DNA of 64,000 bases from Bdellovibrionales bacterium. Lineage in GTDB: Bacteria > Bdellovibrionota > Bdellovibrionia > Bdellovibrionales > UBA1609. The position numbers were made by a program, and so were the translations under genes. The notes below the pieces were generated by a model. That model was not told the DNA's origin and searched no databases. It was given only the letters and a program-made list of their open reading frames with translations. Positions 1 through 64,000 of this stretch are shown piece after piece. The DNA is taken from contig CBDHDF010000007.1 in assembly GCA_965261545.1 (NCBI GenBank), positions 320,001-384,000 of the forward strand, in the 5' to 3' direction. Numbering within the stretch: position 1 is the first letter of the stretch; the number at the start of each line of letters is the position of its first letter.

Positions 1-88
1 TAGTCACCTCTTTCGGACGAATGTATAGTATTTAATTATTATAATAATTAACATTGTCCTTTGGAATAAGAAAATATAATTTTTAGGA

Positions 89-2518
89 ATGGAATATTTT
101 ATAGCCCTAAGCCTAATGCAATGCGCTAAATTGATGGGAAGTTTTGCAATGGGCCTTGGTGCCCTTAGGAGAAACTCTGGGTTTTCTCTTATTTCTATGA
201 TGATAGCGACTTCTATTATGGGATTTTCCATGTCTGCTCTGGTTTCATTGATGGTTCGTCAGGAAAAGGGAGGAGTGGATTTAGGTCACAGGTTCGACAA
301 TGCTCGCTTACAGCAAAGTCTTTTGAGTGCGATGATGAATTCTGAAATATGCACTTGTCATTTTGTCGTCGATTCAGGTTCTACAGTGACTTTAGATACA
401 CAGGGGTTAGGGGATATTCCAATGGGCTTTGTTCGAAGTAGCTGTGATTTTTCATCCCAAGATAATATTCTTGTGGAGGCGGGAGTTCATGTGCCTGGAA
501 GCAGCGCCTTAATGGTGGAAAACATCAAGGTGACAGATATTAAATTCACGGGGACAGCCGACAGGTATTCAGGAAATCTCAGTGTGGAATACAACCAAGA
601 AAGCTTGCCCTATCCCATGGGGACTTTTTTTATTCCCCTTGTTTTAATAGTGGATTCAGAATTAGGCACAGGTGTGGCGCATCCTATTGAATCTTGCTGG
701 AACTCTGAATCACAGGGTGAGGAAAGTCCTTGGAGTGAGGTCAATAATGGGAATGGTGGGGGAGGAGGAGGTAGCACCAATGATGGGAGTGAGGCTGAAA
801 GTGCCAGCGGATTTTATAATGCTTGCATGCTTATGGACTTCTCTTCAGATGAGGATAGAGATGGACGAACTTTAGTGGGTTGCGGGGGCACTGCAAATAT
901 TTTTCGCCCCCCCCATAGCACGGCTTTTGGGTTTGGCGCGGGGTTACTCTCCGGGAGTGGAGACAATACTTATTTGGGTTATAGTGCTGGGGGAGAGCAT
1001 ATAGGAAATCAAAGTACTTTTGTGGGCTACCGTGCGGGGCAGAGGGCTGGGAATGCCTCGGCAAATACGGCCATTGGTTATGATGCTGGAAGGTATGCCC
1101 AAGGGGGGAGACAGGTTTTTGTGGGAGCTTGGGCCGGGGAAAGTGAGGAGGGGGCCATTGGAGAGGAAAATGTTTTTGTGGGAATGGGGGCTGGTCAACG
1201 CAACAGGAACGGAAGTAGAAATGTCGCCTTTGGTTTAAAAGCAGGAGCTAATAATAATGATGCCAATGATAATGTGATATTGGGTCATTATGCTTTGCAA
1301 ACGACCAATGAAGGTTTCAATGTCGTTGTAGGTTACGAGGCTGGTTCAAATTTTACAAAGAACAATCAAGTTTTCTTAGGTTATCAGGCCGGTAAATACA
1401 TAAGCACAGGGGATAGAAATATTTTTGTAGGTGCTTTTTCAGGAGGAGATAGCTCTGTGACAGGAGAGGATAATGTCTTTATGGGCTATAAGACGGGCCA
1501 CTATAATCGAGGTTCTAGAAATGTTTTTCTAGGGGAATCTACAGGGTATGGAAAGAGTGGCTTTGAAGCCCAAGAAAATACATTTGCGGGATATGGGACA
1601 GGTTTTTTAGGAGAGAACTTAAATACAAACACAGTGGTGGGTGAAGAGGCCGGGCAGTATCTGATAAATGCGGACAGTAATGTGTTGGTGGGTCGAAGGG
1701 CGGCTTATAAAGCATCCGTTGGCCACAGGAACGTGGTGCTAGGTGAGAGAGCTTTGGAGTACAGTGCTTCTTTAAAAGATGACAGTATTTATATAGGACG
1801 AAAGTTAGGTGGTGGGTCTTCCAGTGCCTCACTGCAATCATCAGAACTTATTTTAGGGGTGGAAGCTGAAGAGTGGAGATGGTTGACAGGGGATATTTCT
1901 TCAACGGGCAATCTCTATCTCAACGGTCAGCAAGTGGCTCTCACAAGCTCCAGAGAACTAAAGAAAAATATTCACCCTATAAAGAATATTAGAAAATATG
2001 TTAATAGTCTCATTCAAACGCCTTTGTTTATCTATCAGTATAAAGATAAGAATCTTCAACCTCAAAAAATTCGTATGGGATTTATATCTGAAGAACTTCC
2101 TGAGCACTTACAGATAAAGAAAAAAGGGAAACTTTCTCATCCCGACTGGCCAAGTATTTATGGTTCTTTTTGGGCGAGTATTCAATATATTTATGGTGTG
2201 CTGCAAAGGCTCGAAAAGACCTTTCCTTTGAGGGTAAAAAAAGTGATCGATGCAACAAGATATTTCCATGGTCAGCAAAATGGATTGATAGAAGATACAA
2301 TGGACTCAAGACAAGAACTTTTAAAAATGAAAAATCAACTCTCCCAGGCATCTCAAGAACTTGAGGCTGCCAAGAGAGAACTTATGGAATTAAAAACAAG
2401 CATAAGAGAAAAATGGAAAGACGTCGAAGAAAAGTTTCCTAGGTTGAAGAACTGGGCGGCATCTAGGTCGGAGTTTATATCTAAGCCTCTATTGGAACCT
2501 ATGTTTATTATGAATTGA
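89..2518 (+). CDS. Fibre/adhesin protein 1: prepilin-like N-terminus, Cys-containing domain, Gly-rich beta-repeats, C-terminal S74 intramolecular chaperone and coiled coil
   Basis: RRNSG/FSLISMMIA then a hydrophobic helix; CTCHF...RSSCDF; many N-x-F-V-G-Y-x-A-G repeats; SSRELKKNI (Ser...Lys+5), MGFISEELP, coiled-coil tail. True start may be a downstream ATG. Confidence 0.8.
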   Translation: MEYFIALSLMQCAKLMGSFAMGLGALRRNSGFSLISMMIATSIMGFSMSALVSLMVRQEKGGVDLGHRFDNARLQQSLLSAMMNSEICTCHFVVDSGSTVTLDTQGLGDIPMGFVRSSCDFSSQDNILVEAGVHVPGSSALMVENIKVTDIKFTGTADRYSGNLSVEYNQESLPYPMGTFFIPLVLIVDSELGTGVAHPIESCWNSESQGEESPWSEVNNGNGGGGGGSTNDGSEAESASGFYNACMLMDFSSDEDRDGRTLVGCGGTANIFRPPHSTAFGFGAGLLSGSGDNTYLGYSAGGEHIGNQSTFVGYRAGQRAGNASANTAIGYDAGRYAQGGRQVFVGAWAGESEEGAIGEENVFVGMGAGQRNRNGSRNVAFGLKAGANNNDANDNVILGHYALQTTNEGFNVVVGYEAGSNFTKNNQVFLGYQAGKYISTGDRNIFVGAFSGGDSSVTGEDNVFMGYKTGHYNRGSRNVFLGESTGYGKSGFEAQENTFAGYGTGFLGENLNTNTVVGEEAGQYLINADSNVLVGRRAAYKASVGHRNVVLGERALEYSASLKDDSIYIGRKLGGGSSSASLQSSELILGVEAEEWRWLTGDISSTGNLYLNGQQVALTSSRELKKNIHPIKNIRKYVNSLIQTPLFIYQYKDKNLQPQKIRMGFISEELPEHLQIKKKGKLSHPDWPSIYGSFWASIQYIYGVLQRLEKTFPLRVKKVIDATRYFHGQQNGLIEDTMDSRQELLKMKNQLSQASQELEAAKRELMELKTSIREKWKDVEEKFPRLKNWAASRSEFISKPLLEPMFIMN

Positions 2519-4815
2519 TGAGGTTATTCATGAATGGCTCTATGGAATGGAGCGTGATGAAACAGCGGAATATTTCGGGTTTATCTTCTCAAGGGGGAGT
2601 GACTCTTATATCTGCATTGGTCGCGGTGCTTGTGATCAGTATGGCCTCGCTTTCTTTGGTATCTATGCAAGTCTCTCAAAAAAAGCAATCCTTAGCTTTA
2701 AAGCAGAAGCTTGCCCATATTGGTTTGGGGGCTTTTATTACAAAGGTTTTTTACAGCGGTGTTTGCTCTTGTCACTTTCATGCTGAAATCAATACGGGGG
2801 CACCCGAGGGAAGTCTCTTTTTAGATACATCAAATACAGATGTGGCCAGCAGTATTCCTTTAGAATCCATAAGAACAGGTTGTGAATTTAGTGGTAACGA
2901 TAATGTGATTGTGAGGGCCAATGAGGAGGTGGTTCGTAGTGGGGGCCTTGTGGTGGGAGATATTATCGTTAAAGACCTCCTGGCGACAGGGTCTTCTGAT
3001 GTCTATTCTGGAAATCTTGTTGTTAGCTACACAGAGTCCAGTCAAAAGTTGCTTTTGGAGCCGATTTCTATACCTCTCGTTTTGTCCATTGACTCAAGCT
3101 TAGGCACTCCTGAAGCAAGGCCCATTCAATTTTGTTGGCAAGGTGAGGGCGACGTGGCTGTAGAGCAAGTCGACGGTGATGATGGTAATGGCAATGGTAG
3201 TGGAGAGATCGAGAGCGAGGATATGTCAGGGCTTGCCTGTGCCCATGTGACGGACGCCACAGGGACGGAGGATGATGGAAGCAGTCTTGTTGGCTGTAAG
3301 ACATCAGATGTGGTCACGGCTGAAAAGACGGCACTGGGCTTTGAGGCGGGGAGCAATGATGAGATCTACGGTAACAATACTTATTTGGGTTTTAAAGCTG
3401 GATCATCTATGGCTTTGGGGAAGGGAACTTTTTTAGGTTTTAGGGCGGGTGAGAATTTTAATGGTCAGTATAATACGATGGTTGGTTCTCTTTCTGGAAA
3501 TAGTTCTTGGAATATAACGTATGGGCATGTGCTTATAGGGATGGATGTGGGGAGGGGGCATAGCAGTAGCTATTACAGCCAGAATATTTTAATAGGAACC
3601 TATACAGGACAAAGCGCGGCGAGGCATGCTCTTTTTATTGGAAACGAAACCGGGCAACAAGCCGAAAAGGGGTTTATTATAGGCCACGGTGCGGGAGTAT
3701 CTTCTAGCACCAGTTCCTTGGATACCTTTGTAGGAAATGGGGTGGGAAAGAATAACCAATCTTTGGGGGGCAGTGTGGTGGTGGGTTATGAGGCTGCTAT
3801 GGGTGAAGAGGTGGCTCTTGGTATTGGGATCGGCCGATCTTCTGGAAAAGGGGGTATTCATAGGGCTTTCATGGTAGGTTTTGAGGCGGGGCAAAAAGGT
3901 GCGGGGAAATATGGCCTTTTCTTGGGAGGGCAAGCGGGCTCGAATCTTGAAAGTGGAGATTATAATAATTTTATTGGTTTCCAGGCGGGGTTTCAAAAGA
4001 CATCTGGGCATTCGAATACCTATGCGGGGGCCTTTTCGGGGCACAGTGACCAGAGTGCCACTGGAAATACTTGTGTAGGCTGGAGTTCTTGCTATGACAA
4101 TGAAACGGGGATAAATAACACCATTCTGGGGGCTCATGCTGGAAAGAGCCATCTTGGGTCCAACAATATATTTATTGGCAAAGGAGTGGGCTCTTTATCG
4201 TCTCATGCAAATCTTAATGCAACACTCATGGTGGGAACCGAGAGTCATCAAGAATGGCTGGTCGGAGAGATGTCATCCGTTTCAACCATGCTTTTAAATG
4301 GTAACCCCATAACCATTCAAAGCTCAAGAGCTTTGAAGAAAAATATATATCCTGTGAAGAATCTTAAAAAATATTTTCAATGGATGTTGGAAACTCCCCT
4401 ATTTACTTACCAATACAAGGACCCAAAACTTCAACCTGATAAGATGCGTATGGGTATTATTTCTGAAGAACTTCCTGAGATTTTGCAAATCAAAAGAAAG
4501 GGTAAGTTCTCTCAGCCAGATTGGCCAAGTGTTTATGGAGTTTTTGCAGCCAGTATCAAATGGATTTATATCTCTACCATGAATTTGGAAGATAGCGTAT
4601 CCACCAAAATGGCGGACATCATGGGTTTGTTGACTTCCATTGAAAGGGATATTCGAGGTATAAGGCAAAAGCTTGATGAGTGGGTGAAGAATCCCTATGT
4701 GACGAAGAGGCATATAAAGCAATCCCAAGAGAAGATAAAGAAAATGAGGAGTGAGATAGCAAAGGCAGGCATAGATGTAGATAAGAAGTGGGAAGAACTT
4801 ATGGGTGAGCCATGA
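2515..4815 (+). CDS. Fibre/adhesin protein 2 (paralogue of 89..2518)
   Basis: QGG/VTLISALVAV; CSCHF...RTGCEF; Gly-rich repeats; SSRALKKNI, MGIISEELP, PDWPSVYG; overlaps both neighbours by 4 nt. Confidence 0.8.
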   Translation: MMRLFMNGSMEWSVMKQRNISGLSSQGGVTLISALVAVLVISMASLSLVSMQVSQKKQSLALKQKLAHIGLGAFITKVFYSGVCSCHFHAEINTGAPEGSLFLDTSNTDVASSIPLESIRTGCEFSGNDNVIVRANEEVVRSGGLVVGDIIVKDLLATGSSDVYSGNLVVSYTESSQKLLLEPISIPLVLSIDSSLGTPEARPIQFCWQGEGDVAVEQVDGDDGNGNGSGEIESEDMSGLACAHVTDATGTEDDGSSLVGCKTSDVVTAEKTALGFEAGSNDEIYGNNTYLGFKAGSSMALGKGTFLGFRAGENFNGQYNTMVGSLSGNSSWNITYGHVLIGMDVGRGHSSSYYSQNILIGTYTGQSAARHALFIGNETGQQAEKGFIIGHGAGVSSSTSSLDTFVGNGVGKNNQSLGGSVVVGYEAAMGEEVALGIGIGRSSGKGGIHRAFMVGFEAGQKGAGKYGLFLGGQAGSNLESGDYNNFIGFQAGFQKTSGHSNTYAGAFSGHSDQSATGNTCVGWSSCYDNETGINNTILGAHAGKSHLGSNNIFIGKGVGSLSSHANLNATLMVGTESHQEWLVGEMSSVSTMLLNGNPITIQSSRALKKNIYPVKNLKKYFQWMLETPLFTYQYKDPKLQPDKMRMGIISEELPEILQIKRKGKFSQPDWPSVYGVFAASIKWIYISTMNLEDSVSTKMADIMGLLTSIERDIRGIRQKLDEWVKNPYVTKRHIKQSQEKIKKMRSEIAKAGIDVDKKWEELMGEP

Positions 4816-7097
4816 TCACAGTGAAGAATATGTACTCTTTAGAGAATACGACTTTTGGTGGAAGTTATGGTTTTGCTATGCTGTCCATTATTTTGTCTAT
4901 TTCTATTATGAGTGTATCTATGTTGTCTTTTTTATCCAAGATCAATATAGGTACCAAAGAGGTCAAGCACTTATCTAAAAAAATCCAAAGACAGAATATT
5001 GAACTTGCTGTTGGGAAGCTTATGGATAGTGAAAAATGCACTTGTCACTTTGATCCAACACAAAATACAAATATTTCTTCCACATCACTTGGAATTAATA
5101 CGTCCACTTCAGAGGATATCCCACTGGGAGCTCTAAGGACAGGTTGTGATTTTAGCTTGACTAATAATATTTTGATTCAAGATGGAAGTTCCCTAGGGAA
5201 GGGTTTGGTGGTAGACAAGGTTAAGGTGTCAAATATTAGGTCAGAGGAGGGGAGCAGTGAAAATTTTTTGGGGGATCTTACTATTACTTATGCCAACGAA
5301 GGTCGCCCAGAGGCTTTTCGACCCTCTGTGATCCCTATAACTTTTTCTGTTGATTCTAGTTCAGGGTCGAGTGAAAATCGGCCGGTCAAAAATTGTGAGA
5401 GTTTGAGCAACCGTATGACGACACCACCAAGCTTTCCCTGTCACCTTGCGGATACGGAGGCTGGTGCCATGGATGATACAGAGTTGGGTAGCATGGCGGA
5501 GGGGCGAACTCTTTTAGGTTGTGGAGGAGCCGTGGATGAAAATCGCTCTGGATCGACAACATCCTTTGGATTTAGGGCTGGGAAGTCTTCGGCTTCGCAC
5601 ATGGGAAGTACTTATTTTGGGTATGAAGCTGGAATGACCCATAATAATATTTATAGCACGATGGTGGGCTATAGGGCGGGAAAGATGTCCATACACTTAA
5701 GACGTAGCAATCTCATTGGGTATCGAGCTGGAGAGAATACGAAGTGGGGTCAGAATTTTCATTTCATTGGAGCCGAGGCCGGTCTCAACACATTTACGAG
5801 AGTCAATAATATTTTTATAGGAGCTTCAGCAGGAAGGAACAATCGTCGAGGAATGTACAATATTTTCTTGGGCTATGAGGCCGGGCGAGATGGACCTGCT
5901 GCAGATGACAATATTTTTATAGGCTATAGGGCTGGGCTTTCAAATGTTGGATATCGGAATACCTTTATTGGATCTCAGGCGGGAGAGGCCAATACTTCAG
6001 GGGGAGACTCTGTGGTCATTGGTTATCGTGCTGGTTATGAAAATCCATTTATAAGCAAGAGTGTCCTTTTGGGAAGTTTTGCGGGGAGGGAGAGTGATGG
6101 AGGTCAGCACTCTGTGTTTGTAGGTTATTTGTCTGGGAGAAAGAACAGGGGTGATTACAATACATTTGTAGGAAACTATACTGGCACAAAGAATGTGGAG
6201 GGGTATGAGAATGTTTTTGTAGGGCACAGGGCTGGTGATTCTAATATCATTGGATCAAAAAATACATTTATTGGAGAATTGGGGGGAAGCAAGAACGAAT
6301 CAGGATCCTACAATACTTTTATAGGTCGGTGGGCGGGCTATAACAATATCACTGGAAGTTCGAACACCATGATTGGTTTTCAGGCGGGCTATTTAAATGA
6401 AGGAGGCAGCCATAACATATTTATCGGTACAGATGTGGGGGATATATCCTATGCCAACACAGACTCTAAATTTGTTATGGGCAATACATACACGAGAACT
6501 TGGGTTGAGGGAGACATGACTTCCACTGGAAATCTCTATGTCAATGACCAGCAAGTTGTGGTGACAAGTTCACGATTTTTGAAGAAGAATATTCGCCCTG
6601 TGACCCAATTTAGAAAATACTTGGATGACCTCTTAAAGACTTCTCTTTTTACATATCAATATAAAAGTTCTAGAAATCAACCCAACAAAACACGTATGGG
6701 GGTTATATCTGAAGAACTGCCTCAAAATTTAAAAATTCAAATGACAGAGGGGCTTCCCCATCCCGATTGGCCCACAGTCTACGGTTCTTTTTGGGCGAGT
6801 CTTAAGGCCCTCCATGGAATCAAGAAAGAATTGGAAGAACAATTTCTGTTAAAATATCAGGATTTTTTATTTAAGGTTCGATCCATAAAGAAGAAGCAGC
6901 TTCAGGTGAACGAAGTATGGATTCAGCACAAAAAAGAAATGTCTTCCATAAAGTCTCAATTTCGCCAGATTCATCGTGAAATGGAGCAAATTCAGAAAGA
7001 TATTTTAAAAACCAAAAATAAGTTTGACGAGGATTGGCAGGATTTAATAGCCAGACTTTCTAGGACTCCCTTGGATGGCTGCTGTGCTTCTGAATGA
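4812..7097 (+). CDS. Fibre/adhesin protein 3 (paralogue)
   Basis: SYG/FAMLSIILS; CTCHF...RTGCDF; NTFIG repeats; SSRFLKKNI, MGVISEELP, PDWPTVYG. Confidence 0.8.
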   Translation: MITVKNMYSLENTTFGGSYGFAMLSIILSISIMSVSMLSFLSKINIGTKEVKHLSKKIQRQNIELAVGKLMDSEKCTCHFDPTQNTNISSTSLGINTSTSEDIPLGALRTGCDFSLTNNILIQDGSSLGKGLVVDKVKVSNIRSEEGSSENFLGDLTITYANEGRPEAFRPSVIPITFSVDSSSGSSENRPVKNCESLSNRMTTPPSFPCHLADTEAGAMDDTELGSMAEGRTLLGCGGAVDENRSGSTTSFGFRAGKSSASHMGSTYFGYEAGMTHNNIYSTMVGYRAGKMSIHLRRSNLIGYRAGENTKWGQNFHFIGAEAGLNTFTRVNNIFIGASAGRNNRRGMYNIFLGYEAGRDGPAADDNIFIGYRAGLSNVGYRNTFIGSQAGEANTSGGDSVVIGYRAGYENPFISKSVLLGSFAGRESDGGQHSVFVGYLSGRKNRGDYNTFVGNYTGTKNVEGYENVFVGHRAGDSNIIGSKNTFIGELGGSKNESGSYNTFIGRWAGYNNITGSSNTMIGFQAGYLNEGGSHNIFIGTDVGDISYANTDSKFVMGNTYTRTWVEGDMTSTGNLYVNDQQVVVTSSRFLKKNIRPVTQFRKYLDDLLKTSLFTYQYKSSRNQPNKTRMGVISEELPQNLKIQMTEGLPHPDWPTVYGSFWASLKALHGIKKELEEQFLLKYQDFLFKVRSIKKKQLQVNEVWIQHKKEMSSIKSQFRQIHREMEQIQKDILKTKNKFDEDWQDLIARLSRTPLDGCCASE

Positions 7098-7896
7098 CTG
7101 TGTAGATATCTAAAAGGCGGTTTATCACATCTCTCAAATTGTGGAGGGGAAGTTGAGTTGCGGAGTCGGATAGGGCCTGTGAGGGATCGGGGTGAGTTTC
7201 CATAAACAGAGCCTCGGCTCCCGCTGCCACGGCAGCCATGGAAAGGGTAAGAATTTGTTCTCTGGGGCCACCTCCCGTGGTGGCTCCCCCCAGCCTTTGG
7301 ATGGAGTGAGTGGCGTCGTGAACCACTTTGGCACCAAAGCTTTTCATAATGGAAAAGCTTGTCATGTCGACGACCAGTCGTCCATAACCAAAGCAGCTTC
7401 CTCTTTCGGTCAATAAAATGTTTGATCTGGGGATGAAGTGAGCCGCTTTTTCCACGAGATACTCTGTTTGTTCAGGAGCTATAAACTGACCCTTTTTAAC
7501 TTTGAGGCGGCGTTGATATTTTTTGCAAGCCATGGCCCCTTCCACGATCATATCCGTTTGCCGGCATAAGAAGGCGGGAATTTGAAGAACATCCACAACT
7601 GAGGCAACATCATCCGCTTGGGAGGGGAGATGAAAATCAGTGAGCACCGGAAGGGAAAAAGTGGTTTTCACCTTTTCTAAAAGACGCAACCCCTCTTCAA
7701 GCCCAGGACCTCTGTAAGAGTTTATGGAGGTTCGATTGGCCTTATCAAAACTTCCCTTGAAAGTTATAGACACGGACTCACCTAACTCTTGGTTAAGGGA
7801 GGCCAATGTTTCAGCCACCGTCATTGCCAAACTTTCACTTTCTAAAACACAGGGGCCTGCAAAAACCTCCATGGTGGAAATCTTGTTGGGACTCAT
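7060..7896 (-). CDS. kdsA: 3-deoxy-D-manno-octulosonate 8-phosphate synthase
   Basis: AGPCVLES, FKGSFDKANRTS, QIPAFLCRQTD, KKGQF, ERG, DATHS, ETHPDP, SD motifs. Confidence 0.95.
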   Translation of the reverse strand: MSPNKISTMEVFAGPCVLESESLAMTVAETLASLNQELGESVSITFKGSFDKANRTSINSYRGPGLEEGLRLLEKVKTTFSLPVLTDFHLPSQADDVASVVDVLQIPAFLCRQTDMIVEGAMACKKYQRRLKVKKGQFIAPEQTEYLVEKAAHFIPRSNILLTERGSCFGYGRLVVDMTSFSIMKSFGAKVVHDATHSIQRLGGATTGGGPREQILTLSMAAVAAGAEALFMETHPDPSQALSDSATQLPLHNLRDVINRLLDIYTVIQKHSSHPRES

Positions 7897-8001
7897 AGTG
7901 GGACTCCTATGGGGGGGCTGGGATTCCTACGGTAATATTAGGGTGGTTTTTTACTCCCTTCTCACTTTACGAAGACAGCCTTTCGTTCTATAAGCTCATC
8001 T

Positions 8002-8640
8002 ATGTTAGAAGTCCAGTGGTTTGGAAAAAGGCCCTACAATGAGTCTTGTCGCATACAGCACTCAGGTCTCCAAGAAATTCGGTATGGAGCAACTCCAAAA
8101 GTTATGGGATTTGAATATCCCACCACTATTACCCAAGGGATTCGCTCTCAGGGCTTCCTGGATATTCTGAAGCCCAGGGATTTTTGGGAGAGTCAGAAAA
8201 TACCCATTGTCTCCACGGGGCGTGGAGGGCAGACAACCCTCCACTCGCCAGGTCAATTGGTGATTTATCCCCTGCTTCCACTTAGCTCTTGGAGGTTGGG
8301 CGTCAAAGATTATGTTCATCTTCTTCTAAAGGCCACCTCCCAGTGGCTTTTGCACCAGGGTGTCTGGGCCTGTGAGCGGAAGAATCACACCGGCCTTTTT
8401 ACAGAGCGAGGAAAAATTGCCTTTGTTGGAATTGCAGTGCGTTATGGTGTCAGTCAGCATGGACTCTCCATCAATGTGGCCAATGATCTCCGGCTGTTTT
8501 CCATGATTAAGTCCTGTGGCATACGTCATATGGATTTGGATGCCATTTACCCCTATCCTCAAAAAGTGGAGCTCGCTCCCTTTTTTCAGAGTTGGTGTCC
8601 CTACTTTACTAGCCAATTAAAACCAATTAAAAACTTATAA
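8002..8640 (+). CDS. lipB: Octanoyltransferase (lipoyl(octanoyl) transferase)
   Basis: RGGQTTLHSPGQLVIYP, KIAFVGI, SQHGLSINV, F..I..CG motifs. Confidence 0.9.
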   Translation: MLEVQWFGKRPYNESCRIQHSGLQEIRYGATPKVMGFEYPTTITQGIRSQGFLDILKPRDFWESQKIPIVSTGRGGQTTLHSPGQLVIYPLLPLSSWRLGVKDYVHLLLKATSQWLLHQGVWACERKNHTGLFTERGKIAFVGIAVRYGVSQHGLSINVANDLRLFSMIKSCGIRHMDLDAIYPYPQKVELAPFFQSWCPYFTSQLKPIKNL

Positions 8641-8675
8641 GAGTTTGTGAGAGTTTAGATTTTGTAAGGGTTTAG

Positions 8676-9971
8676 ATGATGAATTCAAAAGAGTTGTTTG
8701 AAAGAGCAAAAAAGGTGATTCCTGGGGGCGTTCATAGCCCTGTAAGGTCCTTTCAATCCGTGGGGGGGGAGCCCTTGTTTTTTAAATCTGCTCAGGGGGC
8801 TTATATGACCACGGTGGAGGGCGAGGAACTCATTGATTTTTGTCAGAGTTTTGGTCCCAACCTTTTAGGACATAGAGACGTCGATGTGGCTTTCAAAGTT
8901 CAACAAATGGTTCAGAGGGCCTGGAGTCTTGGGGCCTGTGACCCCTATTCACTGGAGCTATCGGAATGGTTGGTGGAGAGGCTTCCCTGGGTGGACCAAG
9001 TGCGCTTGGTGAGTTCGGGGACCGAGGCTGTGATGAGCGCCCTTCGCCTCGCTCGGGCAGCGACAGGGCGGCGAAAAATTTTGAAATTTGAGGGCTGCTA
9101 TCACGGTCATACGGATGCGATGTTGGTCAAGGCAGGAAGTGGTTTGGCGGGTGCTGTTGCCAGTGACTCTGCCGGTGTCGAGGGTTCTCTTGTGGAAGAT
9201 ACCATGATTATTCCCTTGGACGACGAAGAGAAATTGAATCAAGTGCTACAGGCCCAGGGTTCTCAAATGGCCGCTGTTATTTTAGAGCCACTGCCCGCCA
9301 ATTATGGACTTTTAAAGCAGCGTCCTTCATTTATTAAGAAATTATTTCAAGGAGCCAAAAACTGTGGGGCCTTGGTGATCTTTGATGAGGTAATTTCAGG
9401 TTTTCGAGTGGGACTTCAGGGCATGGCGGGTTTGTTGGAGCTTTCGCCAGACCTTGTGACATATGGAAAGGTTATGGGAGGAGGCTTTCCCATGGGGTGT
9501 TTTGGGGGGCGTCGAGATATTATGGAACTGGTGGCTCCCTGTGGTCCTGTTTATCAGGCGGGGACGCTGGCCGCCCATCCCGTGGCCACTTGTGCAGGGC
9601 TTGCGACTTTGCAAAAGGTGGAGAAGAGGGGAGTTTATGGGGTTCTCGATCAACGCATGAAAGTCTTTGTAAACTCACTTCAAAAGGGCCTTGAGGTCAC
9701 AGACTGGGATATCACTTTTCAGAATTCTTTGTTTTGGTTTCACTTAAAGAGTGCCGAGCCCTACCGCTCCCCTCGGCAGTTGCCCCCCCAGTTGAGGGCA
9801 AGGTTTCAAGAGCTTTTTCACGGTTGTGTGTGTCGAGGTGTTTACTTGGCTCCAAGTGCCTTTGAAGTCAATTTTTTATCTTTGGCTCACACGGAAGAAA
9901 TTTTAGAAAAGGCTGCTGCGGCCATTGTGGCTGCAGCGATGGAATCCACCAAAGGCCAAGCTCTTAAATGA
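8676..9971 (+). CDS. hemL: Glutamate-1-semialdehyde 2,1-aminomutase
   Basis: IPGGVHSPVRSF, SSGTEAVMSALRLAR, FEGCYHGH, FDEVISGFR, GKVMGGGFP, YQAGTL. Confidence 0.95.
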   Translation: MMNSKELFERAKKVIPGGVHSPVRSFQSVGGEPLFFKSAQGAYMTTVEGEELIDFCQSFGPNLLGHRDVDVAFKVQQMVQRAWSLGACDPYSLELSEWLVERLPWVDQVRLVSSGTEAVMSALRLARAATGRRKILKFEGCYHGHTDAMLVKAGSGLAGAVASDSAGVEGSLVEDTMIIPLDDEEKLNQVLQAQGSQMAAVILEPLPANYGLLKQRPSFIKKLFQGAKNCGALVIFDEVISGFRVGLQGMAGLLELSPDLVTYGKVMGGGFPMGCFGGRRDIMELVAPCGPVYQAGTLAAHPVATCAGLATLQKVEKRGVYGVLDQRMKVFVNSLQKGLEVTDWDITFQNSLFWFHLKSAEPYRSPRQLPPQLRARFQELFHGCVCRGVYLAPSAFEVNFLSLAHTEEILEKAAAAIVAAAMESTKGQALK

Positions 9972-10895
9972 GGTGGAAAAGAGAGTTTGTGAGAAAGAGC
10001 AAAATAATTTTGATTCTTCTATGGTTTACACTCACTTTGTCCATGGCGGGTTGGTGGGCTACCTTTGCGTTGAGACTTCTTGAGTCGACTCCCAAGGCCG
10101 AGGATGTGGATCGTTTGAGAAGTATGATTTTTTGGGAAGGCTTTGTTTGGATGGCCCTTCTTCTTATTGGAGGACTTTCCCTTATTTTTTATGTCATTAA
10201 AGAGGAGGGGCAGGCGAGAAAGCTTAAGGGGTTTGTTGCCGCTTTTAGCCACGACTTAAAAACTTCATTGGCCAGTTTAAGGTTACAGGCTGAAAGTTTA
10301 AAGGAAGACCTTGCAGATCATTCAAACTTCGCCCCCCCCCAAGGAAGATCTCACTGTGAGATTGATTGCAGACACTGTTCGTTTGGAACTTCAGCTAGAA
10401 AATTCTCTTTTTTTGGCACGGGGATTCGTTCAGAAGCTTTATTTTCAGAACCTTAAAATCAGTGACATTTTAAAGAAAGTAGAACTTAACTGGCCTCAGA
10501 TGAAGTTGGATTTTAAAGAAGAATTTTTGAAAGATCTGCATGTCTATGCAGATGGTCGAGTTCTTCAAAGAATTTTTGACAATATCATTTATAATGCCAT
10601 TATCCATGGCCAAGCCGATGCTATCTCTGTAAGGACTCTGCTCAGGGGACGCCTTTGCTTTCAAGACAATGGAGTGGGTTTTTGTGGGAATCCCCAGAGG
10701 TTGGGCGAAATGTTTTATCGTCATACCCCAAGCAGTGGCAGTGGTATGGGGCTTTACATTGTGTCTCAATTGATGAAAGATATGGGAGGAGCCGCTTCCT
10801 TTCCAGGAGTGGTGCAAACCTCTAAAAAGCCTGAAGGTTTTCAGGTCTGTTTAGAATTCAAGCAACCCTCGATCTCTACTCCTGGAATCTTATGA
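9968..10895 (+). pseudogene. Membrane sensor histidine kinase split by a 1-nt frameshift in a C9 run (10332-10340); may be a sequencing artefact
   Basis: ORF 9968..10456 has 2 TM helices and the H-box FSHDLKTSL; ORF 10311..10895 has NIIYNAIIHG, DNGVG, GSGMGL. Removing one C joins them in frame (FAPPKEDLTVRL). Confidence 0.85.
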
Positions 10896-11608
10896 TTCAC
10901 TTGCTTTTGATAGAAGATGATCCTGCTCTAGGCCAGACTCTTAAAGAGCGTCTTGAAAAAGAAGGCTACAAAGTGTCTTGGGCAACGAGTCTCTCCATGG
11001 CTCGTCAGTATTTAAGGACAAGCTCTGGTGACTTTGGTGGTTCTGGAAGACCCCAAGGGTTCTCACCTCTACGTCTTGCTCTCTTGGATGTGGGTTTGCC
11101 CGATGGCTTGGGGTTTGAATTTGTTGAAGACATTCAGAAAATCTGGCCCATTCCCTTTATTTTTATAACGGCTCAGGCATCTGCTGAAGACCGTTTGCGT
11201 GGGTATGAACTCGGAGCCACCGAGTTTATTCCCAAACCTTTTCACCTCAAAGAAGTCTTAATACGCATCAAGCATGTTTTGGAAAATCATAGTCTTGACA
11301 CCTACAAACTCAAGGATGGCACTCGCATTGAATTTACTTGTCTGAGAATTATCCGTGCCGATGACTCCCTCCAAGAGCTAAGTCTGAAAGAAATGCAGAT
11401 ACTGAAGCTTATCATTGAGAGGTCTCCCCAGGCCGTCAGTCGAGATGTGATTCTCGATGTTATATGGGGAATGGATAAATTCCCAAGCCAAAGAACCATT
11501 GATAATATGATTGTTCGTTTGAGGCAGGCCCTTGGCTTCTATGGGGGCCTTTGCATACGCTCTGTGAGAGGGGTGGGCTACCAATTTATCGATACCTCCC
11601 TACTATAA
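10892..11608 (+). CDS. OmpR-family response regulator
   Basis: LLIEDD, LLDVGLPDG, FITA, FIPKPF, winged-helix VSRD...RTIDNMIVRLR...VRGVGY. Confidence 0.92.
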   Translation: MIHLLLIEDDPALGQTLKERLEKEGYKVSWATSLSMARQYLRTSSGDFGGSGRPQGFSPLRLALLDVGLPDGLGFEFVEDIQKIWPIPFIFITAQASAEDRLRGYELGATEFIPKPFHLKEVLIRIKHVLENHSLDTYKLKDGTRIEFTCLRIIRADDSLQELSLKEMQILKLIIERSPQAVSRDVILDVIWGMDKFPSQRTIDNMIVRLRQALGFYGGLCIRSVRGVGYQFIDTSLL

Positions 11609-11712
11609 TTTTCCTAGCATTGTTTAGGTGTTGACCACTGTATAACAAAAAATGTCACTTTCTTCGTTTCAGTAAACATTGATCTTAGAATCATAAAATA
11701 AAAAATGATGAA

Positions 11713-11732
11713 TATCAATGACTTAAGTCATT
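11713..11732. promoter_or_regulatory. IHF-like site overlapping a perfect 16-bp palindrome
   Basis: TATCAATGACTTA (11713-11725) fits WATCAANNNNTTR; AATGACTTAAGTCATT (11717-11732) is a perfect palindrome about 25-40 bp upstream of a sigma54-type promoter. Confidence 0.5.
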
Positions 11733-11752
11733 ATATACTTCTAACAATTATA

Positions 11753-11770
11753 TTGGAACAGTATTTGCTT
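11753..11770 (+). promoter_or_regulatory. Putative sigma54 (-24/-12) promoter
   Basis: TTGGAACAGTATTTGCTT: GG-N10-GC, close to TGGCAC-N5-TTGC, upstream of ORF 11886. Confidence 0.6.
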
Positions 11771-11885
11771 CTTAGTTAAATTACTTAAAATAGATAATTA
11801 TGTATTGACCAGACATCCATGCTCTCTCGTTCTCTGTAAAAGAGTATAAAAAAGAAAGAGAGTATAAAATAAAGGAGAGAACATT

Positions 11886-12572
11886 ATGAAAATTATGAAA
11901 ACAGTAAAGAAGATGAGTAAATACTCATATTTCAGTTTCACTATGGCGACCGCAAGTATGTTCATGGCTTTTAGTATACATGCGGAGGGACTGCGCACTT
12001 ACCAAGCCATTGATCTGAAAGACTATAAAGATTTAATGGTTGAGTATGAACTGTACGAAATGGGAGGCTATCAAGCAACTTCACTGGAAAATTTAATTGA
12101 AATGAGTGACTCATGGTCTGGGTATTGTTATAACGATGTGTATCCAGTTTTTGCTGATAGTCCTTACCGCCCTACAGTTTTTTTGGATCAAATAAAACTA
12201 AAAAAATTAGTTAGAAATGATACCATCCTAGGAATTAATTCTTCGTCTGTGCATCTAGATATAGAAAATGCTACAAATCTTTATGCAGAAGGTACAAAGA
12301 CTTATTTTATAACTAAAGATAAATCTCTTTTGTTTCCTGGCACTCACTGGTCATTAAAGGTATGCTACTATGAACATGATAGAGAAGAGGTGGTGATAGA
12401 GACGGAAGACCAGTCATGTGTTTATAGTCTTGAAGATCATTCATGGTGTAGAAAAGAAGCAAAGATAAAACAAAAACTTCTTGAATCATGGGATATAAAT
12501 CCGATTTCAGAGCTTCGCGAAGCATGGAATGCAGAAGATGCAATCCCATCGGTCGGCTACCAAGGGATGTAA
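11886..12572 (+). CDS. Hypothetical secreted protein (AT-rich)
   Basis: 228-aa ORF, RBS AAGGAG, signal-peptide-like N-terminus ending ..FSIHA; no recognisable motif. Confidence 0.65.
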   Translation: MKIMKTVKKMSKYSYFSFTMATASMFMAFSIHAEGLRTYQAIDLKDYKDLMVEYELYEMGGYQATSLENLIEMSDSWSGYCYNDVYPVFADSPYRPTVFLDQIKLKKLVRNDTILGINSSSVHLDIENATNLYAEGTKTYFITKDKSLLFPGTHWSLKVCYYEHDREEVVIETEDQSCVYSLEDHSWCRKEAKIKQKLLESWDINPISELREAWNAEDAIPSVGYQGM

Positions 12573-12732
12573 TGTAGTGTTGTCGCGCACACGAACCGAT
12601 CACCCTTAGCCTTTTTACCCTTTACCCTTCTGGCAATAAGAAATGTGGGGCTGCAAACAAACCGCAAATCCACAAATTTTCTATGAAACCATAGGTGTGA
12701 GCAGTTGTGCCGTACTAGTTGTGCCGTACTTA

Positions 12733-13755
12733 TTAGGAATCGGCATGAGTCTCGGGGTCGGTATCCTTTGTTGTATCTTCCTTATCTATTGTATCCGTGG
12801 ATTTTTGAAGGACTGGATTTCTTGTAAAATTGGAGTGCAATTGATCCCGTAGCTTTTTAGCAAGCTCTTCAAGGTGGTTGAATTCATCGCCTTCACGAAG
12901 TCGAAGCTCTCTATCTTTCCCCGCGAGAATATCTTCTAGGAACTTTTCAAAGGCATGTATGGGACCTGCTGTTCGGTGGGATAAGGTTCTTCCAATAATT
13001 AAAAGTGCAATGGTAAAAGCTAAGCTTATCAAAGCAAAGACTGTGAGAAAAGGAATGATAAATTTTTCCTCGATGGCCCTTGGGGAGGAAGTCACCAAAT
13101 CATCAATGATTATCTTGATATAGGTATATGAGAAAACTCCACTGATAATAGAAAAGCCCAAGGCCACAGCGATGAGAATAAAAATGTAGTTCGTTTGAAA
13201 TTTAGGTTTGACCCACCTTGCCTTTCTCTCACTGGAAGAGGGCCATATTTGTTGTTCCTCTTTCACAAGGCCATAGATCAAAAATGCGTAGCCCACCCAT
13301 TGAAGCCCATCTGCCATATTGAAGGCGGGAGTTATCAACTTAAGGGAGCCTATTTGCCAGTTTGGTGAGCCAAGAATCAAAAAGTCCACCACAGATCCCC
13401 ATATAATGCGGTCAGAGACATTGCCAATAATGCCTCCGAGTAAGATTGACATCCCACTTCGAAGAGCGAGAGATTTACGAGAAATGAGATATTGTAGAAA
13501 AATATAAATAAAAATGAGAAAGGCTCCTCCTGTGGATAGGGAAACAATCCTCAAAATGGGTGGTAAATCTGAAAACATCCCCAGCATGGCACCAGGGTTT
13601 TTGTGCAGAACAAAACCAATCGGTCCGTAAAAATTCAAGCCTTCAAGGGAGTAAAGAGCCCATAGTTTTGTGAGCCTATCGAGAATCCAAGTCGCAAAAA
13701 CCAATCCAATAACTAAAAACCACTCTCGCTTTCTCATTTGTTTAGAGTCTATCAC
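12733..13755 (-). CDS. lspA: Lipoprotein signal peptidase II with C-terminal 2-TM + HAMP-like extension
   Basis: DRLTK, NPGAMLG, GGIIGNVSDR, VVDF, FNMAD; C-terminal SHRTAGPIHAFEKFLEDILAG..RLREGDEF. Confidence 0.85.
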   Translation of the reverse strand: MIDSKQMRKREWFLVIGLVFATWILDRLTKLWALYSLEGLNFYGPIGFVLHKNPGAMLGMFSDLPPILRIVSLSTGGAFLIFIYIFLQYLISRKSLALRSGMSILLGGIIGNVSDRIIWGSVVDFLILGSPNWQIGSLKLITPAFNMADGLQWVGYAFLIYGLVKEEQQIWPSSSERKARWVKPKFQTNYIFILIAVALGFSIISGVFSYTYIKIIIDDLVTSSPRAIEEKFIIPFLTVFALISLAFTIALLIIGRTLSHRTAGPIHAFEKFLEDILAGKDRELRLREGDEFNHLEELAKKLRDQLHSNFTRNPVLQKSTDTIDKEDTTKDTDPETHADS

Positions 13756-13968
13756 TTTTAGGGAAAGATACTATAAAAGATCGTTGTGCCAGAAGATTGT
13801 TGTGCCAGAAGATCGCAGTTGCCAAGAGCTTAGCAAAACAGCCGCCTCACTCCTGGGTGGATGGCGAGAGACATCCAGGGAGGTTCTAGGCAAGCACTTC
13901 ACAGGGAAGGACACCAGGCACATTTAACTGGCGAATGACATTAAGCATTATTGACGTTATAGTGATGG

Positions 13969-15594
13969 GTGCCGTATTGCTTGGTTAAGATGTTAGATCA
14001 ATTCATAACTCACTTGGTTTTATTGGTTCTATTTGTTTTTATGAACTCCTTCACCATGTCCACAGGGGCTGCGGTCATGGAGAGGGCTAAAGAACAAAAA
14101 AAACACTCTTCCCACCTACTGGCCAAGTCGTTGGAAAAGTGGGTGTCTAAAAGTTCTCTTCCTTTAAAGTCCATGGGAATCGTGGTGCAAGACCTGAAGA
14201 CGGGAGAAATTTTATATGAACTCAATGGCCACAAGCCCTACACTCCTGCTTCTCTCACGAAGTTTGCCACGGCCTATGGAGTCTTGAAAGAAATGAAAGG
14301 AACACAAACCTTCGTCACGCGTTTGCTTAGTTCGGCTCCAATAAATTCCCATGGAAAGCTACGTGGTGATTTGTATTTGGTTGGTGGAGGGGACCCCACT
14401 TTTGTATCTGAATCCATGTGGAGGCTTGTCAATCACCTGAAAAGAACTGGTTTGACCTCCGTGACAGGCAATCTCGTTGTGGATGACTCCCTTTTTCAGT
14501 ACTTTCGGTATGGCAAGGCGGCTGGACGTGTGGATAGGGCCTATGATGCCCCAACAAGCGCCATGTCTTTTAACTGGAATAGTGTGAATGTTTACGTTAG
14601 ACCTTCTGAAGTGGGGCATTCCCCTTTTGTGTTTGCAGACCCTGAAAATGAATTTGTTGAAGTTATCAACAGGGCACAAACAATTCGCGGAAAGAGAAAT
14701 AGCATTCTCGTTCGAAGAGTTGAGGTCAAATTTCAGGACTCCTACAAAAATCAAATTGTAGTGACAGGGAAGCTGGGTGTGGACCGAGGAGAAATGGTCA
14801 TTTACAAAAGTATTACAAGGCCCAGTCTGTGGAGTGGCTACAACCTTAAGGCTTTCTTGGAGCGTCGGGGAATAGAAGTTCATGGGAAAGTTCTTAGGGG
14901 CCATTTCCCTCTCTCTCAGCAAGTGACCGAGTGGGCCCGGGTGGAGTCAGAGCCCTTGTCCCACTCCATCACCAAAATGATGAAGTTTTCCAACAACTAT
15001 ATTTCAAATATGCTTATTCAATCTTTAGCTCTTCAAAGTCAGAACCAGAATCAGAGCCAGGACCACAGGCCACAGCAAAGACAAGGTCACACACAACACC
15101 ACAAGCCACAGCAAAAGCCCGCAGGGTCTGCAAGTAGGCGGGAGGGGTTAAGGATTTTATCTCAAATTCTTAAAGACCAAGGTTTTATGGATTTTCACAT
15201 TGAAAGTAGTTCGGGCCTCTCTCATAAGAATAAACTTAGGCCCATAGATATCAGTCGTTTGCTCAAAATATCCCTGGAAGATTTTTCTATATTTCCCGAA
15301 TGGGTGTCAGCCCTCCCCATTGCCGGTCGGGATGGAACACTTAAAAGAAGGTTTCTTGTCAACCCAGGTGGCGTTCGCGCTAAGACGGGTCTTTTGAGTG
15401 GCGTGGTGGCTTTGGCTGGCTATGCTGGACCGTCAGAAGCACCCCCCTCCCCCTCCTCATCCCAGCAGGGTGGTTCGTCTCCCTCGGTCAGGAGCCACCT
15501 TAAAAGTTTTGTCTTGATCTACAACGGTAAGACTGAGGGTATGAGTAAGGCAAAACTTTTATTCGAGAATATGGCCCTTCAACTCACAAAGTAG
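13969..15594 (+). CDS. dacB: D-alanyl-D-alanine carboxypeptidase/endopeptidase (PBP4, peptidase S13)
   Basis: PASLTK (SxxK), GGGDPTF, SNN, SGLS, LPIAGRDGTL, AKTG; two low-complexity loop insertions; start uncertain. Confidence 0.9.
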   Translation: MPYCLVKMLDQFITHLVLLVLFVFMNSFTMSTGAAVMERAKEQKKHSSHLLAKSLEKWVSKSSLPLKSMGIVVQDLKTGEILYELNGHKPYTPASLTKFATAYGVLKEMKGTQTFVTRLLSSAPINSHGKLRGDLYLVGGGDPTFVSESMWRLVNHLKRTGLTSVTGNLVVDDSLFQYFRYGKAAGRVDRAYDAPTSAMSFNWNSVNVYVRPSEVGHSPFVFADPENEFVEVINRAQTIRGKRNSILVRRVEVKFQDSYKNQIVVTGKLGVDRGEMVIYKSITRPSLWSGYNLKAFLERRGIEVHGKVLRGHFPLSQQVTEWARVESEPLSHSITKMMKFSNNYISNMLIQSLALQSQNQNQSQDHRPQQRQGHTQHHKPQQKPAGSASRREGLRILSQILKDQGFMDFHIESSSGLSHKNKLRPIDISRLLKISLEDFSIFPEWVSALPIAGRDGTLKRRFLVNPGGVRAKTGLLSGVVALAGYAGPSEAPPSPSSSQQGGSSPSVRSHLKSFVLIYNGKTEGMSKAKLLFENMALQLTK

Positions 15595-15757
15595 GGTTTC
15601 AACAGCCGTTTGAACTTGAATTAAATCTTTCAGCACTTAACCTTTGAGACTTTGGTCGTGGTGAGGCGGAAAAATCCGTGTCTTACTTTAGGTTTTTCTC
15701 AATTATTTCCGATACTTTACTGTGTGAAATGGGCCTTGAAAACACAAAGGAGGGGTT

Positions 15758-16666
15758 GTGTTCAGTATAGAGTGGCTATTGTTATTGGGTGGCCTCGGTC
15801 TTTTTGCCTTGGGTGTCTACCTCTTTATCAGTGAAATTTTTGCTGGAAATGCCGATGAAGAGGCTCTTGCCTGGGCTTCAGACAATGAACCGAAACTCTC
15901 TAAGTCCAGCTTTATCAATTTCTCAAGACCCTTGGTTCATAACCTCACCCTACAGCACACAACCAAAATTAAAAATAAAGCCTATCGCCAAAAGGTGAAG
16001 AAAAAAATTATGACGGCGGGTTTATCCAAAGAACTCAACGTGGATGAATTCATTGGGCTTCAAATCCTATGGGGAGTGATGTTTCCCATTTTTGTGGTCA
16101 TTTTAAACTTTGCTCTTCAGTTGGGTTATAGTTACGCTCTTTGTCTTTTGCTAGGTCTTTTTGGCATCTATTTTCCTCATCTTCACTGCTCTCAGTGTAA
16201 AAAGCATCGTTATGGTGCTGTTATTTTGGACCTGCCTTTTTTCATTGACCTTCTTGCACTTTCCACAGAAGCAGGTTTGGATTTCATTAATGCCATGCAA
16301 AGAATTGTTGAGAAGGCTGAAAACAGTGTGCTTGCCGATGAATTTTCCATCGTTCTTAAAGACATTAAATTGGGAAGTTCAAGGGCTGAAGCTCTTAGAG
16401 AATTGGCAGAAAGACTTGATATTCCAGAGGTGACAAGTTTGTGTGCAGTGATTATTGACGCCGATTATACGGGGGCGAGCATTGCCGATGTTCTTAAAGA
16501 GCAGTCGGCCCAAATGAGATTGGAACGCTTTGTGAGAGCTGAAAAAGCGGGGGCAAGGGCTTCCCAGGCTATTCTTGTTCCCATGATGATTTTCATTCTT
16601 CCGGCGGTGTTTATTATGGTTTTTGCCCCTGTTATTATCCAATTTGCCTCGGGAGGTGGGCCATGA
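15758..16666 (+). CDS. tadC: Tad/type II secretion F-family inner-membrane platform protein (TadC-like)
   Basis: DLPFFIDLLALSTEAGLDFINA, G.SRAEAL, GASIADVL, R.ER..RAEK, PMMIFILPAVF. Confidence 0.85.
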   Translation: MFSIEWLLLLGGLGLFALGVYLFISEIFAGNADEEALAWASDNEPKLSKSSFINFSRPLVHNLTLQHTTKIKNKAYRQKVKKKIMTAGLSKELNVDEFIGLQILWGVMFPIFVVILNFALQLGYSYALCLLLGLFGIYFPHLHCSQCKKHRYGAVILDLPFFIDLLALSTEAGLDFINAMQRIVEKAENSVLADEFSIVLKDIKLGSSRAEALRELAERLDIPEVTSLCAVIIDADYTGASIADVLKEQSAQMRLERFVRAEKAGARASQAILVPMMIFILPAVFIMVFAPVIIQFASGGGP

Positions 16667-17025
16667 ACGGCCCTGTTGTGAACTCTATTGTGAACCTTCG
16701 AACCCATGAAGTTTTATTCTCCCATATTTTTGTTCCCACCACTTTTTTAAAACGCACCCTTGGTCTTATGGGGCAGAAGGCTCTTGAGGAGGGTGCAGCC
16801 CTTATGATTACTCGCTGCGGGAGTATCCATACGCACTTTATGCGTTTTGCAATGGATGCTATTTTTGTGGACAAAGATCTTAAAGTTCAATCTATTTATA
16901 AAAATATAAAACCTTGGAGGTTTGTTTTCGCCGGTCCGACCTCCTATTCGGTCATAGAATTTACCAGTGATTATTTTGACTACAGAAAAATTCGTCTAGG
17001 AGATCAACTCAGTGTGGGAAATTAG
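16663..17025 (+). CDS. DUF192-family protein
   Basis: R..GLMG, SIHTHFMRFAMDAIFVD, IKPWR, SVIE, GD.L. Confidence 0.85.
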   Translation: MNGPVVNSIVNLRTHEVLFSHIFVPTTFLKRTLGLMGQKALEEGAALMITRCGSIHTHFMRFAMDAIFVDKDLKVQSIYKNIKPWRFVFAGPTSYSVIEFTSDYFDYRKIRLGDQLSVGN

Positions 17026-18742
17026 AGTCCTCACAGGATCCCAAAGGGGTCAAAAATTCTTACTCTCTCGTGGCACCTACAGGGTGGGGCGCAGCCCTTC
17101 CTGCGAGGTAACTCTTCAGCATTCTCAAGTTTCCAAGGAGCATGCATGTATTCAAGTTTACGGTGACGGTATTGTGATTTTTGATATGAAGTCCAGAAAT
17201 GGAACCTTTGTCAATGGGACTCAAATTCAAAGCTATATCTTAAAGCCTCAAGACCAGGTTGTTATTTATGACATTCATTTGCAAATAGTGCCGGCCTCGG
17301 CTCCCGCCAACCACGATCCAGACTTTGGCCCTACCAATGCTTTCAATGATTTTTCGGAAAATCAGGCAAGTTTTCATCACGCCTCCGCCCATGGCTCCCC
17401 TCGCCCAGGTCCCCATTCTGACTCCCACCCAGGTCCTTCCAATTCCCACCTGGGTTCCCAGCCCGGCCCTTACCCTGGGCCTCATCCTGACTTTCATCCT
17501 GAAGGCTTGGGAGATGAACCTCTCAGTGGAGGGCAAGGTTCAGCAGCAAGTAGCCTCTTGGACAAACTCCATCAGTACATTGAGGAAGTGGCCTTGCCTG
17601 CCATTTACAAGATTCCAGAAATCATGGAAGCCAAATGGGCCATGGGCCTTTTTATTTTGGGTTTTGCCACCATTGTTACATTTCTTTCAGCCGTACCAGC
17701 TCTTCATTTGCTCAAGTCAAATGTAGAAAAAGAAGCTGAAAAAAGAGCGGTGACCATCGCTACAGCGATGGTTCGTGAAAATAGAAACGCCATTGCAACA
17801 CAAGTGCAAACAGCTCTCAGTGTTCAGGCGGCGGCAAATGAAGCTGGTGTCAACAGGGCCCTTATTGTCTCTAACCCCGAGGGAACGATTATGGCGCCGG
17901 CAAGTCTTGCCGGTCAGTATGCTTCGAAAACTCCCTTTATCTATTCGGCCATCAAGGACCCCTCACAAGTGGTGGAGTCCATAGGCGACAACCTCATTGG
18001 GGTTTCTATACCTATAAAGTTTTATAAACCCTCCACGGGAGAGGCTCATATTGTTGCCAATGCCATTCTTATTTACGATATGTCATCCATCGCCATTCAA
18101 AATGCCCAAGTGACAAGCCTTTATATCCAGATATATGCATTGGCTCTTCTCTTTGGTGCCCTTCTTCTTTTTTTCATTTACAAAATGACAAATCACCCCA
18201 TTGAAGGAATCAACAAGCAGTTGGATGAGGTGCTTAGAGCGGGAACTCTTCAAGAAGACGCAACTCATATACAATCCTCTTATAATTTGGCGAGTTTGCA
18301 GCGTATGGTTTCTAATATCAACAGCGCCTTAAGTAGAATGAATCAGGGAGATAGCCCTGAGAATTCCATGGGGATGGAGTATGACAGAAGTCAAGAACTG
18401 ACTCATCTTGTTCAACTGATCGGCTTTGGGGCTATTGGCATCACCTCCCATAATCTCTCAGTGGCCGCTGTCAATAGTGAGTTTCAGGAAAGCACGGGAA
18501 TGAGTGCCGAGGAGTTACTTTACACCCCTGTGGAGAATATGACAGATCAAGCTCTTAAGCTGAGCCTCCAAGATCTCATTGAGCGTGCCCAAAATCCATC
18601 CGATTCCATGGTGAGCAATGAGCTTGAAGTGGCAGGTATCAATTACGAGCTTGTCATTCAGCCCATCTATGGAAAAGCTTCCATTGCTTACTATCTCATT
18701 GTTATGTTTCCCCGCGAGGGTTCTGAAGAGGGTGTGGCATGA
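17012..18742 (+). CDS. FHA-domain membrane protein with periplasmic and PAS-like regions
   Basis: VGRS, VSKEHA, DMKSRNGTFVNG; His/Pro-rich linker; two TM helices. Confidence 0.85.
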   Translation: MWEIRVLTGSQRGQKFLLSRGTYRVGRSPSCEVTLQHSQVSKEHACIQVYGDGIVIFDMKSRNGTFVNGTQIQSYILKPQDQVVIYDIHLQIVPASAPANHDPDFGPTNAFNDFSENQASFHHASAHGSPRPGPHSDSHPGPSNSHLGSQPGPYPGPHPDFHPEGLGDEPLSGGQGSAASSLLDKLHQYIEEVALPAIYKIPEIMEAKWAMGLFILGFATIVTFLSAVPALHLLKSNVEKEAEKRAVTIATAMVRENRNAIATQVQTALSVQAAANEAGVNRALIVSNPEGTIMAPASLAGQYASKTPFIYSAIKDPSQVVESIGDNLIGVSIPIKFYKPSTGEAHIVANAILIYDMSSIAIQNAQVTSLYIQIYALALLFGALLLFFIYKMTNHPIEGINKQLDEVLRAGTLQEDATHIQSSYNLASLQRMVSNINSALSRMNQGDSPENSMGMEYDRSQELTHLVQLIGFGAIGITSHNLSVAAVNSEFQESTGMSAEELLYTPVENMTDQALKLSLQDLIERAQNPSDSMVSNELEVAGINYELVIQPIYGKASIAYYLIVMFPREGSEEGVA

Positions 18743-19716
18743 GCCAGGCCATTTCGTCCGCCCCTCAACAGGGTCAGAAAAATATTGTTATAAATATTCT
18801 CAGTGGGTCTCAAAAGGGCTCTCGTTTTCAAGCTTGTTTGGTGCTTGGCAAATCTTTGACTGTAGGAAGAGGGGATAGCAACGATATTCAACTTCATGGG
18901 GACCCCAATATCAGCCGGCAACACTTTAAAATATCCCTTGAAGGTGGTGGTCTCTCCATGGAGAGTTTGAATACCAAAAACCCTGTGTGGGCTCAAGGCC
19001 AACCTCTTCAACAAACAAAGATCGAAGGTGTGGCTCACTTTGTGGTCGGGCAAACAGAGCTTGAAATCACTGTGGTTGGAAATCAAAATCATCAAACCTC
19101 TCAGTTTTCCCAACCCCCCCAGCCTCGGAGAATGACTTTACCCCATCAACAAGCCCAAGCCATGCCAGCCTTTTTTCAAAAAAAGAAAAAGAAACAAAAA
19201 GCTCTTTGGGTGATTGTGGCTGTCATGGGTTTATTGCTCTTTTTGGGAGATAAGAAAAAGCCTGTGGAGCCACCTCAACTTCGTACGGAAGAAGATGTGA
19301 ACAATGAGATTGCGACACAAAAGGAAGTTATTAAACAACTCAAAGAAAAGAATATCAAATTGGGAAAATCGACCATCCAATTTAAAACAGCTCAAGCAAG
19401 TTATATCAAGGGATTTAGAGACTACAAGCATGGGCAGTATCAAAGAGCGACCCAGTCCTTCCAAGCTTGCTTAAGTATTTATCCTCCCCATACTCTTTGT
19501 CGAAGGTACTTGGGGTTGGCGCAAAAGCGATTTAGTGAACTTGTACAGTACCACATGGTGCTTGGAAAGAAGTCTTTAGACAAGAAGCAGTACCGTGCAT
19601 GCATGACATCTTTTAACAATGTGATGGTGATGATAAGTGATAAAAGTGATAAGGTATTCATCGAGGCAAGGTCCAATTATGATATTTGTGAATACCATGA
19701 TCGGAAGAGGTTTTGA
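18739..19716 (+). CDS. FHA-domain, single-TM, TPR-like protein
   Basis: VGRG, DPNISRQH; TM after a Lys run; helical Cys-containing C-terminus. Confidence 0.8.
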   Translation: MSQAISSAPQQGQKNIVINILSGSQKGSRFQACLVLGKSLTVGRGDSNDIQLHGDPNISRQHFKISLEGGGLSMESLNTKNPVWAQGQPLQQTKIEGVAHFVVGQTELEITVVGNQNHQTSQFSQPPQPRRMTLPHQQAQAMPAFFQKKKKKQKALWVIVAVMGLLLFLGDKKKPVEPPQLRTEEDVNNEIATQKEVIKQLKEKNIKLGKSTIQFKTAQASYIKGFRDYKHGQYQRATQSFQACLSIYPPHTLCRRYLGLAQKRFSELVQYHMVLGKKSLDKKQYRACMTSFNNVMVMISDKSDKVFIEARSNYDICEYHDRKRF

Positions 19717-19766
19717 CGAGGTCTACGAGGTTCTGAGGAAAGAGATTTTAAGGGAAGAAATTTTAA

Positions 19767-21890
19767 ATGAAGTTAAAGGCAAAACGACAAGGTCAAATGA
19801 TTCACGAAATCGAACTCACTGAGGGTGAGGAGTATATAGTGGGTCGCTCCAGTGCCTGTGATCTATGCCTTAGAGAGTCTTCTAAAATTTCTCGACAACA
19901 TGTCAAAGTCTCTCAAGATGAAAATGGGCGGTGGGTGGCTCATCTTGTCGCTCGCTTTGGAGAGATGATATTTCAAGGTGAAAGTCAGAGCACTATTGTT
20001 CTTGACCAGGCTCTCTCCTTTCACATCTCACCCTATGATATTGAGTTTTCCATGGAACCTTCCCAATTTGGATCTGAGGAGGAGGGCCAAACGGGAGCAG
20101 ATCAACAAGAGGTAGCAGATCAACAAGAGGGACGAGCGGCGCCATCTGTACCTCCTCCCTCCGCCCCTGAGTCTATGATTTCCTGCCCCCCCTCTGTGTC
20201 CCGGACTTCTTCCGTTCCGGGGGCCTTCTTGGCCCCCTTTAAAGGTGAAATGGGTGATAGAGGCGAATTTAGTGATGATATCACCGCAGATGGTGTTTCG
20301 GATGAACTTCAAGCTTGTCTAGAGATTTTGTGGGAGAATGGACCCAGTGACCTTCATTCACTGGACAAAGGAAATCACTGGCTTTTGGGACGGGATAAGT
20401 CTCTCGCCCAGATTATTCTTGCAAAAAAATATATCAGCAAAAAACAATTTGAAATTGTTAAGAAAGGTTGTGAGTTTTACATTATAGATCTTGGAAGCTC
20501 CAATGGCACGTTTTTAAATAACGAAGCCTTATCCCCCCATGAGCCTCATATTCTCAAAAGTTATGACATGATTTCTGTTAAAAATTTAAAAATGCAGTTT
20601 ACTGTAAAGAACTCCTCTCTCATAACGAACCTTCCCGCAGAGGTGAACTTGGAGAGCCTTCCTAGAGGAGAGGAAGTTTTAGCTTCCCACCAAGAGTTGT
20701 CTCGGGGAGCTTCTCAAGGAGTCCATATGCTGGGAGATCAGATACCGGGCCCCGATGAAGTCAGCACCAATATTACTAAGATGGGACGCTTTCATCAAAA
20801 ATTTCCACCACAGAAGAGAAAGAAAGTCATTCGTATTGCCACAGTTTTATTTATACTTTCTATTTTCTATGGGTTGATGTATGATAGCGGTAAAAAAACC
20901 GGACTTTTCATTGGTGAAGAAGAGTCTGGGGCCTCTGGTGGAGCTTCGGGAGAGGATATGAGTCATCTGCCTCCTTCTCAGAAAATGATGATTAAAGACA
21001 CTTTTCGTCTCGCCCGTACACACTACACTCAGGGGAGTTATCAACTTTGTCTCTCTGAGCTTCATAAGTTACACCAACAACTTCCTTTTTACAAAAACTC
21101 AAAAGAAATTGAGTCCTATTGTGAGGAAGGGCGTTTGTCAATGATGAAGCAAAAAGAAAAGGAGCGGCGAGAATTGGCGGCAAAAGAACTCAAAGAAAGA
21201 GTTCACGTTCTTATTGAAGAATGCAAACGCAAGATCAATCCTTACACAACCCTTGCTCAATTGGAACAGGAGACGTGCTTCATAGAGGTTCGTGAGAAAG
21301 ACCCTGCTCATCCAGGGATTGCAAAGCTCATCGAAGATATAAAGATTCGTGAGCAGAAAAGACTTAGTGAAAGGCAAAGGCAAGCTCAATATCAAAGTCG
21401 AGTTCATCAAGGAACTCAGAGTTACAGTGCAGCCAAGCGCACTTATAAGACAAAGTCCTTAACAGAAGCCATAAGGGCTTATGAAAACTACCTAAAGTCT
21501 TCTTTCCCTGACCCTAAAAAACTTAAGGCCAAGGCCACAAGAGAATTGGCTTCTATAAAAAAGAAATTTAAAAAGCGAGTGAGAAAACATATCACCAAAT
21601 GTAAAAAATTTCTCAACCAAAAAGCCTATAAGAGATCCATTCAGTCTTGCGAAAAAGCCACGGCAGAGGATCCTTCAAGCAAGAAGGCTGAGTCTCTACG
21701 AAAGGAGGCCCTTTCTCAGCTAAGAGTCAAAATGAGAAAAATCTACGATGAGTCTGTGTTGGAGGAACAGTTCGGTAATATAGAAGCTGCCAAAATAAAG
21801 TGGAATCAGATTATACAAGAGGATATTTCTAGCGATGAGTACTTTCAGAGAGCCAAAAGAAAATTAACAAAATATGAAGGTGGGATTTAA
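19767..21890 (+). CDS. Double-FHA, single-TM, TPR-repeat protein
   Basis: VGRS..ISRQH and LGRD..ISKKQ..DLGSSNGTFLN; TM; TPR-like helices. Confidence 0.82.
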   Translation: MKLKAKRQGQMIHEIELTEGEEYIVGRSSACDLCLRESSKISRQHVKVSQDENGRWVAHLVARFGEMIFQGESQSTIVLDQALSFHISPYDIEFSMEPSQFGSEEEGQTGADQQEVADQQEGRAAPSVPPPSAPESMISCPPSVSRTSSVPGAFLAPFKGEMGDRGEFSDDITADGVSDELQACLEILWENGPSDLHSLDKGNHWLLGRDKSLAQIILAKKYISKKQFEIVKKGCEFYIIDLGSSNGTFLNNEALSPHEPHILKSYDMISVKNLKMQFTVKNSSLITNLPAEVNLESLPRGEEVLASHQELSRGASQGVHMLGDQIPGPDEVSTNITKMGRFHQKFPPQKRKKVIRIATVLFILSIFYGLMYDSGKKTGLFIGEEESGASGGASGEDMSHLPPSQKMMIKDTFRLARTHYTQGSYQLCLSELHKLHQQLPFYKNSKEIESYCEEGRLSMMKQKEKERRELAAKELKERVHVLIEECKRKINPYTTLAQLEQETCFIEVREKDPAHPGIAKLIEDIKIREQKRLSERQRQAQYQSRVHQGTQSYSAAKRTYKTKSLTEAIRAYENYLKSSFPDPKKLKAKATRELASIKKKFKKRVRKHITKCKKFLNQKAYKRSIQSCEKATAEDPSSKKAESLRKEALSQLRVKMRKIYDESVLEEQFGNIEAAKIKWNQIIQEDISSDEYFQRAKRKLTKYEGGI

Positions 21891-21940
21891 GTATGAAGGC
21901 GAGACTTAAATATGAGAGCGGAGTTTAACCTATGAAGGAT
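21872..21940 (+). repeat. Degenerate ~19-20 bp tandem repeat (about 3.5 copies) spanning a stop codon and the next start
   Basis: ATATGAAGGTGGGATTTAA / GTATGAAGGCGAGACTTAA / ATATGAGAGCGGAGTTTAA / CTATGAAGG. Confidence 0.6.
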
Positions 21941-22609
21941 ATAATCAGTCGTTCCTATGGAGGAAAGTTATTCAGACCATCTCCAGAAACTTTTCAGAGG
22001 GATGATGATTTACTTATTGTGGTCACTCCTTGGGGACCTAGAGAGTCTGCAAAAAATCTTATAGAAACAGTGAATGAGCACTGTATTTCCCACGAAAATA
22101 GTATGGAAGTCACATCACCATTTGGGTGGCTCACCTATCTATCACCTCTTGGAAATTGGCTGCGAACAGCTCTTATGATTGCTAACAACAAGCTTTGCTC
22201 CGAAGAAAATAGTTACGAGTACCAGTCGGGAGTGGAGATTCTTGCCCTTTGGCGAGATGGTGAGGACTTATGTTTAGGTCACATTGGAGGGCCACATGTG
22301 TTTATTGATCGCAAAGGCTCTAACCTCATACCCCTTGTGTCTGGGTGGGATTTGTCTACAGAAATGTGTGTAAACCATCAATTGCCTCCTCCGCTTCCTA
22401 AAGAGTTGGCAGGAATCCATCAACCTGCTAATATTCATATAATGTCTATGAAACTTTTTGAAGGGGATCGTATTATTTTGCTAAGTCGATCTTATGTGCC
22501 CAATGCCTTTTACGCCCTCTCCAGGGACAAAAGAAATCTCAGTGGTATCTCACAGGCTCTGGCTCAGTCCGACCCCCATTGCCCCTTCTGGCTAGGAGTC
22601 ACTTCATGA
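21932..22609 (+). CDS. Degenerate PP2C/PPM phosphatase-like protein
   Basis: LRTALMIANNKL, GHIG, GDRIILLS resemble PP2C motifs, but the metal-binding Asp residues (ADG, SDG, DN) are missing. Confidence 0.55.
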   Translation: MKDIISRSYGGKLFRPSPETFQRDDDLLIVVTPWGPRESAKNLIETVNEHCISHENSMEVTSPFGWLTYLSPLGNWLRTALMIANNKLCSEENSYEYQSGVEILALWRDGEDLCLGHIGGPHVFIDRKGSNLIPLVSGWDLSTEMCVNHQLPPPLPKELAGIHQPANIHIMSMKLFEGDRIILLSRSYVPNAFYALSRDKRNLSGISQALAQSDPHCPFWLGVTS

Positions 22610-23391
22610 GTGAGCACAAGACACAGTTTACGAACAATGATACTATTTACGGTCCCGTTCAAAGTCGTCGCATGGGATGGAGCCTAGGAATCAATCTTTT
22701 AGGACACGAACATAAAGTTTGCTCTTATAACTGTCCCTACTGTGAATTGGGAGAAAGTAAACTTCGCCTGAATCAAGTGGGGCGAACGATCAAATTTCAT
22801 CCCCCCGAGGTTATCAATGATCGATTTGTAAAAAAACTCTCTGATATCCAGCTCTCACCTCATCCCATAGAATCCATATGCAATTCAGGTTATGGTGAAC
22901 CCACCTTGTATCATCCTTTTAAAGAGGTGAGTGAAATGATCTACCATTCACGGAACGAAATTATGGGAAATGCTAAACTCCATCTCCTTACAAATGGAGC
23001 TCATTTTGATCAAAAAAAGGTTCTTGCAAGTCTTCCCTACTATGATTTTATTCATGTAAAGTTTGATGCGGGAGACGATCAAATTTTAAAACAGATCAAT
23101 GCTCCCCTTGTTCGGACCAATATCAACAAAATTCTCCACCAACTCCGAAGTATCGATCATTTAATTCTACAATCTATGTTTGTGACAGGGAGTGTGGACA
23201 ATACCACAAACGCTGCTGTTGAGTCTTGGATGGAGGCTGTGGGCATTGTTCAACCCCAGGTGGTTCATCTTTACACCCTAGATAGAAAGCCCACAGACGC
23301 CACTATTCTCAAGGTGGACGAAGACATCCTCGATATTATTGGAACGAAGCTTCGGCGCAAGACTCAAATAGAGTATCATGTGTTTTACTAA
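22606..23391 (+). CDS. Radical SAM protein
   Basis: IYGPVQSRRMGWSLGINL, CSYNCPYC (CxxxCxxC), SGYGEPTL; ATG at 22606 overlaps the upstream TGA. Confidence 0.9.
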   Translation: MSEHKTQFTNNDTIYGPVQSRRMGWSLGINLLGHEHKVCSYNCPYCELGESKLRLNQVGRTIKFHPPEVINDRFVKKLSDIQLSPHPIESICNSGYGEPTLYHPFKEVSEMIYHSRNEIMGNAKLHLLTNGAHFDQKKVLASLPYYDFIHVKFDAGDDQILKQINAPLVRTNINKILHQLRSIDHLILQSMFVTGSVDNTTNAAVESWMEAVGIVQPQVVHLYTLDRKPTDATILKVDEDILDIIGTKLRRKTQIEYHVFY

Positions 23392-23398
23392 AATTCTT
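23391..23398. repeat. 8-bp target-site duplication AAATTCTT, left copy (partner 31653-31660), bounding the IS110/IS66 nest
   Basis: AAATTCTT directly precedes GTAAC at 23399 and directly follows GTTAC at 31652; 8 bp is the usual IS66 TSD length. Confidence 0.9.
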
Positions 23399-23596
23399 GT
23401 AACATTCATGGGGGCGCCTTGCTTCCCCACCCACGCCCATGAATCTTTCTAGGCCCCCACTTCTTTGCACGAAGCAACTCGGTGGACAGCTTCGCTGGTC
23501 TATATAATTGGCCTCTTTTAGTTACTCTGGACTTTTGATGGTATTTTTGTCATGTATGATTCCGATACAATAAAGGATAAAGCAATAACATTATTG

Positions 23597-23783
23597 GAAG
23601 GTGATAAGATGAGTGGCCGTTGAATAGATTGGTAATTTTAATTCCGTGAAGTAACATGGTCTTGAGCTTTGGATCGAACCCACGCATGTACCTGCACTCT
23701 GAGTGTATGGACGTATAGTAAGTTGACCTATTTTCGCTTTAGAATTTATGGCAAAATCCCAAGGCTCTAGTTTTATCACCTTC
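23597..23783 (+). ncRNA. Predicted IS110 bridge/seek-type guide RNA (also at 25301-25487 and, reversed, in copy 3)
   Basis: Outer stem GAAGGTGATAA/TTATCACCTTC followed by a T-run; loop closed by GGCCGT/ATGGTC carrying TGAATAG and GTAAC (target match); second domain closed by GAGCTTTGGAT/ATCCCAAGGCTC carrying TGAGTGT and ATAGTAA (donor match). Confidence 0.7.
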
Positions 23784-23811
23784 TTTTTTTCTAACAGAAA
23801 GGAGGAGTCAT

Positions 23812-25014
23812 GTGGATATTATTTATAGTTCTGTTTGTGGAATAGATGTTCATCAACATATGTTGATGTGTACGATTGTCAAAGTGGAAGACGGTAAGAA
23901 GAAGTTTTTCACAAAAGAGTTCAAGAATTTTCCAAAAAATTTTCCTAGAATGCGCTCTTGGATGAAGCCACATAAGGTTGAGAGAGTTCTTTTTGAGAGC
24001 ACAGGGATTTATTGGAATTCTTTATACGATGATTTGACAGAAAAAGGTTATGAAGTAGATGTTATCAATGCCTTTCATGTCAAAAATATTACTGGTAAAA
24101 AAACTGACGTGTTGGATAGCCAGTGGATTGCAGAGCTTGGTGCTTGTGGTCTTCTAAGAGCTAGCTTCATTCCTCCACGTGAGATTCGTTCTATTAGACT
24201 TTTGGCTCGTTATCGTACAAAAACGATCCGCCAAATATCTTCGGAACAAAATCGTATGTATAAGGTTCTTGAATATTCAGGCATTCGTTTAACCTATGCA
24301 ATGTCTAAAGCTGACTGCGTATCTGGTATGGCCATGATTCGTGCCATAGCTAATGGAGAGAGATCAGTTTCTAAATTGATGTCTCTTGCCAGAGGGTCTT
24401 TACGTCAAAAGACCGAAGAATTTTCTTACGCCCTGTCGGGAAAGATGACGGAAGAAAATCGTTTTGTTCTTCAACGCATTCTTGATCGAATAGATTTTTT
24501 GAAAAAAGAATGCTCTCAAATTGAAGAAGAACTTTTCATTCGTATGAAACCCTATGAAAGGCAGTGGCATCTACTCCAGACTATACCTGGAATTGACGAA
24601 TTAAGTGCAGCGCTTTTGATTGCAGAAATAGGAGGCAATGTGAAGTCTTTTAAAAATAAAGGAAATTTTTGCTCCTGGATGGGGATTTGCCCATCCAATA
24701 ATGAGAGCGCAGGAAAAAAAAAGTCTTCACGAACGAGGAAAGCGAACACATATGTGAAATCGTTGGTATGTGAGATGGCCAATAGTGCTATTAAGACGAA
24801 TTCACAATTCAAAGGCAAATACCAATCACTTGTTATAAGGCGTGGGCACAAGAGATCAGTGATTGCCGTTGGTCACAAAATGATGGGAGTTGTTTATTCA
24901 GTCATAAGTAATGACACCCCCTACAAAGACCCTGGAATTGACTATGAAAAGCTCATGGTGAAAAAAAATGCACCAAGGTGGATTAGAGCGTTAAAAAAGT
25001 ATGATTTCATGTAA
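23812..25014 (+). CDS. IS110-family DEDD recombinase/transposase
   Basis: GIDVH, FESTG, KKTDVLDS (DEDD); TIPGI; NESAGK catalytic-Ser region; RBS AGGAGG. Confidence 0.95.
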   Translation: MDIIYSSVCGIDVHQHMLMCTIVKVEDGKKKFFTKEFKNFPKNFPRMRSWMKPHKVERVLFESTGIYWNSLYDDLTEKGYEVDVINAFHVKNITGKKTDVLDSQWIAELGACGLLRASFIPPREIRSIRLLARYRTKTIRQISSEQNRMYKVLEYSGIRLTYAMSKADCVSGMAMIRAIANGERSVSKLMSLARGSLRQKTEEFSYALSGKMTEENRFVLQRILDRIDFLKKECSQIEEELFIRMKPYERQWHLLQTIPGIDELSAALLIAEIGGNVKSFKNKGNFCSWMGICPSNNESAGKKKSSRTRKANTYVKSLVCEMANSAIKTNSQFKGKYQSLVIRRGHKRSVIAVGHKMMGVVYSVISNDTPYKDPGIDYEKLMVKKNAPRWIRALKKYDFM

Positions 25015-25102
25015 TGTAGGATGATTTAAAAACTCGGACATTTGAAAAAATTCGAAGAACGGATAGTGGATTCGTGCGTCCAAACTACCCCGGAGATTCA
25101 TA

Positions 25103-26806
25103 GTAACATTCATGGGGGCGCCTTGCTTCCCCACCCACGCCCATGAATCTTTCTAGGCCCCCACTTCTTTGCACGAAGCAACTCGGTGGACAGCTTCGCT
25201 GGTCTATATAATTGGCCTCTTTTAGTTACTCTGGACTTTTGATGGTATTTTTGTCATGTATGATTCCGATACAATAAAGGATAAAGCAATAACATTATTG
25301 GAAGGTGATAAGATGAGTGGCCGTTGAATAGATTGGTAATTTTAATTCCGTGAAGTAACATGGTCTTGAGCTTTGGATCGAACCCACGCATGTACCTGCA
25401 CTCTGAGTGTATGGACGTATAGTAAGTTGACCTATTTTCGCTTTAGAATTTATGGCAAAATCCCAAGGCTCTAGTTTTATCACCTTCTTTTTTTCTAACA
25501 GAAAGGAGGAGTCATGTGGATATTATTTATAGTTCTGTTTGTGGAATAGATGTTCATCAACATATGTTGATGTGTACGATTGTCAAAGTGGAAGACGGTA
25601 AGAAGAAGTTTTTCACAAAAGAGTTCAAGAATTTTCCAAAAAATTTTCCTAGAATGCGCTCTTGGATGAAGCCACATAAGGTTGAGAGAGTTCTTTTTGA
25701 GAGCACAGGGATTTATTGGAATTCTTTATACGATGATTTGACAGAAAAAGGTTATGAAGTAGATGTTATCAATGCCTTTCATGTCAAAAATATTACTGGT
25801 AAAAAAACTGACGTGTTGGATAGCCAGTGGATTGCAGAGCTTGGTGCTTGTGGTCTTCTAAGAGCTAGCTTCATTCCTCCACGTGAGATTCGTTCTATTA
25901 GACTTTTGGCTCGTTATCGTACAAAAACGATCCGCCAAATATCTTCGGAACAAAATCGTATGTATAAGGTTCTTGAATATTCAGGCATTCGTTTAACCTA
26001 TGCAATGTCTAAAGCTGACTGCGTATCTGGTATGGCCATGATTCGTGCCATAGCTAATGGAGAGAGATCAGTTTCTAAATTGATGTCTCTTGCCAGAGGG
26101 TCTTTACGTCAAAAGACCGAAGAATTTTCTTACGCCCTGTCGGGAAAGATGACGGAAGAAAATCGTTTTGTTCTTCAACGCATTCTTGATCGAATAGATT
26201 TTTTGAAAAAAGAATGCTCTCAAATTGAAGAAGAACTTTTCATTCGTATGAAACCCTATGAAAGGCAGTGGCATCTACTCCAGACTATACCTGGAATTGA
26301 CGAATTAAGTGCAGCGCTTTTGATTGCAGAAATAGGAGGCAATGTGAAATCTTTTAAAAATAAAGGAAATTTTTGCTCCTGGATGGGGATTTGCCCATCC
26401 AATAATGAGAGCGCAGGAAAAAAAAAGTCTTCACGAACGAGGAAAGCGAACACATATGTGAAATCGTTGGTATGTGAGATGGCCAATAGTGCTATTAAGA
26501 CGAATTCACAATTCAAAGGCAAATACCAATCACTTGTTATAAGGCGTGGGCACAAGAGATCAGTGATTGCCGTTGGTCACAAAATGATGGGAGTTGTTTA
26601 TTCAGTCATAAGTAATGACACCCCCTACAAAGACCCTGGAATTGACTATGAAAAGCTCATGGTGAAAAAAAATGCACCAAGGTGGATTAGAGCGTTAAAA
26701 AAGTATGATTTCATGTAATGTAGGATGATTTAAAAACTCGGACATTTGAAAAAATTCGAAGAACGGATAGTGGATTCGTGCGTCCAAACTACCCCGGAGA
26801 TTCATA
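25103..26806 (+). mobile_element. IS110-family element, copy 2 (head-to-tail with copy 1)
   Basis: Junction GGAGATTCATA-GTAAC-ATTCATGGGGG at about 25092-25118; ends abutting the IS66 left TIR. Confidence 0.95.
25516..26718 (+). CDS. IS110-family recombinase/transposase (same protein as 23812..25014)
   Basis: Same 400-aa sequence. Confidence 0.95.
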   Translation: MDIIYSSVCGIDVHQHMLMCTIVKVEDGKKKFFTKEFKNFPKNFPRMRSWMKPHKVERVLFESTGIYWNSLYDDLTEKGYEVDVINAFHVKNITGKKTDVLDSQWIAELGACGLLRASFIPPREIRSIRLLARYRTKTIRQISSEQNRMYKVLEYSGIRLTYAMSKADCVSGMAMIRAIANGERSVSKLMSLARGSLRQKTEEFSYALSGKMTEENRFVLQRILDRIDFLKKECSQIEEELFIRMKPYERQWHLLQTIPGIDELSAALLIAEIGGNVKSFKNKGNFCSWMGICPSNNESAGKKKSSRTRKANTYVKSLVCEMANSAIKTNSQFKGKYQSLVIRRGHKRSVIAVGHKMMGVVYSVISNDTPYKDPGIDYEKLMVKKNAPRWIRALKKYDFM

Positions 26807-28521
26807 GTAACTATTCAGGGGGTGCCGCATTAATTCGAACAATTTTTTTAAAAAAAGTATAAAAATTCTTGACAAGTTTTTGAAGCAAACGACCTCTTTC
26901 ATTTGTTCTTTATCGAATATGTTCCTGCATATGGCTTAAACTCTCTGAGAGCCATAGTATTGAAAGATTGTGAAACATAGGTCGCGGGGGGCACTTCTCA
27001 TTCCTTTTGCTTCTTAGAACGAATCCTAGTGCATTTTTTTTAATGAAAAAAAGGCATGTTAATATTTTCATAAGGTAAGTATGAAAATAGAAAATATTGA
27101 CGTGTCTTCAGCCATAAATAAAATCAGGAAGCTTCTTAAGAAAGAGAAGTCCCTTTCTCCCGCTTTTATTGTGGCCATTGAGTTGTTGATCAAAATCATC
27201 ACTATTCTAGTAAATCAAAAAAAATTAAATAGTCAAAACAGTAGTATTGCCCCTTCTCAAGATCCGAATGGCCCTAAAAAGAAACCTAAGGAAGAAACTG
27301 GTAAGAAGCCAGGAGGACAACCCGGACACGAAGGAGCTACTTTAAAACCCGTGGATACTCCAGACAAGGTGGAGTTCATTTCTATTAATAAAGAGGAACT
27401 TCCTCCAGGTGATTACATTTCTTCTGGAGTTGAAAAGCGTCAAGTATTTGAGGTAGACCTTTCTGTGCATGTCACGGAGTATCAAGGAGAAATCCTCGAA
27501 GACCAAGATGGGAATCAGTGGGTTGCAGGTTTTCCAGAAGGAATCAATAACCCAACTCAATATGGCCCTTCTGTGAAAGCTCACTCAGTTTATATGTCCC
27601 AGTTTCAGTTAATCCCTCATCTTCGAGTCGCAAGTTACTTTAATCAATGGGGTCTATCGCTTGCTGGATCTACGGTACACAATTTTAACAAATCTGCCTT
27701 TGAGGCTCTGGAAGCTTTTGAGGAGTGGGCAAAGGAAACTCTTCTGAACTCACCTTTGATTCATGCTGACGAAACTGGAGTGAATGTTAATGGGAAGAGG
27801 CTGTGGTTTCACCTCTTGTCCAATGATACTGTGGTTCTCTATCAGGTGGACGAAAAAAGAGGCGCAGAGGCTATGGATCGCATGGGAATTCTTCCAAAAT
27901 ACACAGGGATTGTTTGTCATGACCATTGGAAACCTTATTATACATATACTTCCTGCATTCATGCCCTTTGCAATGCGCACCATTTAAGGGAGCTTCAAAG
28001 AGCTTGGGAGCAAGATGATCAAAAATGGGCAAAAGAAATGAAGTCTCTTTTAGAGACAATAAACAAAGAGGTGCACGATACGCAGAACCAATGCCTTTCA
28101 CAAGACCGAATTGAATATTACAAAGAGAAATATCGAAATATTCTCTTCGAAGGGGAAAAGGAATCTCCATTAATGGAGAGGACAGAGAAAAAAAAGAAGG
28201 GAAAGGTTAAACAATCCAAATCTAGAAATTTACTAGATCGACTGAGAAACTTTGAAGATGATACCTTGCTATTTATGAAGGACCCCATAGTTCCATTTAC
28301 GAATAATATAGCAGAAAATGATCTGAGAATGACCAAAGTTCAGCAGAAAATATCTGGGTGCTTTCGTTCGTTGATGGGAGCCAAGACATTTTGTAGAAAC
28401 CGAAGCTTTCTCCTGACTTGCCAGAAAAATGGCATAGAACCTAAAGATGCTCTAAATATGCTATTTCAAGGAAAACTTCCCTCATTTATGACTCGAATTC
28501 GCCCACCCCCTGAATAGTTAC
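26807..28521 (+). mobile_element. IS66-family element (single-ORF, ISBst12-like), 1715 bp
   Basis: TIRs GTAACTATTCAGGGGGTG / CACCCCCTGAATAGTTAC; 8-bp TSD displaced outward by the IS110 insertions. Confidence 0.93.
27081..28517 (+). CDS. IS66-family transposase TnpC
   Basis: NSQNSSIAPSQD, GGQPGHEG, HADETG, HDHWKPY, CNAHHLREL, FTNNIAENDLRMTKVQQKISGCFRS. Confidence 0.95.
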   Translation: MKIENIDVSSAINKIRKLLKKEKSLSPAFIVAIELLIKIITILVNQKKLNSQNSSIAPSQDPNGPKKKPKEETGKKPGGQPGHEGATLKPVDTPDKVEFISINKEELPPGDYISSGVEKRQVFEVDLSVHVTEYQGEILEDQDGNQWVAGFPEGINNPTQYGPSVKAHSVYMSQFQLIPHLRVASYFNQWGLSLAGSTVHNFNKSAFEALEAFEEWAKETLLNSPLIHADETGVNVNGKRLWFHLLSNDTVVLYQVDEKRGAEAMDRMGILPKYTGIVCHDHWKPYYTYTSCIHALCNAHHLRELQRAWEQDDQKWAKEMKSLLETINKEVHDTQNQCLSQDRIEYYKEKYRNILFEGEKESPLMERTEKKKKGKVKQSKSRNLLDRLRNFEDDTLLFMKDPIVPFTNNIAENDLRMTKVQQKISGCFRSLMGAKTFCRNRSFLLTCQKNGIEPKDALNMLFQGKLPSFMTRIRPPPE

Positions 28522-29051
28522 TATGAATCTCCGGGGTAGTTTGGACGCACGAATCCACTATCCGTTCTTCGAATTTTTTCAAATGTCCGAGTTTTTAAAT
28601 CATCCTACATTACATGAAATCATACTTTTTTAACGCTCTAATCCACCTTGGTGCATTTTTTTTCACCATGAGCTTTTCATAGTCAATTCCAGGGTCTTTG
28701 TAGGGGGTGTCATTACTTATGACTGAATAAACAACTCCCATCATTTTGTGACCAACGGCAATCACTGATCTCTTGTGCCCACGCCTTATAACAAGTGATT
28801 GGTATTTGCCTTTGAATTGTGAATTCGTCTTAATAGCACTATTGGCCATCTCACATACCAACGATTTCACATATGTGTTCGCTTTCCTCGTTCGTGAAGA
28901 CTTTTTTTTTCCTGCGCTCTCATTATTGGATGGGCAAATCCCCATCCAGGAGCAAAAATTTCCTTTATTTTTAAAAGACTTCACATTGCCTCCTATTTCT
29001 GCAATCAAAAGCGCTGCACTTAATTCGTCAATTCCAGGTATAGTCTGGAGT

Positions 29052-30468
29052 CAATGCCGTTTCCTTAAGAAAAATCTCTTGAAATTATTAGATAAATCGA
29101 CAAGAATAAGACTTGTTTTATTTTACACCCAACCCTCAACCAAGGAGTAAGTCACATGCAATCCAATATTGATCTCGAAAGCCCCCAAATGACGAGTTCG
29201 CGTCACAGATGACCATTTTATTCTACCAAAACTTGATTCTTCCTTCAAGCCAGAGCACCTTGTCGATCCAGAAAAACAAAAAAGGAATCGAAAATTTAAT
29301 CCTCAAATTTTCTTTTTTACCATTATCTATCTTATTTCAGGAACAAATTACGAAGGCTACCAAATCGCTCTTAAGACGGTATGGACTCATTTTGGTGACC
29401 TGCTTCTCATGCCAGTCAAAAGCAGTCTCAGCAAGATACGTCAAAGTATTTCTTACCTATTTTTCAAAGATATCTTTGAATCTCTGATTACAGACTACGA
29501 ACCATTGAGAAAAACGTTTCATGGTTTTTATATCTATGCCATAGATGGCGACCAATTAGCACTTCCTCGCTCTAAAGATCTTTTAAAGGAGGGTTATTGT
29601 GGGTACCCTTGCCCAAATGAGATGGAAACTCATTTCTTACGTATGTATCTATCTCATGCTTATGACGTTTTATCGGGTGTGACAAAGAATCTTTGCTTTT
29701 CTCCCGCTCTCAACGAAATCGCCAATGCTATTCAAATGATAGGTAGTTTTGAGAGTAATAGCATAACTCTCTACGATAGGCTTTATTTATCTACAGAGAT
29801 TATTAAGGCCCATGCTCAAGCCAGTAACTTCTTTATTGCGCGTTGTAAGCGAGGCTCTACTTTTATCCCCATCGTAAATTTATTTAATGGCCCAGGTTGG
29901 TATTCACAAATGGTTATTGAGGGGGTGGTCATTCATCTCTATAAGTATAAAAACCCAAAGACTGGGGAGTTCTCTGTTTTGGCCACTAATCTTCCGCATG
30001 GCTCCTTGGACAAGAAGGATATGGTTGCTCTTTACTCTCGTCGTTGGGAAATAGAAACGACATTTCGTGATTTTACATCGACAATGAAAATGGAGCAGTG
30101 GCACTCAACAAGCCTTAATGGAATATTGCAAGAGCTGTATTCTTATTTTTGGCTCTTCAATTATACAAAGATTCAAATGAGCATAAATGAGGATGAAGAC
30201 AGTGTGAATCAGTTGGTAAAAAATGACTACAAAAAACCTAACTTTAAACTGATTCTTGATTTCATAATGGATAGCATCCCCCTTTTTGTTGCGGGGCTCT
30301 ATCAGAAATTTAGGAAGCAGATAAAGTTGCTGATGAAGATTTCAATGGAGAAGAGGAGGCACTTCAAAAGAAGCTATGAAAGGTCTATCAAAAGGGCTGG
30401 GAGTTCTTTTAAAAGAAATAGCTTAACGCAGAGGCAGAGGGGTGTGGTGGCTTAAGGAAACGGCATTG
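29052..30468 (+). mobile_element. IS4-family element A, copy 1
   Basis: 18-bp TIR CAATGCCGTTTCCTTAAG; 10-bp TSD AGTCTGGAGT (29042-29051, 30469-30478). Confidence 0.93.
29409..30455 (+). CDS. IS4-family DDE transposase (5' part appears frameshifted; likely start 29156)
   Basis: AIDG, YDRLY, Y..RWEIE..FR..(YREK-like); frame is open from 29193, while the RBS and ATG at 29156 are in another frame. Confidence 0.88.
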   Translation: MPVKSSLSKIRQSISYLFFKDIFESLITDYEPLRKTFHGFYIYAIDGDQLALPRSKDLLKEGYCGYPCPNEMETHFLRMYLSHAYDVLSGVTKNLCFSPALNEIANAIQMIGSFESNSITLYDRLYLSTEIIKAHAQASNFFIARCKRGSTFIPIVNLFNGPGWYSQMVIEGVVIHLYKYKNPKTGEFSVLATNLPHGSLDKKDMVALYSRRWEIETTFRDFTSTMKMEQWHSTSLNGILQELYSYFWLFNYTKIQMSINEDEDSVNQLVKNDYKKPNFKLILDFIMDSIPLFVAGLYQKFRKQIKLLMKISMEKRRHFKRSYERSIKRAGSSFKRNSLTQRQRGVVA

Positions 30469-31652
30469 AGTCTGGAGTAGATGCCACTGCCTTTCATAGG
30501 GTTTCATACGAATGAAAAGTTCTTCTTCAATTTGAGAGCATTCTTTTTTCAAAAAATCTATTCGATCAAGAATGCGTTGAAGAACAAAACGATTTTCTTC
30601 CGTCATCTTTCCCGACAGGGCGTAAGAAAATTCTTCGGTCTTTTGACGTAAAGACCCTCTGGCAAGAGACATCAATTTAGAAACTGATCTCTCTCCATTA
30701 GCTATGGCACGAATCATGGCCATACCAGATACGCAGTCAGCTTTAGACATTGCATAGGTTAAACGAATGCCTGAATATTCAAGAACCTTATACATACGAT
30801 TTTGTTCCGAAGATATTTGGCGGATCGTTTTTGTACGATAACGAGCCAAAAGTCTAATAGAACGAATCTCACGTGGAGGAATGAAGCTAGCTCTTAGAAG
30901 ACCACAAGCACCAAGCTCTGCAATCCACTGGCTATCCAACACGTCAGTTTTTTTACCAGTAATATTTTTGACATGAAAGGCATTGATAACATCTACTTCA
31001 TAACCTTTTTCTGTCAAATCATCGTATAAAGAATTCCAATAAATCCCTGTGCTCTCAAAAAGAACTCTCTCAACCTTATGTGGCTTCATCCAAGAGCGCA
31101 TTCTAGGAAAATTTTTTGGAAAATTCTTGAACTCTTTTGTGAAAAACTTCTTCTTACCGTCTTCCACTTTGACAATCGTACACATCAACATATGTTGATG
31201 AACATCTATTCCACAAACAGAACTATAAATAATATCCACATGACTCCTCCTTTCTGTTAGAAAAAAAGAAGGTGATAAAACTAGAGCCTTGGGATTTTGC
31301 CATAAATTCTAAAGCGAAAATAGGTCAACTTACTATACGTCCATACACTCAGAGTGCAGGTACATGCGTGGGTTCGATCCAAAGCTCAAGACCATGTTAC
31401 TTCACGGAATTAAAATTACCAATCTATTCAACGGCCACTCATCTTATCACCTTCCAATAATGTTATTGCTTTATCCTTTATTGTATCGGAATCATACATG
31501 ACAAAAATACCATCAAAAGTCCAGAGTAACTAAAAGAGGCCAATTATATAGACCAGCGAAGCTGTCCACCGAGTTGCTTCGTGCAAAGAAGTGGGGGCCT
31601 AGAAAGATTCATGGGCGTGGGTGGGGAAGCAAGGCGCCCCCATGAATGTTAC

Positions 31653-31660
31653 AAATTCTT
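31653..31660. repeat. 8-bp target-site duplication AAATTCTT, right copy
   Basis: Direct repeat of 23391-23398. Confidence 0.9.
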
Positions 31661-31671
31661 TTGATTCCCTT

Positions 31672-34600
31672 TTAATTTCTTTGTGAATAGTAGGGGTGAG
31701 AGTTTCTCATCGTTGAAGGTAAGCCTCCAATGGCGGCAGGCGCTCCCGTGAGGGATTGGCCATTGAAGCCTATTCCCATAAAGGGTGTAAAGCCGCCTCG
31801 TGCCTCTTTGTCCAGGCCGTAGTAGAGGCCCAAAACAAAGTCGAGAGGGAAGTGATAGCCAATGGTTGTACTCAGCTTAAACTCTGCTCCTGTCCCTAAA
31901 AAAGAGCGATTCATGGAGACTCTTTCGTAGAGCTGGGTATCTCCATTGGCAAAAAAACCGTCCACCGCCACATAGTCTATAAAAAGACCTCCGTGAAGTT
32001 GCTTTAGAAAAAAGGGATGGGAGCCTCTTCCCTCAAAAATGTCTAAAAGAGGGGTGTTATACTCTAGGTTGAGGTTGACGATTTTTCTCCCAAAAAAATT
32101 TCCAGATGGGTAGCCTCGGACGAGAAAAGAGGAGTTGATAAGAGTCGCTAAAGTGTTGCCCACCGTTCGGTCTCCGATGGTAAAGTTGGTGAGTTGAGGA
32201 GCAAAAGCTACCTGTGAACGCAAAATTAGATCTTGACTGTCGGGAAGAAAGTGGGAGCCATAGTAAATGAAAGAGGCCGCTGTACGTCCATAGGATCTTT
32301 CATTCAACCCCTTGGTTTTGTAGTGGCTATAGGAAAAGGATCCGCTGTAGCTACCTGGAGAGGGTTTGTTCCTGCCAAGTTCAAATAGATTGGAGTAATG
32401 AAGTCCCACAGAGCCGCCAATTCTTTCAATGGCAGGTGTGGAAGGTTGATCTGTTTTTATCAACTCTCCTGCAAGTAGGGTCTGCCAACGGTGACTGAGC
32501 CCAGGGATATAAAAATCTTTATAAATGCGTCCATACTTATGGGTCAGTGGGTTTTCTCCGCTGATTGAAAAAGGCTCATTTTGAATGAGATAGGAGATAC
32601 CTGTTCGGGAATCTCCTGTGGAATAGAAATAGTTGAATCCCCCTCCCACCTTTTGGGTTACGGTGTCTGAAGCTAAGCTTAAGGTATAATTATGTCGTTG
32701 CAATGGATCGGCAGCAGACGTGATACCCTGGAATAAGAAACCATCTTCAATGGGGTACAGCATGGGCAGCCAGTATCGTGGTAAAAGGTAGGTGAAGGGG
32801 CGGTATTTATGGGGAGGCAGGGATTCTTGGGATGCCTTTGCGCTTATAGGTGCCTCATCTGTGGTCTTTTCTGTAGAGGGCGCTCTAGATGTTTTTTTTT
32901 CCTTTGAGGGCTTATTGTTAGGGGGGCGGGGCTGCACACTCTCCGAAGGTTGGGCCAGCACACTCCCATAGGGTGGGGTGAGCATATTTTCGATAGCAGG
33001 AGGTTTTGTTTCTTGCAGGCTGGATTGAATAAAAATCCGAGGTCCCCAAGGGGTGAGCTTGGTGAAGTAAACTTGTTGGCCCGTGGGATCAATATCTCCG
33101 TTGATGATTTCTGTTGTGGTATTGGTGATGGGGTAGGCATGGCTTAAATGGGAAGGGGATGGCGCAGATGGCGTAGGTGTGGGTGGTGGCGCAGCAGGTG
33201 GGGTGGCGGCGGACCCCGTGGTTGGCGGCGGGGGTGCTAGGTATAAATTGCTGACCCCTGAACGTCTTGAGGAAAATAAAATTCCCTTGGAGGTTTTGCG
33301 AGGGTGTCCCACCGATGAAAAGTCTTGAAGAACCCCATGTTTTTTGTATGTATTTAAATTGTAAACATAAAATTTTTCAGATCCAGAGAGATTTCTTTCT
33401 ACAAAAAGAATTTCAGTGTCGCTTACAAATTCAGGTCTCGACAGGCGAATTTGAAGTTTTGGTTCGTAGAGTTTGAGGGAAGTGCGATCTGTGAGGTTGA
33501 GGAGGTAAAGAGCTGTTCCCCCTGGTCTTAGTTTAATGTAAGCCACTTTTTTTCCATCTGAAGAAACGCTGGGCTCACGGGCCCTTTCCCCAAAGGTCAA
33601 TTGAGAGCTTCTTTGGTCTTTCAGATCATATTTGTACAAGTCGTAAAATCTAGAGTGACGGTCAAAGATGTCTAATTTGTCATAAATAAAAGATTGTCCA
33701 TCGGGAACCCAACTGATCTTCAAAAAATCCGCTCCCTGAAGAGTGTCTACGGAGCGTCCTTGTTTGTCGAGAATCACCAATTCTGATCCCCGGTACCGGT
33801 GAGAATTCATTATGGTGAGATGTTCTCCCGTGGGGCTAAATGCAGGGCTGTGTTGGGTGTCACCGTCAAACAAAAAAGGGTGGTTTTTTACAATACCTTG
33901 AGATTGAATTTTTAAAATTTGTTCTTGGGCCTTAAGGCGGACTTCATCGTAGGAACTTTTTAAAAGCTGATCGTAGCTTTTTCCCAGGAGCCTTTTGGGG
34001 GAAGGGTTGAGTAGGTAGGGAACCCGACGACTATGGGAATGAAGAAGTTGCTCCACGACATCAACATCTTTTTGGTGGATGAGGTATCTCCAAAGCACAG
34101 ACCCCATGAGGTATCTGCGCCTTCCATAGGGCCAAGTGGGAATGTTCTCATTGATACGAGCGAGACCTTCAGTTTGGAGGCGATTTCCTTCAACAAGGGC
34201 TCGTAGGGCCGCAGAAACTTCGGGCGATCGAAGGCGACCATGTTTGGTCCAGCGAGTTTCCATTTCAACAGCTAAGCCTTCGTGAAACCAGCCAGGGAGT
34301 AGGTTATTGGGGTTGACAATGCTGCCAAAAATAGCCCTGAGAGGCACATAAAAACCATGGGCCATCTCCAAAGCCAAAATATGGCTGAATTCATGAATCA
34401 TTAAGGTCAAGCCCCAGTTATCGTAGTGACTTGTTGAGGACATGCTTTCGGGCAGGGTGGGATAGACAACGATTTTTGGGTAGGGAGTCGTTGTGGCGTA
34501 GCCGTTGGCTGTATCACTGAAGTTATCGATCACCACAACTGTTTTTGGTGGTGCCTCCTTAAACAAGGGAACAAGAAGGTCGTAGGACATCTCGGCATAG

Positions 34601-34851
34601 TGAGCATATTTTGAGCCTAGTTCATCTTGTCCTTCGGGGTATACAATTTCAAAGTGAGGAGTGTGGTAACTCACCCATTTTCCCTTGGGGGAAAGTGAAA
34701 AAGCTTTGGGAGAGAGGGTGAGAGTTATGGCCCCAATGAGGGCGCTCATCAAAGCAAAACTCTTAAAATAGGGGAAAGCCCAGTTCCAAAAACTGTGAAG
34801 ATAGACTTCCAAAAAAGTCCAAAGGGAGAGGGGTGTCATAACTATTATCAT
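31672..34851 (-). CDS. Outer-membrane protein: HExxH metallopeptidase-like domain + TolB/PD40 beta-propeller + Omp85-type barrel
   Basis: IHEFSH...WFHEGLAV; SPAFSPTG, ISWVPDG, PSVSSDG repeats; LVRGY loop motif; aromatic alternating C-terminal strands. Confidence 0.75.
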   Translation of the reverse strand: MIIVMTPLSLWTFLEVYLHSFWNWAFPYFKSFALMSALIGAITLTLSPKAFSLSPKGKWVSYHTPHFEIVYPEGQDELGSKYAHYAEMSYDLLVPLFKEAPPKTVVVIDNFSDTANGYATTTPYPKIVVYPTLPESMSSTSHYDNWGLTLMIHEFSHILALEMAHGFYVPLRAIFGSIVNPNNLLPGWFHEGLAVEMETRWTKHGRLRSPEVSAALRALVEGNRLQTEGLARINENIPTWPYGRRRYLMGSVLWRYLIHQKDVDVVEQLLHSHSRRVPYLLNPSPKRLLGKSYDQLLKSSYDEVRLKAQEQILKIQSQGIVKNHPFLFDGDTQHSPAFSPTGEHLTIMNSHRYRGSELVILDKQGRSVDTLQGADFLKISWVPDGQSFIYDKLDIFDRHSRFYDLYKYDLKDQRSSQLTFGERAREPSVSSDGKKVAYIKLRPGGTALYLLNLTDRTSLKLYEPKLQIRLSRPEFVSDTEILFVERNLSGSEKFYVYNLNTYKKHGVLQDFSSVGHPRKTSKGILFSSRRSGVSNLYLAPPPPTTGSAATPPAAPPPTPTPSAPSPSHLSHAYPITNTTTEIINGDIDPTGQQVYFTKLTPWGPRIFIQSSLQETKPPAIENMLTPPYGSVLAQPSESVQPRPPNNKPSKEKKTSRAPSTEKTTDEAPISAKASQESLPPHKYRPFTYLLPRYWLPMLYPIEDGFLFQGITSAADPLQRHNYTLSLASDTVTQKVGGGFNYFYSTGDSRTGISYLIQNEPFSISGENPLTHKYGRIYKDFYIPGLSHRWQTLLAGELIKTDQPSTPAIERIGGSVGLHYSNLFELGRNKPSPGSYSGSFSYSHYKTKGLNERSYGRTAASFIYYGSHFLPDSQDLILRSQVAFAPQLTNFTIGDRTVGNTLATLINSSFLVRGYPSGNFFGRKIVNLNLEYNTPLLDIFEGRGSHPFFLKQLHGGLFIDYVAVDGFFANGDTQLYERVSMNRSFLGTGAEFKLSTTIGYHFPLDFVLGLYYGLDKEARGGFTPFMGIGFNGQSLTGAPAAIGGLPSTMRNSHPYYSQRN

Positions 34852-35107
34852 GAATTATATCCGCGGGAATGGCTAGGCGTGTTTATTGTTTTGGCTAAAC
34901 GCATCGAATCTGGCGAAGGCAGAATTAAAGTCTAGAATGGATTAAAATGACCTTCGAATTTATCATGGGTAACACCAAGAATTATTATTTGTAGAAAACT
35001 TGTCTTTTTTTAAGGTGACTGCTACATGTGGCTGTATAGAAATGATGAAGTTTTAATTTTCACATGATTTCTCAAAATTTCAAATAATTTCTCAAAAAGG
35101 GGGCCTT

Positions 35108-38100
35108 ATGTCACAACGAAGTACTTTTACGACGATTCTGATGGTTACGAGAGTTCATATTATTTTGAACATCCTTTTAAGCATGGCCTTGGTCCAGTTT
35201 GTCTGGGCTTCTGAGCTTCCGGATCACTTGGACCACCAAAAGCATGAACAGATTTATAAAGAGGCAAAAAATGTCTCCGATCGTGAAAGACTTTTAGCGG
35301 AACAAATCCAAAGTGAGTGGCAGGCTCATGTGAGAGAAAAAGACAGGGTGGAGGGTTTGATTTCTTCCCATGGGGAAACCATTTCCAATCATCAAAGAGG
35401 CATAGAGCAGTTTAAAAATAAGAACCTTTATTTACAAAGCGAAATTGAAAAACTTCGCTCTGAGATCCCCTCCCTAGAGGCCACTTACAAGAGCAACCAA
35501 AGTCGTATGGGGGCCCTTGAATCTGAGCGCACCCTTGTTGTCAGTGAGGGCAAAAAATTACAGTCTCGCCTCCAGGAGGTGACTGGGGAACTCAATCAGC
35601 AAGAGAGACAAGTTCGTTCCATAGAAAGGGAGCGAGAGAATATGGCTCAGCACTTAGGCTCTATCAATCAAAGTATTGACTACATAGAAAGTGATACGAG
35701 TCAAAAAAGCCGCGAGCGGAGCAACAATGAGATTCGTATTTTTAGAATTCAATCCTATGACATACCTCAGGCTCGAAGGGAAAAGCAGGCGGCGAGGCAA
35801 CGGCATAGAAGACAAAAGGAAACAGTGGCAAATCTTGAGGGCACTAGGAAGGAGGTTTCTCGTCAGGTGCTTCGTTTAGAAGAGGATTTTCAAAGGGCTG
35901 AGCAAAAGGTTCAAAGGGAGAGGCGAGCGGTGGCTCCTGTTCGACGCGCTCTTAAGCAGGCGAGAAAAGAGGCGCGGGAATCAGGCAATCAGTTCAAGAG
36001 AGCGCAGGTTCAATACGCCAAGTTGGAGAGTGAAGTGGAGGGCTTTCGACAGCGGCACAACGGTATGCATCAGCAAATGCAAACAAAAAATCAAAATAAA
36101 AAGCAACTTGAGGGCCGAGTCCAAAATGTCACAAGTCGTATAAGAAAGCGTCGACAGGCCGTCAAAACTTTGACGCATCAGCATGAATCTAAGAAGGAAC
36201 AAATAAATAACCTTAAGTCCAATACAAGTATGGATCCAAAGCAGAAAAGAAAGAAGCTTGAACAGCTTCAAGGCGAGGCTCGTCGGATAAAAAAGGATTT
36301 AAAGCTTAAGAAGAGCCAATTGCAAAAGGCCAGGCTCCAGAGGAAGAAAATTAATGGCAAAATAAGTAAGCTGGCTGTGGAAATTCAAGGGCTAAGAGAA
36401 AGTCTAAAAGATATTGAATCTCAAATACAGGGGAAAGAAAGGGAAAAGCAGCAAGTGGCCCTTGTGGTTCAGAAAAAACAAGCAGCCTGGAATGTGGCCA
36501 AGCAAAATGAGGCTCAAGCCAAGCGTCGATGGGATCGAAATTCTGAGGCTCTTAAGCTGGCAAAAACTGAGAAAGAGACTGTTCGTGCCAATTTTGATTC
36601 TGTGAAAAGTCGTTTTACAGCTTTGGAGCGAGAATATAAGCAAGCCTCTAAAGACTTGAGTCGTGCCCGGAGGAGATTGGAGAGGGCAAGAACCCAATTT
36701 GTTGAACTTGAAAATGAGGTGTCCAACCTTATAAGAAGAAACCAAGACTTGAATCGACGATTGGTGAAACTTGAAGGAGAGCTTCGCCGTGCTAAGGAGA
36801 ACTTTCGATATGCCCAGCAGCAGCTTCAAGAAGTGGAGAGTCGTTTTTTAGAGGCTCGTCGCATAGAAGAAGGCATAAGACTTCGAAAAAATGAGATTGA
36901 GCAGAAGGTGGCTAATAATTCTGCTAAAGAAGGTTTTTTAACCAGTGAAATAGATCGTTTTTCCCAGGAAAATTTAGAGCTAAAAAACAAAGTCGCCAAG
37001 CATCGATCCACCATTGTGAGCCATCGAGATAGTATGGGCCGTAATAGGGTCGAAGTTGAAAGACTTACAGGGGAAATTTCTAGCTTGGAGGCTTCTGTAA
37101 GCAACTTGAAAGAGCAAGTTGTCGATCTTGATGGTAAAATCTCTTTTTCTCAGGCCCAGTTTGAAGGGCAAGATAAAGTCGCTCAAAGAGCTGAATCTAT
37201 CACTGTTGAAAAACTGGCTCGGTATAAGGACGTGAAGGGGGCCTTTGATGCTATTTTGCATGATGCCCAGGCCCAGGGCCGTCTTCAGGGTCGTAAGCAA
37301 GGGCCACAGAATGGATATCAACAGGGATTTCAGGACGGTGCTATCGCTGGCGAAAAGCAGGGTCATATCATTGGAACCGGTGAGGGGCTTATTTTTGGAT
37401 ACAATGAAGGGCACAAAGATGGGGCTGTAAAGGGAGAGAGGGATGGCTACAAGCGTGGTTTTGAAACTCCTTCCCATCATGAAGCTGGCGTGGAAGCAGG
37501 GCGAACTCAAGGGTTGGCCGACGCCCAGGTCGAGGCTCAAAAGACAAACTACCCTGAGGGGCGTCGCTATCAACGATCTCAGCGGATGATGCAATTACCT
37601 AAAGAGGAAATCACTTTGGATAATAGCCCCGCCCAAGTTCAAGGTGATCTTAGGGGTGATTTCCAGGGCCTTACAAACCTATTCCCCATGGGGGCTGGTC
37701 GTAATGTGAACAGGGTCCACGGAGTTCGCAGAGGGGAATTTTCTGTAGGGGAATTCTCTTCATCTGAATGGGAAACGAGGGTGTCACAGCTCCATCCACT
37801 CTTATCATCAGAAGAAGGCGAGAATGAAAGCTGCGTGGCCATTCCCGGCGTGATTGTTCCAAAGTTTGAGGTGCCGCCTAACAGTGTTCGCTGTGAGTTC
37901 CAATACAGTGTTTTTAACAATACATGCAAGGCTTCTTTTGGGGAGTTCTATCAATCCACCTATATGAACAGCTATCAAGGGGCTCACTCTAAATCCATGG
38001 TCGCAAGCTGTGAAGAATCCAGAGAGACAGCCTTTGAAGAAAATAAAACGCTTCGGTACCAAGAGGGTTACAACGAAGCCTATCCCGTGGCCTTTGCCAA

Positions 38101-38989
38101 AGGTGAAACCATGGGAGCTAAAGATGCCCACAAAGAAGGTTTTGTATTGGGTAAGAAGCAGGGTTTTGAGCAAAATATTGAGGAACAACGAAAGGTTTTT
38201 TTCCAAAAGGGTCAGGATGATGAAAATAAGTATTTTGATTATAATGCCGTGGTTCAAATGCAATCAGCTTCTGTGAGAAAGATAAGTTTAGAAAATCCCC
38301 ATATCATTGTTGCCGGCGATGAACTCATGTTGGATATAAAAATGGCTAATTTTGGTTTGGGTTCCACCAACCATGGAGATGTCAAAGCTCGGGTCGAAGC
38401 CTTGACACCAAGTTTTCTTGTGCCTTCTCAGGGGTGGATCGATCTTGTGAGTTTATCAGGGGATGCTTTGATTCATGTACTGAATGCACTTAAAGTACAG
38501 GTTCGTTCCGATGTGGCAAAGAACCATGTAGCTCAGCTTAAAGTCACTTTAAGGAACAGTGAGGGTGACTTCAACTATTTCATTTTGGATATTCCCATTC
38601 GAGCTCAAATTCGTGTCAATGTGAAAAATAAAGATTCTTGGTCCCTTCGGCCTGAAATTGGAAGGAGAGTGCGTTTAAAAATTAAAGTCACCAACATAAG
38701 TGATATCAGTGGCATCAGTCATCTGCAACTTTCTTGGTCGGTGAAGGATAAGAAAAAGGCTTCGTGGATTCGTTTTCGAAAGCCTAGCCCTATCCAGATA
38801 TCAGCTTCCATGGAACATCCTTTTCGTCCCAATGAGTCAAGGTTTGTTAAAATCTACTATACCGTTAGGAGCCATATGGCTGGGGGGCAAAAAATTCCCA
38901 TGAATTTTCAAGTGACCAGTGGTGGTCTTCTTTTAGGAAAAACCACGGTCATTTTGCGTCCCAATACTCCCGGTAATAATGGGCCTTAG
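35108..38989 (+). CDS. Large exported coiled-coil protein with GxxxG repeats and beta-rich C-terminus
   Basis: Signal-like N-terminus (..FVWA); about 650 aa of heptad-rich helix; QGRLQGRKQG..QGFQDG..AGEKQG repeats; Ig-like tail. Confidence 0.75.
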   Translation: MSQRSTFTTILMVTRVHIILNILLSMALVQFVWASELPDHLDHQKHEQIYKEAKNVSDRERLLAEQIQSEWQAHVREKDRVEGLISSHGETISNHQRGIEQFKNKNLYLQSEIEKLRSEIPSLEATYKSNQSRMGALESERTLVVSEGKKLQSRLQEVTGELNQQERQVRSIERERENMAQHLGSINQSIDYIESDTSQKSRERSNNEIRIFRIQSYDIPQARREKQAARQRHRRQKETVANLEGTRKEVSRQVLRLEEDFQRAEQKVQRERRAVAPVRRALKQARKEARESGNQFKRAQVQYAKLESEVEGFRQRHNGMHQQMQTKNQNKKQLEGRVQNVTSRIRKRRQAVKTLTHQHESKKEQINNLKSNTSMDPKQKRKKLEQLQGEARRIKKDLKLKKSQLQKARLQRKKINGKISKLAVEIQGLRESLKDIESQIQGKEREKQQVALVVQKKQAAWNVAKQNEAQAKRRWDRNSEALKLAKTEKETVRANFDSVKSRFTALEREYKQASKDLSRARRRLERARTQFVELENEVSNLIRRNQDLNRRLVKLEGELRRAKENFRYAQQQLQEVESRFLEARRIEEGIRLRKNEIEQKVANNSAKEGFLTSEIDRFSQENLELKNKVAKHRSTIVSHRDSMGRNRVEVERLTGEISSLEASVSNLKEQVVDLDGKISFSQAQFEGQDKVAQRAESITVEKLARYKDVKGAFDAILHDAQAQGRLQGRKQGPQNGYQQGFQDGAIAGEKQGHIIGTGEGLIFGYNEGHKDGAVKGERDGYKRGFETPSHHEAGVEAGRTQGLADAQVEAQKTNYPEGRRYQRSQRMMQLPKEEITLDNSPAQVQGDLRGDFQGLTNLFPMGAGRNVNRVHGVRRGEFSVGEFSSSEWETRVSQLHPLLSSEEGENESCVAIPGVIVPKFEVPPNSVRCEFQYSVFNNTCKASFGEFYQSTYMNSYQGAHSKSMVASCEESRETAFEENKTLRYQEGYNEAYPVAFAKGETMGAKDAHKEGFVLGKKQGFEQNIEEQRKVFFQKGQDDENKYFDYNAVVQMQSASVRKISLENPHIIVAGDELMLDIKMANFGLGSTNHGDVKARVEALTPSFLVPSQGWIDLVSLSGDALIHVLNALKVQVRSDVAKNHVAQLKVTLRNSEGDFNYFILDIPIRAQIRVNVKNKDSWSLRPEIGRRVRLKIKVTNISDISGISHLQLSWSVKDKKKASWIRFRKPSPIQISASMEHPFRPNESRFVKIYYTVRSHMAGGQKIPMNFQVTSGGLLLGKTTVILRPNTPGNNGP

Positions 38990-39101
38990 GAAAGAGGGAG
39001 ATGCTTAGGAAAGAGAAGGGGGAGAGTGATGTTTAGCCTTTTTTGTGGAACCGAAATTAAAAGGTCACCCTATCATTATTTTGAAAGTTGGTGGGGGTGG
39101 A

Positions 39102-41009
39102 TTAGCATGATGGACCTTTTGACCAGTTACAGTTCAGCAAGATATAGCTTGAGTATTCATAGAATTTAAGGAGGTTTTCATTGAGTTCAATGGTGTCAAT
39201 GACGCTACTTTTGGTCATTCTCAGAGCCTTATTATAGGGGAGCAAAACCACGCGCTGAATATTGTCTTGGTTGTGAAGCAGAGAAGATCCGAGCCATTTA
39301 AAGTCACTCCATGGTACCGGTCTATGTGCATACACGGCTTTATTATGAGCTTTATGCCGAGATCCATGAAACCCAGACCCATTGTAGGAAACTATTTTTT
39401 TGTTCACATCTAAAAGACTTAAAACTGTGGGGGCGAGATCTAAGTGAGACCCCAAAGTTTCACTGATATAAGGCTTTATGAGATTTTGAGAGTACATGAT
39501 GAGGGGAATGCACTCACCAGAACAATTTTGATTGATTTCCATGCCAGATTCATGGTCTCCAAAAATAAAGAAAATTGTATTTTCAGCTAAATAGGTCGAT
39601 TGAATTTCTTGAAAAAACGTTCTTAAAGCGTCGTCGACTTCACTCATAGTTACAAGGTACTTTTTTTGAAGCGTTTCTAAATTTGTATTTGAGAAATCAA
39701 ATTTCTCCCAACTCTTTGGATAGAAGTTTTTAAAGGGGCCATGGGACTGCATGGTGATAAGATAAGTAAAGAGTGGAGAGGGAGTCGTGGAGTTCATTTC
39801 TTGAGGCAAATCTCTAATTTTCTTAATCGTTTGCACAAAAAAGGCTTTATCTTTGGATTTCCATCCAGAGGCATTGCCCTTATAGTCTTTAGCATCCCAA
39901 AAATTAGTCAGACCAATTTTCTGATAATTGTTTTTGCGGTTAAAGAAAGTTCCAAAATTCGCATGGGCCGCAACGGTTTGGTAACCACGGTCTTGCAGAA
40001 TTTTAATAAGATTTTCTTTTTTAATGTAGTCAGATTTGGCATGGCTGATTCCCGGCACACCTTCTTGAGGTATTAAACTTAAAAATGTGGCAAGCTCAGC
40101 GTCACTGGATCCACCGCCTCCATGTTGGGCATAAAAGTTCTTAAAATAGATGGACTTATCCCTAAGACCCCTGAGAAAGGGCATGATCTCCACGCCATTC
40201 ACTTTATAGTCGATGACGTCACGATCTAAGGATTCCACTTGAATCATGATAAGGTGGGGTCTGGAGGGAAGATTGTGAAAAGCTTTAGAAACCATAGAGG
40301 TTTTTGAGAAGTTTCCCTGGCCCTGCTGATTCACGGGTCCCGGGTACTTAAAATTTGAGGAGTTTGATAACTTATGGTGACGGAACATGGTATAAGTAAA
40401 GTAATATTGCTTAAAATAAGTGGAGATAAGCCCCCTTCGAGTGACATGTTGAGCAGCATCATAGATTCGCGTCTTTTGAGGTTCACCATGGTCCGCAATA
40501 AAAATATCCTTTAAAGGGTATAAGTTCCAAATCAATATGAGGATGACAAAAACTTTGGCCTTTCGTGTCCAAGTTGACTCTATGTTTTTTATGAGAGGTA
40601 TGGAAAGAACTAGGAGAACTGTGAGCAAGAAAACAACGAGCCACTCCTTAAAGCCCATAAATTGGATGACAATATGGTCAATAACATGGGCACCTTCATG
40701 AAAATTTTCGATAAGTCCCAAAGGGGGGAGGACTCCCTTGTATCCATTGTGAATAAGTATGGCAATGGCTAAAAAATGAAAAGTCAGTAAGAAAATTGAA
40801 GAGGCGATCCATGCCATCCTCCGTGTTTTGCAAAAACACCATAGAGTGCAAAGATAAAGGGCACCAGGAAAGAGGGAGTAGGGGATGTAGAACTTAATAA
40901 AATGTATATTTTTGAGAATGATGTTGGGATCTGAAGTGAAGGGAAAATAAAGATCTGTTGTGAAGAGAAGGTGAACGCCCGCAAGCATCAAGATAGCTAA
41001 ATAGATCAT
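39102..41009 (-). CDS. LTA synthase / phosphoglycerol transferase (sulfatase-fold) membrane protein
   Basis: 5 N-terminal TMs; QVESLD, GGSSDAE, H.N...FFNR, TMQSHGPF, FGDH, SHLDLAPT. Confidence 0.85.
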   Translation of the reverse strand: MIYLAILMLAGVHLLFTTDLYFPFTSDPNIILKNIHFIKFYIPYSLFPGALYLCTLWCFCKTRRMAWIASSIFLLTFHFLAIAILIHNGYKGVLPPLGLIENFHEGAHVIDHIVIQFMGFKEWLVVFLLTVLLVLSIPLIKNIESTWTRKAKVFVILILIWNLYPLKDIFIADHGEPQKTRIYDAAQHVTRRGLISTYFKQYYFTYTMFRHHKLSNSSNFKYPGPVNQQGQGNFSKTSMVSKAFHNLPSRPHLIMIQVESLDRDVIDYKVNGVEIMPFLRGLRDKSIYFKNFYAQHGGGGSSDAELATFLSLIPQEGVPGISHAKSDYIKKENLIKILQDRGYQTVAAHANFGTFFNRKNNYQKIGLTNFWDAKDYKGNASGWKSKDKAFFVQTIKKIRDLPQEMNSTTPSPLFTYLITMQSHGPFKNFYPKSWEKFDFSNTNLETLQKKYLVTMSEVDDALRTFFQEIQSTYLAENTIFFIFGDHESGMEINQNCSGECIPLIMYSQNLIKPYISETLGSHLDLAPTVLSLLDVNKKIVSYNGSGFHGSRHKAHNKAVYAHRPVPWSDFKWLGSSLLHNQDNIQRVVLLPYNKALRMTKSSVIDTIELNENLLKFYEYSSYILLNCNWSKGPSC

Positions 41010-41127
41010 TAGGGGTTACTTATATGCGTGAGGTTGAGTAAGTCAATGCCTTATAATGCTCTGCACACCTAACAGGGCGCGTGTTTTCAGAGGGGGGGGC
41101 TTCTTCGAGTTGAAAAAAATGGACGCA

Positions 41128-42105
41128 TCATTTTTTTTTTGAAGTTGATTTTTTTGATGTTGGCTTGGCTTTTGGGGGGTGGGAGCCTTGGGGTTGGGGG
41201 GAATTTATTTCAGGCAAAGGCTTTCTTTTTCTCATAAATCTGATAATTCCCACCACACTGAAAGTCATGAGAAGCACGGAGATGATTTCAGCTTGAGTGA
41301 CTTGTATGAAGCTGAAATCATATCGTACATTGACTCTAATTTGCTCAATAAGAAGTCTCTCAAAGCCCAGAAAAAAGAGGCCAAGACTGAATAGCCACCC
41401 AGGCTGGAACTTATGCCTACGGATGAACCAGAAAAATAAGAAGAGAACGACGCCGGCAAGAGCCTCGTAGAGAGGGGTCGGGTAAACAGGAGCTTCCAGT
41501 TGAACACCTATGACGTTGTTTGTGTAAGGGTGGGCCCAAAGCCCTTCGGGCCACCATTGTGGTTTGAGGTCGAGGTTGGCAACAATTCCCCAATCACCGT
41601 CTCCTGAGAGGTGGCAGCCCATGCGTCCCACAGCGTAGCCGATAAAAAGGACGGGTGTGACAGCATCGCAGAGAACCTTGGCAGGATGTCCACGTTTTTT
41701 TACAAACCAAATGGCTACAGTAAAGCCAAACAAAAGGCCACCAAAAATGGTCCAACCACCCCGTGAGAAGAACATTTCAAAGGGGGATTGGAGAAATTCA
41801 CGAGGGTACTCGAGCAAATAAAAAATTTTAGCTCCCAGCATCGCAAAGAAAATGGAGACTATGCAGAGATTTTGTGCAAACTCACTGGGGGAGCATGGAA
41901 GTTGTATGACCTTAGAATTTTGGAGGCGTTTCAATTCGAGGCTAAAAATGTAAATTCCCAAGATAAAGCTAAGGGCGACACATAGTCCGAATGTGGGAAT
42001 GTATTGAGTGAAAGGAAATTCGATGCCTGTAAGTGCGTATAAGATATCTTTTAAGAAAGGAAAGGACATAGAGTTCATTTTATGACAAGTAAAAAAATGA
42101 CTCAA
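41128..42105 (-). CDS. lgt: Prolipoprotein diacylglyceryl transferase
   Basis: GAKIFY, GGWTIFGG, GRMGCHLSGDGDWG, YPTPLYE, RLLIEQIR; start may be the ATG at 42078. Confidence 0.9.
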   Translation of the reverse strand: MSHFFTCHKMNSMSFPFLKDILYALTGIEFPFTQYIPTFGLCVALSFILGIYIFSLELKRLQNSKVIQLPCSPSEFAQNLCIVSIFFAMLGAKIFYLLEYPREFLQSPFEMFFSRGGWTIFGGLLFGFTVAIWFVKKRGHPAKVLCDAVTPVLFIGYAVGRMGCHLSGDGDWGIVANLDLKPQWWPEGLWAHPYTNNVIGVQLEAPVYPTPLYEALAGVVLFLFFWFIRRHKFQPGWLFSLGLFFLGFERLLIEQIRVNVRYDFSFIQVTQAEIISVLLMTFSVVGIIRFMRKRKPLPEINSPQPQGSHPPKAKPTSKKSTSKKK

Positions 42106-42142
42106 CGAATAACTACCTGAGTTATTTGTAACTGCTTAACTA

Positions 42143-43984
42143 GTCGCTGTCGCGAAATTAAAAAGGGCCGTTTATGTGCCCTCATTTGGACTTGGGCTCT
42201 GAAGTAGCCTCTTTTTAACTTTCCCTTGTTCTACCCACCCTTGAAGCTTGGAGTTGGCATCGTCACCGCTAAATTTCTCATAATTTGGTGCAGATTGAAC
42301 CCCATGGTCGAGCGATACCCCGAAGCCAGTGTGGCCCCATCCCCTTTCATCTTGCTTCTTGCTAATCCAAAGTTTTTGACATGCCCTATGAGAGGTTCGA
42401 CCCCCGACCTGCGATTGTATAATTCTTCTTTCTGGGGGGCTTCGACCTGTTCTTTTACGTTGGCAGGTCTTTGAATTCCATCTGCATTTCCCACAACATC
42501 TTTGACGAGATTGACGTTGGCTTGTGAATAATACCCCTTGTCTGTTGTAACTGACTCTAAAATATCTTCGCCAAATATTTTTTGATGTTCTTCCAATATA
42601 GCTGGCAATAACTCCTTGTCGTCCATTCTCACAGAAGTGCAAGTATAGGGAACAATAAAATTTCCACCAATCCGCCCGACTTGGAAGACCCTCCCAAACT
42701 CCTTGTCTTTGCCTAACTTCCCCTTTTTGATACAGGCGACCGCACACAATTTGAAGGCAAGGATTTTGCCAGGCTTGATGGTGTGAGTTCTTACAAAATG
42801 GGCCACGTCCAAAAGGTATCTCCAAGCCTTGTCTCTCACTTCTGTGACGGCTTCTCGGTGGTTCCAAGGAAGACTCGCTAGAGCCTGTGGAGAAAGATTT
42901 TCTGCAAACCTTATAAAGGCTTTTAACTCTGACTTTACAAGACTGTGAAGGTCTGAAAATACCTCCCTCTTCTTCTCTAATACACAATTTTTGGCTAGAA
43001 AAAAATACTTTCGAGCGGCCTTGATGATGGCTTTGATATCTATGGTTATACCCGATGGTAAGTAGGTCTTCTGCTTTTCTTGAAGATACGAAAGAATTTT
43101 GTAACACTTCTGAGCCAACTTTTGCAAAAGACTGGCATCGGAGGGATAAGCCATATTAGCTTCCTGAACGGTCGAATCGACATCCAAATGAGAGGCGTCT
43201 GCAAACCCCAGGGATTGAGCCAAGCGAAGAATATAATCTCCTATTTCTTTGTGAGTCTCTTCCGTCAGTCGATTGCGAAATTTTTCTATTTTCGTATGAT
43301 CGGGACAACACCATTTTTTGAGGATATTTAGACCACAAAAAAGCTGATAACTGGCCGTCTCTTTTATCCGTTGCTCCACCCCTCGATCCGTGAGTTTGAA
43401 TAGAACCTGAAGCAGCAGCACGGCTAGATGAACTCTTAAAAAGAGCTTTCTTCCTAGCCACCAAAAACCCTTTGCAGTCGTGGCTTTTAAGTCGGGCATG
43501 ACCAGACACGACAGATAGCTCCAATCGACGTGGTTGGCCAGTTGAATCAGAGGATCGGATTCTGTGACGATAATAGATACCTTGGCAGGGTGGACCTTGG
43601 TTTCGAGGCCTTCTGGGCATAAACTCATAGCGATAATCCTTTATCATGAGGTGAAACATGGTAATAAGGTTAACAGGAGGCCCAATGAAAAAGAAGCAAA
43701 TCATTCAACCAAGAAGGAAAGAACTTGAAAAGGCTATTAGTGATTTTTGTGACCAATATATAAACGATGACGACACATCCTCGCCCACAGGACGAGGGTG
43801 TGTTTTGACCCTAAGGGTCTACTTAATCCTGCTGGCCTACCTTTCCTCTGCTCATCAAAATGAAAATTGATAGCTTTGGAGGAACCTTAAGTAAAAGATA
43901 TGCATGGTCCTCCTGAACATTCAACTAACGCTACATCCTGACCTTTCAAACTCAAACAAAACCTTGGAATGAATGAACTTACCT
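42143..43984 (-). mobile_element. ISNCY (ISDol1-like)/IS5-like element, 5' end truncated by IS3
   Basis: End GTCGCTGTCGCGAAA preceded by TAACTA (same TAnnTA target pattern as element D); second TIR not found. Confidence 0.65.
42231..43628 (-). CDS. DDE transposase (IS5/ISNCY-like)
   Basis: PDHTKIEKFRNRL, DSTVQEANMAYPSDASLL, KGK..EFG, TDKGY, RRSGVEPLIGHVK. Confidence 0.88.
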   Translation of the reverse strand: MSLCPEGLETKVHPAKVSIIVTESDPLIQLANHVDWSYLSCLVMPDLKATTAKGFWWLGRKLFLRVHLAVLLLQVLFKLTDRGVEQRIKETASYQLFCGLNILKKWCCPDHTKIEKFRNRLTEETHKEIGDYILRLAQSLGFADASHLDVDSTVQEANMAYPSDASLLQKLAQKCYKILSYLQEKQKTYLPSGITIDIKAIIKAARKYFFLAKNCVLEKKREVFSDLHSLVKSELKAFIRFAENLSPQALASLPWNHREAVTEVRDKAWRYLLDVAHFVRTHTIKPGKILAFKLCAVACIKKGKLGKDKEFGRVFQVGRIGGNFIVPYTCTSVRMDDKELLPAILEEHQKIFGEDILESVTTDKGYYSQANVNLVKDVVGNADGIQRPANVKEQVEAPQKEELYNRRSGVEPLIGHVKNFGLARSKMKGDGATLASGYRSTMGFNLHQIMRNLAVTMPTPSFKGG

Positions 43985-44494
43985 TGAGGTGGACCCCAAT
44001 GTCAGACTGAAAAACTTGATTTTTAAGCTACACCACAGCGCACAAAGAAGCCCCGTGTTAATGTGTTAAATCCACCTCTCCCATATGCACCTGATAAGGG
44101 GTGCAATCCTGAAGAGACTGGTGTGGCCTTTTATTATTATAAAAATTAAAATACGTTTTAAAACCTTTGTTGGCTTGAACCATTGATTTGTCTTGATAGC
44201 CTTTCAAGTAAACCTCTTCGTACTTAACAGACCGCCAAAGCCGCTCGATCATGATGTTGTCTAAACACCTGCCTTTGCCGTCCATACTGATCGAGATTCC
44301 ATGATTTTTCAATAATTTTGTGAAAACCTCAGAAGTGAATTGGCACCCTTGATCAGTATTGACGATATCAGGGCAACCAAATGTTTCTATGGCTTCCTCA
44401 AAGACTTCTAAACAAAAAGTTGTCTCAAGGCTATTAGAAAGTCTCCAAGACAGAACAAATCGGCTAAACCAATCTATCACAGCTACCCATAGGT

Positions 44495-45905
44495 CAATGC
44501 CGTTTCCTTAAGCCACCACACCCCTCTGCGTTAAGCTATTTCTTTTAAAAGAACTCCCAGCCCTTTTGATAGACCTTTCATAGCTTCTTTTGAAGTGCCT
44601 CCTCTTCTCCATTGAAATCTTCATCAGCAACTTTATCTGCTTCCTAAATTTCTGATAGAGCCCCGCAACAAAAAGAGGGATGCTATCCATTATGAAATCA
44701 AGAATCAGTTTAAAGTTAGGTTTTTTGTAGTCATTTTTCACCAACTGATTCACACTGTCTTCATCCTCATTTATGCTCATTTGAATCTTTGTATAATTGA
44801 AGAGCCAAAAATAAGAATACAGCTCTTGCAATATTCCATTAAGGCTTGTTGAGTGCCACTGCTCCATTTTCATTGTCGATGTAAAATCACGAAATGTCGT
44901 TTCTATTTCCCAACGACGAGAGTAAAGAGCAACCATATCCTTCTTGTCCAAGGAGCCATGCGGAAGATTAGTGGCCAAAACAGAGAACTCCCCAGTCTTT
45001 GGGTTTTTATACTTATAGAGATGAATGACCACCCCCTCAATAACCATTTGTGAATACCAACCTGGGCCATTAAATAAATTTACGATGGGGATAAAAGTAG
45101 AGCCTCGCTTACAACGCGCAATAAAGAAGTTACTGGCTTGAGCATGGGCCTTAATAATCTCTGTAGATAAATAAAGCCTATCGTAGAGAGTTATGCTATT
45201 ACTCTCAAAACTACCTATCATTTGAATAGCATTGGCGATTTCGTTGAGAGCGGGAGAAAAGCAAAGATTCTTTGTCACACCCGATAAAACGTCATAAGCA
45301 TGAGATAGATACATACGTAAGAAATGAGTTTCCATCTCATTTGGGCAAGGGTACCCACAATAACCCTCCTTTAAAAGATCTTTAGAGCGAGGAAGTGCTA
45401 ATTGGTCGCCATCTATGGCATAGATATAAAAACCATGAAACGTTTTTCTCAATGGTTCGTAGTCTGTAATCAGAGATTCAAAGATATCTTTGAAAAATAG
45501 GTAAGAAATACTTTGACGTATCTTGCTGAGACTGCTTTTGACTGGCATGAGAAGCAGGTCACCAAAATGAGTCCATACCGTCTTAAGAGCGATTTGGTAG
45601 CCTTCGTAATTTGTTCCGGAAATAAGATAGATAATGGTAAAAAAGAAAATTTGAGGATTAAATTTTCGATTCCTTTTTTGTTTTTCTGGATCGACAAGGT
45701 GCTCTGGCTTGAAGGAAGAATCAAGTTTTGGTAGAATAAAATGGTCATCTGTGACGCGAACTCGTCATTTGGGGGCTTTCGAGATCAATATTGGATTGCA
45801 TGTGACTTACTCCTTGGTTGAGGGTTGGGTGTAAAATAAAACAAGTCTTATTCTTGTCGATTTATCTAATGATTTCAAGAGATTTTTCTTAAGGAAACGG
45901 CATTG
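44495..45905 (-). mobile_element. IS4-family element A, copy 2, inserted in the left TIR of element B
   Basis: TIR CAATGCCGTTTCCTTAAG; 10-bp TSD ACCCATAGGT (44485-44494, 45906-45915). Confidence 0.93.
44508..45548 (-). CDS. IS4-family transposase (copy of 29409..30455)
   Basis: Near-identical protein lacking the 2-aa QR duplication. Confidence 0.88.
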   Translation of the reverse strand: MPVKSSLSKIRQSISYLFFKDIFESLITDYEPLRKTFHGFYIYAIDGDQLALPRSKDLLKEGYCGYPCPNEMETHFLRMYLSHAYDVLSGVTKNLCFSPALNEIANAIQMIGSFESNSITLYDRLYLSTEIIKAHAQASNFFIARCKRGSTFIPIVNLFNGPGWYSQMVIEGVVIHLYKYKNPKTGEFSVLATNLPHGSLDKKDMVALYSRRWEIETTFRDFTSTMKMEQWHSTSLNGILQELYSYFWLFNYTKIQMSINEDEDSVNQLVKNDYKKPNFKLILDFIMDSIPLFVAGLYQKFRKQIKLLMKISMEKRRHFKRSYERSIKRAGSSFKRNSLTQRGVVA

Positions 45906-46084
45906 ACCCATAGGTGTTCGTGGTTTTTTTCTAATTTTAATTCCGAATTAATGGAAATACTTTTCAAGCCTCCTTTTTTACATAGAGGGAAGTGGGCGAT
46001 TTATAAATATTTATAGATGGTATTTTGAGAAATGGACGCAGATTGACATTTGATATCCACGACAAGCCATGTGTTTTAAGAGAC

Positions 46085-46549
46085 TTAATTGTGTAACGAA
46101 AGAACTGTGGACTTTTGGGAACAACAGAATTTAAATTTCTTTCCACTTCCGCATGGACAGGATTGATTTCTTCCAATTTTTTCGCTTTGGTCATTTTTCT
46201 GCTGTGATGCAGACATATCTTCAGTTACAATTTTTTTTTGCTTTTCATCTTCCAAATCCTCATCCAAATTATCAAAAAGAATATCTCCTAGATTCTGGTG
46301 AAAGTAACGATTTTTAAATTGAGATATGAGCATCATAAAAATACATGTAAGAACCAAAAGTGTGAGTGAAGCAAAAAACAAAGAAGATGCTTGCATCTGA
46401 GTTAATGGGAGGATGAGTGCCAGTAAATAACCAAATCCAAATACCAATAAGGAAATAAGAAGAGATATAAAGGATCCCAAAGAAAGTAATATTAAAAGTC
46501 CAAAAATCATTGCTATTTTTTGCTCCTGTCGAATACAATGAATCCGCAT
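46085..46549 (-). CDS. Small membrane protein with C-terminal SEC-C zinc-binding motif (IS passenger)
   Basis: Hydrophobic N-terminal half; KIGRNQSCPCGSGKKFKFCC. Confidence 0.8.
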   Translation of the reverse strand: MRIHCIRQEQKIAMIFGLLILLSLGSFISLLISLLVFGFGYLLALILPLTQMQASSLFFASLTLLVLTCIFMMLISQFKNRYFHQNLGDILFDNLDEDLEDEKQKKIVTEDMSASQQKNDQSEKIGRNQSCPCGSGKKFKFCCSQKSTVLSLHN

Positions 46550-46654
46550 AGATACAAGTGAGTTATCTACAGACTTAATGATTCTCGCGTTAGTATCTTA
46601 ATAGGTCAAGATTAATTGGAGGAAATTTTTATTTTTTAAACGCAGGGGGCAAAT

Positions 46655-47899
46655 ATGAGCACGGAAGCTCAAACACTTAAAACGATCAAAAAATGTTTCA
46701 AGAAAGTTATTCCTGAAAAGGACTCTCGGGCAACCATTCCACCTCTTGAGTTTATTGTGGCTCTTGTCTTGTCATTCCAGGGAGACTCTAAGACATATTC
46801 AATAGAGGGAATTAGGAGGTTTATGATAAGTCATTTAGGATTAAGAATTGAAAGACACAGCTTCTGGGAAAGACTCTCTAGAAAAAGATTAAAAGAGCTT
46901 CTGAGTAAACTGGTTGAAATGCTCATGATAAAGCTATCTCATGGAGCTTTTCATGGGAGCAAAGCCATATTATTACAACTGGGAGTCTCAGACGTTCTTC
47001 TTGTTGACTCAAGCACAATAAGCCTTTGGGATGGAGCATCTGAGAATTTTCCAGGGACAAGAACAAACGCAGGAATTAAATGGCACGCTTGTTTCAGTTT
47101 ATTCAGTGGTATAATGACTTGGTTCGAATTAACTCCGTCTTCCACTAACGATAGGAAGTGCTTTCCTGATATAAAGGAACTCGTTGGAAAATTAGTCATC
47201 TTTGATTTGGGATATTGGGACTATGGCTTATTGTCATCTATTCATGAAGCTAAAGGATTTTTCTTGTCTAGAGTGAAGTCAAATGCCTCTATTCTTATTG
47301 ATGCTGTTGTTGAAGGTTTGCCAGATTACTATGTTGGAAAAGAGTTCTCTGATATTAAACTCAAGAAAAAAAACGATGTTGTTGAATTTATAGGCAGTGT
47401 CTTGTCCAATGGTAAATGGGTAAGTTTGAGAATTGTAGGCTTCTGGAATTCCTCCGAAAAACGCTATCATTGGTATTGCACGAATTTAGATGTGGCAGCG
47501 GAGTCCATATATCCAATTTATCGTTTACGTTGGCAATGTGAACTTATTTTCAAATCTTGTAAGAATTCTTTGAATGCAAATCAGATCACCTCAAACGATC
47601 AAAATATCATAGAGAGTCTTCTTCTTGCTTCATTAGCGGCTCACCTCACATCAAGTGTTGTTTTGAGGATAGGAAGAACTAAACTCAATAAGGAACAAAA
47701 TGACTCCACATCGTTTCAAAGAGTTGCTAAGGTTACCGTCTTATTAGCCTCTGATTTTATCAAATATCTCCTAAGCTCATCTCAAAAGTATTTAAATATT
47801 TTGATAGAGAAGATCAAGATATTCTCCCATGAAATTTATGACACAAACTACCGACGGCGAAAAACATCAATGAATATGGCTAAAAAGGTCTTGCTATGA
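46655..47899 (+). CDS. IS4-family DDE transposase (element B)
   Basis: LVDSSTI, GIKWH, FDLGY, YRLRWQCELIFKSCK. Confidence 0.92.
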   Translation: MSTEAQTLKTIKKCFKKVIPEKDSRATIPPLEFIVALVLSFQGDSKTYSIEGIRRFMISHLGLRIERHSFWERLSRKRLKELLSKLVEMLMIKLSHGAFHGSKAILLQLGVSDVLLVDSSTISLWDGASENFPGTRTNAGIKWHACFSLFSGIMTWFELTPSSTNDRKCFPDIKELVGKLVIFDLGYWDYGLLSSIHEAKGFFLSRVKSNASILIDAVVEGLPDYYVGKEFSDIKLKKKNDVVEFIGSVLSNGKWVSLRIVGFWNSSEKRYHWYCTNLDVAAESIYPIYRLRWQCELIFKSCKNSLNANQITSNDQNIIESLLLASLAAHLTSSVVLRIGRTKLNKEQNDSTSFQRVAKVTVLLASDFIKYLLSSSQKYLNILIEKIKIFSHEIYDTNYRRRKTSMNMAKKVLL

Positions 47900-48025
47900 A
47901 AGAATAAAAAACCACGAACACCTATGCACAGCTACCAAGTAAGCAAAGCCACCAGACAACCTTATAAAAGTAATATCAGTAGCCCACACTTGGTTGGGGG
48001 AGCAGATATTAAGCCCCTTAAGTAG

Positions 48026-50579
48026 CAATGGCATTCGTTTTTGCAGAAGATTTTTCCACATTTTTCTGACTCCCTCTAACATACTGAGTTAAGGGGGCTT
48101 TTATCTTTTTTCTTTTTCCGAAAAAAAATACTTGAGTCCACCCCATCGTTGTGTCACATTATATTTGAACCATTCCCAAAGGGGAGAGACTCAAATGGAC
48201 CCACGCATAGAGACATTGCCTTCAACAACTTTTTTTGGAAGACGCTTGACGCGCAAGCAAATTGCCGACATTCAAAAGACGGTGGCGCTATTTCCTTCTT
48301 TAAGTCGCCGTGAACTGGGTTATACAGTTTGTGAGCATCTTGGTTGGCTAACTCCCAAAGGTGATCATCGCATCCAATCGTGCCTTCGTATGCTTGAGAC
48401 GCTAGAGGAACTTGACATTCTATCCCTGCCAGAAAAAGACATGTCAAAGCGGAGTGTCCCCTCCAAAAAAATCACTTGGACACACCGAACAGATGAAAAG
48501 CCTCTCATCAACGATAAACTAGACTCATTGACCCCACTTTCTTTGCAAATCGTAACTGATCAAGAGGCCATTAAGGAATGGAATGAAGTTGTCGATCGGC
48601 ATCATTATCTCAATTACAGACGTCCCTTTGGTCCCCACTTACGCTATTTCATCTTAGATAATTGTGGGCGAAGATTGGGTTGTCTTTTATTTGAAGCTGG
48701 CACATCCACGTTGCCTTGCCGTGATGAATGGATCGGTTGGCAAAATCGAGCTTACAAAAAGCACTTGAATTTAGTGGTGAACAATAGTCGATTTTTGATC
48801 TTTCCCTGGGTAAAGGTTCGCCATCTTGCTTCGATGGCTTTATCTATGGCAACTCGCCAACTTCCCACAGACTGGGAGTTAAAACATGCTTTCAAACCTG
48901 TACTCATGGAGACTTTTGTCGACCTTACCAAATTTAATGCCACGAGCTATCGTGCTGCCAACTGGCTTTATTTGGGCAAAACAAATGGGAGTCGTGCCTA
49001 CAAAAATGTAAAGGGAAAAACTCAAAAAGGTGTTTATGTTCAACCTCTGACAAAGAATTATCAGTCTATCTTATTGAATGGCCCCCAATGCGCTATCAAG
49101 AAACCCGTCGGGAAACCCACCATCAAGCCACATAAGAACTTGGCTGAGCCTATGCTAGAGGACTCTTTTGTGCATCTTTGGCAAAACATCATCAAGACAG
49201 TGGTTATCATTGCAGATGAGTACGACCGAACCTGGCAAAAGCGTCAACGTGTCTTGAATACATTGTTGATTATACTTTTCATCTTCCGACTTGTTTTCTC
49301 TAAAGGAAAACAAGGTTATGATACAACTTTGATTGAACTTTGGGAGCAGTGTCGCATATTAGACATTGAACTCCCTCAACCTAAACCAGTTCGGGCATCC
49401 ACTATGTGTAGTGCACGGGCTAAAGTAGATGAAAATATATTTAAAGTTTTGCATGATGAAATTCTTAAACAAGACGGTATATCCAATTCTAGTACCTTAT
49501 GGAAGGGCCATAAGGTTTTCGCAGTGGATGGATCGAAAATAAATTTACCACGTCAACTCGTAGATAATGGGTATCAGCAACCATGGGAAAAAGCATGGTA
49601 CCCTCAAGGTCTTGTCAGTTGCCTGTACCAACTACAGTCGAAGATTCCTGTGGATTTTGATCTCTTTGCCCATAACAATGAGAGAAAGGCTGCACAAACT
49701 CATTTCAAAAAATTGTTTGAAAACGATGTTGTGGTTTATGATCGTGGCTATTATTCCTACGAAATGCTTCATGAGCATAAGGTGCGAAGTCTGCATGCGG
49801 TGTTTAGGATAAGGAGAAATGCCAACACTGTTTTTGATGAATTTATTAATAATGATCAAAAAGACTCAGTGATCCAAGTCATTTCTAGCAAGCAAATTCT
49901 GAAAGAACTACATAAAAAAAAGCCACAAGACGACTTCAAAGCCTACGCTTTGCGTTTGGTCAAATATAAAATTGGACAAACTACTTTTGTTCTAGGAACA
50001 ACCTTAATGGATCAAAAAAAATATTCCATTGATGATCTGGCCAATCTCTATCATGGACGCTGGAGTATAGAGGAACTGTACAAAATATCCAAAGAACTGA
50101 TGACCATTGAAGAGTTTCATTCTCAAAGTGAAAGGGGAGTCAAACAAGAATTGTTTGCACACTTCACACTTATCACTCTGACAAGATTATTTTCCAACTA
50201 CACGGAAGACCGTCTTAATACATCTCAATCCCATAGTAAAAAACAAACCATGCAGACAAACTTTAAAAACAATTTACTGACAATTGCAAGAAATATTGAA
50301 GGTCTTTTTCTTCAACAAAAGGTAGTGCTTAGTAAAACCCTCAATTGCATCATTACAAATATGAAGACCTGCCGACAAAGGCTACGTCCGAATAGGCATT
50401 ACGACCGAGTTTCTAGAAAACCCATCGGAGTATGGAGACCCAGTAAAGAGGTTAGGGGGGCTATGGCCAACGGATAATCACATGGATCAAAGAAAAAAAC
50501 TTGGGGTTAGCCCACCCCCGAGGAGTTAGAGGTTCAAATCCTTAACCGAATGGGATCTCTCACTAAACGAATGCCATTG
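48026..50579 (+). mobile_element. IS4-family element C, copy 1 (2554 bp)
   Basis: TIR CAATGGCATTCGTTT; 10-bp TSD CCTTAAGTAG (48016-48025, 50580-50589). Confidence 0.93.
48195..50477 (+). CDS. DUF4338 (DruA-like) domain fused to an IS4 DDE transposase
   Basis: N-half: SRRELG..CEHLGW, HHYL, RDEWIGW, NNSRFLIFPWV..LAS, ETFVD, YRAANW.YLGKT.G; C-half: AVDGS, YDRGY, YHGRWSIEELYK; ATG 48195 follows RBS AGGGGAG. Confidence 0.88.
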   Translation: MDPRIETLPSTTFFGRRLTRKQIADIQKTVALFPSLSRRELGYTVCEHLGWLTPKGDHRIQSCLRMLETLEELDILSLPEKDMSKRSVPSKKITWTHRTDEKPLINDKLDSLTPLSLQIVTDQEAIKEWNEVVDRHHYLNYRRPFGPHLRYFILDNCGRRLGCLLFEAGTSTLPCRDEWIGWQNRAYKKHLNLVVNNSRFLIFPWVKVRHLASMALSMATRQLPTDWELKHAFKPVLMETFVDLTKFNATSYRAANWLYLGKTNGSRAYKNVKGKTQKGVYVQPLTKNYQSILLNGPQCAIKKPVGKPTIKPHKNLAEPMLEDSFVHLWQNIIKTVVIIADEYDRTWQKRQRVLNTLLIILFIFRLVFSKGKQGYDTTLIELWEQCRILDIELPQPKPVRASTMCSARAKVDENIFKVLHDEILKQDGISNSSTLWKGHKVFAVDGSKINLPRQLVDNGYQQPWEKAWYPQGLVSCLYQLQSKIPVDFDLFAHNNERKAAQTHFKKLFENDVVVYDRGYYSYEMLHEHKVRSLHAVFRIRRNANTVFDEFINNDQKDSVIQVISSKQILKELHKKKPQDDFKAYALRLVKYKIGQTTFVLGTTLMDQKKYSIDDLANLYHGRWSIEELYKISKELMTIEEFHSQSERGVKQELFAHFTLITLTRLFSNYTEDRLNTSQSHSKKQTMQTNFKNNLLTIARNIEGLFLQQKVVLSKTLNCIITNMKTCRQRLRPNRHYDRVSRKPIGVWRPSKEVRGAMANG

Positions 50580-50979
50580 CCTTAAGTAGGTAGTTCCTGT
50601 CCAGGGAAGAAAGTTAAGTAGTTTTAAGTATTTACATGCCTTCCCTTTAGATTTTATGCTTTAAAATGGAGTCCATCAAACATAATCCGTGTAAATTCAG
50701 TTACTTACATAAAACGGAAAAATAAAATAAGTTCCCCCCCCCTCTCTTGACGAACCTTTCACAGCCCCTCCCTTTCAGTGACTTATGTGGCTATCAACTG
50801 GTTACTTGATATGAGAGGAAGAGTTGGATCAACCTGTGTTTCCACCGTGGTGATTTCAAACCTCCTTCAGGGAAATAACATTACGTTGCGCATCAACTTC
50901 AAAAAATACTTGACGTGTTTTTTCAGAGAAATAATTTTTGATATTTTATTCTTCATTTATTTTTTATGTAGGTTTTAGG

Positions 50980-51224
50980 GGGTGTGCTAATAATATACTG
51001 TAGAAATTACCGTCCTTTAGTCTAACTTAATACTATCAGTTTAAGAAGAATCTACCCACAAGATTGACTCTGCAAGTGCTTTGTATTGAACTTTTAAGGG
51101 ATTGATGAAAATTTTAAGGCCTTAAACCGACAGTGTCGAGCTCAACCTATGACTAAATGCTGATTGAAGAGGGCACAAATTGACGCTGTGGGTATATAAT
51201 CTACAGTATATCGTTAGCACACCC
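50980..51224. mobile_element. 245-bp MITE-like non-autonomous element
   Basis: 25-bp TIR GGGTGTGCTAA(TA/CG)ATATACTGTAGA; 8-bp TSD GTTTTAGG; absent from copy 2 of element D (empty site about 63403-63410). Confidence 0.9.
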
Positions 51225-51392
51225 GTTTTAGGAGGCGTGGGAACCTCTCTATGAGGTAGAATTCTTATCCATGTTCTCCGAGAACCTCTCTGATTTTTTT
51301 CTTCTTAAAAGACATCCTTGCTCACTTTTTTCCCTCAAAAAAACGTATGTTAATATAAAAATTAAAGAGAAACTTTCACCAAAGGGGGGACT

Positions 51393-52757
51393 ATGCGCCA
51401 TTTGAAGAAGACACAGTTGGGACTCTTTTCCCAATATCCTAACCACCAACTCAGTACAGAATTGCAGCAAATTAATAACATCATTGATCGCCATCCAGAG
51501 TTTGCCCATATGGTTCATGAAGACCTTGTTAAAGAAAAGAAAGATTCTGGTGATATTGGTATGACATCGGAGCAAGTTCTCAAGGTGGCTATTCTTAAAT
51601 CCATAAGAGGTCTTTCCTATCGTGCGTTAGCCTTTAATCTTGTCGATTCAGTATCCACCAGAGCTTTTCTGGGCCTTGAATTGGAAGAAAATTACGCTCA
51701 CTCCACCTTACAGGACTTGATTGTTCAAATAAGTGAAGAAACTTGGGGAATTATTAGCGCCTCTTTAGTTTCAGATGCAAGAGATCAAAAGATTGAGCCG
51801 TGTAAGAAAATGAGATTGGACAGTACAGTGACGAAATCAAATATTCATCATCCAACGGATGCATCGCTTTTATATGACTGCATAAGAGTTACAGAAAGAG
51901 AATTTAAAAAAGTTCGTAAAAATGTCATGAAAGATTTTTGGCGACTTATTTCAAGAGAAGATCTTAAGAGAGCAAAAACCTTGCTTTACAAAATTAATAA
52001 TTCCAAAAATGATGCGGAAAGACTACCTTGCTATAAGGAGCTTTTAAAAATCGCTACCAAATTGAACAAAGGATTACCTGATACCATCAGAAAGATAAAA
52101 AAAGAACAAAAATGTGTGAAGATGAATGCTTTGAAAAAGAGTCTAAAACAGTTAGAAAATGTTGCCTTCTACCTGGAAAAAATCATCTTTCAAACTCAAA
52201 AAAGAGTTATTGAGGGGAAAAAAGTATCTTCTGAAAAAAAGGTCCTATCCATCTTTGAACCGCATACAGACATTATTGTAAAGGGGCAAAGAGAAGTCGA
52301 GTTTGGGCATAAAATCTTTCTGACCTCAGGGCAAAGCAACATGATTTTAGATTGTCAGATCCCTGATGGCAACCCCGCAGACTCTGATATGTTTTTAAAA
52401 GTTATGAATTCAGTGACACAAACCTATGGGGCTTGCCCTGTAAAAGTAAGTGCAGATGGTGGGTTTGCTTCAAAAGAAAATCTTGAAGAGGCCAAAGAGA
52501 TGGGGGCTAAAGATGTTTGCTTCCCAGAAAAAAAAGGAATGAAAATATTAAAGATGGTTAAAAGTGCTTGGGTCTTTAAAAATCTTCTCAATTGGAGAGC
52601 CGGAATAGAGGCTGTTATTTCATTCCTTAAGAGATGTTTTGGTATGAGAGTTGCTTACTGGAAAGGGCATGATGGTTTTAAGAGGTATGTAAAGAATGCC
52701 GTTTGTGCCTATAATTTTGTTGTCTTGGCAAGACATGAATTATCAACTGTCACCTAA
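51393..52757 (+). CDS. ISNCY-family DDE transposase (element D)
   Basis: GMTSEQVL, DSTVTKSNIHHPTD, SIFEPHTDIIVKG.REVEFGHK, ADGGFAS, RAGIEAVISFLKRCFG. Confidence 0.9.
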   Translation: MRHLKKTQLGLFSQYPNHQLSTELQQINNIIDRHPEFAHMVHEDLVKEKKDSGDIGMTSEQVLKVAILKSIRGLSYRALAFNLVDSVSTRAFLGLELEENYAHSTLQDLIVQISEETWGIISASLVSDARDQKIEPCKKMRLDSTVTKSNIHHPTDASLLYDCIRVTEREFKKVRKNVMKDFWRLISREDLKRAKTLLYKINNSKNDAERLPCYKELLKIATKLNKGLPDTIRKIKKEQKCVKMNALKKSLKQLENVAFYLEKIIFQTQKRVIEGKKVSSEKKVLSIFEPHTDIIVKGQREVEFGHKIFLTSGQSNMILDCQIPDGNPADSDMFLKVMNSVTQTYGACPVKVSADGGFASKENLEEAKEMGAKDVCFPEKKGMKILKMVKSAWVFKNLLNWRAGIEAVISFLKRCFGMRVAYWKGHDGFKRYVKNAVCAYNFVVLARHELSTVT

Positions 52758-53316
52758 ATTTATCCATTAGGAATAACAGCAATGGACCAGGTCGAAGGTG
52801 CTAAAATCTTCCAAAGGTAGGGGTGCGTCTTCAAATCGAAAAAACTAGGGCGCAAGTCGCTTAAAGACCTTTTTCCCCTTAATCTGTAGAGTTTGTGTGG
52901 CAAATCTCCAACTCTCACTCCCCCATTGAGGCATTGGGAGGCTCAATGGGGAGTGTCAGAGAACAAAAAATGGGCCTTTCTGGACAGAAACTAGGTAGGG
53001 ATAAACCTTATGCTGATGGTTTCGCTGACTGGTGTTTGGACCTGGGAAGATAGCGAAAAGACACATCTTTTCCATGAGCCGCTGAATCCTCTTGCGGTTG
53101 ACCCCATGGCCATTAAGTCTTAAGTGAGCTGCCATTTTACGGCTCCCATAAAAAGGGGTCTCCAAGTACTGTTTGTCAATTAAACTCATCAGTTTTAAGT
53201 TGTAGGCACTCTCAGGTATGGGCTTGTAGTACAAGGCTCCCTTAGAGAGTCCTAGCAACTCACATTGGCGAGTGACACAAATATTTGGATGTTTCCAATT
53301 GATAGCGGCTTTTTTC

Positions 53317-53607
53317 TCAGGCATTGAAGCTCTCAGATTTTTTTTTTAACCAATCATTTTCAACCTTTAACTGCCCTATTTGCCGATACAATTCATCAAT
53401 GGTTTTTCTTTGTTCTTCTACCTCGTTGTTGTCCTTTTTTTTGCTCGCTAAGGCCTTAGGAATGGCTTCAATAGCTTGCTTCTTCCAATCTTGGATTTGG
53501 ATGCGGTGAACTCCATGCTTGGAGGCCAACTCTGCCATTGTGTCAGTCTCACGAATGGCGTCAAGTGCGACTCTGGCCTTAAATTGTGCGCTGTGTTTCT
53601 TTCTCAT
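53317..53607 (-). CDS. IS3 OrfA (HTH) with A10 slippery site
   Basis: [43 protein letters not shown]10 at 53338-53347 on the + strand. Confidence 0.9.
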
Positions 53608-53623
53608 TATCCCCTCCTATGAG

Positions 53624-56177
53624 CAATGGCATTCGTTTAGTGAGAGATCCCATTCGGTTAAGGATTTGAACCTCTAACTCCTCGGGGGTGGGCTAACCCC
53701 AAGTTTTTTTCTTTGATCCATGTGATTATCCGTTGGCCATAGCCCCCCTAACCTCTTTACTGGGTCTCCATACTCCGATGGGTTTTCTAGAAACTCGGTC
53801 GTAATGCCTATTCGGACGTAGCCTTTGTCGGCAGGTCTTCATATTTGTAATGATGCAATTGAGGGTTTTACTAAGCACTACCTTTTGTTGAAGAAAAAGA
53901 CCTTCAATATTTCTTGCAATTGTCAGTAAATTGTTTTTAAAGTTTGTCTGCATGGTTTGTTTTTTACTATGGGATTGAGATGTATTAAGACGGTCTTCCG
54001 TGTAGTTGGAAAATAATCTTGTCAGAGTGATAAGTGTGAAGTGTGCAAACAATTCTTGTTTGACTCCCCTTTCACTTTGAGAATGAAACTCTTCAATGGT
54101 CATCAGTTCTTTGGATATTTTGTACAGTTCCTCTATACTCCAGCGTCCATGATAGAGATTGGCCAGATCATCAATGGAATATTTTTTTTGATCCATTAAG
54201 GTTGTTCCTAGAACAAAAGTAGTTTGTCCAATTTTATATTTGACCAAACGCAAAGCGTAGGCTTTGAAGTCGTCTTGTGGCTTTTTTTTATGTAGTTCTT
54301 TCAGAATTTGCTTGCTAGGAATGACTTGGATCACTGAGTCTTTTTGATCATTATTAATAAATTCATCAAAAACAGTGTTGGCATTTCTCCTTATCCTAAA
54401 CACCGCATGCAGACTTCGCACCTTATGCTCATGAAGCATTTCGTAGGAATAATAGCCACGATCATAAACCACAACATCGTTTTCAAACAATTTTTTGAAA
54501 TGAGTTTGTGCAGCCTTTCTCTCATTGTTATGGGCAAAGAGATCAAAATCCACAGGAATCTTCGACTGTAGTTGGTACAGGCAACTGACAAGACCTTGAG
54601 GGTACCATGCTTTTTCCCATGGTTGCTGATACCCATTATCTACGAGTTGACGTGGTAAATTTATTTTCGATCCATCCACTGCGAAAACCTTATGGCCCTT
54701 CCATAAGGTACTAGAATTGGATATACCGTCTTGTTTAAGAATTTCATCATGCAAAACTTTAAATATATTTTCATCTACTTTAGCCCGTGCACTACACATA
54801 GTGGATGCCCGAACTGGTTTAGGTTGAGGGAGTTCAATGTCTAATATGCGACACTGCTCCCAAAGTTCAATCAAAGTTGTATCATAACCTTGTTTTCCTT
54901 TAGAGAAAACAAGTCGGAAGATGAAAAGTATAATCAACAATGTATTCAAGACACGTTGACGCTTTTGCCAGGTTCGGTCGTACTCATCTGCAATGATAAC
55001 CACTGTCTTGATGATGTTTTGCCAAAGATGCACAAAAGAGTCCTCTAGCATAGGCTCAGCCAAGTTCTTATGTGGCTTGATGGTGGGTTTCCCGACGGGT
55101 TTCTTGATAGCGCATTGGGGGCCATTCAATAAGATAGACTGATAATTCTTTGTCAGAGGTTGAACATAAACACCTTTTTGAGTTTTTCCCTTTACATTTT
55201 TGTAGGCACGACTCCCATTTGTTTTGCCCAAATAAAGCCAGTTGGCAGCACGATAGCTCGTGGCATTAAATTTGGTAAGGTCGACAAAAGTCTCCATGAG
55301 TACAGGTTTGAAAGCATGTTTTAACTCCCAGTCTGTGGGAAGTTGGCGAGTTGCCATAGATAAAGCCATCGAAGCAAGATGGCGAACCTTTACCCAGGGA
55401 AAGATCAAAAATCGACTATTGTTCACCACTAAATTCAAGTGCTTTTTGTAAGCTCGATTTTGCCAACCGATCCATTCATCACGGCAAGGCAAAGTGGATG
55501 TGCCAGCTTCAAATAAAAGACAACCCAATCTTCGCCCACAATTATCTAAGATGAAATAGCGTAAGTGGGGACCAAAGGGACGTCTGTAATTGAGATAATG
55601 ATGCCGATCGACAACTTCATTCCATTCCTTAATGGCCTCTTGATCAGTTACGATTTGCAAAGAAAGTGGGGTCAATGAGTCTAGTTTATCGTTGATGAGA
55701 GGCTTTTCATCTGTTCGGTGTGTCCAAGTGATTTTTTTGGAGGGGACACTCCGCTTTGACATGTCTTTTTCTGGCAGGGATAGAATGTCAAGTTCCTCTA
55801 GCGTCTCAAGCATACGAAGGCACGATTGGATGCGATGATCACCTTTGGGAGTTAGCCAACCAAGATGTTCACAAACTGTATAACCCAGTTCACGGCGACT
55901 TAAAGAAGGAAATAGCGCCACCGTCTTTTGAATGTCGGCAATTTGCTTGCGCGTCAAGCGTCTTCCAAAAAAAGTTGTTGAAGGCAATGTCTCTATGCGT
56001 GGGTCCATTTGAGTCTCTCCCCTTTGGGAATGGTTCAAATATAATGTGACACAACGATGGGGTGGACTCAAGTATTTTTTTTCGGAAAAAGAAAAAAGAT
56101 AAAAGCCCCCTTAACTCAGTATGTTAGAGGGAGTCAGAAAAATGTGGAAAAACCTTCTGCAAAAACGAATGCCATTG
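53624..56177 (-). mobile_element. IS4-family element C, copy 2 (2554 bp), inserted at the IS3 orfA RBS
   Basis: Same TIRs; 10-bp TSD CTCCTATGAG (53614-53623, 56178-56187). Confidence 0.93.
53726..56008 (-). CDS. DUF4338 (DruA-like)-IS4 transposase fusion, copy 2
   Basis: Matches copy 1 apart from VISSK vs VIPSK. Confidence 0.88.
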   Translation of the reverse strand: MDPRIETLPSTTFFGRRLTRKQIADIQKTVALFPSLSRRELGYTVCEHLGWLTPKGDHRIQSCLRMLETLEELDILSLPEKDMSKRSVPSKKITWTHRTDEKPLINDKLDSLTPLSLQIVTDQEAIKEWNEVVDRHHYLNYRRPFGPHLRYFILDNCGRRLGCLLFEAGTSTLPCRDEWIGWQNRAYKKHLNLVVNNSRFLIFPWVKVRHLASMALSMATRQLPTDWELKHAFKPVLMETFVDLTKFNATSYRAANWLYLGKTNGSRAYKNVKGKTQKGVYVQPLTKNYQSILLNGPQCAIKKPVGKPTIKPHKNLAEPMLEDSFVHLWQNIIKTVVIIADEYDRTWQKRQRVLNTLLIILFIFRLVFSKGKQGYDTTLIELWEQCRILDIELPQPKPVRASTMCSARAKVDENIFKVLHDEILKQDGISNSSTLWKGHKVFAVDGSKINLPRQLVDNGYQQPWEKAWYPQGLVSCLYQLQSKIPVDFDLFAHNNERKAAQTHFKKLFENDVVVYDRGYYSYEMLHEHKVRSLHAVFRIRRNANTVFDEFINNDQKDSVIQVIPSKQILKELHKKKPQDDFKAYALRLVKYKIGQTTFVLGTTLMDQKKYSIDDLANLYHGRWSIEELYKISKELMTIEEFHSQSERGVKQELFAHFTLITLTRLFSNYTEDRLNTSQSHSKKQTMQTNFKNNLLTIARNIEGLFLQQKVVLSKTLNCIITNMKTCRQRLRPNRHYDRVSRKPIGVWRPSKEVRGAMANG

Positions 56178-56246
56178 CTCCTATGAGGGGCTTTTTACCC
56201 GCTGCGGTGTAACTTAGCAACCAGTCTGTTTTTGGGGTCCACTATA

Positions 56247-57299
56247 CTTGGCTCCTCTTTTCGATGACTTTTTGCTGAAATGACTTTCTCAACTCCACGA
56301 ACCCTAATGTCACTTAAAGCTGCATCTACAAAAAATGAGCAAGCCTGCTCCAAAGAAGCTGTTGAATACCGTTTTCTTAGATTGAGTATCCCCTGAACAC
56401 GACGAAGATACATAAGCGGATGGCGAGGCTCTTTGATAAGCCGCTCGGCAACTTTGTGAATGCTTTCTCCAAGGCTTGATGCCTCTTTAAGTACATTTTG
56501 TGGCGTTTGCTCTAAAATGGCCCGGTGGGACTCAGGGAGATGAGATTTTGTCGTAAAGTAGCGTCCTCGACTTCCCTGGGGGATGTGATGTATCGCCACC
56601 CGCTCTAATTCTGAATAAACCTCCAAGCATTGTTGGCTAATACGAATATCTAACTTCTTGCCGCGATGCTTATAAGGAACAGAGTAAAAATTGTAGTTAT
56701 ATTGAATGTGACAATCCGGATGAACCTTGGAATGCTTCCAGAATCCACTCTCATAGCGTCTTTCAGGAAGAGGATTCAATTTTGACTTCTCAAAAGATTC
56801 AAACTTCTGTCGACGACTCAACCCATACTTTTTTTGAATACGATCATTGAAAATAGCTGCCAAATGCTTCAACTCAGCGTTGATGTCTGCTAGAGAATAC
56901 ATTTGCCGCTCTCTTATCTGGGGCCAAGACCAGCGCCAAAAGACTCCAAGGGTATTTTCGATAAGACTCTTGTCTTTGGGGCGAGATGGCCTCATCGCCA
57001 AAGGAGCCACATTGTAGTGATCACACAAGAGGTGAAACTCAGAGTTAATATCGGGGTCATAAGTATCAGCTCTTGTCACTTGAACCTTTGCGTTATCAAA
57101 AGCAATGGTTCCGGTCACACCACCAAAAAACTCAAAACCAGAAGCTATGGAGGAAAAAACATCTTCCCGCTGCTCTGTTAATGTGGCGCATGGAAAGAAA
57201 AACTGACTCGATGGAAGTATCATTCCAAATAATCGACATGGGATGAACTCCCCAGTCTTGGCATCTGTATAGCCAAAACAAGAGTCTTTTCCCTTATAG
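56247..57299 (-). pseudogene. istA: IS21-family IstA fragment, cut by IS3 (3' side) and by IS1634 element E (5' side)
   Basis: FEFFGGV..FDNAK, RPKDKSLIE, KVHPDCHI..NFYSVPY. Confidence 0.82.
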
Positions 57300-57458
57300 C
57301 CTGAATTCTACAAAAATGGTAACAAGGATTCTGGCCTAAGGTCCTGACATTGTGAAGCGACGGCTGGGATTAATATTTGTACTTACATTGAACGCCTTCA
57401 AAATATCTTTTTGCTTTTTTGACACTTCACCAAGTATGGGAGTGCCTGTGGCTAGCTC

Positions 57459-59357
57459 CCTGAAATCCCTAAAAGTTGTAACTAGGTTTAATGTATTGCG
57501 TTAACTTTCCTCTCTTCCTATGGAATTGGCTGCTGTCAACGGTTTGAGAGGTTTAATAGTATTAATATATTTAATATGATTCATAAGAATTTGCTGCGAA
57601 AGGTCCTCTTCGTCCCCATTGGATAGATGAGGCATAGTGGTAGCCACAGCCACCGTCACATTTGAAACAGATAAAAAACATCATTTTGTCTTGGGAAGCC
57701 CATCTATTTGGAAGGCTGAAAAAATATCCTTTTGTTTTTTAGACAGCTCTCCAAGCATCAGATCACCTGTAGCTAATTCATAAAATTTTAATCGGTCCAT
57801 CATTTTGTAAATTTCTATTTTAGACATTTTTTTATATAACTTCTTATCTTTCATAACAGTATCAATATGTGAAATTAAAATTAAAGAGAGAAAATTAATA
57901 AAGATGCTTCCCCTCATATTCATGAGAGAATGAACTCGACTTCTCCTTCCATTAATATCATGCTTGAATGAGAAAAATACTTTCTCAATGATATCTTTGT
58001 TTCGATATAAACTCAATATATTTGTTTTCTTTAAATCATGACTATTTGTAATTAATATCATAATACCCAGCGTAGAAGATTCTTCATTAATATTTTCTTC
58101 ATTTAAAGAAATCTTAAATGGAGTGCAATCAGAGATATTGAGAAACCTTTTTTTATTTCCTAAAGTTTCTTTCATATAGGAACTAGCTTGTTCTTCTGAT
58201 TTCAAATCTTTCTCAAGAAAGAGTTTCATAAAATCAAGCAACTCTTTCATTAACACAGATTCCTCATAAACCCTTCTTTCTTTGTCTAAGAAAATATGAG
58301 CCGTACAATCAAATCCTCCGATTTTTATTGATTCTTTGCAATGCGAATAAATTTCCTCATTAAAAGTAAAAGAGCATGATGGAGATTTTATTTTCTCATT
58401 TAAAGCCACAGCAAGCTCTCTTGAGAGTTTTGTTCTAAAACTCATGGGTATCAAATACTTCAATTCCTTACGATGCAGTCCCTTAATATTTTCTACACTA
58501 GAAAAACCCTTATCCATAACTAAACAATCTAAATCTAATTTATAACTTGTTATGATCTCAATAATATTCGATAAAGTTTTGACATCCGGTATACTTCCAG
58601 GATAGATTCTGTACGCTATAGGCGTATGAGTTTTATTGTCTTCAGATTTCCTACTTATCAGACCTAAGTTTATTTGTTCGAGATTCTCTCCATCTCTGTT
58701 GTAACCTTTCTCTAAAAATTCATTATTCATAGAGTAGGAAGAAAAGGATGTGATGTCAAACATTACCGTACCAGAACCCTTCACTTGATTTATCCATTCG
58801 CTAAAGAAAGATTCTATCTTTTTTTGATCTCTCCCAAGATCACATAAGAGATTGCTTATTTTTTGTGACGACATAAAATTTTTCTTTGAAACATAAGCTT
58901 CTTGACACCACATATCGTAAAGATAAAAGGGCTCTCTTTTGATTATTTTAAAAAAAGCTAAATGCAAATAATGTTCGTAATTATCTGGATAAATTTTAGA
59001 CAATGTTTTTAGAAGATTTAGTTGTTCGCATATTTTCTCTAAGAAAAATAAGGCTCCCACATTATAGGAGCCTATGGGAATCTTTTTTCTTTTGGTCTTA
59101 ATTTGACCTGTAAACTCATCCTTTCTTCCAAGGTAGATGCGTTTTTGCCTGGCCTGCTTTTTTTCCTTGTCCCAAAAGCTTTCAACTTTATAGACATAGG
59201 TTTTTCCCTTATTTTTTTGCTCAAAAGTGTATGACATCGTTAATATTGTAACTATGCTTTTGAAGAGATGACAATCTCTTAATCAAAGTGAAGGCCTTCT
59301 CAGACAATAATCAGGACTTAAGTCCTACACCTAGTTACAACTTTTAGGGATTTCAGG
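57459..59357 (-). mobile_element. IS1634-family element F (1899 bp), nested in the related element E
   Basis: Perfect 28-bp TIR CCTGAAATCCCTAAAAGTTGTAACTAGG; 6-bp TSD TAGCTC. Confidence 0.9.
57681..59237 (-). CDS. IS1634-family transposase
   Basis: YVY..ESFWDKEKKQARQKR.YLG, FDITSFSSYS, GYNRDGE.L.QINL, PGSIPDV, MDKGF, YRNKDIIEKVF. Confidence 0.88.
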   Translation of the reverse strand: MSYTFEQKNKGKTYVYKVESFWDKEKKQARQKRIYLGRKDEFTGQIKTKRKKIPIGSYNVGALFFLEKICEQLNLLKTLSKIYPDNYEHYLHLAFFKIIKREPFYLYDMWCQEAYVSKKNFMSSQKISNLLCDLGRDQKKIESFFSEWINQVKGSGTVMFDITSFSSYSMNNEFLEKGYNRDGENLEQINLGLISRKSEDNKTHTPIAYRIYPGSIPDVKTLSNIIEIITSYKLDLDCLVMDKGFSSVENIKGLHRKELKYLIPMSFRTKLSRELAVALNEKIKSPSCSFTFNEEIYSHCKESIKIGGFDCTAHIFLDKERRVYEESVLMKELLDFMKLFLEKDLKSEEQASSYMKETLGNKKRFLNISDCTPFKISLNEENINEESSTLGIMILITNSHDLKKTNILSLYRNKDIIEKVFFSFKHDINGRRSRVHSLMNMRGSIFINFLSLILISHIDTVMKDKKLYKKMSKIEIYKMMDRLKFYELATGDLMLGELSKKQKDIFSAFQIDGLPKTK

Positions 59358-59363
59358 TAGCTC

Positions 59364-59949
59364 ATACAACTTGAGACGGTCTAATATCTTATAAAGTTCG
59401 GCTTTTGTCATTTTTTTGTATAGCTCATTTTTCTTCATCACATGATCAACCCATGTAATCAAAATTAAAGAGATAAAATTAATGAAAATACTTCCTCTCA
59501 TTGCGATCAACGAATGTGTCCTATTTCTTTTCTCATCTATGTCATGCTTAAAAGCACGAAAAACCTTTTCTACACAATCTTTTCTTCTATATAATCTTAA
59601 AATTTCATCCCGATCCATTTGAATGTTATTAGTGATGAGAATCAAGCAGCCCATCTTTATCATCTCATCTCGAAAAACATTGAGGTTTCTCTCAATTACA
59701 AATTTATTCTCGGATTCTTCAATGAAAAAAAAATTTTTCTTAGTTTTTAATGTCTCTTTCAAATAAAGAGATGCATCATCCTTACTTGAAAAATTTTTTT
59801 CTAAAAAAAGATTTTCTAAATCTGATATCTTTCTTATAAAAATAGACTCCTGATCAGACCGCCTCTTACCTTCTAAAAAAACATGAGCCATACAACTTTC
59901 ACTTCCAATTTCTATTTCTTTCTTAGAGTAGGAGTATACTTGCTCATAG
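59364..59949 (-). pseudogene. IS1634 element E transposase, central/C-terminal fragment
   Basis: LYRRKDCVEKVF, RGSIFINFISLI; homologous to 57681..59237. Confidence 0.82.
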
Positions 59950-60068
59950 CCCCGATGGGCGGATCAAAACCATCCATTTGTGGGCTAACAAAACCATCCA
60001 TTTAAAAACTTAATATCTGACAAGGCGTATTATAGAATACTTCCTAGAAAACAACCTGGGAGGGAAGG

Positions 60069-62330
60069 ATGAACGTCTTGAATAAACAAAAACAAGAAGA
60101 GATATTAACATTAATTATAGCAGGTCGCTCCTTTCGTGAAATAGCGAAAAGGCTACATGTCAGTCGATTTACAGTTTCAGAATATGCTAAAGCCCATAGT
60201 GTCATTGCGAAAAAAGGGCGCACAGGAGGTGTGGAGCCAAAGTCTCTACCTTTTTCAGGTCCCCCTGAAGCAGAACCATCATCTTCAGGGTCCCTTGAGG
60301 TTTGCTCTGTAGAGTCTTCAAGTGCTTCTGTAATCCAGATCCAAGAGCCCGATGAAGTTTCGGTTTCCTCTACAGAGGCCAATCAGCGGACACTCCTTGG
60401 GGAATCAGGCCTAACACCAGTAGAATCTCATTCAGCACCCCCTGTGGAGCCATGCTCAACTTCTTTGGCCGTGTCTGATTTGGTTAGCATGGGCCCCAGT
60501 GTTTGCCAAAAGCCCCCATCTCCAACCACCACCATGGTGGAAACGAATTTAGCTGCTCCTACAGAAACTGGATCCACCGACTGTGTAGCTCATTTAATCG
60601 AACGAGACAAGCCAGTTCCACCCTCACCTATGGATACAAAGCAGGCTTTTGCCAATGAAAAGCCACCTACTCTTTCTTCTTCGGAATTAGGTTTTGTTGT
60701 CCCCATGGAAGTAACAAAACCCTTTGAGACAGCACCACCTGAATTGAAAAAGTCTCTTACTGACCAGGCTTCCCCAAAGCACCCTCAACGATCTTCCTAC
60801 CATCAGTCGGCTTGTGAGCCCCACAGGGCTTGGATTGAAAATCAGGCTTTGAACTTAGAGCGCAATCGAATGGCCATCTACCAAGATTTAGTGGAGAAAT
60901 TTGGTTTTTCTCACTCCTACGACAGCGTGAAAAAATTTGTAAGGAAGCTGAAGAAGAGTACTCCCAAACGCTATGATCGCTTGGATTTTCCCCCCGGAGA
61001 GGAAGCCCAAGTGGATTATGGCCAAGGGGCTCTGACTGTTCACCCCCGGACAGGCAAATATAGGCGGCCTCGCCTTTTTGTGATGACCCTCAAGTACTCT
61101 CGTGCCTCTTTTCGCAAGGTTGTTTGGAAGTCCAGCCAAGAGACGTGGAGCAGACTCCATGAGGAGGCTTTTCATTATTTTTTGGGCTGCCCTCAATATG
61201 TCGTCTTAGACAATCTCAAGGAAGGTGTTATTAAGCCAGATATCTATGAGCCAACGCTGAACGCCGTTTATGGCGCTGTACTGACTCACTACGGGGTCGT
61301 TGCTGACCCGGCAAGAGTTCGTGATCCTGATAGGAAAGGAACCGTTGAGCACGCCATTCACCACACCCAAGACACAGCACTGAAGGGTCGTTCATTTAAA
61401 ACCATTGAGGAGCAAAATGAGTGGCTCATGCACTGGGAGCACACTTGGGCTCGCCCTCGGGTCCATGGTCGCACCAAGCGAGTCGTTTCTGAGATGTTTG
61501 AAGAAGAGAGCCCCTTTCTCAAAAAGCTCCCCCAAAAGAAATTTGATTTTTTTAAACAAGAGATACGAACAGTTGCAGACGATGGGCTCATTCAAGTGGG
61601 AAACAGTTACTATTGCGCCTACCCTTCTGATCTAAAGAGCCAAGTCATTGTGCGTATTTATGATAAAGACATAGAGATTATGGACCCTGCTACGATGAGT
61701 GTTATCCGCCGCCACCAAAAAGCCACTCTCCCGGGGAGTCTCTCTTTGCTAGACAAAGATCGTGTTTATAATCCATCTCGCCATGTAGAAAATATTTTAG
61801 CTGATGCGGGTCAGATTGGCCCTCAAACAAAAGCTTTTTGTCAGTCATTACTCAGGGTGGATGAGAGAGTTGGAAACAGGCAGATGCGTGGGGTGGTGTC
61901 CTTGGCTAAAAAATATCACTCTGATCTTATTGAAAAAGCAGCCATTCAGGCTGTGAGCAGAGGGGTCTTATCTCTTAGGGTCTTTAAAAGGCTTGTTGAG
62001 GAACTACAGCCCCCTGTGGATGAGAAAAAGATGGAATCCCACCTCACCCAAGACCACGACATCATTCGAGCACCATCCGAGTATGCCATCTACTGGGATT
62101 TACATGCCAACAACGAAATCTACCACTCACCCTTACACCCTCAGCCTAACACCAACACACACAGAACCAACAAAACTTCCAAGAGACCTTCTCATTGCTC
62201 TTACAGGATGAAAAGGATTTCAAGAAAAGCAAAAAATGTGAGAGACTCCTCAAAGCATCCAAGCTCACGGAAAAGTCCACCCTCACCGGCTTTGATTGGA
62301 ATTTTAACCCAAAAATACCCAAGCCAATGA
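60069..62330 (+). CDS. istA: IS21 transposase IstA with long S/P/T-rich insert; 3' end reads into the istB region
   Basis: N-terminal HTH; PPGEEAQVDYG, LDNLKEGV, RDPDRKGTVE. Confidence 0.85.
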   Translation: MNVLNKQKQEEILTLIIAGRSFREIAKRLHVSRFTVSEYAKAHSVIAKKGRTGGVEPKSLPFSGPPEAEPSSSGSLEVCSVESSSASVIQIQEPDEVSVSSTEANQRTLLGESGLTPVESHSAPPVEPCSTSLAVSDLVSMGPSVCQKPPSPTTTMVETNLAAPTETGSTDCVAHLIERDKPVPPSPMDTKQAFANEKPPTLSSSELGFVVPMEVTKPFETAPPELKKSLTDQASPKHPQRSSYHQSACEPHRAWIENQALNLERNRMAIYQDLVEKFGFSHSYDSVKKFVRKLKKSTPKRYDRLDFPPGEEAQVDYGQGALTVHPRTGKYRRPRLFVMTLKYSRASFRKVVWKSSQETWSRLHEEAFHYFLGCPQYVVLDNLKEGVIKPDIYEPTLNAVYGAVLTHYGVVADPARVRDPDRKGTVEHAIHHTQDTALKGRSFKTIEEQNEWLMHWEHTWARPRVHGRTKRVVSEMFEEESPFLKKLPQKKFDFFKQEIRTVADDGLIQVGNSYYCAYPSDLKSQVIVRIYDKDIEIMDPATMSVIRRHQKATLPGSLSLLDKDRVYNPSRHVENILADAGQIGPQTKAFCQSLLRVDERVGNRQMRGVVSLAKKYHSDLIEKAAIQAVSRGVLSLRVFKRLVEELQPPVDEKKMESHLTQDHDIIRAPSEYAIYWDLHANNEIYHSPLHPQPNTNTHRTNKTSKRPSHCSYRMKRISRKAKNVRDSSKHPSSRKSPPSPALIGILTQKYPSQ

Positions 62331-62836
62331 TCTTGGAATTAATGAACTTGAAGTTCATCAAGCAGGGGGAGGGAGCCTTGCTTATTGGCTCCCCTGGAAC
62401 TGGAAAAAGCCACATTGCAAAAGCTATAGCCACCAAGGTCTGTTCCATATCAAATTACAAGGTTTTGTATCAAGAAGCTCACAAGCTCTTTGAAAATCTC
62501 TTTGAGGCCAGGCAGCTGGGGCGCAGAAAGAGGTTCTACACCCAACTCATCCATGTGGACCTGTTGATCATTGATGATCTTTTTCTTAGAAAGCGCATTC
62601 CGCCAGAGGCTTGCGATGACTTCCAGGAAATCATTCTGGATCGATACTCAGCGAGAAAAAGCACTCTTATTACCTCCAATCGCATTATTGAGGACTGGGG
62701 AAAGTGTTTGGGCGATAATACCGTGGCCTCTGCCATCCTGGATCGCCTTCTCCACTGCAGCCAACTATTAAAATTTGAGGGAAAAAGCTACCGATTGAAG
62801 GAAGCTTCAAACCGACTTGTCAAGATAAAAAATTAA
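62195..62836 (+). CDS. istB: IS21 helper ATPase IstB (N-terminus apparently damaged)
   Basis: FDWNFNPKI, GSPGTGKS (Walker A), LLIIDD, ITSNR, AILDRLLH, GKSYRL. Confidence 0.88.
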   Translation: MLLQDEKDFKKSKKCERLLKASKLTEKSTLTGFDWNFNPKIPKPMILELMNLKFIKQGEGALLIGSPGTGKSHIAKAIATKVCSISNYKVLYQEAHKLFENLFEARQLGRRKRFYTQLIHVDLLIIDDLFLRKRIPPEACDDFQEIILDRYSARKSTLITSNRIIEDWGKCLGDNTVASAILDRLLHCSQLLKFEGKSYRLKEASNRLVKIKN

Positions 62837-63024
62837 ATGTAGGGTGAGCCCATCTTGTCAGATCACCCTAAATGGATGGTTTTGTTAGCCCACAAATGGA
62901 TGGTTTTGTCCGCCCCTCCGGGCTCATAGAAAGCAAATAATGATCCAGGAGATAATAACTTGTCATGCAAGTCAAATAAAATTTCTTTAGATTTCTGAGT
63001 GCTGAAGCTCATAGGAACTATATA

Positions 63025-64000
63025 GTTCCTGTCCAGGGAAGAAAGTTAAGTAGTTTTAAGTATTTACATGCCTTCCCTTTAGATTTTATGCTTTAAAATG
63101 GAGTCCATCAAACATAATCCGTGTAAATTCAGTTACTTACATAAAACGGAAAAATAAAATAAGTTCCCCCCCCTCTCTTGACGAACCTTTCACAGCCCCT
63201 CCCTTTCAGTGACTTATGTGGCTATCAACTGGTTACTTGATATGAGAGGAAGAGTTGGATCAACCTGTGTTTCCACCGTGGTGATTTCAAACCTCCTTCA
63301 GGGAAATAACATTACGTTGCGCATCAACTTCAAAAAATACTTGACGTGTTTTTTCAGAGAAATAATTTTTGATATTTTATTCTTCATTTATTTTTTATGT
63401 AGGTTTTAGGAGGCGTGGGAACCTCTCTATGAGGTAGAATTCTTATCCATGTTCTCCGAGAACCTCTCTGATTTTTTTCTTCTTAAAAGACATCCTTGCT
63501 CACTTTTTTCCCTCAAAAAAACGTATGTTAATATAAAAATTAAAGAGAAACTTTCACCAAAGGGGGGACTATGCGCCATTTGAAGAAGACACAGTTGGGA
63601 CTCTTTTCCCAATATCCTAACCACCAACTCAGTACAGAATTGCAGCAAATTAATAACATCATTGATCGCCATCCAGAGTTTGCCCATATGGTTCATGAAG
63701 ACCTTGTTAAAGAAAAGAAAGATTCTGGTGATATTGGTATGACATCGGAGCAAGTTCTCAAGGTGGCTATTCTTAAATCCATAAGAGGTCTTTCCTATCG
63801 TGCGTTAGCCTTTAATCTTGTCGATTCAGTATCCACCAGAGCTTTTCTGGGCCTTGAATTGGAAGAAAATTACGCTCACTCCACCTTACAGGACTTGATT
63901 GTTCAAATAAGTGAAGAAACTTGGGGAATTATTAGCGCCTCTTTAGTTTCAGATGCAAGAGATCAAAAGATTGAGCCGTGTAAGAAAATGAGATTGGACA
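63025..64000 (+). mobile_element. ISNCY element D, copy 2 (runs off the window, no MITE)
   Basis: Starts GTTCCTGTCCAG after TATATA; matches 50593 onward. Confidence 0.9.
63571..64000 (+). CDS. Element D transposase, 5' partial
   Basis: Same sequence as 51393 onward. Confidence 0.88.
   Translation, partial: MRHLKKTQLGLFSQYPNHQLSTELQQINNIIDRHPEFAHMVHEDLVKEKKDSGDIGMTSEQVLKVAILKSIRGLSYRALAFNLVDSVSTRAFLGLELEENYAHSTLQDLIVQISEETWGIISASLVSDARDQKIEPCKKMRLD

Follow-up and report, generated by a model that had tools for sequence, protein, structure and literature searches.

Three copies of an IS110-family element lie at the ends of a single IS66-family element, raising the question whether the IS110 element reads the IS66 end repeats as its target and in which state it leaves them. 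The locus comprises positions 23391-31660 of the window, the whole stretch of 64,000 nucleotides analyzed here (C7:320001-384000). It consists of one single-ORF IS66-family element, whose left end repeat is occupied by two head-to-tail IS110 copies and whose right one by a single inverted copy. The copies, named A, B and C, are the only ones in the window, and their coordinates agree with the arrangement described in the initial annotation. The features are given below; the limits of the IS110 units are ambiguous by the GTAA common to both sides.

23391..23398, no strand: left 8-bp target duplication AAATTCTT, produced by the IS66-family element, with the identical 8 bp at 31653-31660
23399..25102, plus strand: IS110 copy A, 1704-bp unit, written GTAAC to ...ATTCATA
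23812-25014, plus strand: transposase ORF of copy A (PF01548, PF02371, NF033542)
25103..26806, plus strand: IS110 copy B, head-to-tail behind A, ORF 25516-26718
26807..28521, plus strand: IS66-family element, 1715 bp, single ORF 27081-28517 (PF03050, NF033517)
26807-26824 and 28504-28521, inverted: IS66 end repeats GTAACTATTCAGGGGGTG
28522..29051, minus strand: 3' part of IS110 copy C (element nt 1704 down to 1175), its right end meeting the IS66 right repeat
29052..30468, plus strand: IS4-family element, 1417 bp, with 18-bp perfect end repeats, interrupting copy C
30469..31652, minus strand: 5' part of IS110 copy C (element nt 1184 down to 1)
31653..31660, no strand: right 8-bp duplication AAATTCTT

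Copy B differs from copy A in 1 nt. The right ends (...GGAGATTCATA) of all three copies adjoin the GTAAC of an IS66 end repeat (3/3), and the junction sequence ...ATTCATA/GTAAC/TATTCAGGGGG results in a complete repeat at each inner junction. The split of the third copy was absent from the initial annotation; the responsible IS4-family element is flanked by a 10-bp duplication, AGTCTGGAGT, at 29042-29051 and 30469-30478, and the genome contains over 150 copies or fragments of it.

Both family assignments could be confirmed. The IS110 transposase exhibits a DEDD/RuvC-like N-terminal and a Transposase_20 C-terminal domain (PF01548, E 4.8e-23; PF02371, E 4e-21) and reaches 245.5 bits against NF033542 (cut-off 140), in accordance with the RNA-guided type proposed for it. 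Its ends, GTAACATTCATGG... and ...GGAGATTCATA, carry neither terminal inverted repeats nor a target duplication of their own. A short core common to both ends, GTAA, stands once per junction at 35 right and 36 left ends, and the non-coding DNA amounts to 413 nt upstream of the transposase versus 88 nt downstream. By domains and ends the element is a member of the IS110 group of the IS110 family. For the IS1111 group, the available text of PMC11187229 gives subterminal inverted repeats of 11-13 bp, set 7 bp inside the left end and 3 bp inside the right end, and a guide RNA downstream of the gene. Repeats at these distances were not found in this IS110; its inverted match is only 8 nt long (AGATTCAT / ATGAATCT) and is located 40 nt and 5 nt from the left and right ends, so that with 88 nt downstream the element does not fall into the IS1111 group.

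The IS66 family is characterized by 20-30-bp end repeats starting with GTAA and by 8-bp duplications, as far as the accessible part of PMC11946415 (citing Ross et al. 2021) describes it. The IS66-family transposase of the window matches PF03050 (DDE_Tnp_IS66, E 1.6e-49) and NF033517 (285 bits, cut-off 180), the element ends are identical over 18 bp, and 8-bp duplications were found at 7/7 loci examined. With one ORF of 478 aa in 1715 bp and the accessory tnpA/tnpB of canonical IS66 absent, the element fits the single-ORF subgroup of IS66, which we take to be the ISBst12 group.

The neighbors of all 35 IS110 right ends in the genome show how far the association extends. Fifteen adjoin the IS66 repeat GTAACTATTCAGGG, eight the left end of another copy, six lie inside IS110 sequence and six at other sites. 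The 15 IS66-repeat junctions represent 13 of the 30 intact IS66 ends (7/17 left and 6/13 right) and two remnants; the other 17 intact ends are empty. At all 15, distributed over 15 arrays and over left and right repeats, position and orientation are identical, the right end always facing IS66, as first noticed in the window. The initial annotation had stated that the element specifically targets IS66. Its fixed site and orientation stand (15/15), whereas exclusiveness does not, given the 20/35 right ends elsewhere and the 17/30 empty ends.

Occupancy instead increases with the length of the match to the repeat, from 2/1206 sites (6 nt) and 2/304 (7-8 nt) to 2/20 (9-11 nt) and 15/33 (at least 12 nt; Fisher tests of 15/33 against 2/20, p = 0.014, and against 2/304, p = 3e-15). 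The preference for the IS66 repeat is therefore strong but not exclusive. Since 15 of 35 right ends occupy the 33 sites with at least 12 nt of the repeat in 4.3 Mb, the arrangement in the window far exceeds chance. All junction evidence comes from one genome.

At the nucleotide level, the 35 right and 36 left ends each part from their flank exactly at GTAA(C), and the exchange falls within the first four repeat bases, GTAA. Targets reading TTAAC and GTAAG show either TTAAC or GTAAC at the left junction and either GTAAC or GTAAG at the right one; most likely, the crossover takes place at the AA dinucleotide of GTAA. The right end of IS110 finishes with ...ATTCATA-GT ahead of this AA, and the inner junction again reads GTAACTATTCAGGGGG. 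Because the element itself thus ends in ...GTAA, the IS66 repeat is rebuilt, and a complete repeat was found at each inner junction, as had been claimed. The outer junction, flank-GTAA-CATTCATGGGGG, is a look-alike of the IS66 repeat, and whatever precedes GTAA on the left is arbitrary, being the duplication of IS66 itself. This 8-bp duplication was located outside the IS110 copies in the window (AAATTCTT), as first described, and outside IS110 plus IS66 at 4/4 testable loci, while naked IS66 copies show it immediately at the repeat (3/3). To judge from the sequence, IS66 may still be active after IS110 loading. The genome also harbors 51-bp palindromic elements with the same ends as the IS110 left end, and these carry 8-bp duplications.

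With considerable confidence we propose that IS110 integrates into the IS66 repeats by conservative site-specific recombination, putatively guided by a bridge RNA, and that the site is renewed in the process. The 1704-bp element would insert into the outermost bases of the single-ORF IS66 end repeats and recognize GT, AA and about 10 bases rightward, presumably by means of a bridge RNA specified by the 413 nt of non-coding DNA at its left end. As all recognized bases would survive at the inner junction, the site would be usable again, so that copies would accumulate head to tail, possibly joined by others that enter through half-match recombination at a resident copy's left junction.

The outer ends of the window composite, a perfect inverted GTAACATTCATGGGGG flanked by the 8-bp duplication, suggest a different reading, in which IS110 and IS66 travel as a composite and an IS66-type transposase acts on the repeat-like IS110 left ends, with no targeting by IS110. 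Some transposase does use such ends, to judge from the 8-bp duplications at the 51-bp palindromic elements. The genome yielded no autonomous element bearing the look-alike repeat, and its other IS66-family transposases (22-41% identity, longer matches) have no GTAA..TTCA..GGGG ends within 1.5 kb. Joint travel does not explain the three naked IS66 copies and the 17/30 empty ends, the variation from 1 to 4 IS110 copies per end, or the IS110 copies at non-IS66 sites. At two loci, moreover, IS110 is present on one side only, so that the duplication encloses a true repeat on one side and a look-alike on the other. We consider this origin very unlikely.

The head-to-tail stacking reported for the window recurs at 7/15 IS66-end arrays, with up to four full copies. 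Repeated insertion into the renewed target may be the source of such stacks, or alternatively homologous or unequal recombination or local duplication. The IS110 copies are 99.5-100% identical, which makes recombination between them easy. Some arrays contain either repeated stretches of flank (52 and 348 bp) or, between copies, partial right-end pieces (17, 19 and 154 nt), for which additional recombination events are needed. The available portion of bioRxiv 10.64898/2026.08.14.744561 also reports whole IS110 modules duplicated in tandem. However, 8/10 stack junctions are exact single-GTAAC joints, and stacks are present at seven separate IS66 ends. In two arrays stacked neighbors differ at an indel in element column 50 (C2 82064/83769; C7 126501 versus its three neighbors), and these copies are hence not plain duplicates. 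Recombination as the origin of the stacks is conceivable but doubtful, and we favor repeated insertion.

With hundreds of nearly identical IS copies in this genome, an assembly artefact could in principle account for the tandem and inverted arrangement. Logan contigs from 3/4 runs contain pieces of 48-55 nt across the tandem junction 25102/25103; with 23-30 nt per side they stay below the 31-nt bridging rule and fit a tandem and a circle junction equally. The runs all derive from one sample, possibly the source of the assembly itself, and their depth is not a copy number. Against an artefact, three runs contain words that span the junction, and in two the right end continues into the IS66 repeat as a loose end. 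Junctions of the same types were found at 15 loci whose unique flanks differ, and contigs reach up to 1.1 Mb despite the repeats. We regard mis-assembly as extremely improbable.

A bridge RNA in the left non-coding end can be inferred from an alignment of relatives and from complementarity scans, which suggest the following segments in copy A.

23608..23768, plus strand: putative bridge-RNA-like non-coding scaffold (element nt 210-370)
23617-23627, plus strand: candidate right-target guide CCGUUGAAUAG
23649-23655, plus strand: left-target-guide-like AAGUAAC
23664-23673 with 23758-23768, plus strand: enclosing stem of the scaffold
23697-23705, plus strand: candidate right-target guide CUCUGAGUG
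23714-23721, plus strand: left-donor-guide-like UAUAGUAA
23742-23747, plus strand: right-donor-guide-like GAAUUU

The scaffold blocks are conserved in the alignment with about 45%-identical relatives, and the consensus structure is a single 9-pair stem. The left-target-like and left-donor-like segments match the ends of this IS110. Endozoicomonas-type relatives have the loops AAUACAA or AACACAA and CACGGCAAA, matching their own left flanks and right ends, where the same alignment columns of the window IS110 hold AAGUAAC and UAUAGUAA; guides and ends covary. The left-target guide AAGUAAC could pair with GTAA only, so that the bulk of the specificity would have to lie in a right-target guide reading TATTCAGGG. 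The segments CUCUGAGUG and CCGUUGAAUAG are candidates for this role and not established guides, as 221/2000 shuffles score equally; neither pairs through the core, unlike the guide of IS621. A 7-nt perfect complement, UAGUUAC (element nt 121-127), was rejected as primary evidence because it lies inside a 65-bp module common to an IS256-like element. An Rfam scan of copy A returned no matching family and two sub-threshold chance matches, and neither the tandem junction nor the left end gave any site in a promoter/terminator scan (0 sites, no sigma-70-like promoter).

As the scan gave no clear right-target guide in the window IS110, a dedicated IS66 guide may not exist. The repeat resembles the right donor arm of IS110 (GTAA-C-ATTCA-TGGGGG versus GTAA-CT-ATTCA-GGGGG), and insertion could be a donor half-match event as in IS621, which would also account for the tandems and for a left flank that is free to vary. 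The accessible text of bioRxiv 10.64898/2026.08.31.748434 reports insertion by a half-match that involves one arm and the core, and that of bioRxiv 10.64898/2026.08.14.744561 one-sided boundaries of expanded IS110 loci. Perfect copies of this arm, i.e. IS110's own left-end sequence, are nevertheless empty outside IS110 (0/9, being eight listed genome sites and one 51-bp element, versus 15/33 IS66 repeats, p = 0.016), which argues for a dedicated reading of the IS66 repeat. Donor arm and repeat are one base out of register, and pairing would need a bulge. In addition, the off-target sites GTAACTATTCAttatc, GTAACTAcTCA and GTAACTATTtG resemble the IS66 repeat and not the donor arm. We therefore judge the donor half-match improbable, albeit less so than joint travel as a composite, and favor a putative guide dedicated to the IS66 repeat.

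Relatives were searched at several levels. Among 60 related genomes, a DNA search found no IS110 copy and four weak matches of 30-65 nt (E 2.7e-4 to 7.5e-4). A first protein scan of genome_contigs found no close relative of the transposase; a second one, with alignment, gave 80 loci at 30-46% identity. An IS66 transposase within 2.5 kb was found at 0/80 of these loci. The flanks of multi-copy Endozoicomonas-type relatives are devoid of the IS66 repeat. In JGI metagenome contigs the junction pattern had 0 matches; the right-end pattern had three, all by chance and without IS110 similarity. The closest proteins, from ENA and Logan assemblies, show 74, 70 and 67% identity over full length and 80% over 76% of the query.

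As IS110 leaves the IS66 repeats intact, its copies pile up at that spot. IS4321/IS5075, in comparison, reportedly interrupt the Tn21 repeat. The locus documents one mobile element that inhabits the ends of a second and does not destroy them, with possible consequences for the spread of both in an IS-laden genome. It also offers a natural many-copy data set on IS110-type target choice, with 35 right junctions and 33 cognate plus graded near-cognate sites, in which the left arm appears almost unconstrained and the recognized site seems to outlast insertion. These features bear on half-match recombination, on insertion at off-target sites and on the missing target immunity of bridge recombinases. 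Tentatively, and with less confidence than in the integration mechanism itself, the element might be a natural bridge-RNA system that is one-armed by its normal mode: it would read the core and right arm within the end repeat of another IS, hand the site to the inner junction and leave the host IS cuttable, its own left end having grown IS66-repeat-like. If so, an IS66-type transposase could move IS110-capped composites and the 51-bp palindromic derivatives.

The pairing of IS110 with IS66 appears to be new, in accordance with the initial annotation, as literature searches found none in print; the type of behavior has already been described for the IS110 family, whose targeting of the end repeats of other elements has been known since about 2001-2003. 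The window IS110 shows this behavior at 15/15 junctions in 15 arrays. IS1383 is filed under the IS110 family. In Pseudomonas putida H, the inverted repeats of IS1384 are its specific integration target, according to the title of Müller, Lauf and Herrmann (2001, Mol Genet Genomics 265:1004; cited in PMC11208160 and PMC13626964). By this title, IS1383 resembles the window IS110 in using the inverted repeats of another IS, its host being IS1384 in place of an IS66-family element. Similarly, IS4321/IS5075 target the 38-bp end repeats of Tn21-family transposons (Partridge and Hall 2003; PMC11187229, available text), and hence the end repeat of another mobile element at fixed position and orientation. 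The same text places them in the IS1111 group, whose members have subterminal inverted repeats and a guide RNA downstream of the gene, whereas the window IS110 has its non-coding region upstream and no repeats 7 and 3 bp from its ends.

IS621 shares with the window IS110 the transposase family, a core dinucleotide at both ends and the absence of its own target duplication. In its bridge RNA, as given in the available part of Durrant et al. (2024, PMC11208160), sense left-target and left-donor guides stand 5' of the antisense guides, and the left-target-like and left-donor-like segments of the window IS110 follow the same order. IS621, by the same source, has the core CT and a REP-type target with both arms read. 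The core of the window IS110 is most likely AA, and its left arm would pair only about 2 nt beyond it, so that the target is probably defined almost wholly on the right. One-armed recombination (bioRxiv 10.64898/2026.08.31.748434) and tandem whole-module copies with partial or flank repeat units at their boundaries (bioRxiv 10.64898/2026.08.14.744561), as far as the accessible texts describe them, are closest in their one-armed recognition, tandem modules and partial or flank units. In contrast to these half-match systems, the recognized part of the target stays at the inner junction of the window IS110.

Repeat finding and direct reading delimit a nested structure at 23391-31660, with the 8-bp direct repeat AAATTCTT on either side and composed as follows:

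23391-23398 and 31653-31660, 8-bp direct repeat AAATTCTT
23399-25102, IS110-A, the first of three IS110-family copies
25103-26806, IS110-B, head-to-tail behind IS110-A
26807-28521, IS66-family element, 1715 bp, its ends GTAACTATTCAGGGGGTG inverted relative to each other
28522-29051 and 30469-31652, third IS110 copy, inverted
29052-30468, IS4-family element, 1417 bp, splitting the third IS110 copy

The right ends of all three IS110 copies abut the GTAAC that opens the IS66 end repeat. Direct reading agrees with the initial annotation, which had described two stacked and one inverted IS110 at a single IS66, in the same orientation to its repeat, and had placed the 8-bp duplication outside all three copies; AAATTCTT is indeed found on both outer flanks. 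Its layout is confirmed with the exception of the IS4-family element inside the third copy, which it lacked. This element ends in perfect repeats of 18 bp, has a 10-bp duplication, AGTCTGGAGT, and was assigned by NF033592 (123 bits; cut-off 115). The two other family labels also hold, with domains and profile scores above cut-off: the IS110 ORF (400 aa) carries PF01548 and PF02371 and reaches 245.5 bits on NF033542, 'IS110 family RNA-guided transposase' (cut-off 140), and the single 478-aa ORF of the IS66-family element carries PF03050 and matches NF033517 (285 bits; cut-off 180). A radical-SAM-domain ORF (22579-23391) reaches its stop codon right where the pile begins, and its final base is the first of the 8-bp duplication. 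As an assembly check of the stacks, short contigs from one sample were inspected; they contain the junction words and do not span the arrays.

The same genome (4.3 Mb, 11 contigs, 41-42% G+C) contains many copies of the IS110, IS66-family and IS4-family elements, and every IS110 end in it was tabulated. All 36 left ends part from the flank exactly before GTAAC (TTAAC in two), and all 35 right ends part from it after ...GGAGATTCATA-GTAA(C/G/A). The IS66 repeat GTAACTATTCAGGG follows 15 of the 35 right ends, with left-type and right-type repeats both represented; two of these junctions are remnants whose IS66 body is absent or severed by an IS4 element. Another copy's left end follows in eight cases (tandems), and six right ends lie within IS110 sequence or next to a partial right-end fragment. 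The last six are at other sites, namely GTAACTATTCAttatc, GTAACTAcTCA, GTAACTATTtG, GTAACTCttt and, twice from one duplicated unit, GTAAGtcc. Among intact IS66 ends, an IS110 occupies 7 of 17 on the left and 6 of 13 on the right. Occupancy climbs steeply with the length of the match to the IS66 repeat, from 2/1206 sites at exactly 6 nt and 2/304 at 7-8 nt to 2/20 at 9-11 nt and 15/33 at 12 nt or more (Fisher tests of the last class, p = 0.014 against 9-11 nt and p = 3e-15 against 7-8 nt). The preference for the IS66 repeat, documented by junctions from one genome, is therefore real and strong and reaches well past the 7-nt word, and it is not exclusive. The claim that this IS110 specifically targets IS66 repeats is partly borne out by the 15 right ends that adjoin one, but the flanks of the remaining 20, including the six at other sites, and the 17 empty IS66 ends among 30 speak against strict specificity.

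At all four loci where the flanks on the two sides of IS110 plus IS66 are readable, the IS110 copies are enclosed by the 8-bp duplication (C7, the contig holding the window, C10 and C11 are contigs of this genome):

window locus, AAATTCTT
C7 211537-216661, AAATTATC
C10 189588-193005, AATTTTAC
C11 861876-865295, GAGTCAAC

In the three naked IS66 copies the duplication stands directly at the repeat. The simplest reading of these arrangements would be that IS66 arrived first and IS110 then entered between duplication and repeat. Variant targets narrow down the crossover. Where the target is TTAAC, within a different IS110 copy, the left junction reads TTAAC and the right GTAAC; where it is GTAAG, they read GTAAC and GTAAG respectively. 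Positions 1 and 5 thus go to opposite products, which places the exchange within TAA; comparison of the guides with those of relatives points to AA as the probable site. Since the IS110 right end reads ...ATTCATA-GT ahead of AA, the inner junction, where the right end meets the IS66 repeat, again reads GTAACTATTCAGGGGG, and the earlier statement that insertion rebuilds the terminal repeat is correct at sequence level.

No Rfam family matched IS110-A. The predicted guide RNA would cover about element nt 210-370, in the upstream non-coding region. This region was aligned with that of relatives 44-46% identical (Endozoicomonas-type and other assemblies), whose ends were read from their multi-copy members; closer relatives, at 67-80% identity, occur in further assemblies. 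The alignment revealed conserved blocks and one covarying long-range stem of nine pairs, seven with compensatory changes, as well as two loop segments that vary in step with each element's own ends. In the relatives, the loop AAUACAA or AACACAA matches the left flanks (AA)TAC-AA or CAC-AA, its U/C change covarying between sub-lineages, and CACGGCAAA equals the final 9 nt of their own right end. At the corresponding columns this IS110 has AAGUAAC (23649-23655) and UAUAGUAA (23714-23721), the latter matching its own right end cATAGTAA. GAAU.U (23742-23747), a short segment resembling a right-donor guide, pairs in the same way as the equivalent segment of the relatives. In IS621, as described in PMC11208160, the two sense guides, one for the left target and one for the left donor, stop at the core; applied here, this scheme would make AA the core dinucleotide. 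The predicted left-target guide would then pair only with GT and AA of the IS66 repeat, in agreement with the unconstrained left flanks. For the right target there are two candidate guides, neither significant alone (221 of 2000 shuffles equal the score): CUCUGAGUG (23697-23705), with nine contiguous pairs to TATTCAGGG, three of them G-U, and CCGUUGAAUAG (23617-23627), pairing at 10 of 11 positions. The former lies just 5' of the left-donor guide, the place of the right-target guide in IS621. Recognition could also be explained by a half-match, with the IS66 repeat being read in place of the right donor arm, which it resembles. This explanation is less favoured, since none of the exact donor-arm copies that lie elsewhere than in IS110 is occupied (0/9 versus 15/33, p = 0.016). 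In IS110 relatives from Endozoicomonas- and Sansalvadorimonas-type assemblies (44-45% identical) the asymmetry is reversed: the right flanks vary, and conservation is on the left, where (A)A[T/C]AC before AA matches a loop of their non-coding RNA region.

When all elements were mapped, IS66 repeats were found to bear 15 arrays, of which seven have at least two IS110 copies; numbers reach four full copies and a fragment at C7 121217-128203 and four, one nested, at C7 263185-270021. The 25 full-length copies that were aligned differ at only 19 columns. Stacked neighbours are unlike at a non-homopolymer indel (column 50) in two arrays, and this indel occurs in about half of the depth of the short sample contigs, indicating that stacked copies did not arise by simple local duplication. 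Between the copies of some arrays lie pieces of the right end, 17, 19 and 154 nt long, which would fit nested insertion at repeat-like sites of a resident right end followed by collapse between long direct repeats. Flank units of 52 and 348 bp also occur there in duplicate, resembling the 'repeat units' of expanded IS110 loci in bioRxiv 10.64898/2026.08.14.744561. At C7:226765-232573 and C7:311413-314876, IS110 is repeated along with 348-bp or 52-bp upstream-flank pieces, and these units begin at GTAAG or GTAACTC. At C10:1009937 and 1020994, IS110 is nested in IS110 exactly at GACGTATAGTAA|G (element nt about 313-327). This DNA encodes the left-donor-guide-like segment and is thus a copy of right end plus core; the nesting looks like a natural left-donor half-match insertion.

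The IS4-family element (1417 bp, end repeats CAATGCCGTTTCCTTAAG; window 29052-30468 and 44495-45902) outnumbers every other repeat found in the genome, at more than 150 copies, full or partial. It interrupts both IS110 copies and IS66 repeats, and IS66 in turn inserts into it (C11 994250). An IS256-like element of about 1.8 kb carries, in 55 extended copies, a 65-bp segment of the IS110 left end (window 23481-23545, element nt 83-147), including TGGACA...TATAAT-like hexamers, at 94-97% identity; there it lies near one end and antisense to the transposase gene, and it is thus a module common to two unrelated ISs. Palindromic elements of 45-51 bp (C2:618569-618619, C6:99928-99978, C10:204619-204663) have arms identical to the first 46 nt of the IS110 left end, GTAAC[A/C]TTCATGGGGGCG...CGCCCATGAATGTTAC, and 8-bp direct repeats AATGAGAC, CAAATACA and CTTCTTTT; none carries an IS110, and their appearance is that of miniature elements mobilised by an IS66-type transposase. 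Further elements, about 106 bp long (C11:725851-725956, C6:3544-3650, C10:576451-576556, and C2:233621 on the minus strand) start with an IS110 left-end-like GTAAC-CTTCATGG hairpin and finish with right-end-like ACATTCATA before GTAAC, and appear to be gene-less mini-IS110 derivatives. Of these, one stands in tandem with a full IS110, another adjoins a degenerate IS66 left repeat, and a third an IS66-type repeat of another kind, GTAACTGCTCAGGGGG.

IS4321/IS5075 reportedly target the end repeats of Tn21-family elements, and IS1383 is said to target the repeats of another IS, IS1384. Targeting of other elements' repeats is already in print. The initial observation is confirmed and its interpretation partly supported. 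No IS110-IS66 pairing was found in the literature searched, a DNA search of 60 related genomes found no copy of this IS110, JGI metagenome contigs gave no IS110-IS66 junction, and an IS66 transposase occurred near distant IS110 relatives at 0 of 80 loci. IS110-family elements are RNA-guided (PMC11208160; PMC11187229), and each lineage has its own target, entered in one orientation (PMC11187229). Two 2026 preprints (bioRxiv 10.64898/2026.08.14.744561, 10.64898/2026.08.31.748434) describe whole modules copied in tandem and recombination by a one-armed 'half-match'. Beside these accounts, the present locus has the look of a natural exception, since the recognised part lies almost wholly on one side. 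Compared with these systems, what is new is not the principle but the IS110-IS66 pairing, which comes with a repeat-preserving crossover and probably one-sided recognition.

Follow-up and report, generated by a model that had tools for sequence, protein, structure and literature searches.

Insertion into the terminal repeat of another mobile element is already known in kind. IS4321 and IS5075, of the IS1111 group, reportedly insert in the terminal repeats of Tn21-family elements. When Tn10 undergoes nearly precise excision, the DNA between short repeats is deleted, and about 50 bp can stay behind between the two copies of the target site duplication (TSD).

Within the IS110 family, guide-directed insertion has been established for IS621 (PMC11208160) and ISEc21 (PMC11187229). 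The IS1111 group is characterized by a non-coding region downstream of the gene and by subterminal repeats of 11-13 bp that lie 7 and 3 bases from the ends (PMC11187229). ISPpu9, an IS110-family element of Pseudomonas putida, carries a left-end box of about 43 bp that resembles its REP target downstream of the 2-base core; box and target contain the same palindrome, mutation of which did not stop the formation of circles, and non-autonomous modules with the same ends as well as circles at nearby wrong cores have been described (PMC12288879). For another IS110, tandem repeats are described as by-products (bioRxiv 10.1101/2025.10.25.684509).

Here we describe an IS110 element inserted in both terminal inverted repeats (TIR) of an IS66 element. 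The window, by which we mean the whole stretch of 64,000 nucleotides that was analysed, comes from a Bdellovibrionales bacterium (contig CBDHDF010000007.1, positions 320,001 to 384,000). As with IS4321 and IS5075, a DEDD recombinase element occupies a fixed base in the terminal repeat of another element. Unlike in those cases, the target is the IS66 TIR, two bases from its tip, and the IS110 has an upstream non-coding region and rebuilds a full TIR on its inner side. As in composite transposons such as Tn10, long inverted IS copies surround a core; unlike in Tn10, the flanking element does not encode the transposase that would read the outer ends.

The predicted bridge RNA resembles that of IS621 in lying upstream of the gene and in having target and donor guides, a 2-base core and a handshake, again with no target duplication (PMC11208160, PMC11208158). 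It differs from what is described for IS621 in that the guide pairing with the top strand is 5' of the other, the order that PMC11187229 gives for IS1111-type RNAs, and in having the partner of the inverted repeat about 36 bases inside the left end. The left end resembles the element's own target beyond the core, as does that of ISPpu9, whose described target (REP), core (AG) and box sequence are different. The sequence resembled here, unlike that of ISPpu9, is the binding site of another transposase, so a function of the likeness is testable. A literature search with most subscription journals outside its coverage returned no report of IS110 in IS66 ends or of TIR mimicry.

Results and discussion

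The block spans 8,254 bp (23399-31652), is bounded on both sides by 8-bp AAATTCTT repeats and contains two tandem IS110, one IS66 and one inverted IS110 split by an IS4-like element. Its features are as follows.

23391-23398, + strand: left 8-bp target duplication AAATTCTT, of IS66 type (empty IS66 copies also make 8-bp duplications)
23399-23418, + strand: left outer mimic end, made of the GT of the IS66 TIR, the AA core and the IS110 left end
23401-25106, + strand: IS110 copy A, core to core, with transposase ORF 23812-25014 (400 aa)
25105-26810, + strand: IS110 copy B, in tandem, with ORF 25516-26718
26807-28521, + strand: single-ORF IS66 with both TIRs rebuilt, transposase ORF 27081-28517 (478 aa)
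26807-26826: IS66 left TIR
28518-31650, - strand: IS110 copy C in the IS66 right TIR, interrupted by the IS4-like element
29052-30468, + strand: IS4-like element, ORF 29409-30455 (PF01609)
31633-31652, - strand: right outer mimic end, made of the left end of IS110 copy C and the GT of the TIR
31653-31660, + strand: right copy of the 8-bp target duplication

The first-pass annotation had read this region as an IS110-IS66-IS110 composite of 8.25 kb. The size and the 8-bp TSD stand, and the content has to be extended to three IS110 copies plus the IS4-like element, which is itself bordered by a 10-bp duplication (29042-29051 and 30469-30478). Copies A and B repeat with a period of 1,704, and the right end of copy B provides the GT that rebuilds the IS66 left TIR.

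The IS66 element has GTAA termini, an 8-bp duplication and a transposase matching PF03050 (DDE_Tnp_IS66, E=1.6e-49) plus DUF6444, as is typical of its family; of the 5 empty IS66 copies whose two ends are both present, 4 show a perfect 8-bp TSD. The other transposase matches PF01548 (E=4.8e-23) and PF02371 (E=4e-21), the DEDD RuvC-like and Transposase_20 domains. Together with a short core without target duplication and a non-coding end with matching guides, these domains place the element in the IS110 family, and its insertions into its own gene have no duplication beyond TAAC. We rejected membership of the IS1111 group: the non-coding region is upstream of the gene (413 bp, with 88 bp downstream) and not downstream, and the repeat is placed differently, being 8-9 bp long, 3 bases from the right core and about 36 bases into the left end.

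The rest of the window has repeats of other kinds. A dense nest of other insertion sequences covers 42172-64000. Two inverted 2,560-bp copies (48021-50580 and 53623-56182) encode a 781-aa protein, which we take to be a fusion ending in an IS4-like transposase, and an IS21-like pair lies at 60069-62836. At 900-6900 a repeat occurs in three related copies spaced by about 2.3 kb; they contain short internal repeats and are probably paralogous repeat-protein genes.

The left non-coding region of the IS110 has the following features.

23404-23446, + strand: left-end box shared with relatives (TCATG, hairpin, CACCC, ATGAA)
23620-23629, + strand: predicted 5' guide of the target-binding loop, TTGAATAG-AT
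23647-23656, + strand: predicted 3' guide of the target-binding loop (TGAAGT, core AA, handshake CA), read by eye
23715-23721, + strand: predicted donor-loop guide ATAGTAA, matching the right end plus core

Aligning this left end with those of 14 relatives (15 elements) reveals a conserved RNA, and the putative guide sits in a variable loop of the aligned predicted structure. In the first variable loop, TTGAATAG can pair with TIR bases 5-12, one of the pairs being G-U, and TGAAGT-AA-CA in the second loop matches the GT, the core and the two bases that open the left end. The loops of relatives match their own flanks in the same way (for example L096, L110, L047 and L017), with L016 and L095 as cases in this alignment where the first loop does not match its own flank. 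The two bases after the core track, by eye, the left end of each relative, and in this they are like the handshake bases described for IS621 (PMC11208158). Both at 23620-23656 of the window and in loci L015-L110 the guide that would pair with the top strand comes first, as in IS1111-type RNAs, though the RNA is upstream of the gene.

The guide 8-mer by itself turns up in 60 of 2,000 shuffles, so what speaks for the guide is where it lies and which sites are occupied. A single-sequence fold of the IS110 non-coding region was unremarkable (z -0.39), and Rfam gave no match to it, with 2 weak ones far below threshold. At the ends of the element, ATGAATCT (23439-23446) is the inverted repeat of AGATTCAT in the right end (25094-25101), and this end repeat covaries in a mini element. 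A 65-bp stretch of the left non-coding region (23481-23545) is about 95% identical in many copies of a different genomic repeat, and falls within a segment that is absent from relatives.

We compiled 37 IS110 right-end junctions over the whole genome: 15 abut an IS66 TIR, 10 a tandem left end, and 12 are elsewhere. AA is common to all 37, which identifies the crossover core as the AA of GT-AA-C. Many of the 12 other junctions fall inside IS110 itself, and the guide is paired at 7 of 8 positions in 4 of them. The GTAACTATTCAG sites are occupied by IS110 in 15 of 33 cases, and related IS66-type ends in 0 of 13, 0 of 20, 0 of 11, 0 of 2 and 1 of 4. Judged from these patterns, the predicted guide would direct IS110 to the IS66 TIR. 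Since the IS110 right end finishes in GT, each insertion leaves a full TIR on its inner side, and this accounts for the tandem IS110 arrays as well. On our own reading of the variants, occupancy is 8 of 9 copies for IS66 variant 128C and 3 of 8 for the other variant. A plasmid search gave 11 plasmid records with the IS66 protein.

Host flanks gave no sign of selection by the 3' guide, the mean match being 1.48 at 25 outer ends and 1.39 at 18 empty TIRs (p=0.95); relatives, unlike the host flanks here, match about 3 flank bases. This indifference fits either a guide that needs GT only or movement as a unit.

Some IS110 copies are organized in more elaborate ways. At G000:C7:121212-128203 and G000:C7:263185-270026, four to five IS110 are arrayed at one IS66 TIR, including copies inserted in IS110's own gene and right end. 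At G000:C7:226760-232573 and C7:311413-314881, tandem IS110 units include host DNA from the left flank (47-344 bp) and stop at near-target AA sites; IS110 appears to duplicate adjacent DNA there. The IS4-like element is also found in the G/C-run of the IS66 right TIR (G000:C7:119783 and C7:121212; C6:289773; C11:896707).

We searched for relatives at several levels. With the queries used, no close IS110 relative was found among 390 genomes of the class (E<=1e-90) or 401 of the phylum (E<=1e-100), and 201 genomes of the order contained 5 distant matches (32-36%). A single-protein scan of genome contigs gave 12 pattern matches with no relative among them, and transposases 65-80% identical (P0002-P0007, P0015) are known here as proteins only, without DNA. 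Upstream DNA was long enough in 125 relative loci, and 56 of these (43 distinct) have the left-end box, as counted by a pattern that itself required CAYG and missed 69 loci. The right ends of relatives also end in GGT-AA or GGC-AA. Of 165 relative loci, a single one has an IS66 gene close by, and the IS110 of that locus appears to lie within the IS66 gene.

We consider it likely that the block was built stepwise under RNA guidance, a mechanism that we place at the center of our reading and that was absent from the first-pass interpretation. IS66 would have inserted first, producing the 8-bp duplication; given RNA-guided targeting of the TIR, the TSD likely preceded the IS110 copies. An IS110 whose bridge RNA spells the IS66 terminus would then have recombined at the AA of GT-AA-C in each TIR, in place and in separate events, twice on the left. 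With each complete TIR restored inside by the GT of the right end, the IS66 would still be mobile and could be targeted again. The outer end would be TIR-like through the retained GT, the AA core, a next base that is commonly shared and the TCATG motif of the subfamily, and TnpC would probably use it rarely or never. Points against the stepwise reading are the strong residual likeness of the mimic end, three TSD-bearing hairpins, an occupancy test on 14 copies that leans towards double occupancy, few and reshuffled-looking haplotype sites, the occupancy excess of 128C, flanks that ignore the 3' guide and the occurrence of the 8-mer in shuffles.

The letters of 23399-23418 and of the IS66 left TIR are exactly as the first-pass annotation gave them, and the alignment that it reported holds, with 14 of 20 positions identical without gaps (1-5, 8, 12-16 and 18-20). 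Identity with the right TIR is 12 of 20. For the 15 bases after GTAAC, a gapped alignment to the TIR scores 11, which is reached by 19 of 50,000 random genome 15-mers and by 3 of 50,000 when TCATG is fixed; the top score among the 43 relatives is 9. On these scores, from a post hoc test taking the best of three TIR variants, the likeness to the TIR exceeds chance.

Much of this likeness has an ordinary origin. The GT is the TIR's own, the AA is the core, and the IS110 part consists of C-AT-TCATG and the 5' arm of a hairpin. Donor and target agree in the base after the core at 16 of 19 relative loci (copies of one element make up 6 of these), and TCATG is the left-end motif of relatives that do not target IS66. 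Because core-N3-TCATG is typical of such relatives, those parts are not adaptations to IS66. What is left is the G-run and GCC, a residual likeness that at the level of the letters is real though picked after the fact: GGGG follows CATG in 0 of 43 relatives, and the donor scores 12 of 16 against its own target here, compared to 3-7 in the 19 relative loci. The G-run and GCC are probably a patch taken from the target, as seems so for ISPpu9, or are partly due to chance. The earlier suggestion that the end was captured from a TIR can thus hold for the G-run and GCC, and is excluded for core-N3-TCATG as a left-end feature of relatives.

One alternative is that the end has no special history, being the sum of the TIR's own bases, the core, the family motif and, by chance, a G-rich hairpin arm pairing with the C-run of the family. 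Hairpin arms do vary freely among relatives, relative L005 has three further G after CATG yet is not at a TIR, the old remnants and other TIRs diverge past the G-run, and the comparison itself was picked post hoc. We nonetheless regard this explanation as unlikely, given how rarely random sequences with TCATG fixed reach the score and that ISPpu9 has the same kind of likeness to a different target.

Another alternative, which the first-pass annotation had put forward, is that TnpC mobilizes the whole IS110-IS66 unit. TnpC would accept the outer mimic ends, such units and mini elements would move as IS66-type elements, and the G-run would be kept by selection. Consistent with this, mimic positions 1-5 and 12-16 agree in register with both TIRs, older remnants with a 4-base spacer bring TCA into register, and the host flanks ignore the 3' guide. 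The current end, however, breaks conserved positions. In 26 IS66-type ends (16 from this genome, with 4 of the other 10 being doubtful calls) the conserved block is GTAAC-T-R-N-T-C, with T at position 6 in 22, a purine at 7 in all 26, T at 9 in 20 and C at 10 in 23. The mimic agrees with GTAAC at 1-5 and departs from T-R-N-T-C at 6-10, having A, T, C and A at positions 6, 7, 9 and 10, bases found in 2, 0, 3 and 2 of the 26 ends. The perfect TIRs rebuilt inside would also compete.

The recurrence of composites bears on both readings. The first-pass annotation had proposed looking for the same composite at other loci with new TSDs, and double-occupied IS66 units with different TSDs are found at 4 loci, namely this block, G000:C7:211537-216661 and two rearranged ones on C7, as movement by TnpC would have it. 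An 8-bp TSD accompanies IS66 copies whether none, one or both of their ends are occupied; as empty and single-occupied copies have it too, recurrence does not discriminate between the readings. The 14 IS66 copies with both ends known comprise 5 empty, 1 occupied on the left only, 4 on the right only and 4 on both (the pairing is our own, and three copies were joined across rearrangements by TSD). Occupancy of the two ends is consistent with independence (Fisher p=0.30, n=14), with 4 double occupancies seen versus 2.9 expected, a lean towards both ends. TSD-bounded IS110 pairs without IS66 inside, also proposed as a sign of hitchhiking, did not appear among 23 unpaired ends, where scattered near-matches were the most that we saw, none convincing.

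Module haplotypes argue against movement as a unit, no two composites being alike, at variant sites that are few and look reshuffled. We tried the IS4-like insertion at IS110 base 1175-1184 as a private mark; it recurs at other loci, and was rejected because both orientations occur. The composite-circle joint expected from TnpC was seen in none of the contigs of 4 runs (at most 2 samples). Contigs drop rare forms, so this absence is no evidence, and tandem junctions mask circle junctions in contigs. The single strand-change joint in the run contigs is IS110 in the right TIR. An old IS66 left end (G000:C6:298118) bears a left-end-type tip, as hitchhiking would allow. It shows that the two similar 20-mers can recombine. 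No TSD partner was found for this chimeric end, which speaks against hitchhiking.

Also in favor of mobilization is a set of three 44-51-bp hairpins with mimic ends on both sides and perfect 8-bp TSDs (G000:C2:618569, C6:99928 and C10:204619), which make up half of the 6 cases of this kind found in 356 short GTAAC-GTTAC pairs. They may be MITEs moved by TnpC. Read from their structure, they can equally be scars of a double-occupied unit deleted between CCCATGAAT within one left end and its counterpart in the other, inverted end, a deletion that would leave the old duplication in place. The three are unlike one another in end variant or in break point, and we saw none of them at another site, which favors deletion scars. 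All considered, we think it quite unlikely that TnpC moves the unit. The broader idea that IS110 elements aimed at repeats use their own left end to restore a working copy of the target, here one that TnpC reads, seems to us similarly improbable.

Seven further mimic-ended hairpin copies belong to a larger repeated unit with the same flanks (G000:C2:345412-383719), also present in run X5 of a second study. In addition, a non-coding mini-IS110 of about 106 bp, made of the left-end box, an AT-rich hairpin and the right end, is located at G000:C11:725851-725961, with further sites at C10:576454, C2:233511, C2:289133, C3:20865 and C6:3544. These are inserted at TIR-like sites, show a compensatory change in the end repeat and recall the ssr9 modules of ISPpu9.

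Finally, the likeness could serve IS110 itself or partly restore target function without transposition (TnpC binding 12-20 without cutting, for example, or an IS110 circle being brought near TIRs), which would suit the presence of 12-16 in both TIRs of this IS66 and its absence from other IS66 lineages and has a precedent in ISPpu9, where the likeness has no known role (PMC12288879), but is very unlikely given that the RNA guide already accounts for targeting.

Conclusions

This genome offers a well-populated natural case of a bridge recombinase that targets the tip of IS66; insertions on target, near target and into the element itself occur side by side. The RNA predicted for this subfamily combines the guide order of the IS1111 type with an upstream position. 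The element is also a second case, after ISPpu9, of an IS110 left end that resembles its target, and because the target is a transposase site, the reason for the likeness is directly testable. If TnpC uses the mimic end, transposon parasitism would take a form here that we did not find in the literature searched. An RNA-guided element would then home to the tips of another transposon and become its new outer ends, and the 44-51-bp hairpins with 8-bp duplications would be mobile offspring of that system.

Follow-up and report, generated by a model that had tools for sequence, protein, structure and literature searches.

IS110-family copies flank an IS66-family element

The window (the whole stretch of DNA analysed here, 64,000 nucleotides from a Bdellovibrionales genome, to which all coordinates refer) contains a block of insertion sequences in which two tandem copies of an IS110-family element adjoin one tip of an IS66-family element and a third copy adjoins the other tip. 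The IS110-family element is 1704 bp long, with a left end of 413 nt and a right end of 88 nt. Copy A (23399..25102, + strand) was delimited by Pfam matches on its open reading frame and by a tandem repeat of period 1704, the GTAAC that is common to both junctions being counted with the left end. Its left non-coding end (23399-23811), which holds the region 23597-23783 considered below, lies beside a gene (23812..25014, + strand; GTG start) for a DEDD recombinase (RuvC-like plus Tnp) of 400 aa that matched DEDD_Tnp_IS110 and Transposase_20 (PF01548 and PF02371); a long non-coding end beside such a gene is a hallmark of bridge-RNA elements. Copy B follows in tandem (25103..26806, + strand) and carries an identical RNA at 25301-25487. 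The joint between the right end of copy A and the left end of copy B (AGATTCATA GTAAC; 25094..25107, + strand) is identical in sequence to the donor junction of the circular form, and the end-to-end junction that an earlier note on this DNA had reported at 25100-25113 is this tandem joint. All sequence strings quoted in that note were found at their positions.

The neighbouring element (26807..28521, + strand; 1715 bp) has a single open reading frame (27081-28517) that encodes a DDE_Tnp_IS66 transposase, inverted repeats that start with GTAACTATTCAGGGGGTG, and an 8-bp target duplication; the earlier note's label of an IS66 terminal inverted repeat is correct. The ends of IS66 elements typically begin with GTAA. 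Copy C of the IS110 element lies at the opposite IS66 tip (28522..31652, - strand) and is broken at 29067-30468 by a DDE_Tnp_1 insertion sequence, and the 8-bp duplication AAATTCTT (23391..23398, with its twin at 31653-31660) flanks the whole IS110-IS110-IS66-IS110 block. In the genome (4.3 Mb in 11 contigs) we counted about 30 full copies of the IS110 element and many fragments, and arrays of 2-4 copies in tandem occur.

The DDE_Tnp_1 insertion sequence has an open reading frame at 29409-30455, inverted repeats TCAATGCCGTTTCCTTAAG and an 8-bp duplication GTCTGGAG; elsewhere in the genome, an end of this element is joined to a cut IS66 tip (GTAACTATTCAGGGGG|CAATGCCG). Upstream of the insertion sequence block, 19767-21890 encodes a 707-aa protein with FHA and Yop-YscD_cpl domains that resembles an inner-membrane component of type III secretion systems.

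A two-domain RNA is predicted upstream of the recombinase gene

The closest recombinases (P0002-P0007) share 65-80% identity with that of the window, while 60 related genomes gave only matches of 32-35% identity. A search for related loci with the single recombinase protein found none; an alignment-based scan yielded a homologue set of 79 loci with 33-46% protein identity, 46 after de-duplication. The ends of four homologues were set by means of multi-copy sets, and the rows for right ends were curated by hand.

The core of the putative bridge RNA (23597..23783, + strand) is closed by an outer stem (23597-23610/23770-23783). The earlier note had described an 11-bp closing stem followed by a T-run; the T-run is indeed present at 23784-23790, and the stem measures 14 bp, including two G-U pairs. 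This stem is part of the minimum free energy (MFE) fold (z -2.8; 0 of 200 shuffles fold as well), and an outer stem of different sequence could be seen at the equivalent place in homologues, as judged by eye and uncounted.

Within the outer stem, the 5' domain forms a loop (23615..23661, + strand) with a closing stem (23615-19/23657-61) and a distal stem-loop (23630-46). The closing stem reads GGCCG/UGGUC. This agrees with the loop drawn previously, with UGAAUAG on its 5' side and GUAAC on its 3' side, and it is supported by alignment. The plain MFE fold of this RNA lacks the loop, the homology-based fold being 3.3 kcal/mol costlier. In an alignment of 25 sequences (A3), 88.4% of the cells in the closing and distal stems were paired, compared with 20-49% when the partners were slid, and 9 of the 10 pairs changed on both sides; RNAalifold kept only 4 pairs on the same alignment. 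A covariance model built from 23 homologues, with the present sequence left out, found its three best matches in the window at 23606-23668, 25310-25372 and 31383-31445 (minus strand), which are the three copies. These scored 19.2 bits against 10.3 bits for the next-best match in the window, with a rough and modest E-value of 0.066 for the top ones. Rfam 15 gave no match on 22500-27500 at its E-value threshold, and a MAFFT alignment of four whole RNAs was poor.

The first loop is predicted to read the tip of IS66-family elements

Both sides of this loop match the point where the element meets IS66 DNA, in keeping with the earlier designation as the target loop. Its 5' side holds the predicted right target guide UUGAAUAG (23620..23627, + strand), which pairs with the top-strand sequence CTATTCAG immediately to the right of an AA core over 8 nt, with one U-G pair. 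Its 3' side holds AGUAACAU (23650..23657, + strand), in which GU corresponds to the left target, AA to the core and CAU to the first bases of the element's left end, in a handshake-like extension; the whole equals AGTAACAT of the right-end/left-end junction. The two sides of an internal loop thus pair with opposite target strands on either side of a short core (GU-AA = GT-AA), as is characteristic of bridge RNAs. Together the two guides read GTAACTATTCA(G), which agrees with the claim that targeting covers the outermost 11 bases of the inverted repeat of IS66-family elements; in the window, this target is the left inverted-repeat tip GT-AA-CTATTCAG (26807..26818, + strand).

The distribution of the element in the genome agrees with this reading. 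Among 36 matches to its right end, 17 adjoin an IS66 tip (16 read GTAACTATTCAGGGGG and one reads GTAACTATTCAGGGTG), 10 adjoin the left end of another IS110 copy, and the other 9 lie at non-tip sites that start with GTAA and match TATTCA in part. One of the off-target sites, GTAACTATTCATTATC, has all 11 bases and yet is no IS66 tip; further off-target sites are GTAACTACTCAATC, GTAACTATTTGTTAGC and GTAACTCTTTG, and off-target sites retain part of the match to UUGAAUAG. Conversely, 15 of the 33 GTAACTATTCAGG IS66 tips in the genome are occupied, always at exactly one position, as are 16 of the 36 genomic copies of the 11-mer. The left flanks of the 51 left-end copies that we compared are mutually unrelated. 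In three unoccupied IS66 copies, perfect 8-bp duplications directly abut GTAAC...GTTAC, which fixes the IS66 termini. These two observations uphold the proposal that targeting would not depend on host flanks.

Right junctions place the crossover in AA

Copies of the element inside other copies were informative about the crossover point. Right junctions reading CATAGT-AA-CTACCCC and CATAGT-AA-ACTACCCC derive from the site CCAAAC, a right junction CATAGT-AA-GCTCATGG was formed at the site GAAAAG, and a right junction CATAGT-AA-GTTGACC was formed at TAGTAAG. Since these sites have neither GT nor AC at the joint, the junctions fit only a crossover in AA, and the AC/GT core suggested previously has to be replaced by AA. 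One left junction (CATTTGAA|GTAAC, within a DDE insertion sequence) is at odds with an AA core.

The donor-binding domain and covariation of guides with element ends

The second, putative donor-binding domain (23664..23767, + strand) has a stem at 23664-74/23756-67, and closing stems of this domain could be seen by eye in homologues, for example GGTGCA/TGCACC in L106. Directly after a conserved ACG lies the predicted left donor guide UAUAGUAA (23714..23721, + strand), which equals the element's right end plus core (CATAGTAA) save for one wobble, and which includes the AUAGUAA that had already been proposed as a donor guide. The three matches run slightly further than the earlier note had given. 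Taken singly, those of the right target guide, the left-junction guide and the right-end guide are only mildly unusual, being equalled in 235, 118 and 193 of 2000 dinucleotide shuffles, respectively; jointly they were equalled in 2 of 2000.

Covariation of the guides with target and donor across homologous left ends had been put forward as a check, and it turned out in favour of the target guides and the right-end donor guide, but not of a donor guide for the left-end side. In the four homologues with defined ends and at many single loci, a conserved GCACG some 60-110 nt ahead of the start codon is directly followed by a copy of the element's own final 7-10 right-end bases, and these sequences differ from one homologue to the next (CATGGAAAG, CACGGTAAAA, CACGGCAAA, CACGTTAAA, CACAGTAA, ATGTTAAAA, ATAGCAG, CAGGATAG, ACGGTAG, ATGACAG and others). 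Likewise, the stretch that directly precedes the 3' strand of the stem closing the first loop has the sequence of the element's own left junction (ACACAAAT, GCAGTAGAC, GGTTAACG, CCTAACG, ACGGCAAC, GATTAGAC, TTTTTAGTT, ACCACAGCTT and others). In tests anchored on these positions, the right-end guide matched its own right end over at least 8 nt at 20 of 46 loci (3.4% for non-cognate pairs), the left-junction guide matched over at least 8 nt at 16 of 46 (8.2%), and the 5' side of the first loop paired with the own right flank over at least 6 nt at 8 of 26 (10%), figures that are not clean probabilities, since the anchors were picked after seeing the data, and that overstate independence because the relatives (33-46% identity) are kin. 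Unanchored tests of the longest match were weak (at least 9 nt in left windows at 21 of 46 versus 21%, and at right ends at 12 of 46 versus 12%).

Multi-copy relatives in Endozoicomonas (L069, L071, L072, L076) and Methylomarinum (L079, L082, L085, L087, L107) have unrelated flanks on both sides, with just 4-8 nt of wobble-rich pairing to the 5'-side guide, which suggests that their targeting is much looser than that of the present element.

For the left-end side of the donor, the earlier note had drawn the second domain as a simple loop in which UGAGUGU (23700-23706) reads the left-end side and AUAGUAA the right-end side, only 7 nt apart. Taken as a whole, we consider this model unlikely. The pairing of UGAGUGU with ACATTCA spans 7 nt, includes one G-T wobble and is the longest of its kind in the donor domain, and a comparable match (CCAUGAG) occurs in L095 at much the same position; however, an equally good match was obtained in 728 of 2000 shuffles. 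Moreover, UGAGUGU makes up the loop and 3' arm of a predicted distal hairpin (23691..23710, + strand) that ends at the conserved ACG, and in 20 of 24 homologues a hairpin with unrelated stem sequences likewise ends at most 4 nt from the right-end guide. On account of both the shuffles and its position in the hairpin, UGAGUGU is probably not a guide. Nor did complementarity to the own left-end start show any enrichment when the whole donor domain of the homologues was considered (mean 5.30 versus 5.38 for non-cognate pairs; at least 7 nt in 2 of 23 versus 11.5%). Of the two donor guides that a bridge RNA is expected to carry, the one for the right end is matched, and the one for the left-end side lacks enrichment in homologues.

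A tentative candidate for a short right donor guide is AUGU (23686..23689, + strand), which could pair with ACAT (the second core A plus the first three bases of the left end). Its position just 5' of the hairpin corresponds to that of 4-5-nt matches in some relatives (GAUUG/CGATC in L075, GAACU/AGTTT in L132 and UGUUG/CAACG in L098), and the candidate passed no statistical test.

A further segment resembling the left-end start, AUUUAUGG (23744-51), was tried as a third guide segment and rejected as a chance likeness, with no enrichment in relatives (6.39 versus 6.29). On the 5' side of the donor domain, RNA bases ACCCACGC (23680-23687) repeat an arm of the left-end hairpin (23425-23432), and a likeness of the same kind is seen in relatives, for example in L106 (GCACCACAGAU versus GCACCATCAGAT).

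At C10:1009937 and C10:1020994, an IS110 copy has inserted within the stretch of a second copy from which the latter's right-end guide would be transcribed. The target of this self-hit, TATA-GTAA-GTTGACC (TATAGTAAG), is equivalent to 23714-23722 of the window and matches the donor arm only. This would fit insertions at half-matches of the type that a preprint describes for IS621, as far as its available portion goes (10.64898/2026.08.31.748434).

Comparison with known bridge and seek RNAs

Several features are shared with IS621, as it is described in the consulted parts of the original reports (PMC11208160, PMC11208158): the RNA lies in a long left end upstream of a DEDD recombinase gene, it has a target and a donor domain, each loop would have one guide to the bottom strand left of the core and one to the top strand right of it, and a guide extends into the partner DNA in a handshake-like manner. 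The same parts give a CT core for IS621, whereas the core here is AA; unlike in IS621, the right target guide of the present element leaves the core uncovered, and the left-end side of the donor has a guide of at most 4-5 nt. The two recombinases are only distantly related (59.6 bits) and differ in length (400 aa here, 326 in IS621).

The main difference concerns guide order. The earlier note had suspected that this order is flipped relative to IS621, and we found it reversed in each of the two loops, in this RNA as well as in its homologues, so that the layout of the IS110 group as set out in the sections consulted of PMC11208160 does not apply. Both guides that have bottom-strand partners lie on the 3' side of their loops. 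We judge that the mirrored order is real and common to the whole clade. In IS621, the handshake bases come after the top-strand guides, according to the portion consulted of PMC11208158. When both DNAs are turned round, the geometry of the present element equals the one described there for IS621, including the 3-base extension (CAU) into the partner DNA.

The order of target matches is instead shared with the seekRNAs of IS1111-type elements (ISEc11, ISPa11, ISKpn4 and ISPst6), in which, according to the consulted part of PMC11187229, the complement of the top strand comes first and the bottom-strand match second in 5' to 3' order, and the RNA lies downstream of the gene; ISEc21, with its RNA upstream, is described there with the opposite guide order. 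A subterminal inverted repeat of 8-10 bp is another shared trait. Here it reads AGATTCAT at the right end (25094-25101) and ATGAATCT at about +40 in the left end (23439-23446), and it is conserved across the clade (in L069, L079 and L083 with an ATTTTCA-type right copy and ATGAAAAT on the left). In the same part of PMC11187229, the IS1111 group has its RNA downstream, recombinases of 330-350 aa and subterminal repeats of 11-13 bp that lie 7 and 3 bp from the ends, whereas the present element has its RNA upstream, a recombinase of 400 aa and an 8-bp repeat whose left copy lies 40 nt inside the element, not 7; it does not fit that group as defined there. The IS110 group is described in that source as heterogeneous, with recombinases of 315-450 aa. 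With its RNA upstream and its guides ordered as in IS1111, the clade combines traits of both groups.

In the accessible text of these sources we found no statement of a mirrored order in upstream RNAs, and such layouts may be displayed in Extended Data Fig. 10c of PMC11208160 or Fig. S12 of a 2026 preprint (10.64898/2026.10.21.760802), which, in its part consulted, presents 86 bridge-RNA models, many of which depart from IS621. Some known elements of the IS1111 group are likewise DEDD-recombinase insertion sequences that naturally target the terminal inverted repeat of another transposon; their target family is a different one, and they insert inside a 38-bp repeat, whereas insertion here is 2 bases from the IS66-family tip. 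Judged by titles and the starts of abstracts, we found no account of an IS110 element aimed at IS66 ends.

Proposed mode of insertion and alternative explanations

Altogether, we consider it very likely that an IS110-family insertion sequence encodes its two-domain bridge (seek) RNA at 23597-23783, in its left end and ahead of the gene for its DEDD recombinase. Comparison of copies and homologues at the sequence level establishes the predicted anatomy, the target and the covariation of guides with element ends in relatives; that the RNA is produced, binds the recombinase and works as in IS621 is what we infer by analogy.

According to this reading, the guides of the target loop would jointly spell GT-AA-CTATTCA(G), the 11-12 bases with which an IS66-family inverted repeat begins, and the RNA would bridge the joined ends of the element (...CATAGT-AA-CATTCATGG...) and the IS66 tip (GT-AA-CTATTCAG). 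Crossover in AA would then insert the element two bases in from the IS66 tip, such that the element's right end is turned towards IS66. As GT would be contributed by the element's right end, the right junction would read GTAACTATTCAG again and the full target would be rebuilt, so that a further copy could enter, which would account for the tandem arrays. The left-end side of the donor would be read over a short stretch only (perhaps AUGU with ACAT), or in some other way.

A different explanation is that the structure serves chiefly as a leader or attenuator for the recombinase gene, in which the stem and T-run act as a terminator that limits read-through and the guide matches are incidental. 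The 14-bp stem is followed by seven T (23784..23790, + strand), 21 nt upstream of the start codon, as would suit an attenuator. Bases 83-147 of the left end (23481-23545) are, in addition, 94-97% identical to a piece with about 55 copies in the genome, which in all 6 copies examined directly precedes one recurring ATG (ATGGAGCCG...) and apparently represents promoter or leader sequence from a different insertion sequence of high copy number; the likeness suggests an internal promoter, which would serve the bridge RNA. However, the T-run is not conserved in the homologues examined, whereas the two-domain RNA and the matches between guides and ends are, and a scan with a consensus terminator model called none. 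We therefore regard a mainly attenuating role as quite improbable; attenuator and guide roles could also coexist.

That the adjacency to IS66 tips is the work of the IS66 transposase, with the IS110 left tip (GTAACATTCATGGGGG) acting as an IS66-type end and blocks moving together, is hardly credible. In favour of this view, 8-bp duplications surround a palindromic element of 51 bp with such ends at two sites, and AAATTCTT flanks the entire block of the window. Against it, the end that faces the tip is invariably the right one, at a single base position and at both IS66 ends; off-target copies occupy TATTCA-like sites where no IS66 is present; the tip is matched by the guide; and the duplication round the block is equally expected if IS66 arrived first.

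Returning to the bridge RNA, a broader reading is possible, and we hold it only tentatively: the clade of IS110 elements with recombinases of about 400 aa might use a third layout, with an upstream RNA, the IS1111 guide order and no long guide for the left-end side of the donor, which for that reason might be read through the conserved left-end hairpin and the subterminal repeat. Such a layout may amount to a reversal of gene and RNA with respect to the sites of recombination. In the present case the element would be a parasite of a parasite, with an 11-12-nt target wholly within the IS66 tip, a target that is rebuilt to give tandem arrays, and a left tip that is itself an IS66-type end, so that the IS66 transposase might carry the element along.

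The bridge-RNA mechanism was described in 2024, and here its guide pieces would stand in mirrored order. Bridge recombinases are under development as programmable DNA-insertion tools, and the published rules come from the short IS621/ISEc21 branch and from IS1111. Swapped guide sides and a minimal guide for one donor arm would mean that the layout is not fixed, which bears on guide prediction and on the design of such systems. For the element itself, a target wholly within the tip of another insertion sequence would offer many safe landing sites in a genome rich in insertion sequences without splitting a host gene, and it would explain the tandem accumulation of the element there.

Small elements related to the left end

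Bases 1-46 of the left end (23399-23444) also occur in a free 51-bp palindromic element (GTAACATTCATGGGGGCGCC...CCCATGAATGTTAC), found at C2:618571-618619 and C6:99928-99976 with 8-bp duplications AATGAGAC and CAAATACA. These duplications give it the appearance of a miniature element that an IS66-type transposase has mobilised, and by this likeness the IS110 left tip resembles the very IS66 repeat that the element targets (GTAACATTCATGGGGGCGCC versus GTAACTATTCAGGGGGTGCC). A second type of mini-element, of about 105 bp (C6:3544, C3:20865, C11:725851 and C10:576454), consists of the left-end hairpin plus 57 nt ending in AACATTCATA. These mini-elements adjoin GTAAC-type tips (GTAACTGCTCAGGGGG, or an IS110 left end), and they are possibly non-autonomous derivatives that are moved in trans by the IS110 recombinase and its RNA.
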